Source: Phoronis australis (lineage: Eukaryota; Animalia; Phoronida). Taken from it: 64,000 nucleotides of DNA. Positions 1 to 64,000 of the stretch are shown here, piece by piece. The stretch is from the NCBI GenBank assembly GCA_002633005.1, contig NMRA01000920.1, positions 5,974-69,973 of the forward strand, written 5' to 3'. The position numbers were made by a program, and so were the translations under genes. Under the pieces are notes generated by a model that was not told the DNA's origin, ran no database searches, and worked only from the letters and a program-made list of their open reading frames with translations. Every line of letters begins with the position of its first letter. Positions within the stretch are counted from its first letter, which is position 1.

Positions 1-2596
1 TTTGATGGTGCCTTACGATTTGTAATTACTCTTAAACAACAGAAAGATTATCCATCATTTTTAAATGACCCAAGTCTTCATATCTTCTATTAGAAGAAAA
101 ACGGTTCCCTCAACCTTAGGTTAGAAGTATGCTTGACAGACCCATGAACCTTTAATCTGAGTTTAAAATTGCTGAAAATATCAAAATTAAAAAGGCTTGA
201 AAATTGGTAACAAAGTTTGAAGTTGTCTCAAAAAACTTGTATATTTTACAGATAAGTGATGCGTTTAAAGAATTGTTATGGCTAGGGATAAAAAATAAAG
301 ACACAGTTTTATGCAATACTCATTATATACACCCTTGGTTTCTGAAAATAGTAATTATTTACTTTTATGTGAAACTGTAAACCAATCACCATATATTTTT
401 GAAAAACAGGGATAACATTTTTGATCCAATCTGGAGTACTTAATTATTCATATTTCAATATTTGTTCCAGGTTCAGTGACATTTTAAGGCCACTTCAAGC
501 TGTATCATATACAAGCTTTGTTACTCCGTTCTCTTCCCACAGCACTTCCACACACCAGCAGTGCTGCATGGCACAATGTGCAAGTCAGTGGCCCTGGAGA
601 AATATGTACTAAGTTACCGTAAGACAATGTGCCAGTGGAGTGTCTGTGTATCCACACGAACTATATCTGACTGCTACACAAATAAGCCTTGTTGGTGAGG
701 ATGCTCTTTCATAGGCAATGAGTCATGTGTGGACAATAGCTTATTTCCTTTCCTGAAAGAAAAATGAGGGACTGAAGCTAACGAAGACCTAGTCACCCTC
801 TGGTATAGTTCAGGGTCTGATTTTGGGCTAAAAACGATTCAAGTGATATGCTGCTGTGTTTACCTTCAAGGGTCTAATTGTGGATGTTATTGAGGCTGAA
901 TGAGGTTACATAGAAAGAAAGCCCCCTTTTGAAACTGGACCTTTTTATAAGCCCTTCTATAAGCCATTGAAACTAGAACCCAGTGAAATGAAAGCCAAAA
1001 GCTGAGTGACATTAAATTTTCCTTTCAGAAGAAAGGCTTTATACCATTGGTAAAAACTTTTCAATTTGGTACAGATTATGGGGAAATGACATTCAGTGAC
1101 TGCATCGATTGTCTTATTGTATGTTTTCAATTCTAGCTAGCTGGATAAGAATCTGCTATGAACAAAATTCGAGAATAAAAAAATTATCAGTGTATTTAAA
1201 AACAAATGGCAAACTGAAAAAGCACAGAAAGAAACAACATTGCGAGGGAGTCCATAATCAGGCATATCAATTTCTGATTTACGTTCAATTCTCTCAGGTT
1301 ATTGCTGAAGGATTGATTTTCACTTTATCCAACGGTGAAGTAGGTGGTCAGGTGGTTGGTTTCAGTTGTTTTTTCTTGCTTGCAACAGAATAGAAATATT
1401 AGCAAATTATAAAAGAAAAGACAAGACAAAACTACTTTTGTAAGGCAGAACATACTTGACATTTCATGTTTATGTGTAGAAACTAATAACCGTTGTACCC
1501 AAGTCTTATTTAATATCTGAATTAAAATATGTGAAACAGGCTAAAAGTGATTTAACAATGTGTATTTTTCATGACACTTAAAATGTGCTTCTGATCTCAA
1601 CAAGTAAAATTCATTCCAGGTGTCAATTTTTTTCCAATACAATGTTACGACATTTACTGAATTAAGGCTTATTCATGTTAATTCGATAACTGAGCTGGTG
1701 GTCCTGGGGGTGGGGTCCACGATAAAATAAGGAAACTCACTCATCTAGAGAATTTTATTGGAAACAGCATAGTTTTGAAGAGAAACTGCTGTGAAAAAGT
1801 CACTCTTGACTTCTGTGCATCACGTACCATACACCTCTTATTTTGGGAGCACTCCCACCCAGGACAATATGAATATGTGCTGCAAGCCTACCCGGCATCG
1901 GGTGAGTTTCCAAAAAGAAACACTTAGTTCCACTCAATAAAACTGTTATTCAGTGGGGTAACTGGTGGGAATAACATCACCGAACGATGTTGATAGAAAC
2001 TGATTGCTAAAAACTTACCAAGTAATGTTGTGTAGTCTCCGAATGGAACTGCATAGTCATAGACATAGAGCACACACGGGGCTTCAGCATCCACACACTT
2101 TTTGTCAGTTAGTTGACCCTGTTGACCGCAATTGTCCACGAATATAGTAACCTTAGGTCTTTTGGGAATTTGTGGCCACCTGTCGAAGACTTGCACAAAG
2201 AAATTAGCAGTAATAAGGCTTAGCGCGACGACGTATTTTGATAAAAATTCCATCTTTTACCAGTTGTTTACATGCAGACAGCCACGCATGCGCAATTCAA
2301 TCACCACTAGTACAGCAGCGACACCGCGAGGAGAATTCTCCGAATAGACCCATTTCATGCAAGTGTCTGAAACTACCTTTGAATATATGCAGCATTTATC
2401 ATTTGACCATTTTACTGCGACAAAACAGCTTGCAACCGCATGCATTTACCGTTCGCCACTGTCTGGTCTCGATCCGCACCGGGTCCGATAGGCTGCGGTC
2501 CCGAGTCTGGCAAAATAATTTCTGTCAAAATTTATTCGCCACATTTCTTCAGCAAATTCCATAAAACTGTCCGCAGTTTGATTTTAACAAAATTAA

Positions 2597-2856
2597 GGCG
2601 CGCTGTCGATTTATTTATCCCCGTTTGCTGGCTGGTAACAGTACGGGCACTGCTCCAGTCGCACTGAGGGTGTGTTCTCGGCCTGGGTTCCTTCCGGGTT
2701 CGCGGCAAGTTCAAAATGGCGGTGTTTCTTCGGGTGCGAATCGTGAGTGGCGCGTTCATTTAAACTGTTTTCGAGTACGGATCGTGTATTAGTTATGGGG
2801 TAGGTACTTCTTGGATCCTTATAACATCTTCTAATCATGTAATAAGGGTTAACAAC
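2597..2856. repeat. Dispersed repeat; second copy at ~41733-42143
   Basis: Co-linear similarity (gcgctgtcgatt..atccccgtttgc..ggctggtaacag; ttccgggttcgcgg.aagttcaaaatggcgg; gtgtattagttatggggtagg.acttcttggatccttataacatc) between the two loci. Confidence 0.85.
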
Positions 2857-4642
2857 TTTAATTCCAAGTTCACGTACAACAATCTCGTCTGATTGGTAAT
2901 TACATCGCCCTGGATGCCGCGGGAATACAGGGACGATAGTGCATCCCACAAAAAGTTACTCATTTCAAAATACAGGAAATAAAATCAAATGAAACATGCA
3001 TATGTGCACATGGAGTTATAAACAACTCATACCATAAGTTTGAAAACGATTCAGTCAAGATAATTTGAACAATGAAAATCTGTCGCTGTTTGCTCGAGTT
3101 TCTCTTACCCGCGGGTGCCATTTTGAGGAAGTTACGTGAAATCACGCATGTTGACGAATAAAAAGTCCAAGGGACACAAATCTTACAAATTTCACCTGAT
3201 ACCGTCTCATGCTATTTTGCAAGTGTCACGCACTAGTGTCACGCGCTTTGCTCAGTCTCACGCTAGCATTTTGCTTAACTCACGTGACTCAGTTGACTCA
3301 TACTTTGTGGTTATCGCGCGCGAGGTGAAAAAGTAAACTGCAGCCAAAAAAGTGGAGTTCGAATTCTTTGCCAAAGTCATCCTAATTCTCACACTACTAA
3401 GCTTCATCGAAGATATGTATCAAAATAGAAAGGACCAATGATGAAAGTAAACGCTTTTTAAATGATAGTTTGAGTGTGGAATGTATTTTTGACGAGGTGA
3501 AGACTCAAAATCGCCGGGTGACCGGATTTGGGTAACCGCAAGTTTAAAATACATGTAACGAAATGCGTACAGAAAGCGAATAGAAGTATTGTAGCCCCTA
3601 AATGGCCAACCGAGGGGCTACGTGTTGCCTACTCGTTTGAGAGCTCGAAAGCCACATTTCTTGTAGGCTTAATACAGCTAATCAAAACAGAAATATCTCT
3701 GGGCTTCCCTTAGTGATCGAAATTTTGTTTAATGATTTACCACTGAAGGGAGCAGCAGAGATTTCCGAGGGGTTTTCCCGGCCGAGGCCGGGCTTTTTAG
3801 TTACAGGAAGCAGTGGTTACCCGCGCTCTGACTCCCCATGCAGAGTCGAGGCAACACGTAGCCCCTCGGTTGGCAGGTTATAGGGCTACAATACTTCTTA
3901 TCGCTCTCTGTACTAATTTCGTCCGGTGTATTTTCGGGGAACGGGCGGTAGGCCAAATCCGGCCACCGATTAGGAGTTTTCACCTCGTCAAAAATACATT
4001 CCACACTTAAAACTATCACTCAAAAAAGCGCTTACTTTCTTCAGTGGTCCCTTCTACTTCTATCTTCGATGAAGCTTAGTTACGAGAAATCATGCAACTT
4101 TGGCGAAGAATTCCAACTCCACTTTTTTGGCCGTTACCGTTAACTTTTTCACCACCCGCGCGATAACCACAAAGTATTTTAACTGCGTAATGTGAGTTAG
4201 GCAAAGGCTAGAGCGTGAGACCATAGATTATAGACAACAGATTCGCAACTCCGGCATATTCTTACGAGCTGAGATGAACTCTCCTGACCTATCTGCTGCA
4301 GTTTCCGGTCAGTTTAATTTGACGAGAAATACTTGCATCTACTTTACTGTCCAAAACAGCGAAAAAACATTAATTTATATTGATTTCGGTATTGAAACGC
4401 TTTTCAAAGTCTATCAATAGTAGAAGTGTTGGTATTGTGAGTACTTTTGGCAATGCTACTGGTAATTAATTTCAAAATTCAAACTTCGGTTCCGACCCTT
4501 TATGTCGTCTGCTTGCCCAATAGCAGCATAGTTATCGGACAGTTTTTGATTTACGGTTCACATAGGCTTACTGAGAAAACTACGAAAGCGTGTTTATAAA
4601 TCAACATTCTCAAGTGAGCAGTTCTTCTGGGAAGTGTTGAGT

Positions 4643-4689
4643 GGCCCTTAAAAGGCCGTTGGTTGTAGGCAATGGTTCTTAAAAGAACC
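4643..4689 (-). terminator. Two tandem histone-type 3' stem-loops
   Basis: Minus strand reads CAAC-GGTTCT-TTTA-AGAACC-ATT (4674-4689; 6-bp stem, 4-nt loop), then CCAAC-GGCCT-TTTA-AGGGCC-ACTCA (4643-4657; one base short), then purine-rich CAGAAGAAC. Matches the metazoan histone stem-loop pattern GGYYYU-UUUM-ARRRCC. Confidence 0.7.
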
Positions 4690-4699
4690 GTTGAATAAT

Positions 4700-5017
4700 T
4701 CAACATAAATCACACAGTATACCATGCTCACTCAAGTACTGAAGGTCCTCACTCTTCATTCAAGTTTTCATCTGGGAAGGTTGGATGAAAACAGAGGAGA
4801 TGACAATATCGATGACAGTTGTAACACCTTAGATAGATATTACCGTTCACCAACGTTGTCACGAACCCTGCATCGTTCAGTTCTTGTTCCTGTGTCCATA
4901 AATAATCCTGAACTGTAGGAAAAAAATGACAACACAACGAATCAAATTTCGAAAATCATCGCCTTCGTACGATTCCGTGTTGCTGTCGCCAGACTGATGT
5001 TCTTCTCCAACGTCCAT
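4700..5017 (-). pseudogene. Intronless single PHD-finger (C4HC3) mini-gene, ~105 aa, two frameshifts
   Basis: Manual translation: MDVGEEHQSGDSNTESYEGDDFRNLIRCV/CHFFPTVQDYLWTQEQELNDAGFVTTLVNGNIYLRCYNCHRYCHLLCFHPTFPDENLNEE/EDLQYLSEHGILCDLC*, i.e. CxC...Cx2Cx4Hx2C...Cx2C. Confidence 0.65.
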
Positions 5018-5513
5018 TGTAAAAAATCGACGTTGCAAGTGATGGAAACTTGTCTACGCTCTCGTCCTTTGTTTCTAACCTTTAACCCATTTTTTAATAA
5101 AGGGGTGTACTGTTTTTGTCTCATGTTGATAGTGCATAATCTATGGTTTTACAATGTATTAATCGTGTTAAATGCATATATATGAACTGGTCTCATTGAG
5201 GTGCACAGCAAATAAATTAACTATAACAAATTAAAGTTTTGAAAATATAAAGAGCAGTAACAGACTCCCTAAAAATCAGGCTTGTTTTCGAAAGGTTTGC
5301 GCCATTGGTGATCCGATTGGTTCAATCGCTTGCGGCGGGAAAATGATAGACCCAGTTATTGTGCGCGTGTACACTGTATCAATGCTTTGTATCTTATTCT
5401 TATTTGTCTAATCTGTTGATACAGTAAATTTCCTTATTTATGCCCATCCTGATTTAACCCCGACTTGAGCTCCTTGGGTTCTACCATATTGGGGCTGTCC
5501 AGGGACTCACGTG

Positions 5514-5652
5514 CATGCGCGCACCCAGTCTTCAAAATGGGGGGCTCGAATTCCTGACGTTATGGACCTGTTGTTAACAAGAGAGCGGGCAGACCTTTTT
5601 GCCCACTTCGCCAAATGGGGGGGCTCGAACCCCCCCTCCGAGTGCGCGCATG
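5514..5652. mobile_element. CATGCGCGCAC-TIR MITE (hAT5-like), 5-bp TSD ACGTG
   Basis: acgtg|CATGCGCGCACCC...GAGTGCGCGCATG|acgtg. Confidence 0.85.
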
Positions 5653-5931
5653 ACGTGGTGCTTACTCGAATGAGTTTCATTTTAGCGGCTATTTCCAATT
5701 GTGTAGGTGAAGTAAATTAACAAAGTGGATGATTATCATCACCGGTATTTCATCATTAGTATTTTTGTCGGCCTCTCAAGTTTTCCGTGGGTCGGGATTG
5801 TCACATCTGTAAGGTAGACGTGTTTCAGTGAACCTCCATGTTTGTGGCGTTATTTATACCTGAAAAAACTTTGAAAAAGAAGCCCGCGTTTAAACCAGGA
5901 GCTTCATTGGGTGCAATTTGTGTAGACGTTT

Positions 5932-6088
5932 CATGCGCGCACCCAGCCTCTAATACGGGGGCTCGGATCTCTGGCAAAGTGGACCTTTTGCCAACAAAAA
6001 GCGTGAGAACTAAAATAAAAAACGGGGTACTGCCTTATTGTGGACTTTCGTCTCTTTCTCTTGGACTTTTCCCCTGGGTGCGCGCATG
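5932..6088. mobile_element. CATGCGCGCAC-TIR MITE (hAT5-like), 5-bp TSD CGTTT
   Basis: cgttt|CATGCGCGCACCCAG...CTGGGTGCGCGCATG|cgttt. Confidence 0.85.
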
Positions 6089-6849
6089 CGTTTGTCTACG
6101 TTGCTTGTTTTTATAAAGGTGGGCCTGTCTGCAGCCAACTACGGTAAATTCATAAAAGGTCACGTGCAGTGCAACTCAAGTTCATTACAAATTAAAAATC
6201 CGAACTTTCAAACTGTTTGATCTCAAATCAAAATTATGAAAATGCCACATAAAAGTATGAAATTGAAAATTAGCACACGTCAGCTTCACGTCCCTACCAC
6301 CCCCTTTATCTTGCTTGCTACCTCTTAGGGTTCATTTCCCTTGCTTCCGAGGTTTTTCGTTATTCTGGTATTTTCATAGACTGCAGCGTACTTGGCTAAG
6401 ATGGTTCAAGTTTTGTGCGGCATACAGTCGACATAAATAATTGAGTATGTAACCTGCTGTTGAATTGCGGGATAGATTTTGACAGGTCCAGGTATTTATT
6501 TCTGAAGTATTAATGTAATCTTTATTTATGTTAAAGGTTTTACTAGCGTCCTATTTATTTGTACACGAATGTGAATTTGTTGAAATCGCTGATCCAAATC
6601 CTGGCCAAATCTGCGCATTATGCTGAGACCAACCGTCTGATCAGGGCCACCTAAGAGTAATTTGGTTAATTCGCTCACTAGACTATGGCTGAAGGTCCTC
6701 GTAAGGACAAGAGTTCACCAGTCACTACCATTGGAAGAAATTTAGCGGACATTTTTCGTCAAAAAGTTTACCAGATAGTTTTCATCAAAACGGAGAAAAG
6801 AAAAATGGATTTGTGAAGACAGGATTAAGTAGTACCAGAGCCTCTTAAA

Positions 6850-7039
6850 AAACACCCATCTTCGAAGTGACGTGAACATATGTACAAGTTTTTTTGGAAG
6901 AACAACTTCCATTCACGTCGACGCGAGAACATAACTTTTTCTCCCACAGCGGATTTTGGGGTCTCCGTACACTATGGAAGCTAACGCCTCTGCATTTCGC
7001 CTGCGTAGCCGAACAACTGGCCACACAGCAGCCGACCAT
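6850..7039 (-). pseudogene. THAP DNA-binding domain remnant (transposase N-terminus)
   Basis: MVGCCVASCSATQAKCRGVSFH...P..W, then a frameshift to KNLYICSRHFEDGCF; this is the C2CH THAP signature. Confidence 0.85.
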
Positions 7040-8224
7040 GATTAGCAGACGACGTACTTGCCGGAAATTACACCAGATAATTTAGCCAGGTGTCGCCAGT
7101 GAATAATGACGTAAGGGCTTGTGCGCAAGCTCACAGATTTCGTCCATTGAAAGTATACGGAGTTGGCGGTCCATGTACTATAGTCTATGGTGAGACTGAG
7201 TAAAGCGCGTGACGCTGGCGCGTGACACTTGCAAAATAGCATGATGGGAAGGTATCAGGTGAAATTTGTAAGATGTGTGTCCCGGCTTGGACTTTTTATT
7301 CGTCAACATCCGTGATTTTACGTAACTTGTGGCACTTGGTAAGAGAAACTCGAGCAAACTACGACAGATTTTCATAGATTTGTTCAAATAATCTTCACTG
7401 AATCGCCTAAAGACTGATGGTGTGTATTAATTATAGCTCCATGGGCATAAATGCATTTTTAATTTGATTTTACTTTCTGTATTTTGAAATTCGTAACTTT
7501 TGTGGGGATTGCACTATCGCCCCTGTGTGATACATTATTGTAATTGCTCGAGCGACATAGCCCTATTTTCCCGTTCCACTAAAAACGCAGTACGTGATTT
7601 TTTGTGGAACCCGCAATTTCCCATTCGTTTGACAAAAAACGCGATTTTTTGCGGCGAGCATTTCACCCTTGCGTTTTGGCATAGACCCGGAAGTTCCGCT
7701 AATTATCCGGATGTCCCGCTTTATAATCCAGTTGTCCCGTTTTCTCTATCCAACAGGTGTTCAGTAAGGGTAATCTGAAAACCTAAGGTACGGAATTGGC
7801 CATTTAACATACTGCTAAAAGTGGAGAGTCATGCATAAATTGAGGTATAACTCTTTTACTGTAACGTATTTTGAAACCAAAATAGCCTGAAGGGCTAACA
7901 TTTGCAAGGTCATCGGGTGTAATGTTAGGTGACAAAAGTTTTGAAAGTACACTTTTATCTTGTCACCATGGTCCATTAAAGTGTACACTACATGACTCTA
8001 GTACCTCAAAATAAATTTTATTATTATATCTTACTTGATTTCAGTGCCTTTAGTGCATAGCTCATAAGAAACACGTAAAAATTGAAAAAAATAACAATTA
8101 TGTACAACGTCATGGGTTGAAGCCTCAGTCGTTCGTCATACTGTTCAGATCAGAGACAAATTTATTAAGAGTGGCGTGAAAGCAAAGTACATTTAGCGCC
8201 GAGAAGGTTCGTAGAGGGATCAAA

Positions 8225-8449
8225 AGATGCGTTTCCGGAGGTTGCAGCAACAGCTGATAACGTCTCGGTGTTCCGAAGGACACCAAAGTTGCGCAGAAGT
8301 GGCATCGCTTCGTGCGCCGAACGAGAGTGTGGAACCTCATCGTGGACCAAGCGATTCTGTCCGGGGCCACTCTGTGTTCTGCCCACTTTGAGGACTCGTG
8401 TTTCGACTCCAGTCACAGGAGATGTTACGATGAAGGCCTGGTTCAATAA
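8225..8449 (+). pseudogene. THAP domain remnant
   Basis: One frame with two stops: RCVSGGCSNS**RLGVPKDTKVAQKWHRFVRRTRVWNL...TLCSAHFEDSCF. Confidence 0.85.
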
Positions 8450-8482
8450 AGGACAATATTTATCATTCAAAAACATCGGCTC

Positions 8483-8731
8483 TTAATTCAGGATCGTCTG
8501 TTGGATGACTGGGTTGACTCGCCTAGCCCGAGGCCGCTTCTCTCGCGGGAGGATCCAGTCCATAAGGCTCAAAGTAGAAAAGTACGCAGCTGGAAGCACA
8601 TCAAACTTGTTCTCGCTTTCGTGCAACCCCATTTCCTCATCCTGGCCACCATTCCCGTACGTTTCTTCATAGTATTCATTCAATTCTTGCTCATAATCGT
8701 CGTCGCTTTCAAATTCACTGCTCTCCGCCAT
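8483..8731 (-). pseudogene. Acidic N-terminus of the second (KolX-like) gene of the Kolobok-like element
   Basis: gcc-ATG start, MAESSEFESDDDYEQELNEYYEE..., with YFEP in an adjacent frame; convergent with the THAP ORF. Confidence 0.4.
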
Positions 8732-9302
8732 TGTTCAATGCTAGTCACTGATCTCTTGTGTTCAACCCATGACGTCACATGGCGGGAAATGTGAAAATTG
8801 GCAAAATTGAAAGAAAAATAAAAATTTCGAGCTAATTACACAAAATAAACATGGGTTTAGCTAAATTTTACGTCATACATTTAGTCTGCGGCCACCGGTA
8901 ATTCAAAATGTGCAAAAATCCATGGTGTGTACTGTTTAACAGTTTCATGTTGACTTGCTGGTCGGTGATCGAATTGCACGAATTGTAATTTTCCTACGAT
9001 AATGGTTTGAGAGTCCGAGTCCACGGTACGTACGAATACACTGTCTGAAACGTCGTCGCCCGATTTGTTTCACTGCTGCTCCACGTTAATAGAGTTGCTC
9101 AGCAAATTTCGGAAATTTACAGAGCAGAACTGGCCTGAACACACTCCCCTCCTCGCTGGTGAAAATGATGGCAGAAGAGAATAATGGGTGTCTTGGGCGA
9201 AAAATGTTCTTTTATACAACAATATTAGCGTCAAACGGCAGATACAACCGTGTAATAACCCATAAAGTTATCTCACTAGTGAGATAACGATTTGGCGGGA
9301 AA

Positions 9303-9372
9303 CCGAGGACGGGGTCGAACCCGGTACCCTAATATTGCTGGTCGCCGACTTTACCACTACACCAAGCAGCGA
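9303..9372 (-). mobile_element. tRNA-derived SINE head or tRNA pseudogene
   Basis: Minus strand has Pol III A box TGGTGTAGTGG and B box GGTTCGACCC at tRNA-like spacing; acceptor stem does not pair well. Confidence 0.6.
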
Positions 9373-9916
9373 CTGACGTCATCAAGATTGAAAATATAAT
9401 ACTTAAATGAGCACGCGCAATAATCGCACGTTCAACAAACCGCATTGTACTGTACTTATATGCTACGAAAAATAAGACACATAATTTCCATAAAAATGAT
9501 ATCTTAATTCGGTGAGTTTTTTCTCGCATGTCCTCTTACTTGTAAATCACCGATGTCTAGTTTGAATGCGGGTATCGTGTCGTCAGGATCTTTGACTTGA
9601 GAATAATATTCAGTTACCGGTGGTAACCTACTTTAGCAGACGATAATTTCCCGGTCGAAGCTTAGCGTGAAAAAAAGTGTTTTAAGCTATAATAGTTGGT
9701 AAACCTTAATTTATAAATTCAAATTATTTCTATAATATTTAAGTTTTCAATTGGTGTTGAGTAAAAGCATTATTTGACAAAAATAGACAGGCTTTTCTTA
9801 AAAGGTCACGACCTCTGACCCCGGGCCTCTGACACAGAAAGTAGTTACAAAGCCGTGGAGAGTCAGAAAAGGTAAATCGATTCATTGCAATGTCTCTCGT
9901 TTAGTATGTGGTATAA

Positions 9917-10039
9917 ATAGATTATTACATGTTCTCAGCCGTTATCCCCCTTATGTGACGCCCCTCGGGCGATAATTCTCCAAAATCCACGAGGGCTCTA
10001 GATAACGGGGGATACCGACTTCGCCATGTAATAATCTAT
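9917..10039. mobile_element. Small hairpin MITE
   Basis: Perfect 15-bp IR ATAGATTATTACATG/CATGTAATAATCTAT plus inner IR CCGTTATC/GATAACGG. Confidence 0.65.
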
Positions 10040-11371
10040 ATTTATTCATGTTACAGGGGCCGGTAGAGAGGCTAAAATACGTTGCCCCTTAATTGGTACC
10101 GAGAGAGAGGAGCTATTAAATTGGTGGGTTGCGCGAGTTTGAGACCACGGCAATTACATTGGAGGCTTGTAAATAGACTTCAAAAGCACTGTACCATTGC
10201 TCGCATTGTCGCCAGGTCTAACCGACTGGGTGGGTTAAAGTTATGTCAAACCTTACTTAGTGGCCTCTATTTTAGCTTGTATATAAAAAACTAAGCTTTA
10301 TCAATTAGTAAATGTATATATTTTCTTGAAAAAGATCAGGTAATACAAAATGTGTTTTATACTTGTGTACCATTATTACTATCATTATTATATTCACACC
10401 TTTTAAATCAAATATTCATTTTTAAGAAATGTACATTCATAGCAGAATAACCCTTCGGTCGATTTTGACGTTTTTAAATGAAAACTTTCCCAGTTACCTC
10501 AAAAACGCTGTTAAGAATTTTTGATTAGTCTTTTCGTTTGGTTTCTAGGACAAACCAACTCGCAAAAGTAAGGTGTTTGTTTTGTAAAAAATAGCAGTCG
10601 TATTCGTCTTTGTTACATTACGCAAAAACTGGGTTTATATAGCGAAAATCGTGAATAAACATTAAGTTTTGAAAGTTTTGGAGAAATCCACCCAACCGTT
10701 TCCGAGAACTCGTGTTCTTTAGTTCGAATTAAGTCGATTTACCGAAGCCGAGAAAATCCGATTAAGTTGTGAGACATGAAAGTCTCAAGGTCTTCGGTTA
10801 GAACTAGTTTTCGTTCGGTATAACATATACATGCCTAACCATGTTCACTGTTTCAACATTCGCGCGCAATGTCAACTGAATTTGCAGTGCGTAATTACCT
10901 TAATTACCACAAAAACTTTCAATCAGCCACGTCGATTTCCAATGTGTGAGTCAAACTACGTCATGCAGGCGGAGCCAAGTAAACATATTAAGTTGGTCAA
11001 GCTGGTGCATTGTGGTCCACTTTAAAGTAGGTCAACAGTTCATTGTTATACACACCACCCCGTAAATGCAACCATGGGCCTCATCGGCGGACACATGTTC
11101 GTACAAGATGCTGCTTGGCTGCTTGTACAAGAACTCGATGAGAGACCAAACGTCACCACCGCTTTCAACATGGAAGCTCGGTAATGGCCCCCTGTAGTAG
11201 CCAAAGCAATGTGCCGTCAGCTATAATGTGACCTTGGCGGTATGAATGCAATCACGATAGTAGCAACAGATGGATCCTTCGATACTGCAATTAACCGTGC
11301 GTGATGCACCCCGGCCAACCCGCGATCGAGAACGCACGGAAGGCGATCGAGAACGCGACCTTACACCAAAA

Positions 11372-12335
11372 ATGGCAGACGACATTGAAGTACCCGGTGA
11401 GTTTAAATGTCATTTTCTTCTTAAAATACAGTCTAGAGGCTACTTTGGTACTATTGCGACACACTGAAAAGCGCCAGAGCTTAGCCTTTGTTGTGGATCT
11501 GAAATGATACTTGGCTTTTGCTATTTTTTGAAATAGAGATCGCAGAATCCAATGCCTTTCAGTAAAATGCCTTGCGTCTCGTAAATTTGTCAAATTTCTA
11601 CTTGTTATTAGCAATTCCTGGGTTCTTCAGTAGAGACGTGTAACGCTTATAGTTAAGTCGTCCGTGGTGACACCTTTCTTAGTTAGAATTTGTGGAAAAA
11701 ATCGAGCTATCTACCGATACAAGCAGGTCCTTGTGTGAGACGGCGATCAGGAACGAAGCTGTTAATTCTCCATGGCGATCGTGAACTCAAAAAGTGCGAT
11801 CGTGAACGCCCATTTTTTTCTCTGCATTTTCCTGAATAATCGTTCAAGTTACGGTGTCATATCAATAATTGTGGAATAATACGACCATGAATTAGTTGAC
11901 GGGTCGATTGTGTGTTATACTTTCACCGTTTTTCATGATTTCTGTGTGAGATTTAGCCTAACAAATATGATTAAATGCGTTTGATTTTTCAGTTGAGCAG
12001 TAGCCACACGAGGAGTCCGTCAGAGTGTTAACGTACACGCCTTCAAAAAGAATAGCACAACTGCTGCATGTGACAAAGGGCTGTGTATGCATATATGTTT
12101 GTGGAGCTTCGTTCTGGAATCAACCTTTTTTGTATAACCACATGACAATAAAACACAATGACACTCAGCCGCAAGCAAGACCTTTACCAGCTCCGTGTTG
12201 CATGGGGCAAGATTTTTTTACCGCATAAGAAAACACTATATGAAGCATAGTGCTCAGGAACCAAGTTGATTCAGTGCCCTATCTGCGATCAATGTTTCAG
12301 GGAAAGAGTAAGCCTGAGGACACTCGTTGTTGTGA
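11372..12335 (+). pseudogene. Two-exon C2H2 zinc-finger gene remnant inside the CAC element
   Basis: Exon 1 11372-11396 (MADDIEVP, donor GTGAGT); acceptor tttttcag before 11993; CIYVCGASFWNQPFLYNHMTIKH and QCPICDQCFRERVSLRT; stops and frameshifts present. Confidence 0.65.
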
Positions 12336-13004
12336 ATGTGTCATGCAAAGAGTATGCCTCCTTCTACAGACATGAGAACCAGAATCGCAATGAATAAAAT
12401 TATTCAGGGCAGTAGTGAAAGTTGTTAAGTCACGAAACTTTATTCAGATTTACAGAGTTTATGGTTGGTAGTTGTCTGATGTGATACTATTTTGATGTTT
12501 TGTTTTGAACCTTTAACAGAACCAGTGCATTTTTGTATTGTTACATTTAAATGGCCTACTATGAGTCATTGGGTGATACATGCAAACAATTGTTATGAAC
12601 AATTAGTATTTTAACAGAAAATTATATGTCTGCCATAATTGTAGAAATTCTTTTCATATTGTTGTTGATTTAATGTGAGAGAATTTTGTACTATGAAACG
12701 GTCCGAAATAGAATGTCTATGATTCAGTGATGATTTAGTCTAACACATTCCAAAAATAATTCGCAGAAAATGTACACTGGATTTGTAATGTTGATTTCCC
12801 TAAAGCAATATTTTATATCTTTTTTCTGTATGACCAATTTTGAGGTATGTGTGATAAAAGGTTAATAATATTATAGAATTGCTTTAATGTTGTTATTGTT
12901 GTTGTTGATTTCTTGTGTAATCACTACATTGTGTCTTGAAGTGATGTTAAAGACAACATTTTAACTACGTTGTTATGAAAATCACAAAATAGTATGTGTA
13001 TTAT

Positions 13005-14255
13005 AACTCGTCGAACTCTTTTTCAATGTCACATTAAACTGGAGATCATGAACTGAAGATGCACTCAGGACCAAGACTACAAAACAGAAGAGTCAAGCAA
13101 AAGGTACTATATAATGTATATCCAAGCCACACATGTGCCACAAGTCAATCTGTTCATCTCTGTATCATAATATCAGTAAAACATGAAACAAAATACCACC
13201 CGTTTTATCAGCGAAACAGTTAACACCATTTCTGGCAATTTTTTAAATCCCAGATGTTCATGAGCGGTAATCTTTGAATCACATCACGAATGGTGTTGCC
13301 GCTCTCTTCTCGCTCTCCACAGGCGCGCTCATCATCATTCTTTGACTTCACTGGCGTATTTCTTTTTTTCCTTTTGCTATCACAATCTTGCAAGAAGATT
13401 CGACACTCGCTTTCATCTTCATCAACAATTTGTTTACTTCTGGCTTACACGCCACATGGAACAATTGCTGGGTGAGGCTTTGTTTAGAACCCCTTGATTT
13501 CGTCTAAAAGTATGTGTCTGTATTAAACAACACTGGTAGGGTGTACTTTCACGCCCTGATTAACCTGTTCGTTGAAGCTCGCCTCACAATAATAGCAGTG
13601 AACTTGTTTCCTGAAATGAAAATAAATTCATTTGTGAAAATAGCTATAACTAAAATAGTGCTTGATGTACATGTAGTCGCTGTGATTTAATGCTAATGCT
13701 ATGATATTGTTTAGTATACGAAAGTAACAGAGTAATGACGCAAAATGCGATTAACTCATTGCACCACACTTATTTTGTAACTCTTTTCACGTTTTATAAG
13801 TAAACAGTTCATAACAGTTCGGCACACCACGATGAGTTCTCGATCGCATAAACAAACAAAAATCTGCGTTTCCGATCGCTTATCTTTGCGTTCTCGATCG
13901 CATCTTTCAATAGAAAAGTGTCGAAAAATCTGAGATCCTAACAAAATTACGAAAAACAAGCGTTACGTTATACTTTCACAAGTCATTTCTTCATAACTTC
14001 ATGGTCAATTTATTGATTTAGTGCCAAAAACAACCGCAATTTGCCAAAATGACATGCAAAGCACCTTTGACTCAAGGGATGCCCCGTTTAACGTTACTTT
14101 TCTGCAATATTTGGAATAGACTCTAGCCTAAACCTCTACCTGCCCTTCTTCAATGTGTTACGCCTTGAACTCATGCCTCTGTTTTCACATTGAAAGTTTA
14201 AAAACAACGTAAATTTATCAAATTTACTCACCTTGCCTGGCTTCGCTTCTCGCAA
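13005..14255 (-). pseudogene. Two-exon Cys-rich gene remnant (possible RAG1/Chapaev-type N-terminal zinc finger plus RING)
   Basis: Donor AAG|GTGAGT at 14232/14231 and acceptor ttcatttcag above 13610. KQVHCYYC...VHPTSV...PHP, a charged linker, then frameshifted CFM..TDIM..LTCG/HMCG..GPEC..DLQFNVTL. Heavily decayed. Confidence 0.4.
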
Positions 14256-16739
14256 TAAATTTCTCGTTTTCGATCGCTTTCCGGTCGTTCCCGATCGCGG
14301 GTTTGCCGGGGTGTGATGGGGCTATCAAATACTTTGCGCTGACAATTGCGGAAGGCAGCGGCTGCCACCACGTGTACACAAGTAGTAGACGGATGGAGTT
14401 TTAGGTTATACAACGCGCCCTAACGAAGCTACCACACCTATGCCTGGAGAACCACACCATAATCTTTGCCATCGATGACTCAATGAAAGTTCAGCTTGGA
14501 AATCTCCCAGCCAACTGGGTGTCTTCCAATCACGCCACCCTCATCATACAGTGATCTAGTCTTTCGTACCTGGCCACGCCGATGTCTTGATTAGTGAGTG
14601 TGCAGATTACTCATGCACCACCAAACAACCCCTCTTCTTATACTTGGCTGATGTTAAGCTGCTGGCTCACCGACGCACCTTCGAGCAGACTTCGTCCCAA
14701 CTGGCTGAGTTCAACGATGGTAGCCGACTGCTCGAAGCGGTTATTACTTATGACCATGCTGCTAAAAGTCATAACAAGAGCCGTGCCCGAGTGTTGTTCA
14801 ATCAGATGCTGACTCTGAGGCAACGTTAGCCCTGGAGTTCTACACCTCCTGCTATCACGCGGATGGTCTGGGGAAGGAATCAATGCACCAGCATATGCCC
14901 ACCACGTAACGGGACACTGATATGAAACCCAAGAACGAAATGAATAACAGTTGAAGTGCATCGTGAGATCAAAACAGAGAAATTTTAAATTACCTATCAA
15001 GTTAAGGAATTTGAGTGAGCATTTATCTCTTTTCCCAACTTGCTGTGTTCGTAAACACAAAGTCACAGAGGCGTGAGGTGACTCGTACATTCGCTCTCAA
15101 TTTGGACGTATGCACTCAGACACACAACTCCCTCATGTACATGTACTTTATTTCCATTTCTGTTGAGCAAGGATTCGATTACATCCAAAAATTTCAGTTG
15201 ATCCCTTATTGTTGTTTCATTTTCATACTATTCTACGTTTCTGCAAACTATAGTATCCTTTAAACGATCTGGATTACCTTATTTAGTTTCAGATTTAATT
15301 TCTATCTAATTTATTTACCAGAAAACTCTTACCTGAAAGTTTCGGATAGGTAGTTGGAGTAATTAGTTAACTGAGTCATATTTTTGTAAAAGTCACTGCA
15401 TCCTGAAGTGTTACTGAAGAATGTAATTGTACATAACGACACAAAAGGTCCAGTTAATATATGAAGATATATAATTTGGATGAATGCTTGACTTCATTCT
15501 TCACAACATCGGTGGAGGATTCATATTCTAAAATGTTTGTTGTTATCCGACAGCAATCTTTTGAATGAATGAAACTATTTTCCTACTCGTTTAATTAATC
15601 ATTTATATAACCTCTCTGATCCAATTCCTTTTTATGTTACTATTACATGCAAATTAATTGACATGACTGATAATTAGTTGAACAATTAATCTGCCAAATT
15701 GTACATGAATGGGTTCATTACTACACTCTATTATTTTTCACATTTTAGTTACACTCTTGTTTCTTAGAATCCGGAAATATTTCTTAAACATGTCAGATAT
15801 GCAGATTGATAACTGTTTATGGAGTAAATACTGATCTTTTGGTGTTAGCACACTCGCAAACCATCAAAAGTTAATGACGACTTTCAAATTATATGACTCT
15901 TATGCAACTTGGTTGAAAAAACGGCGGAGTTGCAAAAAGTTTTAGTGAAAGTAGAGACGGTGACATTTTTCGTATTGCCCTAGTTATTATGATTAAATTT
16001 TGTCCAAGGTTCACGATTTTGGTATCGCATTAGAGACCACGTGGTGCTTGATCATGTTGATAAATTTTAGGGAAATTGCAAGCTTTCGGAATTATTGTAA
16101 CACGTCTGGCTTTATTTTACGCCTAACGGCTAAATGGCGGTAACACCCACGGCCGGTGTCGTGTCCAATAATGCATCCTGTCCAATAATGCATCCAGAGT
16201 GTCTGCGCATGCGCTAGTTTTTCGGCTTCCGGTTTTTGCGCAATAGTGCATCCAAGTAGTCCGCTGGTTATTCGACTTACTATAAAAGCATCATTTGTGC
16301 CGCTTATGTTGTTTATTTTGGAAAAAAGAGATAAAGGGTAATGTCACTGATGTGTGTGAGTATCTTTCAAAGAGTGTTGAGCTTGAATTATTTCTACATG
16401 TACAAATGTAGGAGATTTTGTTGGCTTGCACTGGCAGGGAAGCCTATGTGAGCTCGTCCTCGGCTTCTGATCGTCTCTAAATGGCTCTAATACACTATAT
16501 ACTGCAAGGTATGACATTCGGGACTACGAATTCCACTGGTACTTCACTTCAGCCCTGAGCTGAGACCCTGACCACCGTCTCTAGCTGACAAGAGACGGTG
16601 TACCTCCTGAGAGTTATAGGACAGAATTTTGGCAAACTATGCCTCACACTGACTAAAGGCAAAGCATCAAACTGACGTTGTTGTAAATACCTTTCCAGGT
16701 TTTTGGGCATGGTGGGACACCTTAGCCACTTTCGGGTGC

Positions 16740-18230
16740 TTTATCAGATGGGTGGACGCAATATTGTGCAATAACACACCTTTCTTCCACAGCCACTTCT
16801 GACTGCGTTATTCGATAGGTGGATGCACTATTGTGCAATAACACCTCTGTCCAATAATGCATCCACAGCCACTTCTGACTGCTTTATCAGATGGACGGAT
16901 GCACTATTGTGCAATAACACCTCTGTCCAATAGTGCATCCACGGCCACTTCTGATTGCTTTATTCGATAGACGGATGCACTATTGTGCAATAACACCTCT
17001 GTCCAATAATGCATCCACAGCCATTTCTGACTGCTTTATCAGATGGACGGATGCACTATTGTGCAATAACACCTCTGTCCAATAGTGCATCCACGGCCAC
17101 TTCTGATTGCTTTATTCGATAGACGGATGCACTATTGTGCAATAACACCTCTGCCCAATAATGCATCCACAGCCATTCCTGACTGCTTTATCCGATGGAC
17201 GGATGCACTATTGTGCAATAACACCTCTGTCCAATAGTGCATCCACGGCCACTTCTGACTGCGTTATTCGATAGGTGGATGCACTATTGTGCAATAACAC
17301 CTCTGTCCAATAATGCATCCACAGCCATTCCTGACTGCTTTATCCGATGGACGGATGCACTATTGTGCAATAACACCTCTGTCCAATAGTGCATCCACGG
17401 CCACTTCTGACTGCTTTATTCGATAGACGAATGCACTATTGTGCAATAACACCTCTGTCCAATAATGCATCCACAGCCATTCCTGACTGCTTTATCCGAT
17501 GGACGGATGCACTATTGTGCAATAACACCTCTGTCCAATAGTGCATCCACGGCCACTTCTGATTGCTTTATTCGATAGACGGATGCACTATCGTGCAATA
17601 ACACCTCTGTCCAATAATGCATCCACAGCCATTTCTGACTGCTTTATCAGATGGACGGATGCACTATTGTGCAATAACACCTCTGTCCAATAATGCATCC
17701 ACGGCCACTTCTGACTGCTTTATCAGATAGACGGATGCACTATTGTGCGATAACACCTCTGTCCAATAGTGCATCCACGGCCATTTCTGACTGCTTTATC
17801 AGATGGACGGATGCACTATTGTGCAATAACACCTCTGTCCAATAATGCATCCACAGCCATTTCTGACTGCTTTATCAGATGGACGGATGCACTATTGTGC
17901 AATAACACCTCTGTCTAATAATGCATCCACGGCCACTTCTGACTGCTTTATCCGATGGACGGATGCACTATTGTGCAATAACACCTCTGTCCAATAGTGC
18001 ATCCACGGCCACTTCTGACTGCTTTATTCGATAGACGGATGCACTAATGTGCAATAACACCTCTGTCCAATAATGCATCCACAGCCATTTCTGACTGCTT
18101 TATCAGATGGACGGATGCACTATTGTGCAGTAACACCTTTGTCTAATAATGCATCCACGGCCACTTCTGACTGCTTTATTCGATAGACGGATGCACTATT
18201 GTTCAATACCATCTCTGTCCAATAGTGCAA
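16740..18230 (+). repeat. 76-bp tandem array, ~19-20 units (left arm)
   Basis: GCACTATTGTGCAATAACAC recurs at 16825, 16901 and 16977 (period 76); two variants largely alternate. Confidence 0.95.
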
Positions 18231-18866
18231 TAGTTTTTTGCCTCCAATCACCTAGTTTACTACTTATAATAAATGATAATAGGTAATGAACACAACAGTT
18301 CAGTTCTAACTTTGATAGTAATATTGAAGTTCAGGGTGAACAAATTTTTATCTGAAAAAAGGGGTGAGAGTTGATATGTCTAGCTGTAGTTGAACTTCAA
18401 TTTTTTAATAAACATTTTATTTTCAGATGGCAGAGACCTCAGGTGCAATGCATAAACGACATCTTAGATGGAGACACTGGGTGCTGTGGTGCTGGCGGGG
18501 TTGGTAAATGCCAAGTCTACAACTATGTGCATGGTAAACATAGGCCATTCAAGATGGACAAACATGAATTAACTGAACAATTACGAACAATGTTGTCAAA
18601 CTCAATAATGCTTCCACGACAGTACCAATATTGCACAAATTTCTTCTGCAATGGTTCTGAAACTTATCTAAAGTTATAGTTCAGCTTCAATTTAAAGAAT
18701 TCTGTACATATGCAAAAAAATAACGTCATTTGTCGTATATGTTAATGAATTTACACATTGATTAATACTGTTTTGTTGTCTTTCATTACACTCCTGACAT
18801 CACTGAAAACTAAGCTGAATTGCAGACTTCGTGAGCGACAACAAAAACAATGTGCATCGTCAGTCA

Positions 18867-19692
18867 ACTTAAAAGACAGCTGTTTTTGTCATCTAGATTT
18901 TCAGTAGACACTATGAAAATGTTGTGTGCCAAATTTCATAGTTGTGGTCTTAATATTGTAGATTTTGGAAGCAATTTTGCTTTGACTTTGCGTAAGAATT
19001 GGTGAGAATTTCATGTTTAGCCTGAGTTATGCTAGCTTTTTGGCTCTCATAGTCAGCCAAGTTTAAAGACAATTGTTTTTGTCTTGTAGATTTTCATTAG
19101 ACACTATGAATATGTTGTGTGCCAAATTTCATGGTTGTGCTCTTAATATTGTAGATTTTGGAAGCGATTTTGCTTTGACTTTGCGTAAGAATTGGTGAGA
19201 ATTTCATGTTTGGCCTGAGTTATGCTAGCTTTTTGGCTCTCATAGTCAGCCAAGTTTAAAGACAATAATTTTTGTCTTCTAGATTTTCATTAGACACTTT
19301 GAATATATTGTGTGCCAAAGTTCATGGTTGTGCTCTTAATATTGTAGATTTTGGAAGCGATTTTGCTTTGACTTTGCGTAAGAATTGGTGAGAATTTCAT
19401 TTTTGGCCTGACTTATGCTAGTTTTTTGGCTCTCACCGTCAGCCAAGTTTATAGACAATTGTTTTTGTCTTCTAGATTTTCATTAGACACTATGAATATG
19501 TTGTGTGCCAAATTTCATAGTTGTGCTCTTAATATTGTAGATTTTGGAAGCGATTTTGCTTTGACTTTGCGTAAGAATTGGTGAGAATTTCATGTTTGGC
19601 CTGAGTTATGCTAGCTTTTTGGCTCTCATAGTCAGCCAAGTTTAAAGACAATAATTTTTGTCTTCTAGATTTTCATTAGACACTTTGAATAT
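18867..19692 (+). repeat. 193-bp tandem array, >4 units, running into the gap (left arm)
   Basis: GACACT(A/T)TGAA recurs at 18907, 19100, 19293, 19486 and 19679. Confidence 0.95.
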
Positions 19693-20343
19693 NNNNNNNN
19701 NNNNNNNNNNNNNNNNNNNNNNNNNNNNNNNNNNNNNNNNNNNNNNNNNNNNNNNNNNNNNNNNNNNNNNNNNNNNNNNNNNNNNNNNNNNNNNNNNNNN
19801 NNNNNNNNNNNNNNNNNNNNNNNNNNNNNNNNNNNNNNNNNNNNNNNNNNNNNNNNNNNNNNNNNNNNNNNNNNNNNNNNNNNNNNNNNNNNNNNNNNNN
19901 NNNNNNNNNNNNNNNNNNNNNNNNNNNNNNNNNNNNNNNNNNNNNNNNNNNNNNNNNNNNNNNNNNNNNNNNNNNNNNNNNNNNNNNNNNNNNNNNNNNN
20001 NNNNNNNNNNNNNNNNNNNNNNNNNNNNNNNNNNNNNNNNNNNNNNNNNNNNNNNNNNNNNNNNNNNNNNNNNNNNNNNNNNNNNNNNNNNNNNNNNNNN
20101 NNNNNNNNNNNNNNNNNNNNNNNNNNNNNNNNNNNNNNNNNNNNNNNNNNNNNNNNNNNNNNNNNNNNNNNNNNNNNNNNNNNNNNNNNNNNNNNNNNNN
20201 NNNNNNNNNNNNNNNNNNNNNNNNNNNNNNNNNNNNNNNNNNNNNNNNNNNNNNNNNNNNNNNNNNNNNNNNNNNNNNNNNNNNNNNNNNNNNNNNNNNN
20301 NNNNNNNNNNNNNNNNNNNNNNNNNNNNNNNNNNNNNNNNNNN
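19693..20343. other. Assembly gap (651 N)
   Basis: Run of n. Confidence 1.
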
Positions 20344-21087
20344 TTTATTGACAACACATACCATTTTGATGACGATTTGCAAGTAACGAAGACATCAAAA
20401 CAAAATTGTCAAATTAGATACTTATACCCTACCTATCTTGACTCTGCGCTTAATGCAGGCATCAAACTACCTGTATGTAAAATTCCTTCTTAGCACTTCA
20501 CTTATTCTTTTGAAAGGAGCATAATAAAGTTTATCTTATCTTTATAGCACTTTTCATACAAAGTTTTCGATTTTGCTAATTGGGAGGGGCTATCATCAAA
20601 CTAGCAAGAGTAAAACAATTGGATGGCGGTGACAGAAGATTTTCAGTCTGCATAACCTCTTTAGCTGGCTAAAAGCTAATATAGAATTGTTTGGTTTAAT
20701 CCCATGTATTCTTATTTCACAGAGGTTTAAGTAACTTACAAACATTTTCGAATAAGGTATGTAAGGATTCTCTCTGAAGCAAGATCGCCACTCAAGATTT
20801 CGAGGTTCCTGTTGGCAGCGTTACCACAAAGAAATGTTGTCATAATTCAATTTTCGTATTTTAGCCAGCGACATAACGGGAACATCCAGTTGTAAAATGA
20901 TGTAAGTCACTGCTTTTTATTTTTTTCATTTAGTCATATAGCCCATACTGGGCCTGAGGATCTTTTCAAGTTCATATATAACGTCGGCTCAGTTGCGCGA
21001 TTAGCAGTTGCGATGTACATTGTGTGTGTTACATTGAAGATTTTACGGAGAAATGTAAGAAGGGCGTAACCAAGCATTTGCAGCAAG

Positions 21088-21347
21088 TGTAATCAAGTGT
21101 CTACCATTCTTGTGTCCTCTGTCCTGTACAGGTAAAACCTGGCAGGACACGACAAGAAAGCAGATTAATTGAATACATTGCTGCGAGAGACATTCGAACA
21201 TTCTCCCAATGTAATGTTTTGGTGTCATCGGCGATTTCGGAACAATCGCAAGCTCATCGTGACCAAGTGCATCTGAATGATCAAGGTCTTCGATTGTATC
21301 GGTCATTAAAGTGCGCCATCGTGCATGCTATAAATATGGCAAGAAAG
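21088..21347 (+). pseudogene. SGNH/GDSL-hydrolase-like domain remnant
   Basis: VSTILVSSVLYR*...LNTLLRETFEHSPNVMFWCHRRF / HRDQVHLNDQGLRLYRSLKCAI; DxxH block V-like motif. Confidence 0.55.
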
Positions 21348-23009
21348 AAACCCCAAGGCCCTTTTCAGGGCCACTACATATTCCCAAAGGAACTGTTCAC
21401 TTTTTTGAGCATTTTATCTTCACTTTAACTGATCTCATTAATTGCATTACGATGCCAAGACGCCCGTGAAATATGGCAAAAACCAAATGTCTTAAAGTTT
21501 ATTGAAATTTGTGAAGCAATACATATGTATATTCCTCATTCCTCTTAATGTGTAAATCTGTAGCTGTAGTTGAAAAGTGATGGGGTGCGATTTTCTTTTT
21601 GGTTATTTTCAAAAACAAGATGTATGAGATTTACAACAAAGGCCTTTCTTAATCGTTAACCTTACGTGTTGGCAAGTCATTGTGCGTGGATGCGTTTGTG
21701 TTAAAATAATCGTCAGCTTTGTTACTGATGCGGGCGTGCACTTTTTCTTGTTCCTGTATGAACATCGATAAGAAAACATTGAAAATTTCGCCCGTTATAT
21801 GCTAAAATAGTGCGGCGATGCGGGTTTCACTAGTTTGCATTAACAGAGAAGCGCAAGGTTCAAAATGATGCGAGCGTGGACCACAACCATTTTTTCAAAA
21901 TTTCTGGCGTATCTTTAAGTCATGCAAAGAGCGCAGACCAGAACCAATATAATTTGCGACGTTAGGCTTTACTGTAACTTCTTGAAAAGACCTAGATGCG
22001 ACGAATTGCCTTGAGACGAAATTGCAATCACGCCGATACGCAACTGAACAATGCCAAACAGAAAAATCCGACTTGGAGATTTTAGGAATCAAAGTTCCAT
22101 TTCTTGCAATGAATGACTTGAGCAGGAGTTATGAATTAGCTACATTTCTTCTCAAAGTGAATACTGTTACTATGTTATCATTTTAAGGTTCCTGTACAAG
22201 ACTGAAGAAGCGTTTTCGTGAACACAGCAACACGATTGCTTACATTTCACAAGTTACCATTATCAAGAAATTTTCGGATTTCCACATTGGAACCTAAAAA
22301 GTTGTTTCGTTGACTACTAAGATAAAGTCGCAAACCTGAAAGTCGTACTAACGTGAAGGTGTAATAAACACTGTTCAATTACTACTAAATATACAATTTT
22401 TGGAAACAGTTGTTATTTTTCAGACGTCCTGGTTTGCAGAAAATGAACACCTATTTCCCAAAAGCTACTACAACTGTCTGGGGCAAGTATCCCGCAAAAA
22501 GCCAACTCAAGTAATGTTAAGTTATTTTACAGTGAAACTTGCGTTCTACAGATTTTACCTGGCGCAATTATCGTACTTTCAATTTCGTCTTTCTCAAGAT
22601 ACCGATGGCACTGTAAAGTAGTAGTACAAGCAACGCTGTGCAATATCTTACAAGGGATGCGGACAAAGTTTTCAGCGCCTTTAATTGACGATCATTTATC
22701 AAAAATGCTGCCAACTTCAGTGAAGATCTGCTGTGGGTGCAACGCCTTTGATGACTTGGAAATTCCTTTTGTCAGTGGAGCGGCACGAAATAACGCTGTA
22801 TCAAAGGAAGATCAACAGGCTTTATTTAGCACCCAAAATAAGCTGCGCCCCCAATTTCACACCCGATCTTATTTGCCTCGTGGTGTTGCTTTCCCTGTCT
22901 GTTTTGCAATTGGCTGATTGAAGTTAACTGAGTGGTCCAATTAAAAAGTCTGGTGACTGTCAGAGCACGTAATATTCGTATTTAAGTTTACACTGTCTGG
23001 ATAAGCCAT

Positions 23010-23935
23010 GTCTTAACTGACTATGAGAGCATACACAATATCAAGAGCACAATCATGAAATTAAGCACACAACATATTTATAGTGTCTAATGAAAATTTA
23101 GAAGACAACAACAATTGTCTTTAAACTTGGCTGACTATGAGAGCCAAAAAGCTAGCATAACTCAGGCCAAACATGAAATTCTCGCTCATTCTTATGCAAA
23201 GTCAAAGCAAAATCGCTTCCAAAATCTACAAAATCAAGAGCACAACTATGAAATTTGGCACACATCATATTTATAGTGTCTAATGAAAATCTAAAAGACA
23301 ACAACAATTGTCTTTAAACTTGGCTGACTATGAGAGCCAAAAAGCTAGCATAACTCAGGCCACACATGAAATTCTTGCTCATTCTTATGCAAAGTCAACG
23401 CAAAATCGCTTCCAAAATCTACAAAATCAAGAGCACAATCATGAAATTTTGCCCACAACATATTAATAGTGTCTAATGAAAATCTAGAAGACAACAACAA
23501 TTGTCCTTAAACTTGGCTAACTATGAGAGCCAAAAAGCTAGCATGACTCAGGCCAAACATGAAATTCTCACCAATTCTTACGCAAAGTCAAAAAAAATCG
23601 CTTCCGAAATCTACAATATTAAGAGCACAACCATGAAATTTGGCACACAACATATTCATAGTGTCTAATGAAAGCCTAGAAGACAAAAACAATTGTCTTT
23701 AAACTTGGCTGACTATGAGAGCCAAAAAGCTGGCATAACTCAGGCCAAACATGAAATTCTCGACCATTCTCAAAGCAAAATCGCTTCCATAATCTACAAT
23801 ATCAAGAGCACGACCATGAAATTTGGTACACAACATATTCATAGTGTCTCATGAAATCTAGAAGACAAAAACAATTGTCTTTAAACTTGGCTGACTATGA
23901 GAGCCAAAATACTAGCATAACTCACGCCAAACATG
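23010..23935 (-). repeat. 193-bp tandem array, ~4.7 units (right arm, inverted)
   Basis: Reverse complement of the 18867-19692 unit (AAACTTGGCTGACTATGAGAGCCAAAAAGCTAGCATAACTCAGGC). Confidence 0.95.
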
Positions 23936-24825
23936 ACTGACAATGCACATTGTTCTTGTTGTCGCTCACGAAGTCTGCAATTCAGCTCATCTTTCTGTGA
24001 TGCCAGGACTGCAAGGAAAGACAACAAAACAGTATTAATCAATGTGTAAATATATTAATTCATTAACATACAAGACAAATGCCGTTATTTTTTACTTACT
24101 TACAGAAATTGTTTAAACTGAAGCTGAACTATAATACTTACATAAGTCTCAGAACCATTTCAGAAGAAATTTGTGCAATATTGGTACTCTCGTGGATGCA
24201 TTATTGAGTTTCGTATCTGTTCAGTTAGATTCTAATTCATGTTTGTCCACCTTGAATGACCTATGTTTACCATGCACATACATGTAGTTGTACAATTCGA
24301 ATTTACCAACCCCATCAGCAGCACGGCAGTCAGTGTCTACATCTACGATGTCTTTTATGGAATGCACTTGAGGTCTCTGCCACCTGAAAATAAAATGTTT
24401 AAATTGAACTTAAACTACAATTAGACATATCAACCCTCATCCTTTTTCCAGATGAAATTTGTTTGCCCTGAACTTTACTATCAAAGTTAGCACTGAACTA
24501 TTGTGTTCGTTAGTGTTACATGATCCCATGGATTAGGCCTATTATCATTTATTTCTCTTAACTGTTCAGTTAGATCATAAATCATGTTTGTCCATCTTGA
24601 ATGACTTACGTTTACACCACAGCACCCAGTGTCTACACATCTACGATGTGTTTTATGCATTGCACTTGAGGTCTCTGCCATCTGAAAATAAAATTGAAGT
24701 TGAACTATAGTTAGACATATCATCTCTCATCCTTTTTTAAGATGAAATTTGTTCACCCTGAACTTCAATATTACTATCAAAGTTAGCACTGAACTGTTGT
24801 GCTCATTATCTATTATCACTTATCA

Positions 24826-25590
24826 TTCGATAAAGCAGTCAGAAATGGCTGTGGATGCATTATTGGACAGAGATGGTATTGCACAATACTGCAACCATCT
24901 ATCGTATAGAGCAGTCAGAAGTGGCCGTGGATGCACTATTGGACAGAGATGTTATTGCACAATAGTGCATCCAACTATCGGATAAAGAAGCCAGAAGTGG
25001 CTGTGGATGCATTATTGGACAGAGATGTTGTTGCACAATAGTGCATCCATCTATTGGATAAAGCAGTCAGAAGTGGCCGTGGATGCACTATTGGACAGAG
25101 ACGTTGTTGCACAATAGTGCATCCATCTATCAGATAAAGCAGCCAGAAGTGGCTGTGGATGCATTATTGGACAGAGATGTTGTTGCACAATAGTGCATCC
25201 GTCCATTCGATAAAGCAGTCAGAAGTAGCTATGGATGCATTATTGGACAGAGATGGTATTGCACAATACTGCAACCATCTATCGTATAGAGCAGTCAGAA
25301 GTGGCCGTGGATGCACTATTGGACAGAGATGTTATTGCACAATTGTGCATCCATCTATCGGATAAAGCAGCCAGAAGTGGCTGTGGATGCATTATTGGAC
25401 AGAGATGTTGTTGCACAATAGTGCATCCATCTATTGGATAAAGCAGTCAGAAGTGGCCGTGGATGCATTATTGGACAGGTGTGTTATTGCACAATACTGC
25501 ATCCACCTATCAAATAAAGCAGTCAGAAGTGGCTGTGGAAGACAGGTGTGTTACTGCACAATATTGCGTTCACCCATCTGATAAAGCACC
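24826..25590 (-). repeat. 76-bp tandem array, ~10 units (right arm, inverted)
   Basis: Reverse complement of the 16740-18230 unit (GGATGCA[C/T]TATTGGACAGAG). Confidence 0.95.
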
Positions 25591-27759
25591 GGAAAGTGGC
25601 TAAGGTGTCCCACTATGCCCAAAAACCTGGAAAGGTATTTACAACAACGTCAGTTTGATGCTTTGCCTTTAGTCAGTGTGAGGCATAGTTTGCCAAAATT
25701 CTATCCTATAACTCTCAGGAGGTACACCGTCTCTTGTCAGATAGAGACGGTGGTCAGGGTCTCAGCTCACGGCTGAAGTGAAGTACCAGTGTAATTCGTA
25801 GTCCCGAATGTCATACCATGCAGTATATAGTGTATTAGAGCATTTTAGAGACTATCAGAACCCGAGGACGAGCTCACATAGGCTTCCCTGCCAGTGCAAG
25901 CCAACAAAATCTCCTACATTTGTACATTTAGAAATAATTCAAGCTCAACACTCCTTGAAAGATACTCACACACATCAGTGACATTTCCCTTTATCTCTTT
26001 TTTCCATAATAAACAACATAAGCGGCACAAATGATGCTTTTATAATAAGTCGAATAACCAGCGGACTGCTTGGATGCACTATTGCGCAAAAACCGGAAGC
26101 CGAAAAACTAGCGCATGCGCAGAATACGCAAACCAGCTCAGGATGCATTATTGGACAGGATGCATTATTGGACACGACACCGGCTTCCAGAGTCGTAAGG
26201 AGATGATCCCGAGTTTGATAACGTTTAAGACCATTAGATCGCAAAATATTCCAAAATATCTGGTCGATTTGGAAGAAGTTTCCAAAGAAGGCAGTTTTAA
26301 ACTTACATTAATTTGTACTAAACAGACATCCACGCTGAGTCCTATGATAGCAAGAATCAACCATGAACACAACCTAGTCCCACGCATGCGCGGAAAACCG
26401 CATGAGATCGAAGTCGGTATTCCAGTTCAAGAGTAGCTGCAGCATAGACGTACTTGCTGGTCCTCTACGTGCCTAGCCAGCTGGCTACTGACCACCTAAT
26501 GGCACGCAGGGAACCAGCAAGCATGGACATGTTAATGCTGTGATGTTTATGATCTGCAGTTTTATGATAGGAACAACCAAAAATTTTCCAGCTATAATGT
26601 TTGTATTAATCCACTGAAGACTTCAGTCTTGTTTGCAAGAAAGTGATTTTGAAATCTATTGTATACGATGTCATTTCTCTTCCTTTAACGAGTTACATTT
26701 CCGTTGACTTAGTTATCTTCGTTGACGTTACTTTCCTTCTGTTGACGCATCAGTACTGATAAAGCCTCGTTACGAGTAACGCCAGAGACGTCAGCATGAC
26801 AGAAGCCTTGCTACCAGAGTCAATAGCCGCGTTTTCCTTCATAAAGTCTAACGTTCCTAAGGACTTGGCCACTGAAAGTAGACAATGTTTTGTTGCAAAA
26901 GTTCATTGTATTTTCTTGAGGAAATTTTCATTGAGCTTCTGAAAACTTGGCCGTTGAAAGAAGAAGCGGGGAAGAACGTTCAAGTCCATCAGTTTAGGAA
27001 GTACTGTCGTTTTGAAATGCATTTCTTTGTGGGGCGGATGTCGGCTCGTAAACATCCGATGTTATGTGGGCGCGTAACCGGATTCAAAATATGGGTTTGG
27101 TGAGATCTGGCTTTCGCCTAATCGAATGATACGAGCCTCGAAAACAGTTTGCTTAATTAAAAGATTTGCTGATCTATGTATTTATTCGAGGCATTTTGCG
27201 GCTAATTTCTCCACGATGGTTGTTTTGTAGTACTCGCACCAAAAAAGCATGCTGCAGGGGACCGGTAGGCCGACTGCTGCGCTGAAGTGCAAGTGTTTTC
27301 CGCTATTTGACACGTTACCAAGTTGTGAGCACTCCAATTACAGCCCAAGGCTCTAATTTTTGTACTCGAAATGGAGCTCGAAATTATTATTGACATTTTC
27401 CGTTCTGTTTTTTGGCCAACTCAACATAAGTGTCTGTTATTCTGTGGTCGAGTGTATTATGGTCTACGCAGACGAGCTTTCATTATGAGGTCATCATATG
27501 CAAATTGAGGATAGACAGTCATCCACGTAAATTATAATGTATAAGAACACAAGACTAGTCCGAGTCCTATTTATCAGCCCTAACCCTGTCATCAGAAAAC
27601 ACGAAAGTTACCTTTCATTGAAATAGCGTCAGTAAGATAACTTCTGCTGATGGAACCAACGGAAGATTCGGTGGTTATGGTGCACCTGAAATTGGACTTG
27701 ATATATGCATCGAGAATTAACATAACGTAACGAGTATGTATCTCCAACTTTCGATGATC

Positions 27760-27984
27760 GAACGAGCCCCCCATTTTTGGCTAAGTGGGCAAAAAGTCCG
27801 CCTCAGAGAAACAAAAACTACGAAAAAAAAGTAGAAAACGAGACAAAATTCCGCTAAAAAGGCAGGAACTAAGAAAAATCGAGGAATGCACAATTCGTAG
27901 CTATGAACGTACCCCGTGAATCTTATTAAACGGTACACATTCTCAAAAGTTCGAGTCCCCCATTTTTAGGGTGGGTGCGCGCAC
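27760..27984. mobile_element. Truncated copy of the CATGCGCGCAC MITE family
   Basis: Matches 52095-52300 and the reverse complement of 44560-44790; only one terminus (GGGTGCGCGCACG) is left. Confidence 0.75.
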
Positions 27985-28964
27985 GCATTACATGCCCATT
28001 TTACACAGATTAATCAAAGGAAGCCGGAGCTACAGCACGCATAAAAGAACCTTTTTACTGTTAATATCTGAAATTCTCGAATAACTCGAGAACAGTACGT
28101 TTTATCGAGAAACGGATAATGAGATCTACTTCCATACAAAATTGCAGCAGAATCCATCAGAGGACTGCAGAACTAGAGCTCAGCCAGACAAAAAATTGAA
28201 AAGTAGCCGTTACAGCGCCATGTTTCTACCGTTTTTACCGAGAACAAGTGGTCTTAGATTTCAACGATAGACAATGAGTTTGAATTTTATGTAGAGAAGA
28301 CGGAAAATGGAACATATAGAGCAGGTATAAACAAAAACAAGACCAACGCTGGAGCGTGAACAAGCGCCCACCGTTCATCACAAATGACATGTCTCTATGG
28401 GCTAAGGTAAGCTACATTAAGGCTACTTAACCGATATTACCACTATGACTAGGAGCAGCAGCAAAGCGTGACATGCGCCCGAAGTGCATCGCATACCGTT
28501 TCATGAATTATAATAACGTTTAAGTCACCCACTGATTGGTAGGTACAGTACTGACACACAGCTAAAAACTGCTGGTATCTCAAAGATAGCATAAACCCAT
28601 TCAAGTTTCACTTAAATATAGTTTCCAGGCCTTTTACTGGAGAGAACTCATTTTTAAAAGGAGTGGAAATTCTACCAAATGCACTGTATCTTTTGTAATG
28701 CTCCGTCAATGACAGGAGGCGGGCATTTTACGTTAACATAAAAGTCCTTATCAAGGTCAAAATGGCCACTATAGAAGGTGTGGCAGTGGCCGCCGAATCC
28801 GCTGAAGATTTAATTGTGCCGACGCAATAGTATCATGTACACAAGTTTCATTGAAATCTCTCAAGTGGTTCTCTACCTATCCAGAAACGTATCTTCTACC
28901 TGTGTTCTTTGGAATTCATCGAAAGGTGCTTGACTTATACAGAGTTTACAGCTGTAGGCCTATA

Positions 28965-31825
28965 TGTGCACTGATACGCCATAAAATGTAACAATTTCGT
29001 AAAAAGTAACGTTGTTAAGCCTCTCCTTATATGTAAGAAGCTGTTTCAATTTACATAGTTGGTACAACTTACGTCGAATGTACAAACGAGAAATGTACTG
29101 TTGTTACATTTTACGAAACTAACAACATATTACAAACAAAATCCCCAAAATCAAGATCAAGTGCTATCTGACACGGAAGCGGTACTCGAGTATTTTTGGA
29201 CGAGGGTGCCGCCCGAAAAAATTGGATACCTACCCGTTTAGAGAGTGTACTCGGACAAAAAAGCGACCCATTTAGAGACTAATTTTGTGTAAAAATTTAC
29301 CTTTTCGCACAGTTCTGTTCCAGAAATTCAGAAAAGGCACCCTTTTAGATAGTATTTTTTCGAAAATGGCACCATTTTTGAGAGTGCTTATCGCTGTGTA
29401 AAAAACCCATTGGGCGGCACTTTTCATATACCTCTTATATAGGAATGCCCTACAGGCCGACACGGCATAAGTCCGACTACCCCTTATCATTTTTATTACA
29501 CTTACATCACTGTTACTACTATTACTGCTATTGCTACCTTTACTACCATTACTGCTATCATACTAATTACTACTTTCGCTATTATTACCCGTTATCGGTA
29601 TCGTTATCATCATCATCATCATTATTATTATTATTATTATTATTATGTTTAAATTTATCTGTCAAGGATACAGTTCAATATACACAATACATGTTTTAAC
29701 AAAGTGCTAATACATCATGGTCTTCAAAGATTGTAAAATCATCTCATTTATGGTTCATTGTTTCCACCGGGTTTCCCAAAATGGACAGCGAGTGCTATTT
29801 AAAAAGGATTGTAAAGGGGTTCCTGTGCTCAGCCTTGACGACATTGTGAGAAATGTCTAGTCAGCTGTGGGTGCAGAGTAGGCCTACTTTTTGGAAATGA
29901 GGAGATTGAGATTTAAAATCTTGTTTTCACGTTCGCCAACTTCAAAAATTTATTATTTCTGAACTATAGTTAAGCACGGTATTGTTTGCAAATATAACTA
30001 TATCCTTCTGTAGTTTGCCACTAAGAACTGAATTCGGACTGTAATCCTTTACATGCGACTTACATCTAAACTTGAGGATACCCACCGTGTTATCATTTTT
30101 GTCTCTTGTTGGACATTCCATTTCAAAGAACTGGGTCTCGTTCTACAATGATGTGTAATTTCAAAAATGGCGTTAAATTATACTCTGGAGACATTTACCG
30201 AGAACTAGCGACTAGTCGGCTATGGCTGCGGTCACCGGGTCATTAAAATAACTGGTAATTGACATACAAAACACGTAACAATTTTATGTGGAACGGGTCC
30301 CAATATTCTTAGAAGAACACAGTGATTTAAATGAGTGATTTAAATTATGTTTCATTGAAAGTGGGTTGTATGGAACAAAAACGGCCCACGTCGAAGTCAG
30401 CGATGTTTAATATGCGTTTTTATGCGATGTAGCAAAAGGTTTAACATTCCCTTATCTGCGTAAAACCGCGCGTGTTGTTGGCAGGGAGCTGCAACACAAA
30501 AATGGCTCCTCATGAGACACGTGACTTCACGTCCAGTAATACTAGAACGCCCAATATCTGTCTTTACTTGTATTTGCTTCGGATTAACGAGCATTAGCCG
30601 AATAGCAATTCTAATTGATATTTTATGTTGAAAGATACTAGAAAGAGAAAGTGCATGTTTTTGTAGTCCAAAAGGCTGATTGTCAGCTTTTTCGGACAAT
30701 TGCCCTTTTTTAAAAACTATTTACCTGGACCCAGTTTGAGCAAAATGGCCATGTCTCTTCAGAGTGTTAAAATATTTTCTATTTCTCCCGCTAGGCCTCA
30801 CATTTTTACGTTTACACGTCACGGTTTGATTGGGTTGTTACCACTCCTATTTCAGACAGGTTTGACACCATAGGAACAATGATATTTCTTTCAGCTTTTA
30901 AGCTGCTGTCACTGTTTTAAACTATAGGGCGACCTTTTGCTGTTGAAATGGCAAAAACTGTCAATTTGTCCACAAAGAAACGCGTTCTTTTATTTCCTTC
31001 CACCACTTTTTTCCTCCACAATGTCTTTAAGAAATTATCATTGGTAATTAAAGTCGTAGACACAACCCGTCGGCATCAAAAACTTTGGTCTTGTTCCTTT
31101 TGTGTGGAGCATTAGCGATTACTCCAAGACAATAAAACACTGGCTGAAATAAATCAAACTATCGTGGATTAAAACGAGTTTTTTCTATAAAACTGGCTTT
31201 CGAAATTGAATTCTCCGTGAAAAAACTGTTATTGTCGTTTGTTCTCGAGGAAATACGAAAAATATTAGCCAAAATACGATGTCATTGCTTCTGTTGTGCT
31301 TACCAAGGGAAATATGTCATACTGTAATGCCGTATACACAATTGGTTTATGACCTGTGAGCGCCAACAAAAATTGCAAGAACGCTTTAACAATAAAAATT
31401 GTTACCCGATCCTGAAAACTCCTTTCGTCTGGAGTTGAAACTATACGGGATACATTTTTGACTATACCAAGAAACTGCTCATGTTAAAAAACAGTGAACA
31501 GCACATAGGGACACATCTATAAGTTCGAGTTGGTACATGAGATAGAATTTCATTCAAACAATCGGTTAAAAAGGCGTTATGGGTGTGAACCGTTTTCCTC
31601 CGTGTGACACTGAAATACCATGCAAACTCATGAAACATGACGTCGGTTTCGTAAACTCCCTGTAACAATGGGACGTGCATTTGACGTAAATTGTAACAAT
31701 TACATAATGTAACAACATGCTACCTTTTAGGATAGGCCTAGCAACGTAAAATCTAACAATGACGTAAAATGTAATAGATGTTTCATTTTACGAAATTGTT
31801 GCATTTTACGGCCTATCAGGGCACA
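28965..31825. mobile_element. TGT...ACA TIR element (possibly Ginger2/TDD-like, non-autonomous)
   Basis: TGTGCACTGATACGCCATAAAATGTAACAATTTCGTAAAA pairs with TTTTACGAAATTGTTGCATTTTACGGCCTATCAGGGCACA; repeated CGTAAAATGTAA-like motifs near the ends; flanks tata/tact. Confidence 0.55.
29500..29646. repeat. Compound (TAC)/(CAT)/(TAT) microsatellite
   Basis: Directly visible. Confidence 0.9.
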
Positions 31826-34126
31826 TACTAATGAGCAAATTATTAACTTTATTGGGGAAAGTGCCTCCGCAAATATTTCACAAATTTGCACATACTCTCA
31901 GATATAACATGCTTCTTATAATTGACTGCACTTGATTGACTTTGTAGGTTGCACCGTGGCTATCAGCTTCAACATCGGATTGGTCTATAAACCGGTAGTT
32001 GTCATCAAGAACCAAATAGATGTCTTAACCGGCGTGCGTTGCGTAGACGTAGATTCTTGCGATAAAACCAAGAACTTCCAAGGCTTTGCGAGATATTGCC
32101 GAAGCACGCGATCACACTAGCTTCTTTAGCGAAATTTTCCGTCACGAAACCCAAACCCGTACTCACCTGAGGCGATCACCTTGATAAGCGATAGAAAATA
32201 AGTAGGTTGCATCCATCTGGACCTTGCCTGTTTTGAATGTCACCTTGCCTTTGATAGGTTTTGGCTTCAGACGCTCCATGTGTTCTAAGACCACTGATGT
32301 TTTACCGTCTGGGTCAACCAATAGGAAACATTATACGCGCGTACACACAGCAGTTCAGGTAAGCAATACGCAAGACCAAATGTGCCTGTCTCTCAATTTC
32401 AGTTATAGCACTGAGGTTGTCAGGAGTAGAATGACACTGATTTGGCCTTGGCTGCTTGTCCTGATGATGAAGTTTGAGACATCGAAACATGTTGAAATTG
32501 AAAAATCTCGTTGTTTTTATTAACAATTTATGAGACTGTAAATAGCTACCCAGGCACGGATTAATGAGAATCAGAGTTTGAGTTACAGATGAGATGCAGA
32601 TATAGAGTAAGACGTTATAGAATCAACAGCTACAGCGTCAGTCAATAGAGAGCCAGCTACATGTATATGGAGACAGAAGGTTATTTGATCAACGATTGAA
32701 ACATTGCTGGAAGTGTCTCAGGGGTTCATCACAAGCCAAATTCGCAGCACTAATCGGACCATAGAATAGACATTGCGTCGGAATTGCAAACGTATGGTCA
32801 AGATTAATTAAGTGCTTAACTAGAACCAGTCTCCAGTATATCCTCGCAGCAAAAGCTATTAGCACCGGTCATGGACGACCGGCGTCCAACCATCAAAGGG
32901 ATAAAACATGACAATGGTCCACACGGCTAGTGATAATCTGTTCAGAAGTTCAAGAGTCCCACTAAATAGTTTCATAAGGTTGGTAAAATTGACTTCGGAA
33001 GATGTCTACTGATAGGAGCAGAAACTGTCAAGGTATTATGTTCTTTCCGGTTTTGAAAATAAGAATTTCCATGAGTCCACTGTGAGGTTGTGATTAGTGC
33101 AAGTGATCGAGTTGAACAATGGCCTAAAAGGTCCCCTACTCACCCATTTCGTGTTGACTAATGGGAAAAGTTAACATGCACACTCATATTATTTGAAATA
33201 ATCATTATCTGCCTGTGACTTGCCGTGTCGAACAGTTTTCGAAAATGACGCGTTATGAAAAGAATTGAGCAAGTTTTGAATGAAATTCGCCGACTTCCTA
33301 GTCGTGAAAGTAGGCTTGACAGCAAAAATCTGTGACGATCCGAATGGTTTGTTCAACACGCTTTACAGGGCCGTAGGAGGAGCGGGGGGGGGTGGTCGGG
33401 GGCACGTGCACCTCAATAAAATTTGCAAGCGTCAGGGTTAAACCGTGGCAATCGACACAGGCGTGGGGTCGGGGACAGTCGAGAAAAGAAACACTGCGAA
33501 ATACGGATACGAGAGATAACTCAGTAACAGTGTACGGTTGAGTAACCTGCCAGGACATTGTTGTTAGGGTCTCCGCACAGGTCGTGTAAACGCACTTGAA
33601 AACGTGCATCTAATCATTCATCCATACATGTATATTTCGAAAAATCGAGAAAATTTGTAAAGCGAAGCTTTTTCGGAGCGCATTAATTTACTGGATTTTT
33701 AAATTCAATTAGACAAATTTGCGAATGCAAAACTGTATTTTCTAGAGGCCTCTGTGGCAAAGGATAACGAAGACAATTGTCGCATTACGTTTTTTTTTCG
33801 AAATTGTTTATCACTTGAGAAAAATTGATGACCTGACAGATAACATCAGTTGCTGCGCATTTCCTGATTTTTGAATAAATCTTTTCATATTTAGGGGCCC
33901 AGTTCTTGAAGAGGGCCATTAAGGACATTCAAGGGGCCACCTTTTTTATTGACAAATTCTAAAGGGGCCGCTCAGGAGAGAGGACCCAATGTTGGAATCG
34001 ATTACCTATATTTTCCTGTTTTTGTGAAATCGTGGAAATGATCTTTCACTCTCTTCTACGCTTAAATGTAAACTATGCTAATGTATAGCAGGAACTAAAC
34101 GACAATGCTATTTGAACATCATCTTA

Positions 34127-34420
34127 GCTAAACAAAGTGCGATTGTATTCATTGACAACTTGTAAAAGTGAACACAAAAAATTCTGCAACTAAGTGACGC
34201 ACCTTCGGGCTCACATAAACCGCATCATGCAGTGCTATTCCCCAAGACCACTTCAGGATACTTAGAGGACACGGTTGAGTGATTTAAGGCGGATCATTTT
34301 CCACACCAAACTCGTTCTTACAAACATTTGGAAATTTCCAACCTAATTCATGTTCACATCGTCGCCGCTATATGTTGTGTTTCTAATTAATTTGACCAAG
34401 CAATCACAGAGATAAGTTCA
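34127..34420. repeat. Dispersed repeat; paralog at ~50916-51440 carries a MITE insertion
   Basis: GCTAAACAAAGTGC..TTGTATTCATTGACAACTT; AAACTCGTTCTTA.AAACATTTG; TTCACATCGTCG..GCTATATG.TGTGTTTCTAATTAATTT are shared. Confidence 0.8.
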
Positions 34421-35109
34421 ACTTTAATGATGTTTAGCGTTTCATCTTAAGGTGTCCCATTTCAGATGAGACCCTCTCTCGGAAGGATAGTTCGAGGAAA
34501 ATAACCCTTTGTCTCTCTATACATATAAATTCGACACTGTCAAGTATTTAGGAGGGGAATTTGAGATTGAAAACACAAAACATTTCGTGAACAGCACAGC
34601 AATATCAAGACATTCCACCCAACCAACCAAAAATATGAAAATACAATTGGATTGACCGCCATCGAACAGGTGCAACGTTGAAGAACGTAAAGACCACTGT
34701 GAATTACACAAAAGGACTAATTCCGATGCTTAGTTATAAAATAATGTTCATTTTTCCAATAGTATCACAAGAATAGTATTTCTTTTGAAAATCGATAAGA
34801 AGTTGTTTGTAAGGAATTTTCACATGTCAAAAAGACTGTCGGGGTTATGATTTGTGATGACCGTGTACATATCAAACTGGGGTACTCAACGTACTCTTGC
34901 AATCATAAACTAAAGATTTCAGCGTTTATTTTTGGAGTTCACGTTTAACTCGTGAACCGTTATAGGTACCTCTGAAATGAGCAACTTAATACGCATGCCC
35001 CGTGCCTCATGTTCCCCCGGTTACCAGCCAAAACTCTGCAAAACTGCTTATAGCATTCCGTTCAGATAAACAAATTCGTTGATGACTGATTTACCTGTTT
35101 ATGCATCTA

Positions 35110-37335
35110 CAAAAAAATAGGCTTGTAAAAAATTTCGCCAGTCCAGGTCTGTCAGTGACCTAGAATTTTACAAATCACGCAAGAGAAAGCACCGAAAGTT
35201 GATTAGAGTTAAGAAACAACCGCATAATTCAAAGACATTAAAGACAATAAATAGCACAAATGATACAAAACAATTCTGGAATTTAGTGAAAGCAAACTTT
35301 CGCAAAAACAAGTCTATATCCTCGATCACGCTTGATATATGGTACCGTTATTTTGATGATTTACTAAATCAGAAAGTTCAGATCGGTAAAAATGTGCACA
35401 ATAATGGTCTTCATGTTTTGAATGCTCACAGCAACTTTTGCGAACACTGTGAGGCAAATGACCCGAATCTTTGAATTGTGGTTTTACTGTGACAGATCGA
35501 AATGGCTATTCAGTCGCTCTCCAGCGGAAAGGCGGCTGGTATTGATGGCTTGATTGTCGAAGTGTTTAAGTGCACCAGTAGTCAAGTAAGTCCTTTTTCT
35601 AGTGGCTCTACTAAACAAGATTTTGCACAGTGGTGGGTGATACTCGTAGGCATAGTGTGATACTATTTTGGTACCACTGTTTAAACAGGGGAATGTCAAT
35701 GACCCTAATAATTATAGAGGAATTTCCCTTCAGCCAGTGATTGGAAAAGGTTTTATTAAAATTTTAAATGTGCGCCTTACTGATTGGGCCATGGAGAATG
35801 ATGAATTGTATGAATGCCAAGCAGAACTCCGAAACTTCTATAGCACTGTCGACCAAATTTTTACGTTGTCAACTATGGTTCAAAAGTAAATAAGCAAAAG
35901 CAAGGACATCGTTTCTACTGGACATTCATTGATTATTCTAAACCATTTGACAAGATTCCCCATCAGTTGCTTTGGCCCAGATTACAAAAAATGGAGTTCA
36001 TGGTGATTTTTTAAAAAACTTTTACACACAATGTATAGCAAACTTCGGACGCGTACGAGAACGCAGGGTAGTATAACTGATGTTTTTGAGTGCACTATTG
36101 GCCCTAGGCAAGGTTGTTTGTTAGGCTCTTTTTGGTTTACATTGTATTTGAATGAATTTGTAGAATGTATCCACTCTAGAAATGACGATGGTATTTTTCT
36201 AAGTCAAAATGTCTCTGATGTAAAAGTATCGATATATGCCGATGAAATGGCCTTGTGTGCTTACTCTACAGTGAAACTGTAAAAACTACCGTGTACTTAA
36301 AAGAAGTTCTGCCAGGAATGGGACAAGTCTGTAAATTTAGTAAAAACCAAAATTACGGTGTTTAGAAACGGAGGTCTCATGAGAAATTGCGAGAGGTGGT
36401 ATTTTGGAAATGAAAAACTGCAAGTGGTTTCCAGTTTCCAGTATCTTGGTGTTGCGTTCACGCCAAAGTTATTGTGGTCTATGGCTACTCAGACCCTGCC
36501 AGCCCATGCCACGAAGGTCGCCATTACCAGTCGACAAGCTACAAAGAAGCTTGGGCATGTTTCAATTGCGTGTGGCTTTTTAGATTTTTGATAAAATGAT
36601 TTTCCCTACCTTGTGCTATGGAGCCGAAATATGGGGCTTTAAAGAATACAACTGGTTTGAACAAGTCGTAACTCAAGAGCAGCTTACGACAGTTTGCTTG
36701 ACTTAGGTCAAAATGGTCGTCATTTCCGAAATTTGGCCACATCAGTTAGACTTATATTGTCAAATTATGGATTCCACGAAAGACGTTGTGTGTGCAAATA
36801 CTTTTCTGCTAGTTTTTAGACAGCGGATAAGGGATTGTTGTGCAAGGATGGAGACAAGATTGTTGAGAGTAATCCTAAACTGTGTATTTATAATCAATTT
36901 AAAGAGAAATTTAAATTGGAAAAAAATTTAAGTGTGAGTATACCCCGTGCACAAATTATGTCCATGGCACGTTTTCGTTGTTCCAGTCACAGTCTCATGA
37001 TTGAAGTAGGTAGGTACTTGAATTTGGATAGGGCAAACAGTGTGTCCCTTCTGCCTCAATGTTATAAACGACGAGTATCATTTCATTCTAAACTGTGATA
37101 AATATTCTGAACTGAGCGAATACTATATTGAAGTGTAAAGCTGGAATTTTCCATCTTTTTAAGTTCAATAGATTTATGTCAACAAGTGATGATGCTAAAT
37201 TAGTCAATCTATGTAAATACGTATTTTACGCTTTTCGTCTCCATGCCAGCCTGCTGCACTCTTAAGTATGTTACATGTTGTTCTTTTGTACAGTGGGCCT
37301 ATTGCCTTTATTACATAAATAAATTGATTGATTGA
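35110..37335 (+). pseudogene. 5'-truncated non-LTR retrotransposon ORF2 (reverse transcriptase plus C-terminal Cys/His motif; RTEX-like)
   Basis: PLFKQGNVNDPNNYRGISL, STVDQIFTL, RQGCLL, IYADE, FQYLGV and RFRCSSHSLMIEVGRY; many stops and frameshifts; AATAAA plus (ATTG)n tail. Confidence 0.9.
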
Positions 37336-39710
37336 AAATCGATAGAATAAATGACTGTTGACAATTAAAAGCTAATTTTGTAAGCATTAATGATGTTTGA
37401 GTGAATTTAGTTGCAGCCTGAACTTGAGAAACTCTATAGTACGACCCCCAAATAGTAAAGTACACTAAATGATATGCCTATCTAAAATACCTCTCAAAGA
37501 CTTTGACGAAATATATAGACGCTGAGGTTGGCCAATAGTGAATTATATCAAATAAACACAGAAAAACTAGGACACACAGAGTCTATATATTTTACATCTA
37601 ATTAACACACACTGGTAAATTGCTGATGATATAATTGTCCAAATCTCGTGCGAAAAAGGCGATTTTGAAACAGCTCCAGGGACACTATACCAGGGACCTC
37701 GGGACCTTATATTTTCAAAAAATTCCTTCAAAGATTGATCATAATAAAACGAAGTTTTCCCGAAACGGCATCACAATAAAACGGATCTTGACCTTAGAGC
37801 CAGCGCAGACGGATAGATAAGATGCCTGTCTCAAGTGAATCATAGCTGAGGTGACCAGCGACTAGCTTTAGTTAATCGAATTTCGCAATCTCTCTGTCAG
37901 TAGATCAGCTACATTTACTTGAAGCACCTCCAAGCTACTCGTCAGTGCGCTGGCGCCAGGTACATTCTTACTCTCCATGAATCTTAGTTGATTCACGGTT
38001 ATTCAACTTCTGATGGCTGCATCCCCGGGATTGCCCCCAACCTATGGCGGACGTGGGAGATTCGGTACAAATATGGCGGCATCGGTAGCGTGGGGGGAGG
38101 TTGGTTGTGGAGGTGGTGGCGATGGGGAGGGGGGGGGCGAATTTTGGCGAAGTCGAATTGGTATGTGCCCCCAATAATTTTTGCCTGTATTTAAATATTA
38201 AGACTAACTGATTCGTTTGAGAATATCGACAGTGTTCCATAACTGGTCGACGGAATCAATGACATGTCAGCGAGTCAGAAATGATTCGTCAGACGCTAGG
38301 CGCGTTCCATTTTTATCGACAAGAGCGTTCGTCCACCATAAGTGTTTTGTGTAGCGAATTGAATGGACAGAATGTGCTTTTCACAATGGCCAGTTTGTGA
38401 GTAAAAACTGGGAACATATACCCAGTATGCCAAATGACGAATGTATTGTTCCTGTCCTAGGACCAATGTTACTACCAGCTCCCACCAGAGAACTAAATTT
38501 GCGCAAAGAAAGAGAAGCGTCTCCTTATAAGATTCTTCTCTGCCTAGATATTAAGTATTTTTGAGATTCAACCAAAATAAAATACTTCGAAGAGAGCTTG
38601 GATCGCAACAAACTGTTTCCTATGGAAAGAACTTCGTTTTGATGAAATTAATCACGGTGTTTCAGAAATCATAATTCAAGAGTGGTCGAGATACTCCTAC
38701 TCACTGCCAGGTTACAGGCCTGAAACCACATGGATACGTTGGAGCATATAAAGTCTATACAAGCGTGCGCAAACGAGGAACCTTAAATGTTAATAGAGAA
38801 TTATATCACAGTTCATACTATAACCACTAGGTGTCTCTGTAGCTAGCTTCCCACCACGGTGACTATACATTGATATTTCATAGAGGTAGGAATTATCATC
38901 TTTTCCACGTGTATTCTCTTTAGATCTCGTTTATAGTATATTATACTTAAACTATCCAGTAAGCATGCTCTTTACTTGAACTTCTAGGTCTCCATCATTC
39001 TTTCAATAAAGGTTTGAAACGAAATGACGAATGTTTATCTAGTTAACTTAAAACACTTTCAAGAAAACCTCGGTACCAATCTTCAGTGAGGAAGCCCAAC
39101 AGAATTAATGTTGTATTGGTGGTGATGGTCGTGTGATACGTCGTTGCCGGCGAAAAACGTTACCGATGCGCAGAAAATACAAAAATCCTGCGACACACAC
39201 ATAACAGTTCTAGCACATGAGTGTAACGAAAGACATATTACCGGGTCCCACATTCGCCGTGCATCTGAATTTGATTGGCATTTTGGGGTGGTCGAATGCA
39301 TTTAACTGTTCGATTACCACATGGTATGGTCGTCCTGAAAAGAGGCATCAATGCAATATGTCAGAGCTCTCGATGTAGAAATCAATTACAAAATATCAAT
39401 TACATTTACAATGTGAATTGTAAACGGCGACCCGTATCACATGGAATTTGACAGGGTAACTCGCATTACGATTGAACAGGGACGGCACCGCAGAATTGCA
39501 AGCGAAACGTGTCCATGCCTTGTTGTGATGGAATTTTTTGAGAATCGATATAATTTTTGATATGCTCCTATACATTCACCTTTGATGTAATTTTGATGTA
39601 ACGTTCGTGTTCATTTGCAATCGAAAAATTACTATAATTTTACCCCATGCCAGAAAGGAAGATGCAATATGATAGATGTTGAACTGTAATCCTGCGTAAT
39701 TAAGTTCCAT

Positions 39711-39768
39711 CTGCGTGTGCGTGTGTGTGTGTGTGTGCACGCATGCGTGCTTGCGTGTGTCCACGCGT
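39711..39768. repeat. (GT)n/(GCGT)n microsatellite
   Basis: Directly visible. Confidence 0.9.
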
Positions 39769-40351
39769 TTTTTATCATTTTATGGCAGGCTGGTGGTCTG
39801 TTCACATGGAAGAAATCCACCTCTTTCATTCATGTTTAAACTGAACAACAACTGTTGCATTAAATAACTCAAACTTTGAGCCTCTAGACTTTAATTGTGA
39901 TTGACTCAGGCACACCGTAACAATTACAGCAGCGTTTGTAGTAATATTATTCTTTCATAATTCTATCAACCAAACAGAATAAAATCCGTTTGATATACAT
40001 AACAGTACAAGCATGCACACGGTTGCGCGTTTAATTAGTGACTGACACAAAAAACATCAGTCCAAAAAAACGTCTGTTAATAATAAAATTTCGAAACTTA
40101 CTGATACAATCATCAAGTTTGCCGTTCCAGTTATTTAGCGCAATGCACTTTCGCGTTATTGTGGTGGAACCCTTCGAGAAGAAATGAGGGAAACTGCACG
40201 AGAATGTTTGTGATACGCCTTTTTTGACTACCACCGTACGAGGATTCTGATTCTTCAAAGAAGCTTTGCAGGTATGGCCTGAAAACAAAAACGTTTACCT
40301 CGTGACGGGTTGTCAGGTCGCTCGAACAGTGTCAGCTTGCCAAATATAACG

Positions 40352-41280
40352 ATTTATTGAGAAATATACACATGGCCATAGGCCCCAAGTATATCATGTA
40401 CAATACAGAACATTGTTAGGTGCCACGTTTCAAACTGGATAATACATTATGACGCTTGAGAGCGTGATGGACGAATTTAATAAGTAGGCTATCTGGAGTT
40501 CTCATGAAAGAATCAAATTTAGATGTCGTGGGAGAATGACAAAAACGATCACTTAAGTACTTAACCCGAAGGTCTTGGTACGCACTGCAAACTAACACGA
40601 AGTGGTATTCGTCCTCTACACACCCAGAATTACATAATTCATACAACCTGTTTTCATAGGGAATATTTGTGTGGCGACCTCTTTCCACTAGTAACGAATG
40701 ATTTGAACATCGCAATCGAGTCAGAGACTGGATAAAAACACGTGGGATATCAAACATTTCTAGATAATTCTGAAGATGATACTTTGTTTTGTACCCCACA
40801 TAGTAAGGCAGTTTTGCGTTACATTCGATATCAGATTGCCAACCTTGCAAATAATAGTCGTTGACACGTTGAGAAAAAACAGTCAAGAAATACGCTTGAT
40901 TTACCACACCCTAATTAATCCATACACCTGAAAAACCATACACAGACAGAAGTTTCCTTACAAAACTTGTCCAATTATAGGAAGATCTTCCGATCAGGTC
41001 TGACTGAAAAAGCATATCATATGCAGCTTTTACCCCACGATTACTAGGCATCTCCAGCATTTTAAACCAGTATTTTAAACAAGAAACAGAATATTTTGTT
41101 GGCAATGGGAATCGACCACATTCTCCCATAATTGCCGAGTTTGAACAACAACTGCCTACTCCTAAAATGCGTTTACAAAACTTGATATGTACATTTTCCG
41201 ATTGTTCATATTCCTTAAAGCCCCAAATATCCTATTACTGCAACTCGCTTTCAAACAGTAACATTTTGACAACTTGTTGG
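40352..41280 (-). pseudogene. 3' fragment of a second RTEX-like LINE
   Basis: MGECGRFPL..CLKYWFKML and LTRLRCSNHSLLVERGRH...CVEDEYHFVLVCSAYQDLR; AATAAA at the 3' end. Confidence 0.85.
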
Positions 41281-41732
41281 CTTTCTATGTTACACCCAAA
41301 AGCTACATGTACGCTACATGCCCATGCGTTGTCAACGTCTCCTTTAGCTCCATTACTTTAAACATGAGTCACTTTGCTAGGGTATCTGAGTTTTAGGTAA
41401 CGAAACTAGAATCACCTCGAGAGGCTCAGCCATAAAAAAGAGTGAGGGCAGTCTGGTGTTTTGCAGTGCATCAGGCGTGCGCAAGCCACATTCTTGGGCC
41501 CATTGCACGAAACGCGTTGATTTTCATAACAAAAATTCACAATGCAAAAAATTTTATTTTTAAAGTGAACCCCCCTCGTTTTTTTCCAAGTTGGTTTACT
41601 TGGGGTTTACACACGCTGGCGGTGCCGTTTTTGTTTTGCTGGAGACGTTTTTGTTTTATTTTTTTCTAATTTTTGGGTCCTGGCCCGAGGGGGGGGGTTA
41701 AGCCCCCTGCACCCCCCGTAGATCCGCCACTG

Positions 41733-42143
41733 GCCGCGCTGTCGATTATTTTATCCCCGTTTGCAGGCTGGTAACAGACACTGCGGTCGCACAGACGGCG
41801 TATCGACTAAGCCTGGGTTCCTGAATGAATGGTACTTCCGGGTTCGCGGTAAGTTCAAAATGGCGGCGTGTTCTTCAGGCGTGGGTTCAGTAGACGCTAG
41901 GACCTAGCTAAAACCTAGTCAAAGTCACGTGTTCTCATTTAAAATGCACGGCAATATCTCACGTAATCTCGGAAAGTCTTGATTTTTAGCGAGGTCCTAG
42001 CGTCACTGAACGGGAGGCAGGTCTTAATCGTGAGTGGCGCGTTTATTTAAACTTTAATCGATTACGGATTGTGTATTAGTTATGGGGTAGGCACTTCTTG
42101 GATCCTTATAACATCCTCTAACCATGTAATAAGAGCTAACAAC
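41733..42143. repeat. Second copy of the 2597-2856 repeat, containing an extra hairpin element at 41884-42011
   Basis: GTTCAGTAGACGCTAGGACCTAGCTAAAA pairs with TTTTAGCGAGGTCCTAGCGTCACTGAAC; this segment is absent from the first copy. Confidence 0.8.
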
Positions 42144-42409
42144 GTGTGCTGCTTGGACAAATTACACCGCAAATTATTACTTTACGCTGCAAATAATTAC
42201 TTTACGCCGTTAAATTACGCCGCAAATAATTAATTTACGCCACTAATAAGAATTAATTTGCGCAGGTAATTTTACGACGACACTTTCCCCCAATGGCCCA
42301 TCATAGTGTCCCCTCTATCGTCGGCATTCCTGTCCTGCTGTGGGACGAAAGGTGTGTCGTCCTGTTTTCGGTGCTTCGGAAGTCCGTCTGCCGTTTCTCT
42401 TAGAAAAGG

Positions 42410-44130
42410 TGCCTTGTACATTTTTTCCTTCAATCGGTAGGAAATTGGCTCAAGAATTCTCTGATGTGCATCACCCAAATGATTTCAACCTATTTCCCTT
42501 CAAAGCGTTAAGTTTTGTGAAATCACTGAGGATTTCACAGCTTACTAAACTTAACGTAAACAAGTCGACTGGCATGGACGAGATTCCATCGAAATTACTG
42601 AAATTCACGGGTCCGTTGCTCTGTAAATCACATTTATTTTCAACAAATCGTTGGAAACTCAGTTCATACTAGCCGCATTGAAGAAGGCCAAATATTTTTA
42701 AGGAAGGCGATAGAAATATTGTAAACAATTATTGTCCAATCTCAGTGGTCCCTGTTGTTATGAAAATTTTTGAAAGAGGTGTACGCTCACAATTGTACTC
42801 TTATTTAAAGTCAAACAATCTTTTATGCGATGAACAGCCGGGTTTTCGCCCCGAGCACTCTACAGCTACTCCTCTTCTTGATATATCTGAGTACTTACTT
42901 GACAATATGGACAATGGTAAAGTTACTAGTGAAATCTTTCTTGACCTGAAGAAAGCTTTCGATACTGTTAACCACAATAGATTGCCGTTAAAACTTTCAA
43001 GCTGTGGTGTAGGCGACGCCGAACTCGATTGGTTCAGTAATTATTTAAGTAATCGGAATCGAGTCATCATTGTGAATGGAGCGTTATCAACACCACTTGA
43101 CGTGACCTGTGGTGTCCCCCAGGGGTCCATACTGGGTCCATTGTTATTTTGTGTATGATTTACCCACGTCAGTGAAACAATGACACGGAATGTTGATAAA
43201 ACCAATGTTATGACTATTGGTAGCAGACTGAGGGTGGCTGTGTTGCCATTACTATTAACGGCTCTCAGCTGGCAAGAATTGAGAAATACAAATATCTGGG
43301 TGTTATGATTGGTAATAATTTATCATGGGACGAGCATATAGAGTATGTGTGCATAACATTTTCTCAGCGGATTGGGCTTTTGCACACAGTCAGGAGGTAT
43401 GTCGATCAGGCTACTCTTCAGGAGTCTAATTGTACCACACTTTGATTACTGTGATGTTGTATGGGGTAATTGTGCATCATACCTTCACGATATACTTCAA
43501 AAATTGCAAAACAAGGCTGGGAGGCTGATACTCAACTATATTGGCCTTCATAGCGACTTTACTATATCTGACCTCCTCGGTAAACTTTGTTAGTACAGCC
43601 TGTTTAGCAGGCGTGCCTTTCATTTAAACTTTATGGTGTACAAAGCCAAACATAGCGTCGCACCTAGTGACCTTACTGCTAAATTTAAGGCAGTCAGAGA
43701 TTCTCACAATTACAATAATAGAGTGAGTGTTTCTGGCTGCCTGGTACCAGATAAACCTAAAAACAACTTTGGAAAAAAGAATTTTTGCCTACAGAAGTGC
43801 TGTCACTTACAACGGATTGGGGACTGCCGTCTCGAACGCGCCCGGTGTCCACGTCTTCAAACAGAATTACTGGGACTTTGTGCGTAGTTCGGAACTGTAG
43901 GCCTCAGATCATCATTATTTTATCATTATTTTACTCTATTTTGTCTTATTTATTCATCTTATTGTTCAACTATTTTATACTAATTTATGTTATTTATTAA
44001 TCGTTTCAATGTAATTGTACATAGCTGTCTGTATTTTACTTCGTGTAATTATTTCCGACTGGGCCCACTTCAAAATCAGTGTATTCTAAAGTGATCACCC
44101 AGTCTTTTAAAGAAGCCTAAATAAATAAAT
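42410..44130 (+). pseudogene. 5'-truncated CR1-group (L2/Crack-like) LINE reverse transcriptase
   Basis: KSTGMDEIP, QPGFRPEHST, IFLDLKKAFDTVNH, GVPQGSILGPLLF and PHFDYCDVVWGNC; (TAAA)n tail at ~44118-44130. Confidence 0.9.
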
Positions 44131-44559
44131 ATATATTGTTCCTGTTTCAATTATACGCCTTGTTTATGATGCGTTTGAAACGTGCGGTCACTAATTATTG
44201 ACAAGGTGCCCGAAGTCGTATACCAAAAATTGCGGGTTTCTAGTGTGCTAATTCCCACCCCTTTTGCGGAGTAGATTTGTTCTGCCTCACCCCCACTTGA
44301 GGGGTTGAAGCCAATGCTGTGGGCCTTTTGAGTGGACGGAATGTGTATCTAGGGACCAATTGGACCCCGCACCGGTCCCACAAAACTTATTGAAAAAGTA
44401 CCGCCTACCCGCAATTTTTGGTACACGCATGCGCAACTGCACTGTTATTTTTCAATACCAGCCAGACCCAGTGAAGCCGAAGGTAAGTGGAGTCGAACAC
44501 AGCTTTGGGTATTGTAAGTAGTACACAACAATGCACATATCTGAGGTATTGCCCTGTTA

Positions 44560-44810
44560 CATGCGCGCACCCAGTCTAAAAACGGGGTCTCGAATTTTTG
44601 AAATGTGGACCTTTTACTAAGATTTACGGGTTACCTTCAGAGCCATGAATTGTGCATTCAAAGTTTGGTAGCTCCTGCCTTTTCAGTGGCCTTTGTCTCG
44701 TTTTTTACTTTTTTTCGTAGTTTTTGTTTCTCTGAGGCGGACCTTCTCGTCCTACTTCGCCAAATGAGGGTCTCTTTTGAGCCCCCCTAGCGCCCCTAGA
44801 TGCGCGCATG
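44560..44810. mobile_element. CATGCGCGCAC-TIR MITE, 5-bp TSD TGTTA
   Basis: tgtta|CATGCGCGCACCC...GATGCGCGCATG|tgtta. Confidence 0.85.
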
Positions 44811-45989
44811 TGTTATAGCTACTTGTACCACAGCAATACGGAAAACACCTGGTTGAAAAAATACACAGTTGAATCATGAGCCAAAACTCGTAAGCTTTTG
44901 ATCGAAGCACAGACTGGATAAATGTATAATGCAGTGCGGGACTATCTACCCACTTTAAAAACTGACAGCAGCTTAGGTGATTAGAACAAATCCCATTTCT
45001 CAAGAGACTGCATTGGACACGTATAACAGCAAGCGATAGGCCAAAACAAAAGTTATAATTGATGTAAAACCTTTCCCAAAATTAGCACCAGCTAGTGGCC
45101 ACAAAGAATCTTACCAGTACAGTGTGGTACAGTAACGTTCCATGTTCCTTGTGTGAGACACTTAGTTTGCTTCTTCAATGTTCCATCAGGAAAAGCAAAG
45201 CCTCTTTGACACGTATGTGTAACTATCGTTCCCTGTTTTACTTCATGCACCGAGTCAGATACGCTATTGACAACCTGCTGCAGTATACAACTTCCAGCTG
45301 TAAAATGTGCATGATATAGTCAGCAGACTGCCAAAACTCAAATGGGTGCCGAAAACATTCCACATAAAGTGAGAGCACGAAAGCGTGATTCTCTTGCCAA
45401 AGCCAATAACAAGGGGTAAATACTTTTTCGATAATCCTGATCGTACCTTTTTTGTGGCAGTGATTTGGGAACGAATTTGACACCAGCAAACAGGAAAAGG
45501 GCAAAAAACCTGGAAACCGCGAATGGGATTCCTCTCTCACCCCTCAGTAACTCACAGCGTGCAAGAGAGAAAGAGTTCACTGCCACGAACGGCAACATCT
45601 TTCATTTTCGGAAATTTCGAGACCTTTACCATTTTTTGTGAATCCGTTTGAATAATCCAACACAGAATTTGAGGGCATGACAGCCAAAACAGTGTTGAAT
45701 TAAAGCACAGAACTCTAAACCTGGAATGCCAACTCCCTCACGTAACCTGTGTATTCTTTTGTTAGAGCTTGAGACCACGAGATTTCACGCGAGAGTTTGC
45801 GCTGTGAATTTCCGGTTGTCTGCTTGACAGAATTTTGTTGGGGTGTTGTAAAGCATAATTTAATTGCTTCATTTCCATTTTGTCATTTTTGTTCATCAGC
45901 CGAGACTCTTGAGGTACGGTTACAGACAACCTACGAGTTTTCGGCAAAATTAGTCAACAAGCCCGTCGATCACGCTGGTCATTCTTTAT

Positions 45990-46280
45990 ACATTCTTTAT
46001 CATGAAAACAATTACGTGTTTCAGCAAGATGGGGCTCCTTCACACAGGCTCATCTGAAGCAGACCACACCCAAATTCATCAAAAAGGATGAGCTGCCTGC
46101 GCTCAGTCCTGACTGCAATCCAATGGACTATGGCATATGGGACTTCCTGTTATTTTTTGAAAGGTGTTTTTAATTGACAAAACTAGCACAATTGGACACA
46201 GATCTCTTTGATATTTTGTTGATGATATCCTAAACCTTACCGGTAAGAAAATGGCTCAGTTTTTTGGGACACCTAATATA
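45990..46280 (+). pseudogene. Tc1/mariner-superfamily (maT/DD37D-like) transposase fragment with probable right end
   Basis: YVFQQDGAPSH followed by PKFIKKDELPALSPDCNPMDYGIW; TTTTTGGGACACCTAA-TA near 46260-46279. Confidence 0.75.
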
Positions 46281-46654
46281 CTATATAGCGTGTTCGTAAT
46301 TTCGAATATCGAATGACATCACACCCGGTTACAACTTACTGACGTGAAAGGGGCCTAATGATTTAGTGTCCATCCATACCCAATCATTCTCCGATTTTCC
46401 AACTGTAGCAACGCACCTACAAAATATAGGCACAGTAGTGAACAAACGCGTATTGCGTGAAAGTGCTCATTAGTGACCTTCGAATACCGCAGTGATGTGA
46501 CCGTTGTGCCCTTTTATGCATACAAGGAAACGCCATACAGGTATCGGACAATTGAAAATCGTCTTGTTTCCAGGAGAAAAAGTGCTCAGTACCATCACGC
46601 GCAAATGCACGGTGGCTGTAAAAGGACATCACGGCAACATTTTTCCTCCGATGC

Positions 46655-47150
46655 TAACTCTATCGATAGACTTATTAACTTAGACTTACCATCTCTATCG
46701 ATAGTTTTATTAACTCTGTCGATAGACTTAATATCTCTATCGATAGGCTTATTAGCACTATCAATAGACTTACCACCTCTATCGATAGACTTATTAACTC
46801 TATCGATAGACTTACCATCTCTATCACTAGACCTATCACCTCTATCGGTAGACTTATTAACACTATCTATAGGCTTACTATCTTTATTGATAAACTTATT
46901 AACTATTTCGATAGACTTAGTATCTGTATCGATAGACTTACTATCCCTATCGATAGACTTACTATCTCTATTGATAGACTTACTATCTCTATCGATAGAC
47001 TTAGTAACTCTATCGATATACTTATTAACTCTATCCATAGACTTAGTATCTCTATCGATAGACTTAGTATCTCTATGGATAGATTTACTATCTCTGTCGA
47101 TAGACTTACTATCTCTATCGATAGACTTATTAACTTACTAACTCTATCGA
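46655..47150 (+). repeat. 21-bp minisatellite (~23 units) with palindromic core TCTATCGATAGA
   Basis: Unit ~ TCTATCGATAGACTTA[C/T]TA[AC/TC]. Confidence 0.95.
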
Positions 47151-48359
47151 TGTGGTTGGGACTAATGCCATGTTTCATGACCCACAACACAGGCAGAGCG
47201 ACAGGTGCAATGGTTATTTAAATAGTTAAATGGCCTTGCATGAATACCATGATGTTCATATCTGTCATACCGCCAACAGGGGGTTGCTACGAAATAATAA
47301 TCACTGGTCACTTGTCTCGGCATACAATACAGATGTAGACACGGCTAACTCATTTTGGCTTATCAGCCATTATCCCGGGGCCCAAAGACCCTATATTTGG
47401 TCAGTGAGGTGCCGCTGGACCTCGAAATTGGCGACCATTTTTATACCTTGCATTTCCATGGTTTAAAAGTTCGTTCTAGATTATCAGTATCTGGATCAAC
47501 AAGGTACGCCTGAGCTAGTTTTCAGAGTCCGTCATTGCTAATTCGTTTGCAATATTGTCTAAAATCATGGTTCTTAGAGCACTGCACTGTTGATTTCAAG
47601 TTTGACAGTATGTTGGCTTTTTCTGTGGCTCAGGAACTCGTAGGCACCGAACAGACTGTTGAACTGTTGAAATTGTTTTTTAATTGAGTAGACAAAAGTT
47701 TGTAATAAAAAGTTGATTTGCTGTGTTGCGTATTGTTTAGTTCAATATTGAGTTCTGCGATAACTGTAAGCAAGATAGGTATGAGATGGATTTAGTTTCA
47801 ACAAAATTTGAATTGACATATTTTATGATTTCTTGTGTTATACATGCGTATACATATGATGATACGGTAACTATAAGCAAGTTACACGTACGTGTGAGAT
47901 GGTTCTTAAGAGTCCACGATTCGTTACTTTCAGAAGGTTAGACCTATCGACAATAGCTTCCATTTTTGAAGGTGTGCTGACCATGGCGTCGAAGTGCCAC
48001 GTTTTAACCGCATGTTTATCACAGATGCAATCAGGTTGTGTATAGTTGCCAGTACGACAGTATTGATAATCATTATGTATGAGACTTGTTATTATTGAGT
48101 GATATGATGTTACTGTATATAAGAGTTTTATTTTTTTTTTTCAAAATAAATATTCAATTAATACTATTGACGCTTCATTGCAAACATTCACATCTGGTAT
48201 CAAAATTGGATATATACATCAAAAGTGTAGCATTGGACCTAACTGTTTGAATTCGTCATGAGCAATTATTTATTATATGACCTCAAGGGAGAACGGGATA
48301 AAGCACAATGAATAAGTGACAATGGACAAATCAAAATTAAATTAAAAGGCTCTGATGAT

Positions 48360-48650
48360 TCAAACTCGTTGAGAGAAGGCCCCAGACGGATCAATGACAG
48401 ATAACACTTTCCAAATTGTGCCTCGAGGTACAGTTACACCATTTGCTACGCACTTGATGCATAAATGAATAACCGTGCATCTGACCTGAACCCGCAAAAA
48501 GTTCTTCAACAAAATGAACCATTTCATCAAAATCAAACATATTTTTACGGCGCAGAAGTCCGTAAGTCGCCAAAAACACGTCACAATTGCCTTGTGCTTA
48601 GTGACGCTCCAAAACGACGCATAGGTACCGTTGTTATTTCATTTTGAGTC
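48360..48650 (-). pseudogene. Integrase-type transposase N-terminal fragment (IS3EU-like)
   Basis: YGLLRRKNMFDFDEMVHFVEELFAGSGQMHGYSFMH / KCVANGVTVPRGTIWKVLSVIDPSG; the catalytic core is missing. Confidence 0.7.
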
Positions 48651-48734
48651 TGTCATAGCTTGAATAAGTCGACCAGATGCTTGTTTCGGTCCTCTATTTT
48701 AATTTGAAACCAAAGTAGCAACCTCGACATCATA

Positions 48735-49292
48735 ACTCTATCAATAGAGCCAATAAGTCTATCGATAGAGTAAATAATAATAAGTCTATCGATAGAGTTA
48801 GTAAGTCTATCGATAGAGTTAGTAATTCTAACGAAAGAGTTAAGAAGTCTATCGATAGAGTTAGTAAGTCTATCGACAGAGATACTAAGTCTATCGAAAG
48901 AGTTAATAAGTCTATCTATAGAGATATTAAGTCTATCGCTGGTGTTAATAAGTCTATCGATAGAGATATTATGTCTACCGATAAAGTTAATAGGTCTATT
49001 GATAGAGATGGTAAGTCTATCGATAGAGTTAATAAGTCTATCGATAGAGTTAATTAGTCTATCGATAGAGTAAATAATAAATAAGTCTATCGACAGAGAT
49101 AATAAGTCTATCGATAGAGTTAAGAAGTCTATCGATAGAGTTAATAAGTCTATCAATAGAGTTAGTAGCTCTATCGCTAGAGTTAATAAGTCTATCGGAA
49201 GGGATAGTAAGTCTATCGATAGAGATAATAAGTTTATCGCTAGAATGAATAAGTCTATCGATAGAGTTTATAAGTCTATCGATAGAGTTAGC
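48735..49292 (-). repeat. 21-bp minisatellite (~26 units), inverted relative to 46655-47150
   Basis: Unit ~ TAAGTCTATCGATAGAG[T/A]TA[A/G]. Confidence 0.95.
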
Positions 49293-51132
49293 AACGGAAA
49301 AAAGTTACCATGTCGTCTTTTTACAGCCACCAAAGCAGCTCTGTTTATCACAAAGTAACAGAATACAATTCGGCTACAGGCTGTTCAGTGTATAATGTAG
49401 ATGGATTAAACTCTGCCATGTCTGCATTTCGTGATCCCTTCTCAATTACTTTTGGAACTAACGGGTTGGCATACGTATGAATTTGGATATTTTTGATTTC
49501 GTTTTGAAAGAATATTTACACATTGCCCACCTAACGGATTGCATTTTCTAATAAAGTATCTTTGCTTTCCCAGTTACAATCTGTTTTCTATATGATTTTT
49601 GGCCTTAGTTGAAAAAATTATTTACAATTGTACGTTTAAAGTAAACAAACTTTAGGTAACCCTTTTAGAGTCAAACTTAATTTTCATAATTCTGATGGTG
49701 TGTTACCTTTCAAAGATGGCTATTCTATGCACATGTCCATTTTACGTTTCTTTTTTCCGTTGTCATAACATAACTGAACGTTAGTTTTGCCAATTTCACG
49801 ACTGCACCGCAGTTGGAATTGTCATTGGAAATAGGGACATATTTCCACCCCCGTATCTTAGTAAAGAAAACAACCTGAGGAAAATATTCTCTGGGTAACA
49901 CTTGTTCCCGGGGTCATCATGTTAATGATCTAATTTCACAAAAATTGGTTGACATGTGCTTCGTTCCTGAAAATAACCCTATTGCGTGATTTTCTCAGAC
50001 ACCATCTCTTAAATCTACAGATAATCAAATAATTCAAAGCGGGATTAAGCTTGTTAAAGGTTCTTGTAACACACATAATTATTCACAGACCTCAGTTTTA
50101 CTCCATTTTCAGCACTCGTAAGCCTCACATTGTCTAGAACGTGCAGTTCATAAAACCTTGAAGACAACGGCTTCCACGTCCTGACCTTCTCCTTTATTAC
50201 TTTAACCGGTTTGCCAGGCAACACCATCTCAAGAGCCAGCTTCGAAACTTGAAAACAGAATTTTAAATCAACTTGACAAGTACTCACGTATCATCCAATA
50301 CACGTCAAGCTCTTAAATAGAATTGAAGGATCAACGGGGCGCTTCTCACAAAACGCATTATAATGGAAATAAAGTAGCAGAATGGAAGGAAAACACTTGT
50401 TCACTGTGTTAGCCCTAACCGACTTAAATTCCGTTGACATCTTTAGGGAACCGTAAACGGTCTTATCATTTGTATTTCACCTATTTTTACCTTTCTCTAA
50501 CACCGACGAATCAATCTGTCATCTTGTAATCTCAATTTTGTCCTAATGAGGTCATGCTGTGACCCTAGTGTTAGCCAATCAGCCACGCGGATGCTTTAGT
50601 TCACGAGTTTAATACTAGGTAAAAATGAAAATGGCGAGTGGTAAGCGAATAGTAAAAAGACGAACATTCGAGGGCTTGATTGGCGTGCAGTTATATTTGC
50701 CGTATTATTTCTGTAGATAAATTTGTTCAAGCCATCGTTATTTCGACGTGTGCACGTTAGTATTTGACACTCACTGGAGTTTGATATGTATGACACTAAA
50801 TTCTCCGCTCCCAATGCACGGACTACCAACCCTGTTTAAAGATGAAATTGCACGTTCTTAACTATGTTAATGCTAAGCAGGAACCAAGTGGCAATGTTAC
50901 TTTAACATTATCTACGCTAAACAAAGTGCAGTTGTATTCATTGACAACTTAAAAATGTAAAAAACAAAAAACTGCACTAATGACATACCTTGCGGGTTCA
51001 CATAGCCCGCATCATGGGGTGTTATTGCCCACGTTGCGATACGTAATGGACACGGTTCAGTGATTTTTAGGGGATCATTTTCAGCACGAAACTCGTTCTT
51101 AAAAACATTTGACAATTTTCAACTTCACATCG

Positions 51133-51383
51133 CATGCGCGCACCCAGGGGGCTCGGAGGAGGGCTCTAACGAGCCCTCCCAATTGGCGAAGGGGGCAAAA
51201 TTGTCCGACCTCGAGAGGCAAAAAGTCTGAGAAAAAATGGGACAAAAGTCCACTAAATAAGGGCAAACGCGCAATTCACAGAGGTACGCCCGTTCTTGTT
51301 TAGTCTGCCCGCTCTTTTGTTAGCAAATAGTCCACAACGTCGAGAATTCGAGCCTCCCATATCGAAGGCTGGGTGCGCGTATG
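51133..51383. mobile_element. CATGCGCGCAC-TIR MITE, 5-bp TSD CATCG
   Basis: catcg|CATGCGCGCACCCAG...CTGGGTGCGCGTATG|catcg; the empty site is visible in the paralog at ~34355. Confidence 0.9.
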
Positions 51384-52065
51384 CATCGTCGCTATATGGT
51401 GTGTTTCTAATTAATTTCGCAAATCACAGAGATAAGGAATTATCCTGCAAGTTCCACTTGAAGGGCACTTCTCCATAACTTTAAATATTGAACTTGACCA
51501 CTTGAAGGAGTTACGATAAAGACTTTTTTTGCAATTCTGCTTTCATCCACTAGAACTAAATGATTCCAGAGCCTTAGCATATTTTCATGTTATTTGTAGT
51601 GTGAATTTGGCCAACCCGAGTCGCCATAAAGTACTGCATTGGCAGCATACTTGTGGACCCCTAAAAATATACGCAATGCTCTCGTTCTGATCATTTCGTA
51701 TTTGGAGTATTGATAATAACCCAAATTCCAGATCCATATTCTAGAATTGAAGCTAAGGACATTTCAAAACATTTACTGTAACTGTTGAAACCCATGTTAC
51801 CAATAACTATATTTGTACTTGCTCACCAGAGCTCCCAATTCTCTGGACGCGGAGCCTTCTAGTACTTCAGTTGTCAAACTGAAATCCATTGTCTTTCTAA
51901 GAGACGGGTATGAACACAACACCCCTCCCAAATTCAAAAAGACATGCCAAATTGGAGAACCTGTAGCTTCGATAAGCTACAGCTTGGAAAAATTATTCAT
52001 TTCACTTTTTGCATGAAAAATATATGTAGAGTGCTGCAAAGCTCGTTAAGCAAATGTGTTCAATC

Positions 52066-52322
52066 CATCAGCGCACCCAAGGGGGCTTCGGGGGCTCGAA
52101 CGAGCCCCCTATTTGGCGAATTGGGTAAAAAGGTCCGCCTCAGAGAAACAAAAACTCCGATGAAACTAGGAAACGAGACAAAAGTCCACTAAAAAGGCAG
52201 GAACTACCAAAATTCGGCAATTGCACAATTCATAACTCTGAACATACCATGCGAATCTTAATAAAAGTTCCACTTTCTCAAAAATTGAGCCTCCCATATT
52301 TTTAGGGCTCGATGCCCTCATG
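52066..52322. mobile_element. Older copy of the same MITE family
   Basis: caatc|CATCAGCGCACCC...GATGCCCTCATG|caata; body matches 44560-44810 in reverse. Confidence 0.7.
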
Positions 52323-54125
52323 CAATATAATATTAATGAACAAGGAGAAATATAATATTCTTTTTTAGTCAACAATCATAAAAATTGGATTTCCTTGTTT
52401 TGTTCTTCCTATAGACCTAATTCACGCCGACAGGAGGAGTGTTCCAAAACGAGGCTCGCTACGATAGCTCTGTTTGCTTATCGCATAGTTTTATTACGCG
52501 TTGCTCGAACGGCGATAGAAAATATACCGACACCCAACTGTCTGTTTTACAATCCATAAGGACGTTTCGGAAGCGTTCGGTCATTGCCATAAACCGCGAC
52601 GAAGGAAAATATTTCCGTGTAAAATTAATAAATGTTTCGAAAAGTTAGGTCATATTTTGTCGCATCTCGGTTGCCGAGCATCATAGCAACGACCGGTGAA
52701 TCTTCGGCCAGCCAGGCTGTGTTTTCATGACTACGGGTTGAAACATGAGGCATTTTTCTTTCCACATGGACAGGGCTCTCAATCCCTCGCTTTTGGGGCC
52801 GAATATTTGCCCTCTCAAAGAAAATGAAAAATCTCGAAATTACCCCCAACGAGGCCTAAAAAATTTCCCTAGTGATTGAAAATATCCCTCCGAAGGTCAA
52901 ATTACCTGTAACCACACAGGGGACAATTTAAAAGAGCACAAATTGCTATTTGAGACAGAGCTTATGAGAGCTTGCAACAGGACGGGGGTGCTAATGATGG
53001 TGATCGGCAGATAGATTTTCCCCCTCACTCGGCGAAAAAATTCCTCCCGTCAGACACAGGCACATTTCCGCTCGGATAAATGAGGCCCCTGAGAAAACAT
53101 AACTATGCTTGGTCTGTCCAGTTAACTGAAATTGAGCTCTAAAACGAGGTTATGCTTTGGACGGACAAATTAGTTGTTTTAATTTTAAAATTCAACTTGG
53201 TCCAGATTGATATTTGAAACCTAACACATGAAATAGACATAAGAACTATTAAAAGCACAAAAGCAGAATTGATGGTCAAATAATTTTTATTTTCAATTAT
53301 GAACCTGGTTTTTTATTTTAATAAAATATACTCCCCCCCCCCCCTAAAATTTTACCAGATACCATTTGGGAGTTCGGGTGCGCGCAAGCAGGGGCTCGTC
53401 GGGGGTGAATAAACAGTGCATAGGTCCTGAGCAAACTGAACATACCCGTTTACCGTTTTTGTTTTAGTCAACAGGTGCGCATCTGCCGAAATTCTGGTTA
53501 TTCCCGTGCCCTGACCCCCCTAACGCAAAATCCTGGATCCGCCCCAGAATCAACTGTTAGTCCCGGTAGTCCCACTTCACTACCAGGACCTAGTAGGCTA
53601 TGCTTGATAATAATATTCTTGATCACCAAATTAAACCAGATGTGACTTGCAAATGACAGCAAAATGCGATGAGCCACAACTGTCGAATATATCTTCAACT
53701 CGTCAAAAATACGAGATGACCTGGTTCGTGTAGAAAGCATTTTTATCAACAATTTACAAGAAGAAACAGCATAATACCTAATCTGTTACACGATTGCCCA
53801 ATTTGGTCATATTTACTTTTCATGTTTCGAACCTAGTTTTCCGAAAAACTTATACCCTTTCGTCAGACAAATCTTTAGTACATTGACGTGTTCTCAAATG
53901 TATTTTTCTATGTCTCTGTTGTTAATTATTGACACATTCTTAAGATTTAAGATCCAGATTGGACTCGAAAGACCAGCCATCTAACTCATGCAATGTCAAC
54001 TTCCGCTTTGTTTATCGCAGTGAGCCTCGCTTTGGATTTTGAAGCTTGCCGCGTGAATTAGGTCTATACTGGCTTGATATTATGGCTACTTATAACACCC
54101 ATTTGACATGTGCACAACTACTTAC

Positions 54126-54350
54126 GAGACAGTACAAAACCGAAAACTTGTACGTCACACAACGTCAGAGTCTCCGATTTACCAGGAATCTGTATGTACA
54201 AATAACGTCCATACACCGGATGAGGGCTACATCTAACTGTTACTCTGGCACCGTCGGCAACTGAACCCTTGTGAGTGTTGCACAGCTGATGTGAAGCGGA
54301 TGGACTAGAGGTGTTGGTCACCTTAACGTTAAAGTCGTGGAGACGTTCAC
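54126..54350 (-). CDS. F-type lectin gene, exon e (C-terminal half of second FTP domain)
   Basis: ttgcag|GERLHDFNVKVTN...LCNTHKG...VRCSPHPVYGRYLYIQIPGKSETLTLCDVQVF; 225 bp, phase 1. Ends either at a GTAAGT donor or by reading through to TAG at 54118-54120. Confidence 0.9.
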
Positions 54351-57300
54351 CTGCAATAACATGACATTACGTTGGTGATTTCAGTGAAATGCTCTGATAC
54401 AACAGCGGTGAAAGAGATTTTACTCACAACGGGTTAGGGACTGCTGTCACAAACTAGCTCAATGCTCCCGTCTTTAAAAATAGATGCTGGGAGTTGGTAC
54501 GTTGGTCAGGACGACAGTCCTCAGCTTGCTCTGCTATTGGCTCCAGTTTGTGTACTTTTAAATTTACATTAATGTAAGTCACTTTTTGAATTTTACATAA
54601 TCTTTTCAAGTTATTTGTCCACGTGTACTCTACTTATTATAACACTTTTGGTAATTTAATTGTACATCTCTGTTTGTGTTTTAACTGTATGTTAATATTT
54701 TCCACCACGCCCACTTAAAACATTGACAGCAACAAAGATGACACTAATGACGACGCGGACAAATACCTCGGAGACTACGACATCGCCGGCGACACTGTCA
54801 AAAAACCGACAATGCGTCAGCAACAAAACTAAAGCAATGAGCTCATTGACTAAAGAAATCGCTGAAGACTACAAAACCGCACCCAACACCGATAACAACA
54901 ACGACGTCGATCGTGTCAAAAGACACCAACCAGGTCAAAGACTATGATACCGCTAAAATGAATCGTTATCATTGTCTTCGTCATCATCATAACCATCACC
55001 ATCCCCACCAGCATCAGTTATTGATGACGAAGTCAATAAATAAACAAAAACCTGAACACTGGCTGCCAATCCACAAGAATACGAGGGAGGAACAGTCAAT
55101 AAAAATAGTTGTCCACGCTAATAACTCAAGAACGGAGAGTTTAGTGAAAACAGACAATTGTTTCTTGTAGTACTTGGCGATCTTCATCCACATATTAGTT
55201 TTATAAAGATCCGTCAGAGGACGTCTTCATAGCTTAAGTCAGATTCAAATAAAATGCAACTGTTCTAGAGACTATAAAAATTCAAAAATTGCGCGCAAAT
55301 TGAAAGTCAATAGAAAGAAAAATATGGTACGTTACATGCAAACGATAGAAGGGTCAAGAACTGTTGTTTTTCAATCCTGAGACGACTACCTCGTGCCATA
55401 TTACGCAACAGGGTCGGACCTTATAGTCAGATTCAAATTTGGCAAAACCGACTGTTGAGGGCATTTGGGGGGGTAAAGATGCGCTGAAATATTTGAGCTC
55501 ACTATATTTCCAATGTAGCGTGCGGTATCATGTGACCTTTTTGCGTGACCTTAACCTCCAGTTACAAAATTAGTATCAGAATCGATTTTATACTACCTCA
55601 AAACCCATAGTTTGTTGTATCATACTCATTTTAAAAGGCATTTATTGGGATTTGTCAATTACAATATGGCCGTTGGCGGCCATCCTGGATTTGAGGGTTA
55701 TGCCGGCATAATCCAGCGAGGCATACAATTTTTTTGATTCAGCACTCCAAAATTAGTTCAAAATCAATCAAAATCAAATACCCTCGACACCATTTTCTTA
55801 GGCCTTTTTTGAAAATTGGAACCTCACTATAAGCCAATCTCGAATGCCTCGAGAACGGTAAGTTATACCAAGAAACGGATGCCACACGTACTGCATAATG
55901 ATTTCAGAAATAAACTAGCCAAACTGCCAAACCTGGAAAATCATCTTACAAGAATTGTTTATCAGTTTATTCGAACTTTTGTTGCAATGAAACATTTTTT
56001 GTAGAATTTAAGTTGGAACATAGCGGGTGGATATTGCGCCTAAGAACTAAATTTTTGTGTACGTAACTGACTTGCGTAATAAGATGTCGTGATTTCAACA
56101 ATGTGGATGGATCAAATGAGTCGAGATTTTGCCAAGATTTAGCAACACTTAAAATGAATTCAAGTTGAAAATAACTGGACATTAAGTTCCAGATTTGTCT
56201 GCCGAAGCATTGTCGAATTTTTACATCTGTCCAGTTTACTTGGACACTACGATGTGACAAGAAATACACCAATAAAAGAGACATCAGAAATTCCGGTGTA
56301 ACTCGAGCAGTAAGTCGTAGTAAGAAACAGATGAATCTCTCCAAATATTCCTCGCCTATATTTATCCTCATTTCAGAAGATTCTCTACAGCGACCGTGGA
56401 TTTAGAGCTTAGCAAAAGATTATTCGAAAAATGACCACCACACCGCCGTTTGCATCATATTTCGCTACGAAAAACGTGCCTATGACAGACCAACAAAAGA
56501 TCAGCGAGCAATAGGTCAATAAAAGAAGTCGTCAAATCAGCAAATCTCGTGTAACACGAGAACGGCCAGTCGGAGCGAAAAAACGGATTGCATATCCTGA
56601 GACACCACTTGATAAGACTTATTAACATAGGAATTTCATAAGTCCTCGTCAAAGGACCGCGTAGCTAGAGCTCCGCAAAAGGAAAATGGCAATCACAGCG
56701 CCATCTGTAGTCCAATTTTGCCAAAAATGTAGGCCTCAAACTTTTAACAACATTATGGTGAGTGTAAGTTTCACGTGGATCAGACGAAAATGTGATCTGC
56801 CACGTTCGCATTATAGATCAACAAAAGAACTGTGTCTTTAAACCACAGATTAGCCAAGCTTATATAACTCGAGAACGGCAAGGCGGGTGGTATGTACGAA
56901 TAGTGTAAGTAAAAACGTGGAGTTTCGACCATGTTCCAAGGCCGTCTACTGGCTAAAAGACAAATTGTGTCCTTCACCGCTGGTGTCACAGGGAAGTCTG
57001 GAGACACCTTACGTCCCAGTGCCAAATATCAGTTGTAACGCAGTCTGCCAAACCTGTTTAGATGTAGTTTTCGACTCGATTCCTTCTCTCCTTTCCTGAA
57101 CAACTCGGTCACTATTCCTAATATTTTGACATCTTCAAAATCACAATGGTGACCTATGTTGTCAAGGTGAGTCTATACAGGTGAGTTCTAAGTACTCTCA
57201 TAACTGGGACGGCGGCACTGGTAAAGTCACCCCCGTAATTAGCCTTACAACCCTCCTCACTACAATCGATCCCGTCTGCACCTGAAGACTTTCGTTCCTG

Positions 57301-58422
57301 AGGAGTGCGGTCTTTAACATGATCTAAACGTAGGCGCATGATTTTCAACGTCTTATGGATAACCCTGATCCCAACTCCTGGAAACCTCGAACCTATGTAA
57401 TAAACTCTATGCATAGGGTATGCTGAATTGGGCTTACGTGCTTTTCCTGCTATGAGTGTTGCTCTGATTGGTTCCGGAAAGGTGTGAAGGAAGTGATGCA
57501 TGAGACAATCGAGAAATCATCTATAAATAGGCTTGATGGTCTGCGTTTCAACTTACCTCACATCTGGGACTGGGTCGTAGGGCACTTTCCGTGTGTGAAT
57601 AACACAGCATGTCATTCAGTCAGCAGATGAAACCAAAATGCTCCAACGAATACGAAGACGACATCAACGACAACCAAGACAACGCCAATGATGCTGGTAT
57701 TGACAACAGCAACGATACCGTCAGCAATTTAATGATGCATACCACAGTGCATTTACAGAGACAAGACTGCCGATCACAGAAGTCGCAGTCAGTGACAGCG
57801 ACGCTGCCTACACCGACGATGACAATGGCTATAATTCCGCTATTGCCGACGACAGCAACGCTCAGCGAGCCGACAACAGTTCCGAACCAGGTAACAGCAT
57901 TAATTTTGTTAACACTGAATCCAATGACGTACAATGACGAAAGCTACAGAGACGCCGGCACTGCCACGGGAACAACGTGAACAACACTGATGAGATGAGA
58001 GCGCATCTGGCGTCCATATAAGCCATTGTCACTCCAGACGACCGTTCGGCAATCAAGGTGCCGATAACAACGACCTTGAAGCAAACGACACCAATGCCAA
58101 AGGCGGCGCCGTTGGAAACCATAAGTACCTCACCGGTGACCCCCCCTTGAAAATTGGATGTCACACACGATGACGTGATTGTTCCAAAATTTTAAAACCA
58201 TTACTGTTTTTAGCCACTTGCACGGACTTTCCATGGTTTTGAAATGCGATGATAAGTAATATTGGCACAACCTGCGTACACCTGTACTGCAGAGAATACC
58301 AGCTCATCTGTTTATCAGATAGATTGAGCTACGTACAGCCAGCCTGTCTCAGCTTTACCTGAGAGTTTGCAACTATTACAACAGCTTAATCACAATATTT
58401 CATAGCTCTTCAACATAATTAC

Positions 58423-58629
58423 CGCAACAGTCCCCTCTGTTTAATACGGTTACATAGGAGATTGAGTGCGAAGCTGACAGATCCACTCTCCACCAGGGGT
58501 CCTTCTCACCAGCCGTATGTGTACAGTAAGAGTAGTGTGTAGATAAATATCTATCCACTGCTTTTGAAGACACGAAGTATTCATGTGTAGAGGACTGCTC
58601 AGTTGGCTTTCCAAAAGCGACATTCACTG
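58423..58629 (-). CDS. F-type lectin gene, exon d (N-terminal half of second FTP domain)
   Basis: NVAFGKPTEQSST...SKAVD...CTHTAGEKDPWWRVDL...VTVLNRGDCC; 207 bp, AG/GT bounded, phase 1-1. Splicing to exon e completes H-X26-RGDCCGER. Confidence 0.95.
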
Positions 58630-59164
58630 CTGTAACAGAATACAAAAGCTTTGAACTGTCATGCGTGTCCATGACTCCTTGATGGAGCAGGAGCATAATG
58701 TAATATTGGAAGTCTGTTCAAGTGAAAGCTTAGCAGAATAACTCCCTACCCCTACTTTCTCGTTGTTCACCTCAAACAGCTCGAAACTCACCAAAGAGGA
58801 AAGAACTAATTTCTTCGAACAAACATAGCCTGATGGTGTCCTGCTGAAAGTAGTTCTATGGTCATTGGTCCCTCAAGACCAGTTTGTAGTTTACAAAAGC
58901 ACCAGATAAGAGAGACATTTCCTCTCTTGCTAAAATTGGGTCTCATGCATCTAACGAATTCCGTTGTGTACTTGCCAATAATACGATATCGAAGGTCAGT
59001 GGTAACCCTTTACAAAACAACAAGACATCAAACTACAAAAAGTTCAGGCAATACAAACAATAAAGTATAATAAAATATGTAAAAGTTAGACCACACTATT
59101 TAGAAATAGTGCAGACAATAATGAAAGATCTCTAGGGAGCGACATTTGGCAAAACTTATAGATA

Positions 59165-59480
59165 GACGACGATGGTGATGACAGCTAGGATGATGATAAT
59201 GATGACGACGATGATGACGATAATGATGATGATAGTGATGATGATGACAAAAATGATTATAAGGACAGTCTTGTAAATTAATACTTGGCAAAAGAGAATG
59301 AAACACGATGATGATGGGGACGATGGCGGGGGTGGTGGTAATGGCGGTGGTGGTGGTGGTGACGACGATGATGATGGTGGTGGAGATGGTGGTGGTGGTG
59401 GTGATGGTGGTGGTGGAGATCGTGGTGGTGGTGATGATGATGGTGGTGGTGGTGATGATGGGGGTGGTGGTTGTGGTGAT
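59165..59480. repeat. (GAT)n/(GGT)n intronic microsatellites
   Basis: Directly visible; the source of the poly-Pro/His/Gly ORFs. Confidence 0.9.
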
Positions 59481-59589
59481 TCGGGGCAGGCATGAAAATT
59501 CTGTACCATAGCGAAAATTATTGCGAATGATTTCAAAATATTCAAAATTTTCATTACAAATGCAAAATTATTCCATGAACCAAACATAC

Positions 59590-59844
59590 CCTTCTCAATT
59601 ATGGCTTGCATGGCTGGAATTCGCTTTACAACGCTCTTTGGCACCGTGTGCGCTCCGCCACTCGTGAGCGAGCCATCATACAGTCCGGCGGTAAATAAGG
59701 TGCCCGGGCTCACGTGGCGACAGCACTTGTGTTCGTTGTCTTTGACACGAATCACAGTATTACTAGTGGCACTATTGTAGTGATAACCTATGACGTCTCC
59801 TTGTTTCACTTCAACAATAGTGATGATGCCAATGTCTTGTTCAC
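59590..59844 (-). CDS. F-type lectin gene, exon c (second half of unnamed domain)
   Basis: tttttctag|GEQDIGIITIVEVKQGDVIGYHY...RIPAMQAIIEK|gtatgt; 255 bp, phase 1-1, open frame. Confidence 0.8.
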
Positions 59845-60329
59845 CTAGAAAAAATTTCTGTTTGTTACTAAAGTGATACCTCATCATTAAATAAACAAAC
59901 ACTAGCAGTAGTAAAATTTCTTCGTGCTTCCCAACACATTTTTCTAGACAGTCACCCGTGTCCGCTGACTAACATTTAGCAACAATGACATTCTTAGAAC
60001 AAACGTATCAAAAACTTTGCTTTGTGTACAGTGCCTGAGTTAAACAGTCAAAATTCCAAGCTGTGTAGTTTTCATATTTTTAATTAGTTGTTTATATGTT
60101 GATTCATTTCAATACAATTGTCGACAAATGTCTTACATCATATAATAATCTTTTTAAAATGTATTCATACTTACTCAAGAACAACGTCAACTCGGAAGTC
60201 ACTTTCAGGGAGGGCAACAACTTTGGGCGTGATCGTGATGGTGTTAGCAAATATGATGGGGTGATAACGCTTGTGATGATGGGCAGTATACATGTGTATG
60301 TCTATCGGAAATTCAGCAGAAAATGCACA

Positions 60330-61005
60330 AAATGACTTTAAAGTATGGGAATGAAACTTGTTTGCATGTAAAAATTGCGTATATATAAGGTGTAAGTGTT
60401 AAGAACTTATTGATGTTTGCACTAAGTGACCTTTGACTAATAAAATATGATTATATGATTGAATGTCTAAGAAAATTTGTACCTACAATTGACATGTTGT
60501 CTGTAAACTGCACTGAATATTGGAAAATTTAGGCTAAATAACATTTCGAAAATTTGATAACCAAATTGCACTCAACGCTTGGAAGTGCAATTGATTTAAA
60601 ATGTACCAATCACTGAAGTTATATGAAGTTCCTAGTTCAAAGTTTATGTTTGCACCCAATGACCTTTGACCTATAAAATATCACTTAAAAAGAAATACAT
60701 TTAATTGGCATGTTGGTTTACACTAGTCTGCCGGAGTTGCTAATCTTTCTTTTAAAACTGTGGGGAAATTGTCATTTTCAAAATAAAATTATCTTTTAAC
60801 CAATTAACCTCTCCCGGTGCATTTCGGAACATAACACTACCATATTTCAAATTTTATATACTGGCGAGTGACTTCTCTTAAATTTCAAAATCGACCCTCA
60901 GCCGTTTAGGAATTATTAAGGTCTTGACAAGGTCGGAAAGAATAAGAAGAATCAGATAAAAACCATAGAAAAACAGTGCTCTGCGTTGTTACTCGCAGAG
61001 CGAAA
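60330..61005 (+). mobile_element. Possible Helentron-associated (HINE-like) non-autonomous repeat
   Basis: Repeated TGACCTTTGAC motifs, an AAGAAT run and a 3' hairpin GCTCTGCG-ttgttact-CGCAGAGC at ~60978-61001. Confidence 0.35.
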
Positions 61006-61352
61006 ATGCACCTAGTTAACAAGTAAATCCAAATCACCACGAAGTTTTGGATTAAAACTTGTTAACATGTAAATTTGAGGTCTGAAAATATATGTTTGTA
61101 CTCAGTTATGTTTGACCATTAAAATGTGATTGAATCGCTAAGAAAAGTGCAAATAAATGTGTTGGCCCAGCAGACCAGTTACGTGAATATGAGCCCACAT
61201 CCACATGGGCCTATATATGAGGGTTTACTGCCCGGCCACGAATCAAATGGCACAGAGCCACCGGGTCAGCGTGTTTTTCGAACACTGACGCCTAACCTCC
61301 CACAATATTGCATCTCCATAGCAGTAAAACACGAAGTGAAAACCTAGGGTAC

Positions 61353-61571
61353 CTTGATTTGCTACAGTCAGCTGCGTTTTGTGAATCAATGTCCATTGAT
61401 CTGGTTCTTTTGACAGCCGCCAGATGTCAGCCCACACTGTACCAGCACGTTTGGCATTAATTTTCCAACCAGTCAAATAAGCATCTGATGTTATGCGGAG
61501 GTCGGGAAATATTGATAAATTAGGGCCTTCGGTCGACATCTCATCAACGTCAGTTGGGCCACCGACATGAC
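61353..61571 (-). CDS. F-type lectin gene, exon b (first half of unnamed domain)
   Basis: gttttag|GHVGGPTDVDEMSTEGPNLSIFPDLRITSDAYLTGWKINAKRAGTVWADIWRLSKEPDQWTLIHKTQLTVANQ|gt; 219 bp, phase 1-1. Confidence 0.8.
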
Positions 61572-63666
61572 CTAAAACAACATGTTTAAAGAGTACTTGA
61601 ATAATTAAGTCTTAGTACCTGCGTAGGCCTAACAATGCGCTAAAACCCATTAGTGTTCCGCCTCGCTAAGGCGCGTGTCCCAGGGGCCGAGATCTAATCT
61701 TTCTTTTCTAAATCGAACTTGAAATTTTTTTGACATTTTCTGTTCTGTTTTGTACAAACTCAAGATAAGTACCTGTTCAGTGGTGAATCCAGGATTTTGA
61801 GTTAGGGGGGCAGGGCACAGGAATAACCAGAATTTCACCTCATACGATTCCGAGGTCGATCTCCAGTAAAAAATAGAGCTTTATTGACGTGCCCAATCAC
61901 ATATACCTTGTATATGTATTACTTGTCTATGAAATCTTACGGTTGTCACGGGTTCGCACTTCAGAAATAAATGATCAGACCAGCGACTGCAATTCAATCA
62001 TATACTGTACGTATCCCAACGGTATAGTCACACCTCATGAACTCCGATTCAAGACTCGCTCAAACCACGAGGTCTCCATAGAACCTGCATAGACATTTTC
62101 ATATCAATAACTAGCCAACAAATAGCTTCAACTAGGTGTCACAATCAATGGACATCAGAATATGAAAAGTGAGTCCATCCCGCCACACGCTTTATGCTCC
62201 TTGGTTATTCTTATTCGGTACATTTCAATTAATTGGTTAACTTTGAATTGCAAAAACGTTAACGTCTGCCATTTTGTAACAAGCATGCTATTACATCTTA
62301 GTCAAGTGGTTTTCTAACCGTGCGGTTTACCTTGTATCAGTAGTCTCTGTGTTTAATTCTTTGTAAAATACATTTAATTTACGTTTTAAATAAATTTGCG
62401 TTGTATTTCATTTCATTGTACATGTACTTTTTTCTGTTGTCATCTGTATTGTTCTTCTTAATTGTTAATTTATTGTTACTCGGTGGTCAGCTAGTTGCGG
62501 CCCGAGGCTTTGCTGGCCACCCAGTCACATTACAATGTATGTTTTTATATGATTAAAAAAAAAGTTTCTCTCTATTACAAATACACCCTTCTTGGTTTTA
62601 TTCAAAACTATATATGCGATTTAATTCGGTGATTTAATAGACGTTTTCATTGGGATGTACCTTCACACAGGCACCCACATAGACCTAAATTGCTAGACAG
62701 CTGGATAGATTTGAAGTGTTCTCTCTCCTTCCAGAAATAGATCGACTTTCATGCTTATTTACTTTTCATCGAGTTTAAGCGTTAGCTTAAATTATTATTC
62801 AAAAGGCAATGTTCTAGGTGTTTTGTCTGATAAGGGTGTGCCCTTCTGGATTTTCTCACACAACTTCAAAAGATGTTGGAAAAGCCCAGAACTTGGCAGT
62901 TACAAATGCTAACCGGAATCTTTGTTTCTCAAACTACTATGGCATATTTAAGCATCCCGTATGAACTCTGAAATTAAACGTATACCCTGCACAGTGAGCT
63001 TGCGTGTAAGGTCACGCACTGGGAAGCAGACCGCAGGCCCAACTGCAGCGTATAACTTCGCATTTATAAGACATTTCCTGGTTTAAATGTCCAGCACAAG
63101 TACTATTTGCTCTTAACCGTTTGTTGTCCCACTTCACCAATCAAAATCTGTGACAATATAAAATTTCATTCTAAAAGGTCATACTTATTGATTTAGTGCG
63201 ATGAACTCAAGACATAGATTAGTCCAAGGATTTACATTAACGGACAAGAAAACCTGCGCTTTCTGTAAAATGACAACGTTATAAAATTGATCGGTAAGAG
63301 CAATTACCGCCTCGCAACTAGATCTTCCGTTTGAAAGATGGAAATGGTTGGGAAGAAGCTTTTGGTGATAACGAAACTAAACGTCCTTGGTTTGTGCTAA
63401 ACAAAAATCCCTTCCAAAGAAGGGAATATTCCATAGAAAGAATTAACACAGGAACAAACAGCGCAACCTTAGCCGCGCGAGATCGAATTTGGCATTCGCT
63501 ACTAGGGTTCACAAAGTGCCAGTTCTTCACAAATCTGCAATCTGTGCAAGGAACACGATAAGAGTCGAATTTATAACGTTAATGCACCCAATTGAAAAGA
63601 TGTTTTCAACATAGTGTAAAGCAAAATGTTCAGAATATAAACACCCGTTTATTGCATCGTACTTAC

Positions 63667-63879
63667 CCGTAAAGAGGCTGTACACCTCCACCTCACACAA
63701 AACGAGATCAGGTCCCTTCTGATGTATAATAAGATATCTTCCGTATACAGTTTTATTGCAAAAGAGGTCCTCTGTTACACCAGCACCAATAATTCCAGGG
63801 TAGTGATAACATAGGGGGTCACTAGTTGACCATTTCTCGTTGCTGGATACACGGACAAAGATGTCGAAGGTCGATTTAT
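63667..63879 (-). CDS. F-type lectin gene, exon a (C-terminal half of first FTP domain); gene continues beyond the window
   Basis: ttccag|KSTFDIFVRVSS...PLCYHYPG...LFCNKTVYGRYLIIHQKGPDLVLCEVEVY..|gtaagt; 213 bp, phase 1-1; not in the ORF track. Confidence 0.9.
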
Positions 63880-64000
63880 CTGGAAGGCATTTACAACATT
63901 AGTCGCACGGTGCTCCATTGACATTGGAACCCCGGTGTAAAACACATATCCTGGAGCCGAAAACAGACTCCCGTCCCTTCAAAACAGCTAACCAACCCGA

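Follow-up and report, generated by a model that had tools for sequence, protein, structure and literature searches.

Histone mRNAs are described as the only cellular mRNAs known to lack a poly(A) tail, and no real non-histone target of SLBP was found in HeLa cells (PMC4604434, as far as the available portion of that paper goes). The accessible sections of PMC5054213, and likewise of PMC6303110, treat histone mRNAs as the pathway's only clients. U7 is connected with mobile DNA in one described case: at HERV1/LTR12 it acts by blocking transcription, with neither a requirement for SLBP nor cleavage (10.1101/2023.08.25.554787, from the available part of the text). A literature search over titles and the openings of abstracts, with subscription papers and Repbase barely covered, returned no account of a histone hairpin at the end of a transposon gene or of any gene other than a histone gene.

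On the transposon side, the available text of PMC7776569 gives P elements a THAP domain, inverted ends that are short, and duplications of 8 bp, with numerous copies carrying deletions, and the term 'PHD' occurs 0 times in it. PHD fingers encoded by DNA transposons are described for the RAG2-like protein of RAGL and for the Rehavkus transposases (excerpts of PMC7204232 and PMC6446971), and the known transposon fingers lie inside larger proteins (PMC6446971, PMC7204232 and PMC4411706, each in excerpt).

Here we describe a locus in a window of 64,000 nucleotides from the phoronid Phoronis australis (contig NMRA01000920.1), to which all positions below refer. A small PHD-like frame lies inside a multi-copy transposon and is followed by hairpins and a purine-rich element that match real histone 3′ ends. 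A transposon gene with the full histone signal, if true, would be an exception to the histone-only rule.

The transposon that carries the cassette

A preliminary description of this DNA had the PHD cassette carried by a transposon. The cassette does lie inside one, but the carrier is an inner element at 4222–7189 and not the outer CAGGG-ended foldback (2928–7525), which is the recipient of the inner element. The inner element is a non-autonomous, probably P-like DNA transposon of 2,968 bp, whose putative THAP remnant and PHD cassette share one orientation on the minus strand. Its terminal inverted repeats match at 11 of 12 bases (left repeat at 4222–4233 on the plus strand, beginning CATAG; right repeat at 7178–7189 on the minus strand) and are flanked by identical 7-bp target-site duplications at 4215–4221 and 7190–7196 (plus strand). 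The P superfamily is characterized by CANRG ends and 7-bp duplications, and the combination of terminal inverted repeats with a duplication of 7–8 bp that marks it is present here (12 bp with 11 matches, and 7 bp).

Removal of 4222–7189 rejoins the arms of the outer foldback, which are 79% alike over 742 columns with the inner element left out. These arms are ∼700 bp long, and no clear target duplication was found at the ends of the outer foldback (2928–7525). At 4220–4222 and at 7189 the flanks of reads and contigs become mixed, as is expected of true ends; behind 7189, 64 X4 contigs and 185 X10 reads had loose ends, with agreement of 0.44 and 0.54, respectively.

The putative THAP-domain remnant (6825–7039, minus strand) is frameshifted near 6888, a position where one or two bases are inserted in part of the other copies. 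Two pieces of the remnant match Pfam THAP with E-values of 0.067 and 0.0064, both under cut-off. In a search for a transposase core, four frames lying between 5828 and 6912, selected out of 42, were compared with Pfam, and none had a match. The element also contains a short high-copy repeat at 5514–5655, recognized by a sharp local rise in depth, by loose ends at 5514 and by a minor joint that links 5497 to 5655. Judged by its ends and contents, the sequence at 4222–7189 is probably a deleted P-like element.

The end segments 4222–4263 and 6990–7189 also occur in relatives of much greater abundance, which part from the element behind 4263 and are probably a short non-autonomous family with the same ends. 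Two further repeat structures were noted in the window: an inverted-repeat element at 11307–14313, whose arms are 52 nt long at 87% and enclose spaced repeats of 21 nt, and a region at 46611–49331 in which short repeats, in part palindromic, form two inverted blocks that are about 77–80% alike.

A PHD-like frame and its protein family

The PHD-finger mini-gene (4700–5017, minus strand) is an intronless frame of ∼105 codons that runs from an ATG at 5017 to a TGA at 4702–4700 and is open if two frameshifts, near 4928 and near 4748, are allowed. The ligand pattern C-x2-C ... C-x2-C-x4-H-x2-C ... C-x2-C is spread over three segments in two frames, and the stop follows directly after the last cysteine. 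The broken C4HC3 frame of the preliminary description is therefore recovered, as is its decay: the copy in the window is dead, with the two frameshifts in the coding frame and one stem base missing from the second of its two hairpins. Each frameshift is read through in frame by a natural relative. The junction near 4928 is bridged by P0003 (89% identity) and that near 4748 by P0004, which ends in the same last cysteine as the window frame; both relatives are decayed outside the junction they bridge. The middle segment of the frame matches the family profile with a probability of 98.8 and an E-value of 6.7e-17, and the window fragment alone matches Pfam PHD at an E-value of 0.0058, under cut-off. 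The frame is PHD-like and encodes no histone, unlike a replication-dependent histone gene.

The surroundings of the frame also agree with the preliminary description, which had reported no AATAAA ahead of the stem-loops: there is none on the minus strand from 5350 to 4600, and the first downstream ATTAAA is at 4318. Two CCAAT boxes spaced 12 bp apart (5304–5320, minus strand) lie ∼300 bp upstream of the ATG and are weak evidence of a possible promoter.

A profile search returned 15 proteins, most of them 107–110 amino acids long, among 403 candidates of 10–322 amino acids. Members of the family (P0005, P0008–P0026) stand alone, each being made up of an acidic start, which is conserved, and a single finger. 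Near-identical members of the P0005 type, five in number, lie on as many different contigs (0.7–9 Mb), and two family genes (DPMN_056048 and DPMN_041554) are present in the zebra mussel Dreissena polymorpha, where they are annotated as hypothetical; protein identity over these relatives is 31–62%; in the records that bear a name, the family is named hypothetical only. The eight C4HC3 metal ligands are invariant in all 10 intact relatives, and the core has the spacing C-x2-4-C-x4-5-H-x2-C. Core spacing distinguishes PHD fingers from RING-variant fingers, and a RING-variant ligase, which would also be C4HC3, was set aside because the spacing is of the PHD type. Thirteen of 17 aligned members match PHD_NSD at E-values up to 0.05, and P0005 scores above the cut-off (27.7 versus 23.9).

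A whole-library search with P0003 gave only 5 matches, one of which, the 958-residue repeat protein P0007, was dropped as a chance match. Among viral contigs, the P0003 query returned a chance match in a phage-like gene (L001), and queries with P0016 and alignment A3 gave no match. Two matches in prokaryote genomes (L007, L008) extended over only 14–25 residues and were judged to be chance, and phage records gave no match.

The structural model of P0005 has a mean pLDDT of 68.5 and a helical insert after the first cysteine pair; a single-sequence fold with a pLDDT of 45.8 was set aside. When the P0005 model was used in a wide structural search, the first 17 rows were PHD-containing, with a weak best match (Z 3.8, rmsd 3.4, 65 aligned), and Foldseek gave a best E-value of 0.12 with RING entries at low rank. 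The best hit of a PDB sequence search with alignment A1 was the PHD finger of TRIM33 (E 0.074). An ESM Atlas search with residues 22–82 of P0003 was uninformative (best score 0.83).

Readers of H3K4me3 have a Trp two residues before the His ligand, as part of an aromatic cage. In the family, this position is an invariant Tyr (17 of 17 rows), a C-terminal Trp is absent and the insert is long and helical, so that the aromatic cage of an H3K4me3 reader is not found. The finger is atypical, and because a Tyr stands where such readers have a Trp, H3K4me3 would not be a safe guess for the mark that it binds.

The histone-type 3′ end

The preliminary description placed two tandem histone-like stem-loops, starting 10 nt past the stop, and then a purine-rich element behind the frame, and all three are found on the minus strand in that order. 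Hairpin 1 (4689–4674) is a perfect 6-4-6 hairpin that begins 10 nt past the stop. Hairpin 2 (4657–4643) begins 42 nt past the stop and is missing one stem base. The purine-rich histone downstream element (4629–4612), a predicted U7-binding site, has the motif and spacing found behind H3, H2A and H2B genes in two metagenome loci (L002, L003). The two hairpins have different stems, both of the 6-4-6 form, with a 6-bp stem, a 4-nt loop, G paired with C at stem position 2 and a U at loop position 3. The downstream element stands behind hairpin 2 only, hairpin 1 having none of its own, and the cut is predicted to fall near 4638. The usual distance from stop to signal is 25–60 nt, with a median of 30 nt (10.64898/2026.10.14.759114, in its accessible portion); hairpin 2, at 42 nt (∼51 nt in copies with a longer spacer), falls inside this range, and hairpin 1, at 10 nt, falls outside it. 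From the stop to the hairpins, no frame holds any remnant of histone coding sequence.

Scoring with the Rfam Histone3 model (RF00032), a check put forward with the preliminary description, went against both hairpins behind the PHD frame. On this decayed copy, hairpin 2 scored 22.3 bits and hairpin 1 scored 20.6 bits, both below the gathering score of 34 bits. The corresponding E-values were 0.0018 and 0.0077 in a 1-kb search, and 0.11 and 0.49 in a search of the whole window. Because both scores are below 34 bits and the whole-window E-values are 0.11 and 0.49, the hairpins of the window copy, taken alone, are borderline; the score of hairpin 2 is lowered because one stem base is absent. We also counted perfect canonical 16-nt hairpins, using a pattern that agrees with the Rfam consensus. 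The window contains two (at 4689 and 21357), compared with 0.0005 expected from an order-1 Markov model.

To compare the signal with real histone genes, a search pattern made from the window hairpin and downstream letters was run over metagenome contigs. The scan returned five loci, of which three (L004–L006) were bacterial coding matches lacking a hairpin and were dropped. The other two (L002, L003) hold real histone genes, and all four eukaryotic pattern matches are histone ends, L002 contributing those of H3 and H2A, and L003 those of H2A and H2B. The PHD cassette was present in none of the five loci, and a scan of viral contigs with the pattern gave 0 matches. Positions 4613–4662 of the window match these ends, which come from another animal, at 84–86% over 50–51 nt (E-values of 3e-8 to 8.6e-10, the best pairs at 2.5e-9 to 8.6e-10), a likeness that is partly circular for the downstream letters shared with L002 and L003, as the loci were fetched by a window-derived pattern, and that extends beyond the pattern to the 5′ stem, the flank before the 5′ stem and the spacer. 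With a query of only the 29 nt behind a histone hairpin, two window sites scored best, at 30 and 29, narrowly above the next place at 27. Because hairpin 2 and the downstream element match real histone 3′ ends, the sequence comparison supports reading them as a true histone-type 3′ signal, and the earlier identification of the stem-loop and purine-rich element as a histone-mRNA signal gains from the same match to H3, H2A and H2B ends.

A second histone-type signal occurs in the spacer of a foldback of ∼10 kb (16152–26184), whose inverted arms carry 76-bp and 193-bp tandem arrays, and adjoins an N gap at 19693–20343. Here a second non-histone frame (21093–21401, plus strand) ends in a Histone3 hairpin at 21352 that scores 36.5 bits, above the cut-off, and the downstream element is the same as that behind hairpin 2. 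The frame had no Pfam, PDB or homolog match, and it is SGNH-hydrolase-like by eye only.

Other copies of the element and RNA reads

The depth of contigs over the inner element was compared between the PHD frame and other parts in X2 and X4, which are one sample; a marine metagenome row with a small share (X7) was left aside. In X2, the PHD frame has a contig depth of 487 at 4894, versus 438–526 at six places from 5791 to 6214; in X4, it is 283 at 4894, 252–277 at 5791, 5904 and 6214, and 230 at 6879 in the THAP part. These values are contig depths and not copy numbers, minor contigs have a depth of 4–10, and the rows were chosen for few overlapping contigs, other rows having greater depth (X2 reaches, for instance, 927 at 5018 and 1032 at 6879). 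The even depth suggests one unit that would be present in tens of copies. Because the depth over the cassette is about equal to that over the rest of the inner element, the PHD cassette is probably native to it.

Each defect of the window copy can be compared with the other copies. The base that completes hairpin 2, inserted at 4653, is present in 70 of 120 RNA reads (39/58, 27/55 and 4/7 by run), counts that may be inflated by host histone ends. In X1 the same base accounts for 163.6 of a contig depth of 173.8, and this depth of 163.6 also has indels between the two hairpins. Among 110 RNA reads, 79 have a 4-base loss at 4748. At 4927/4928, a gain of 4 bases makes up 438.5 of 467.5 of the contig depth in X2 and 221.6 of 505.6 in X4, but fewer than half of the RNA reads carry it (34 of ∼87 in X8, 18 of ∼44 in X9 and 2 of 11 in X10). 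Such indels undo the two frameshifts of the window copy. Both the hairpin-2 base and the change at 4748 are present in X6, which bears a second species label and covers 25 of 30 bins at a depth of 2–7.

Whether the stem-loops are linked to the PHD frame in other copies had been raised with the preliminary description, and two records link them. Record 11 of X5 covers 4601–4890, and its 14 gaps equal the indels of hairpin, spacer and frameshift added together; record 14 of X6 covers 4591–4707 and combines a complete hairpin 2 with cassette-specific indels. No single contig or read was seen to span an intact PHD frame or the whole inner element. Taken across molecules, the alleles make it likely that the common or founding form was a gene with its frame intact and hairpin 2 complete.

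The RNA runs X8, X9 and X10, of which 18–19% each was analysed, carry the same species label; their library selection is unspecified, and they come without a silent control stretch. Reads of all three runs cover the inner element thinly and on both strands. The proposal that the element borrows histone mRNA processing stands in part: the signal, its linkage to the frame and its probable nativeness speak for it, but RNA reads cross the hairpins without ending there. Neither a pile of molecule ends nor a drop in depth was seen at the predicted cut in any of the three raw runs, and in X8 the depth is ∼70 downstream of the cut and 45–76 over the hairpins and the end of the frame. This pattern fits read-through from decayed copies in other transcripts, or poly(A) selection that would hide a tail-less mRNA, and it lends processing no support and argues mildly against strong expression in these samples. 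We infer U7 processing of the PHD mRNA from the sequence of its 3′ end.

Interpretation and comparison with described systems

On balance, we lean towards the interpretation that the PHD gene is a native accessory gene of a THAP-bearing, P-like transposon family, with an mRNA that is ended by the host histone pathway. RNA polymerase II would transcribe the gene from an internal promoter, SLBP would bind hairpin 2, and the U7 snRNP would pair with the downstream element. CPSF73 would then cut ∼5 nt behind the hairpin, producing an mRNA without a poly(A) tail. Such an mRNA might be abundant only in replicating cells or in histone-loaded eggs and embryos, where transposition would be inherited and could raise copy number. 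The small finger may act on chromatin for the element; a role as partner or in anti-silencing would be more likely than that of a classical H3K4me3 reader. If this is true, mobile DNA could match the timing of a chromatin protein to cell division or to the egg, and poly(A) RNA-seq would overlook messages of this kind.

It is rather unlikely that the cassette is passive cargo, acquired when a non-autonomous element captured a host PHD mini-gene together with its histone-type end, or when a histone 3′ flank landed behind the frame, and since replicated with the element to no benefit of its own. A signal so close to real histone ends could be explained in this way, as could an inner element in which no transposase core was found and RNA runs in which processed RNA was not seen. 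Against it stand the interval between stop and hairpins, which holds no histone coding remnant, and two hairpins with unlike stems that are both of the 6-4-6 form. The five dispersed and almost identical family members resemble a mobile family of recent date, and a second case is found in a different foldback of the window. Even so, a host non-histone gene as the source would still be an exception to the histone-only rule.

We consider it more doubtful still that the hairpins serve mainly as a terminator or a decoy. As a terminator, U7 cleavage would keep transcription that comes from the THAP end out of the left inverted end, limiting read-through and double-stranded RNA; the signal is the last feature before that end in the orientation of the THAP frame, but the RNA reads cross the site. 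As a decoy, the tandem hairpins would bind SLBP without a useful PHD mRNA, and hairpin 1, just 10 nt from the stop and without its own downstream element, is suited to such a role, whereas hairpin 2 is at a normal distance from the stop. Human LTR12, which is repressed by U7 via HDE-like motifs (10.1101/2023.08.25.554787, again in its available part), speaks for this reading. Both versions are at odds with a frame that is open in common alleles and belongs to a conserved family, the eight ligands of which are invariant in 10 intact members. Chance hairpins behind a decayed zinc-finger frame are very improbable and largely refuted, since the sub-threshold Rfam scores, the whole-window E-values of 0.11 and 0.49 and the close ranking of the 29-nt query (30 and 29 versus 27) are outweighed by the 50-nt match to histone ends (E about 1e-9), the two perfect hairpins versus 0.0005 expected, and the completed form of hairpin 2 that other copies carry, also under a second species label.

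The native accessory gene may also be one of several. We tentatively entertain, at somewhat less than even confidence, a class of small, intronless, histone-like accessory genes that are borne by invertebrate DNA transposons and use SLBP and U7, the PHD family included. If true, the SLBP/U7 pathway would have many selfish non-histone clients, whose mRNAs would be non-polyadenylated and either replication-coupled or stored in eggs.

Compared with the 3′ end of replication-dependent histone mRNAs, the locus has the same 6-4-6 hairpin, the same spacing of the element, an intronless frame and no nearby AATAAA, but the frame encodes no histone, it lies in a transposon and it is followed by two hairpins. 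Like members of the P superfamily (Drosophila P, zebrafish P-like), the carrier has short inverted ends, a putative N-terminal THAP domain and many internally deleted copies; it differs in its 7-bp duplication, compared with 8 bp in the available text of PMC7776569, in that no core was found, and in its second small gene. In the RAG2-like protein of RAGL and in Rehavkus, a large protein includes the finger as one of its domains, whereas here it is a stand-alone protein of ∼105 amino acids with its own 3′ signal. LTR12 is likewise a mobile element with a U7-complementary motif, but here a full hairpin and downstream element close a coding frame. Set beside these systems, the locus is probably a case of the known histone pathway serving a new, selfish client.
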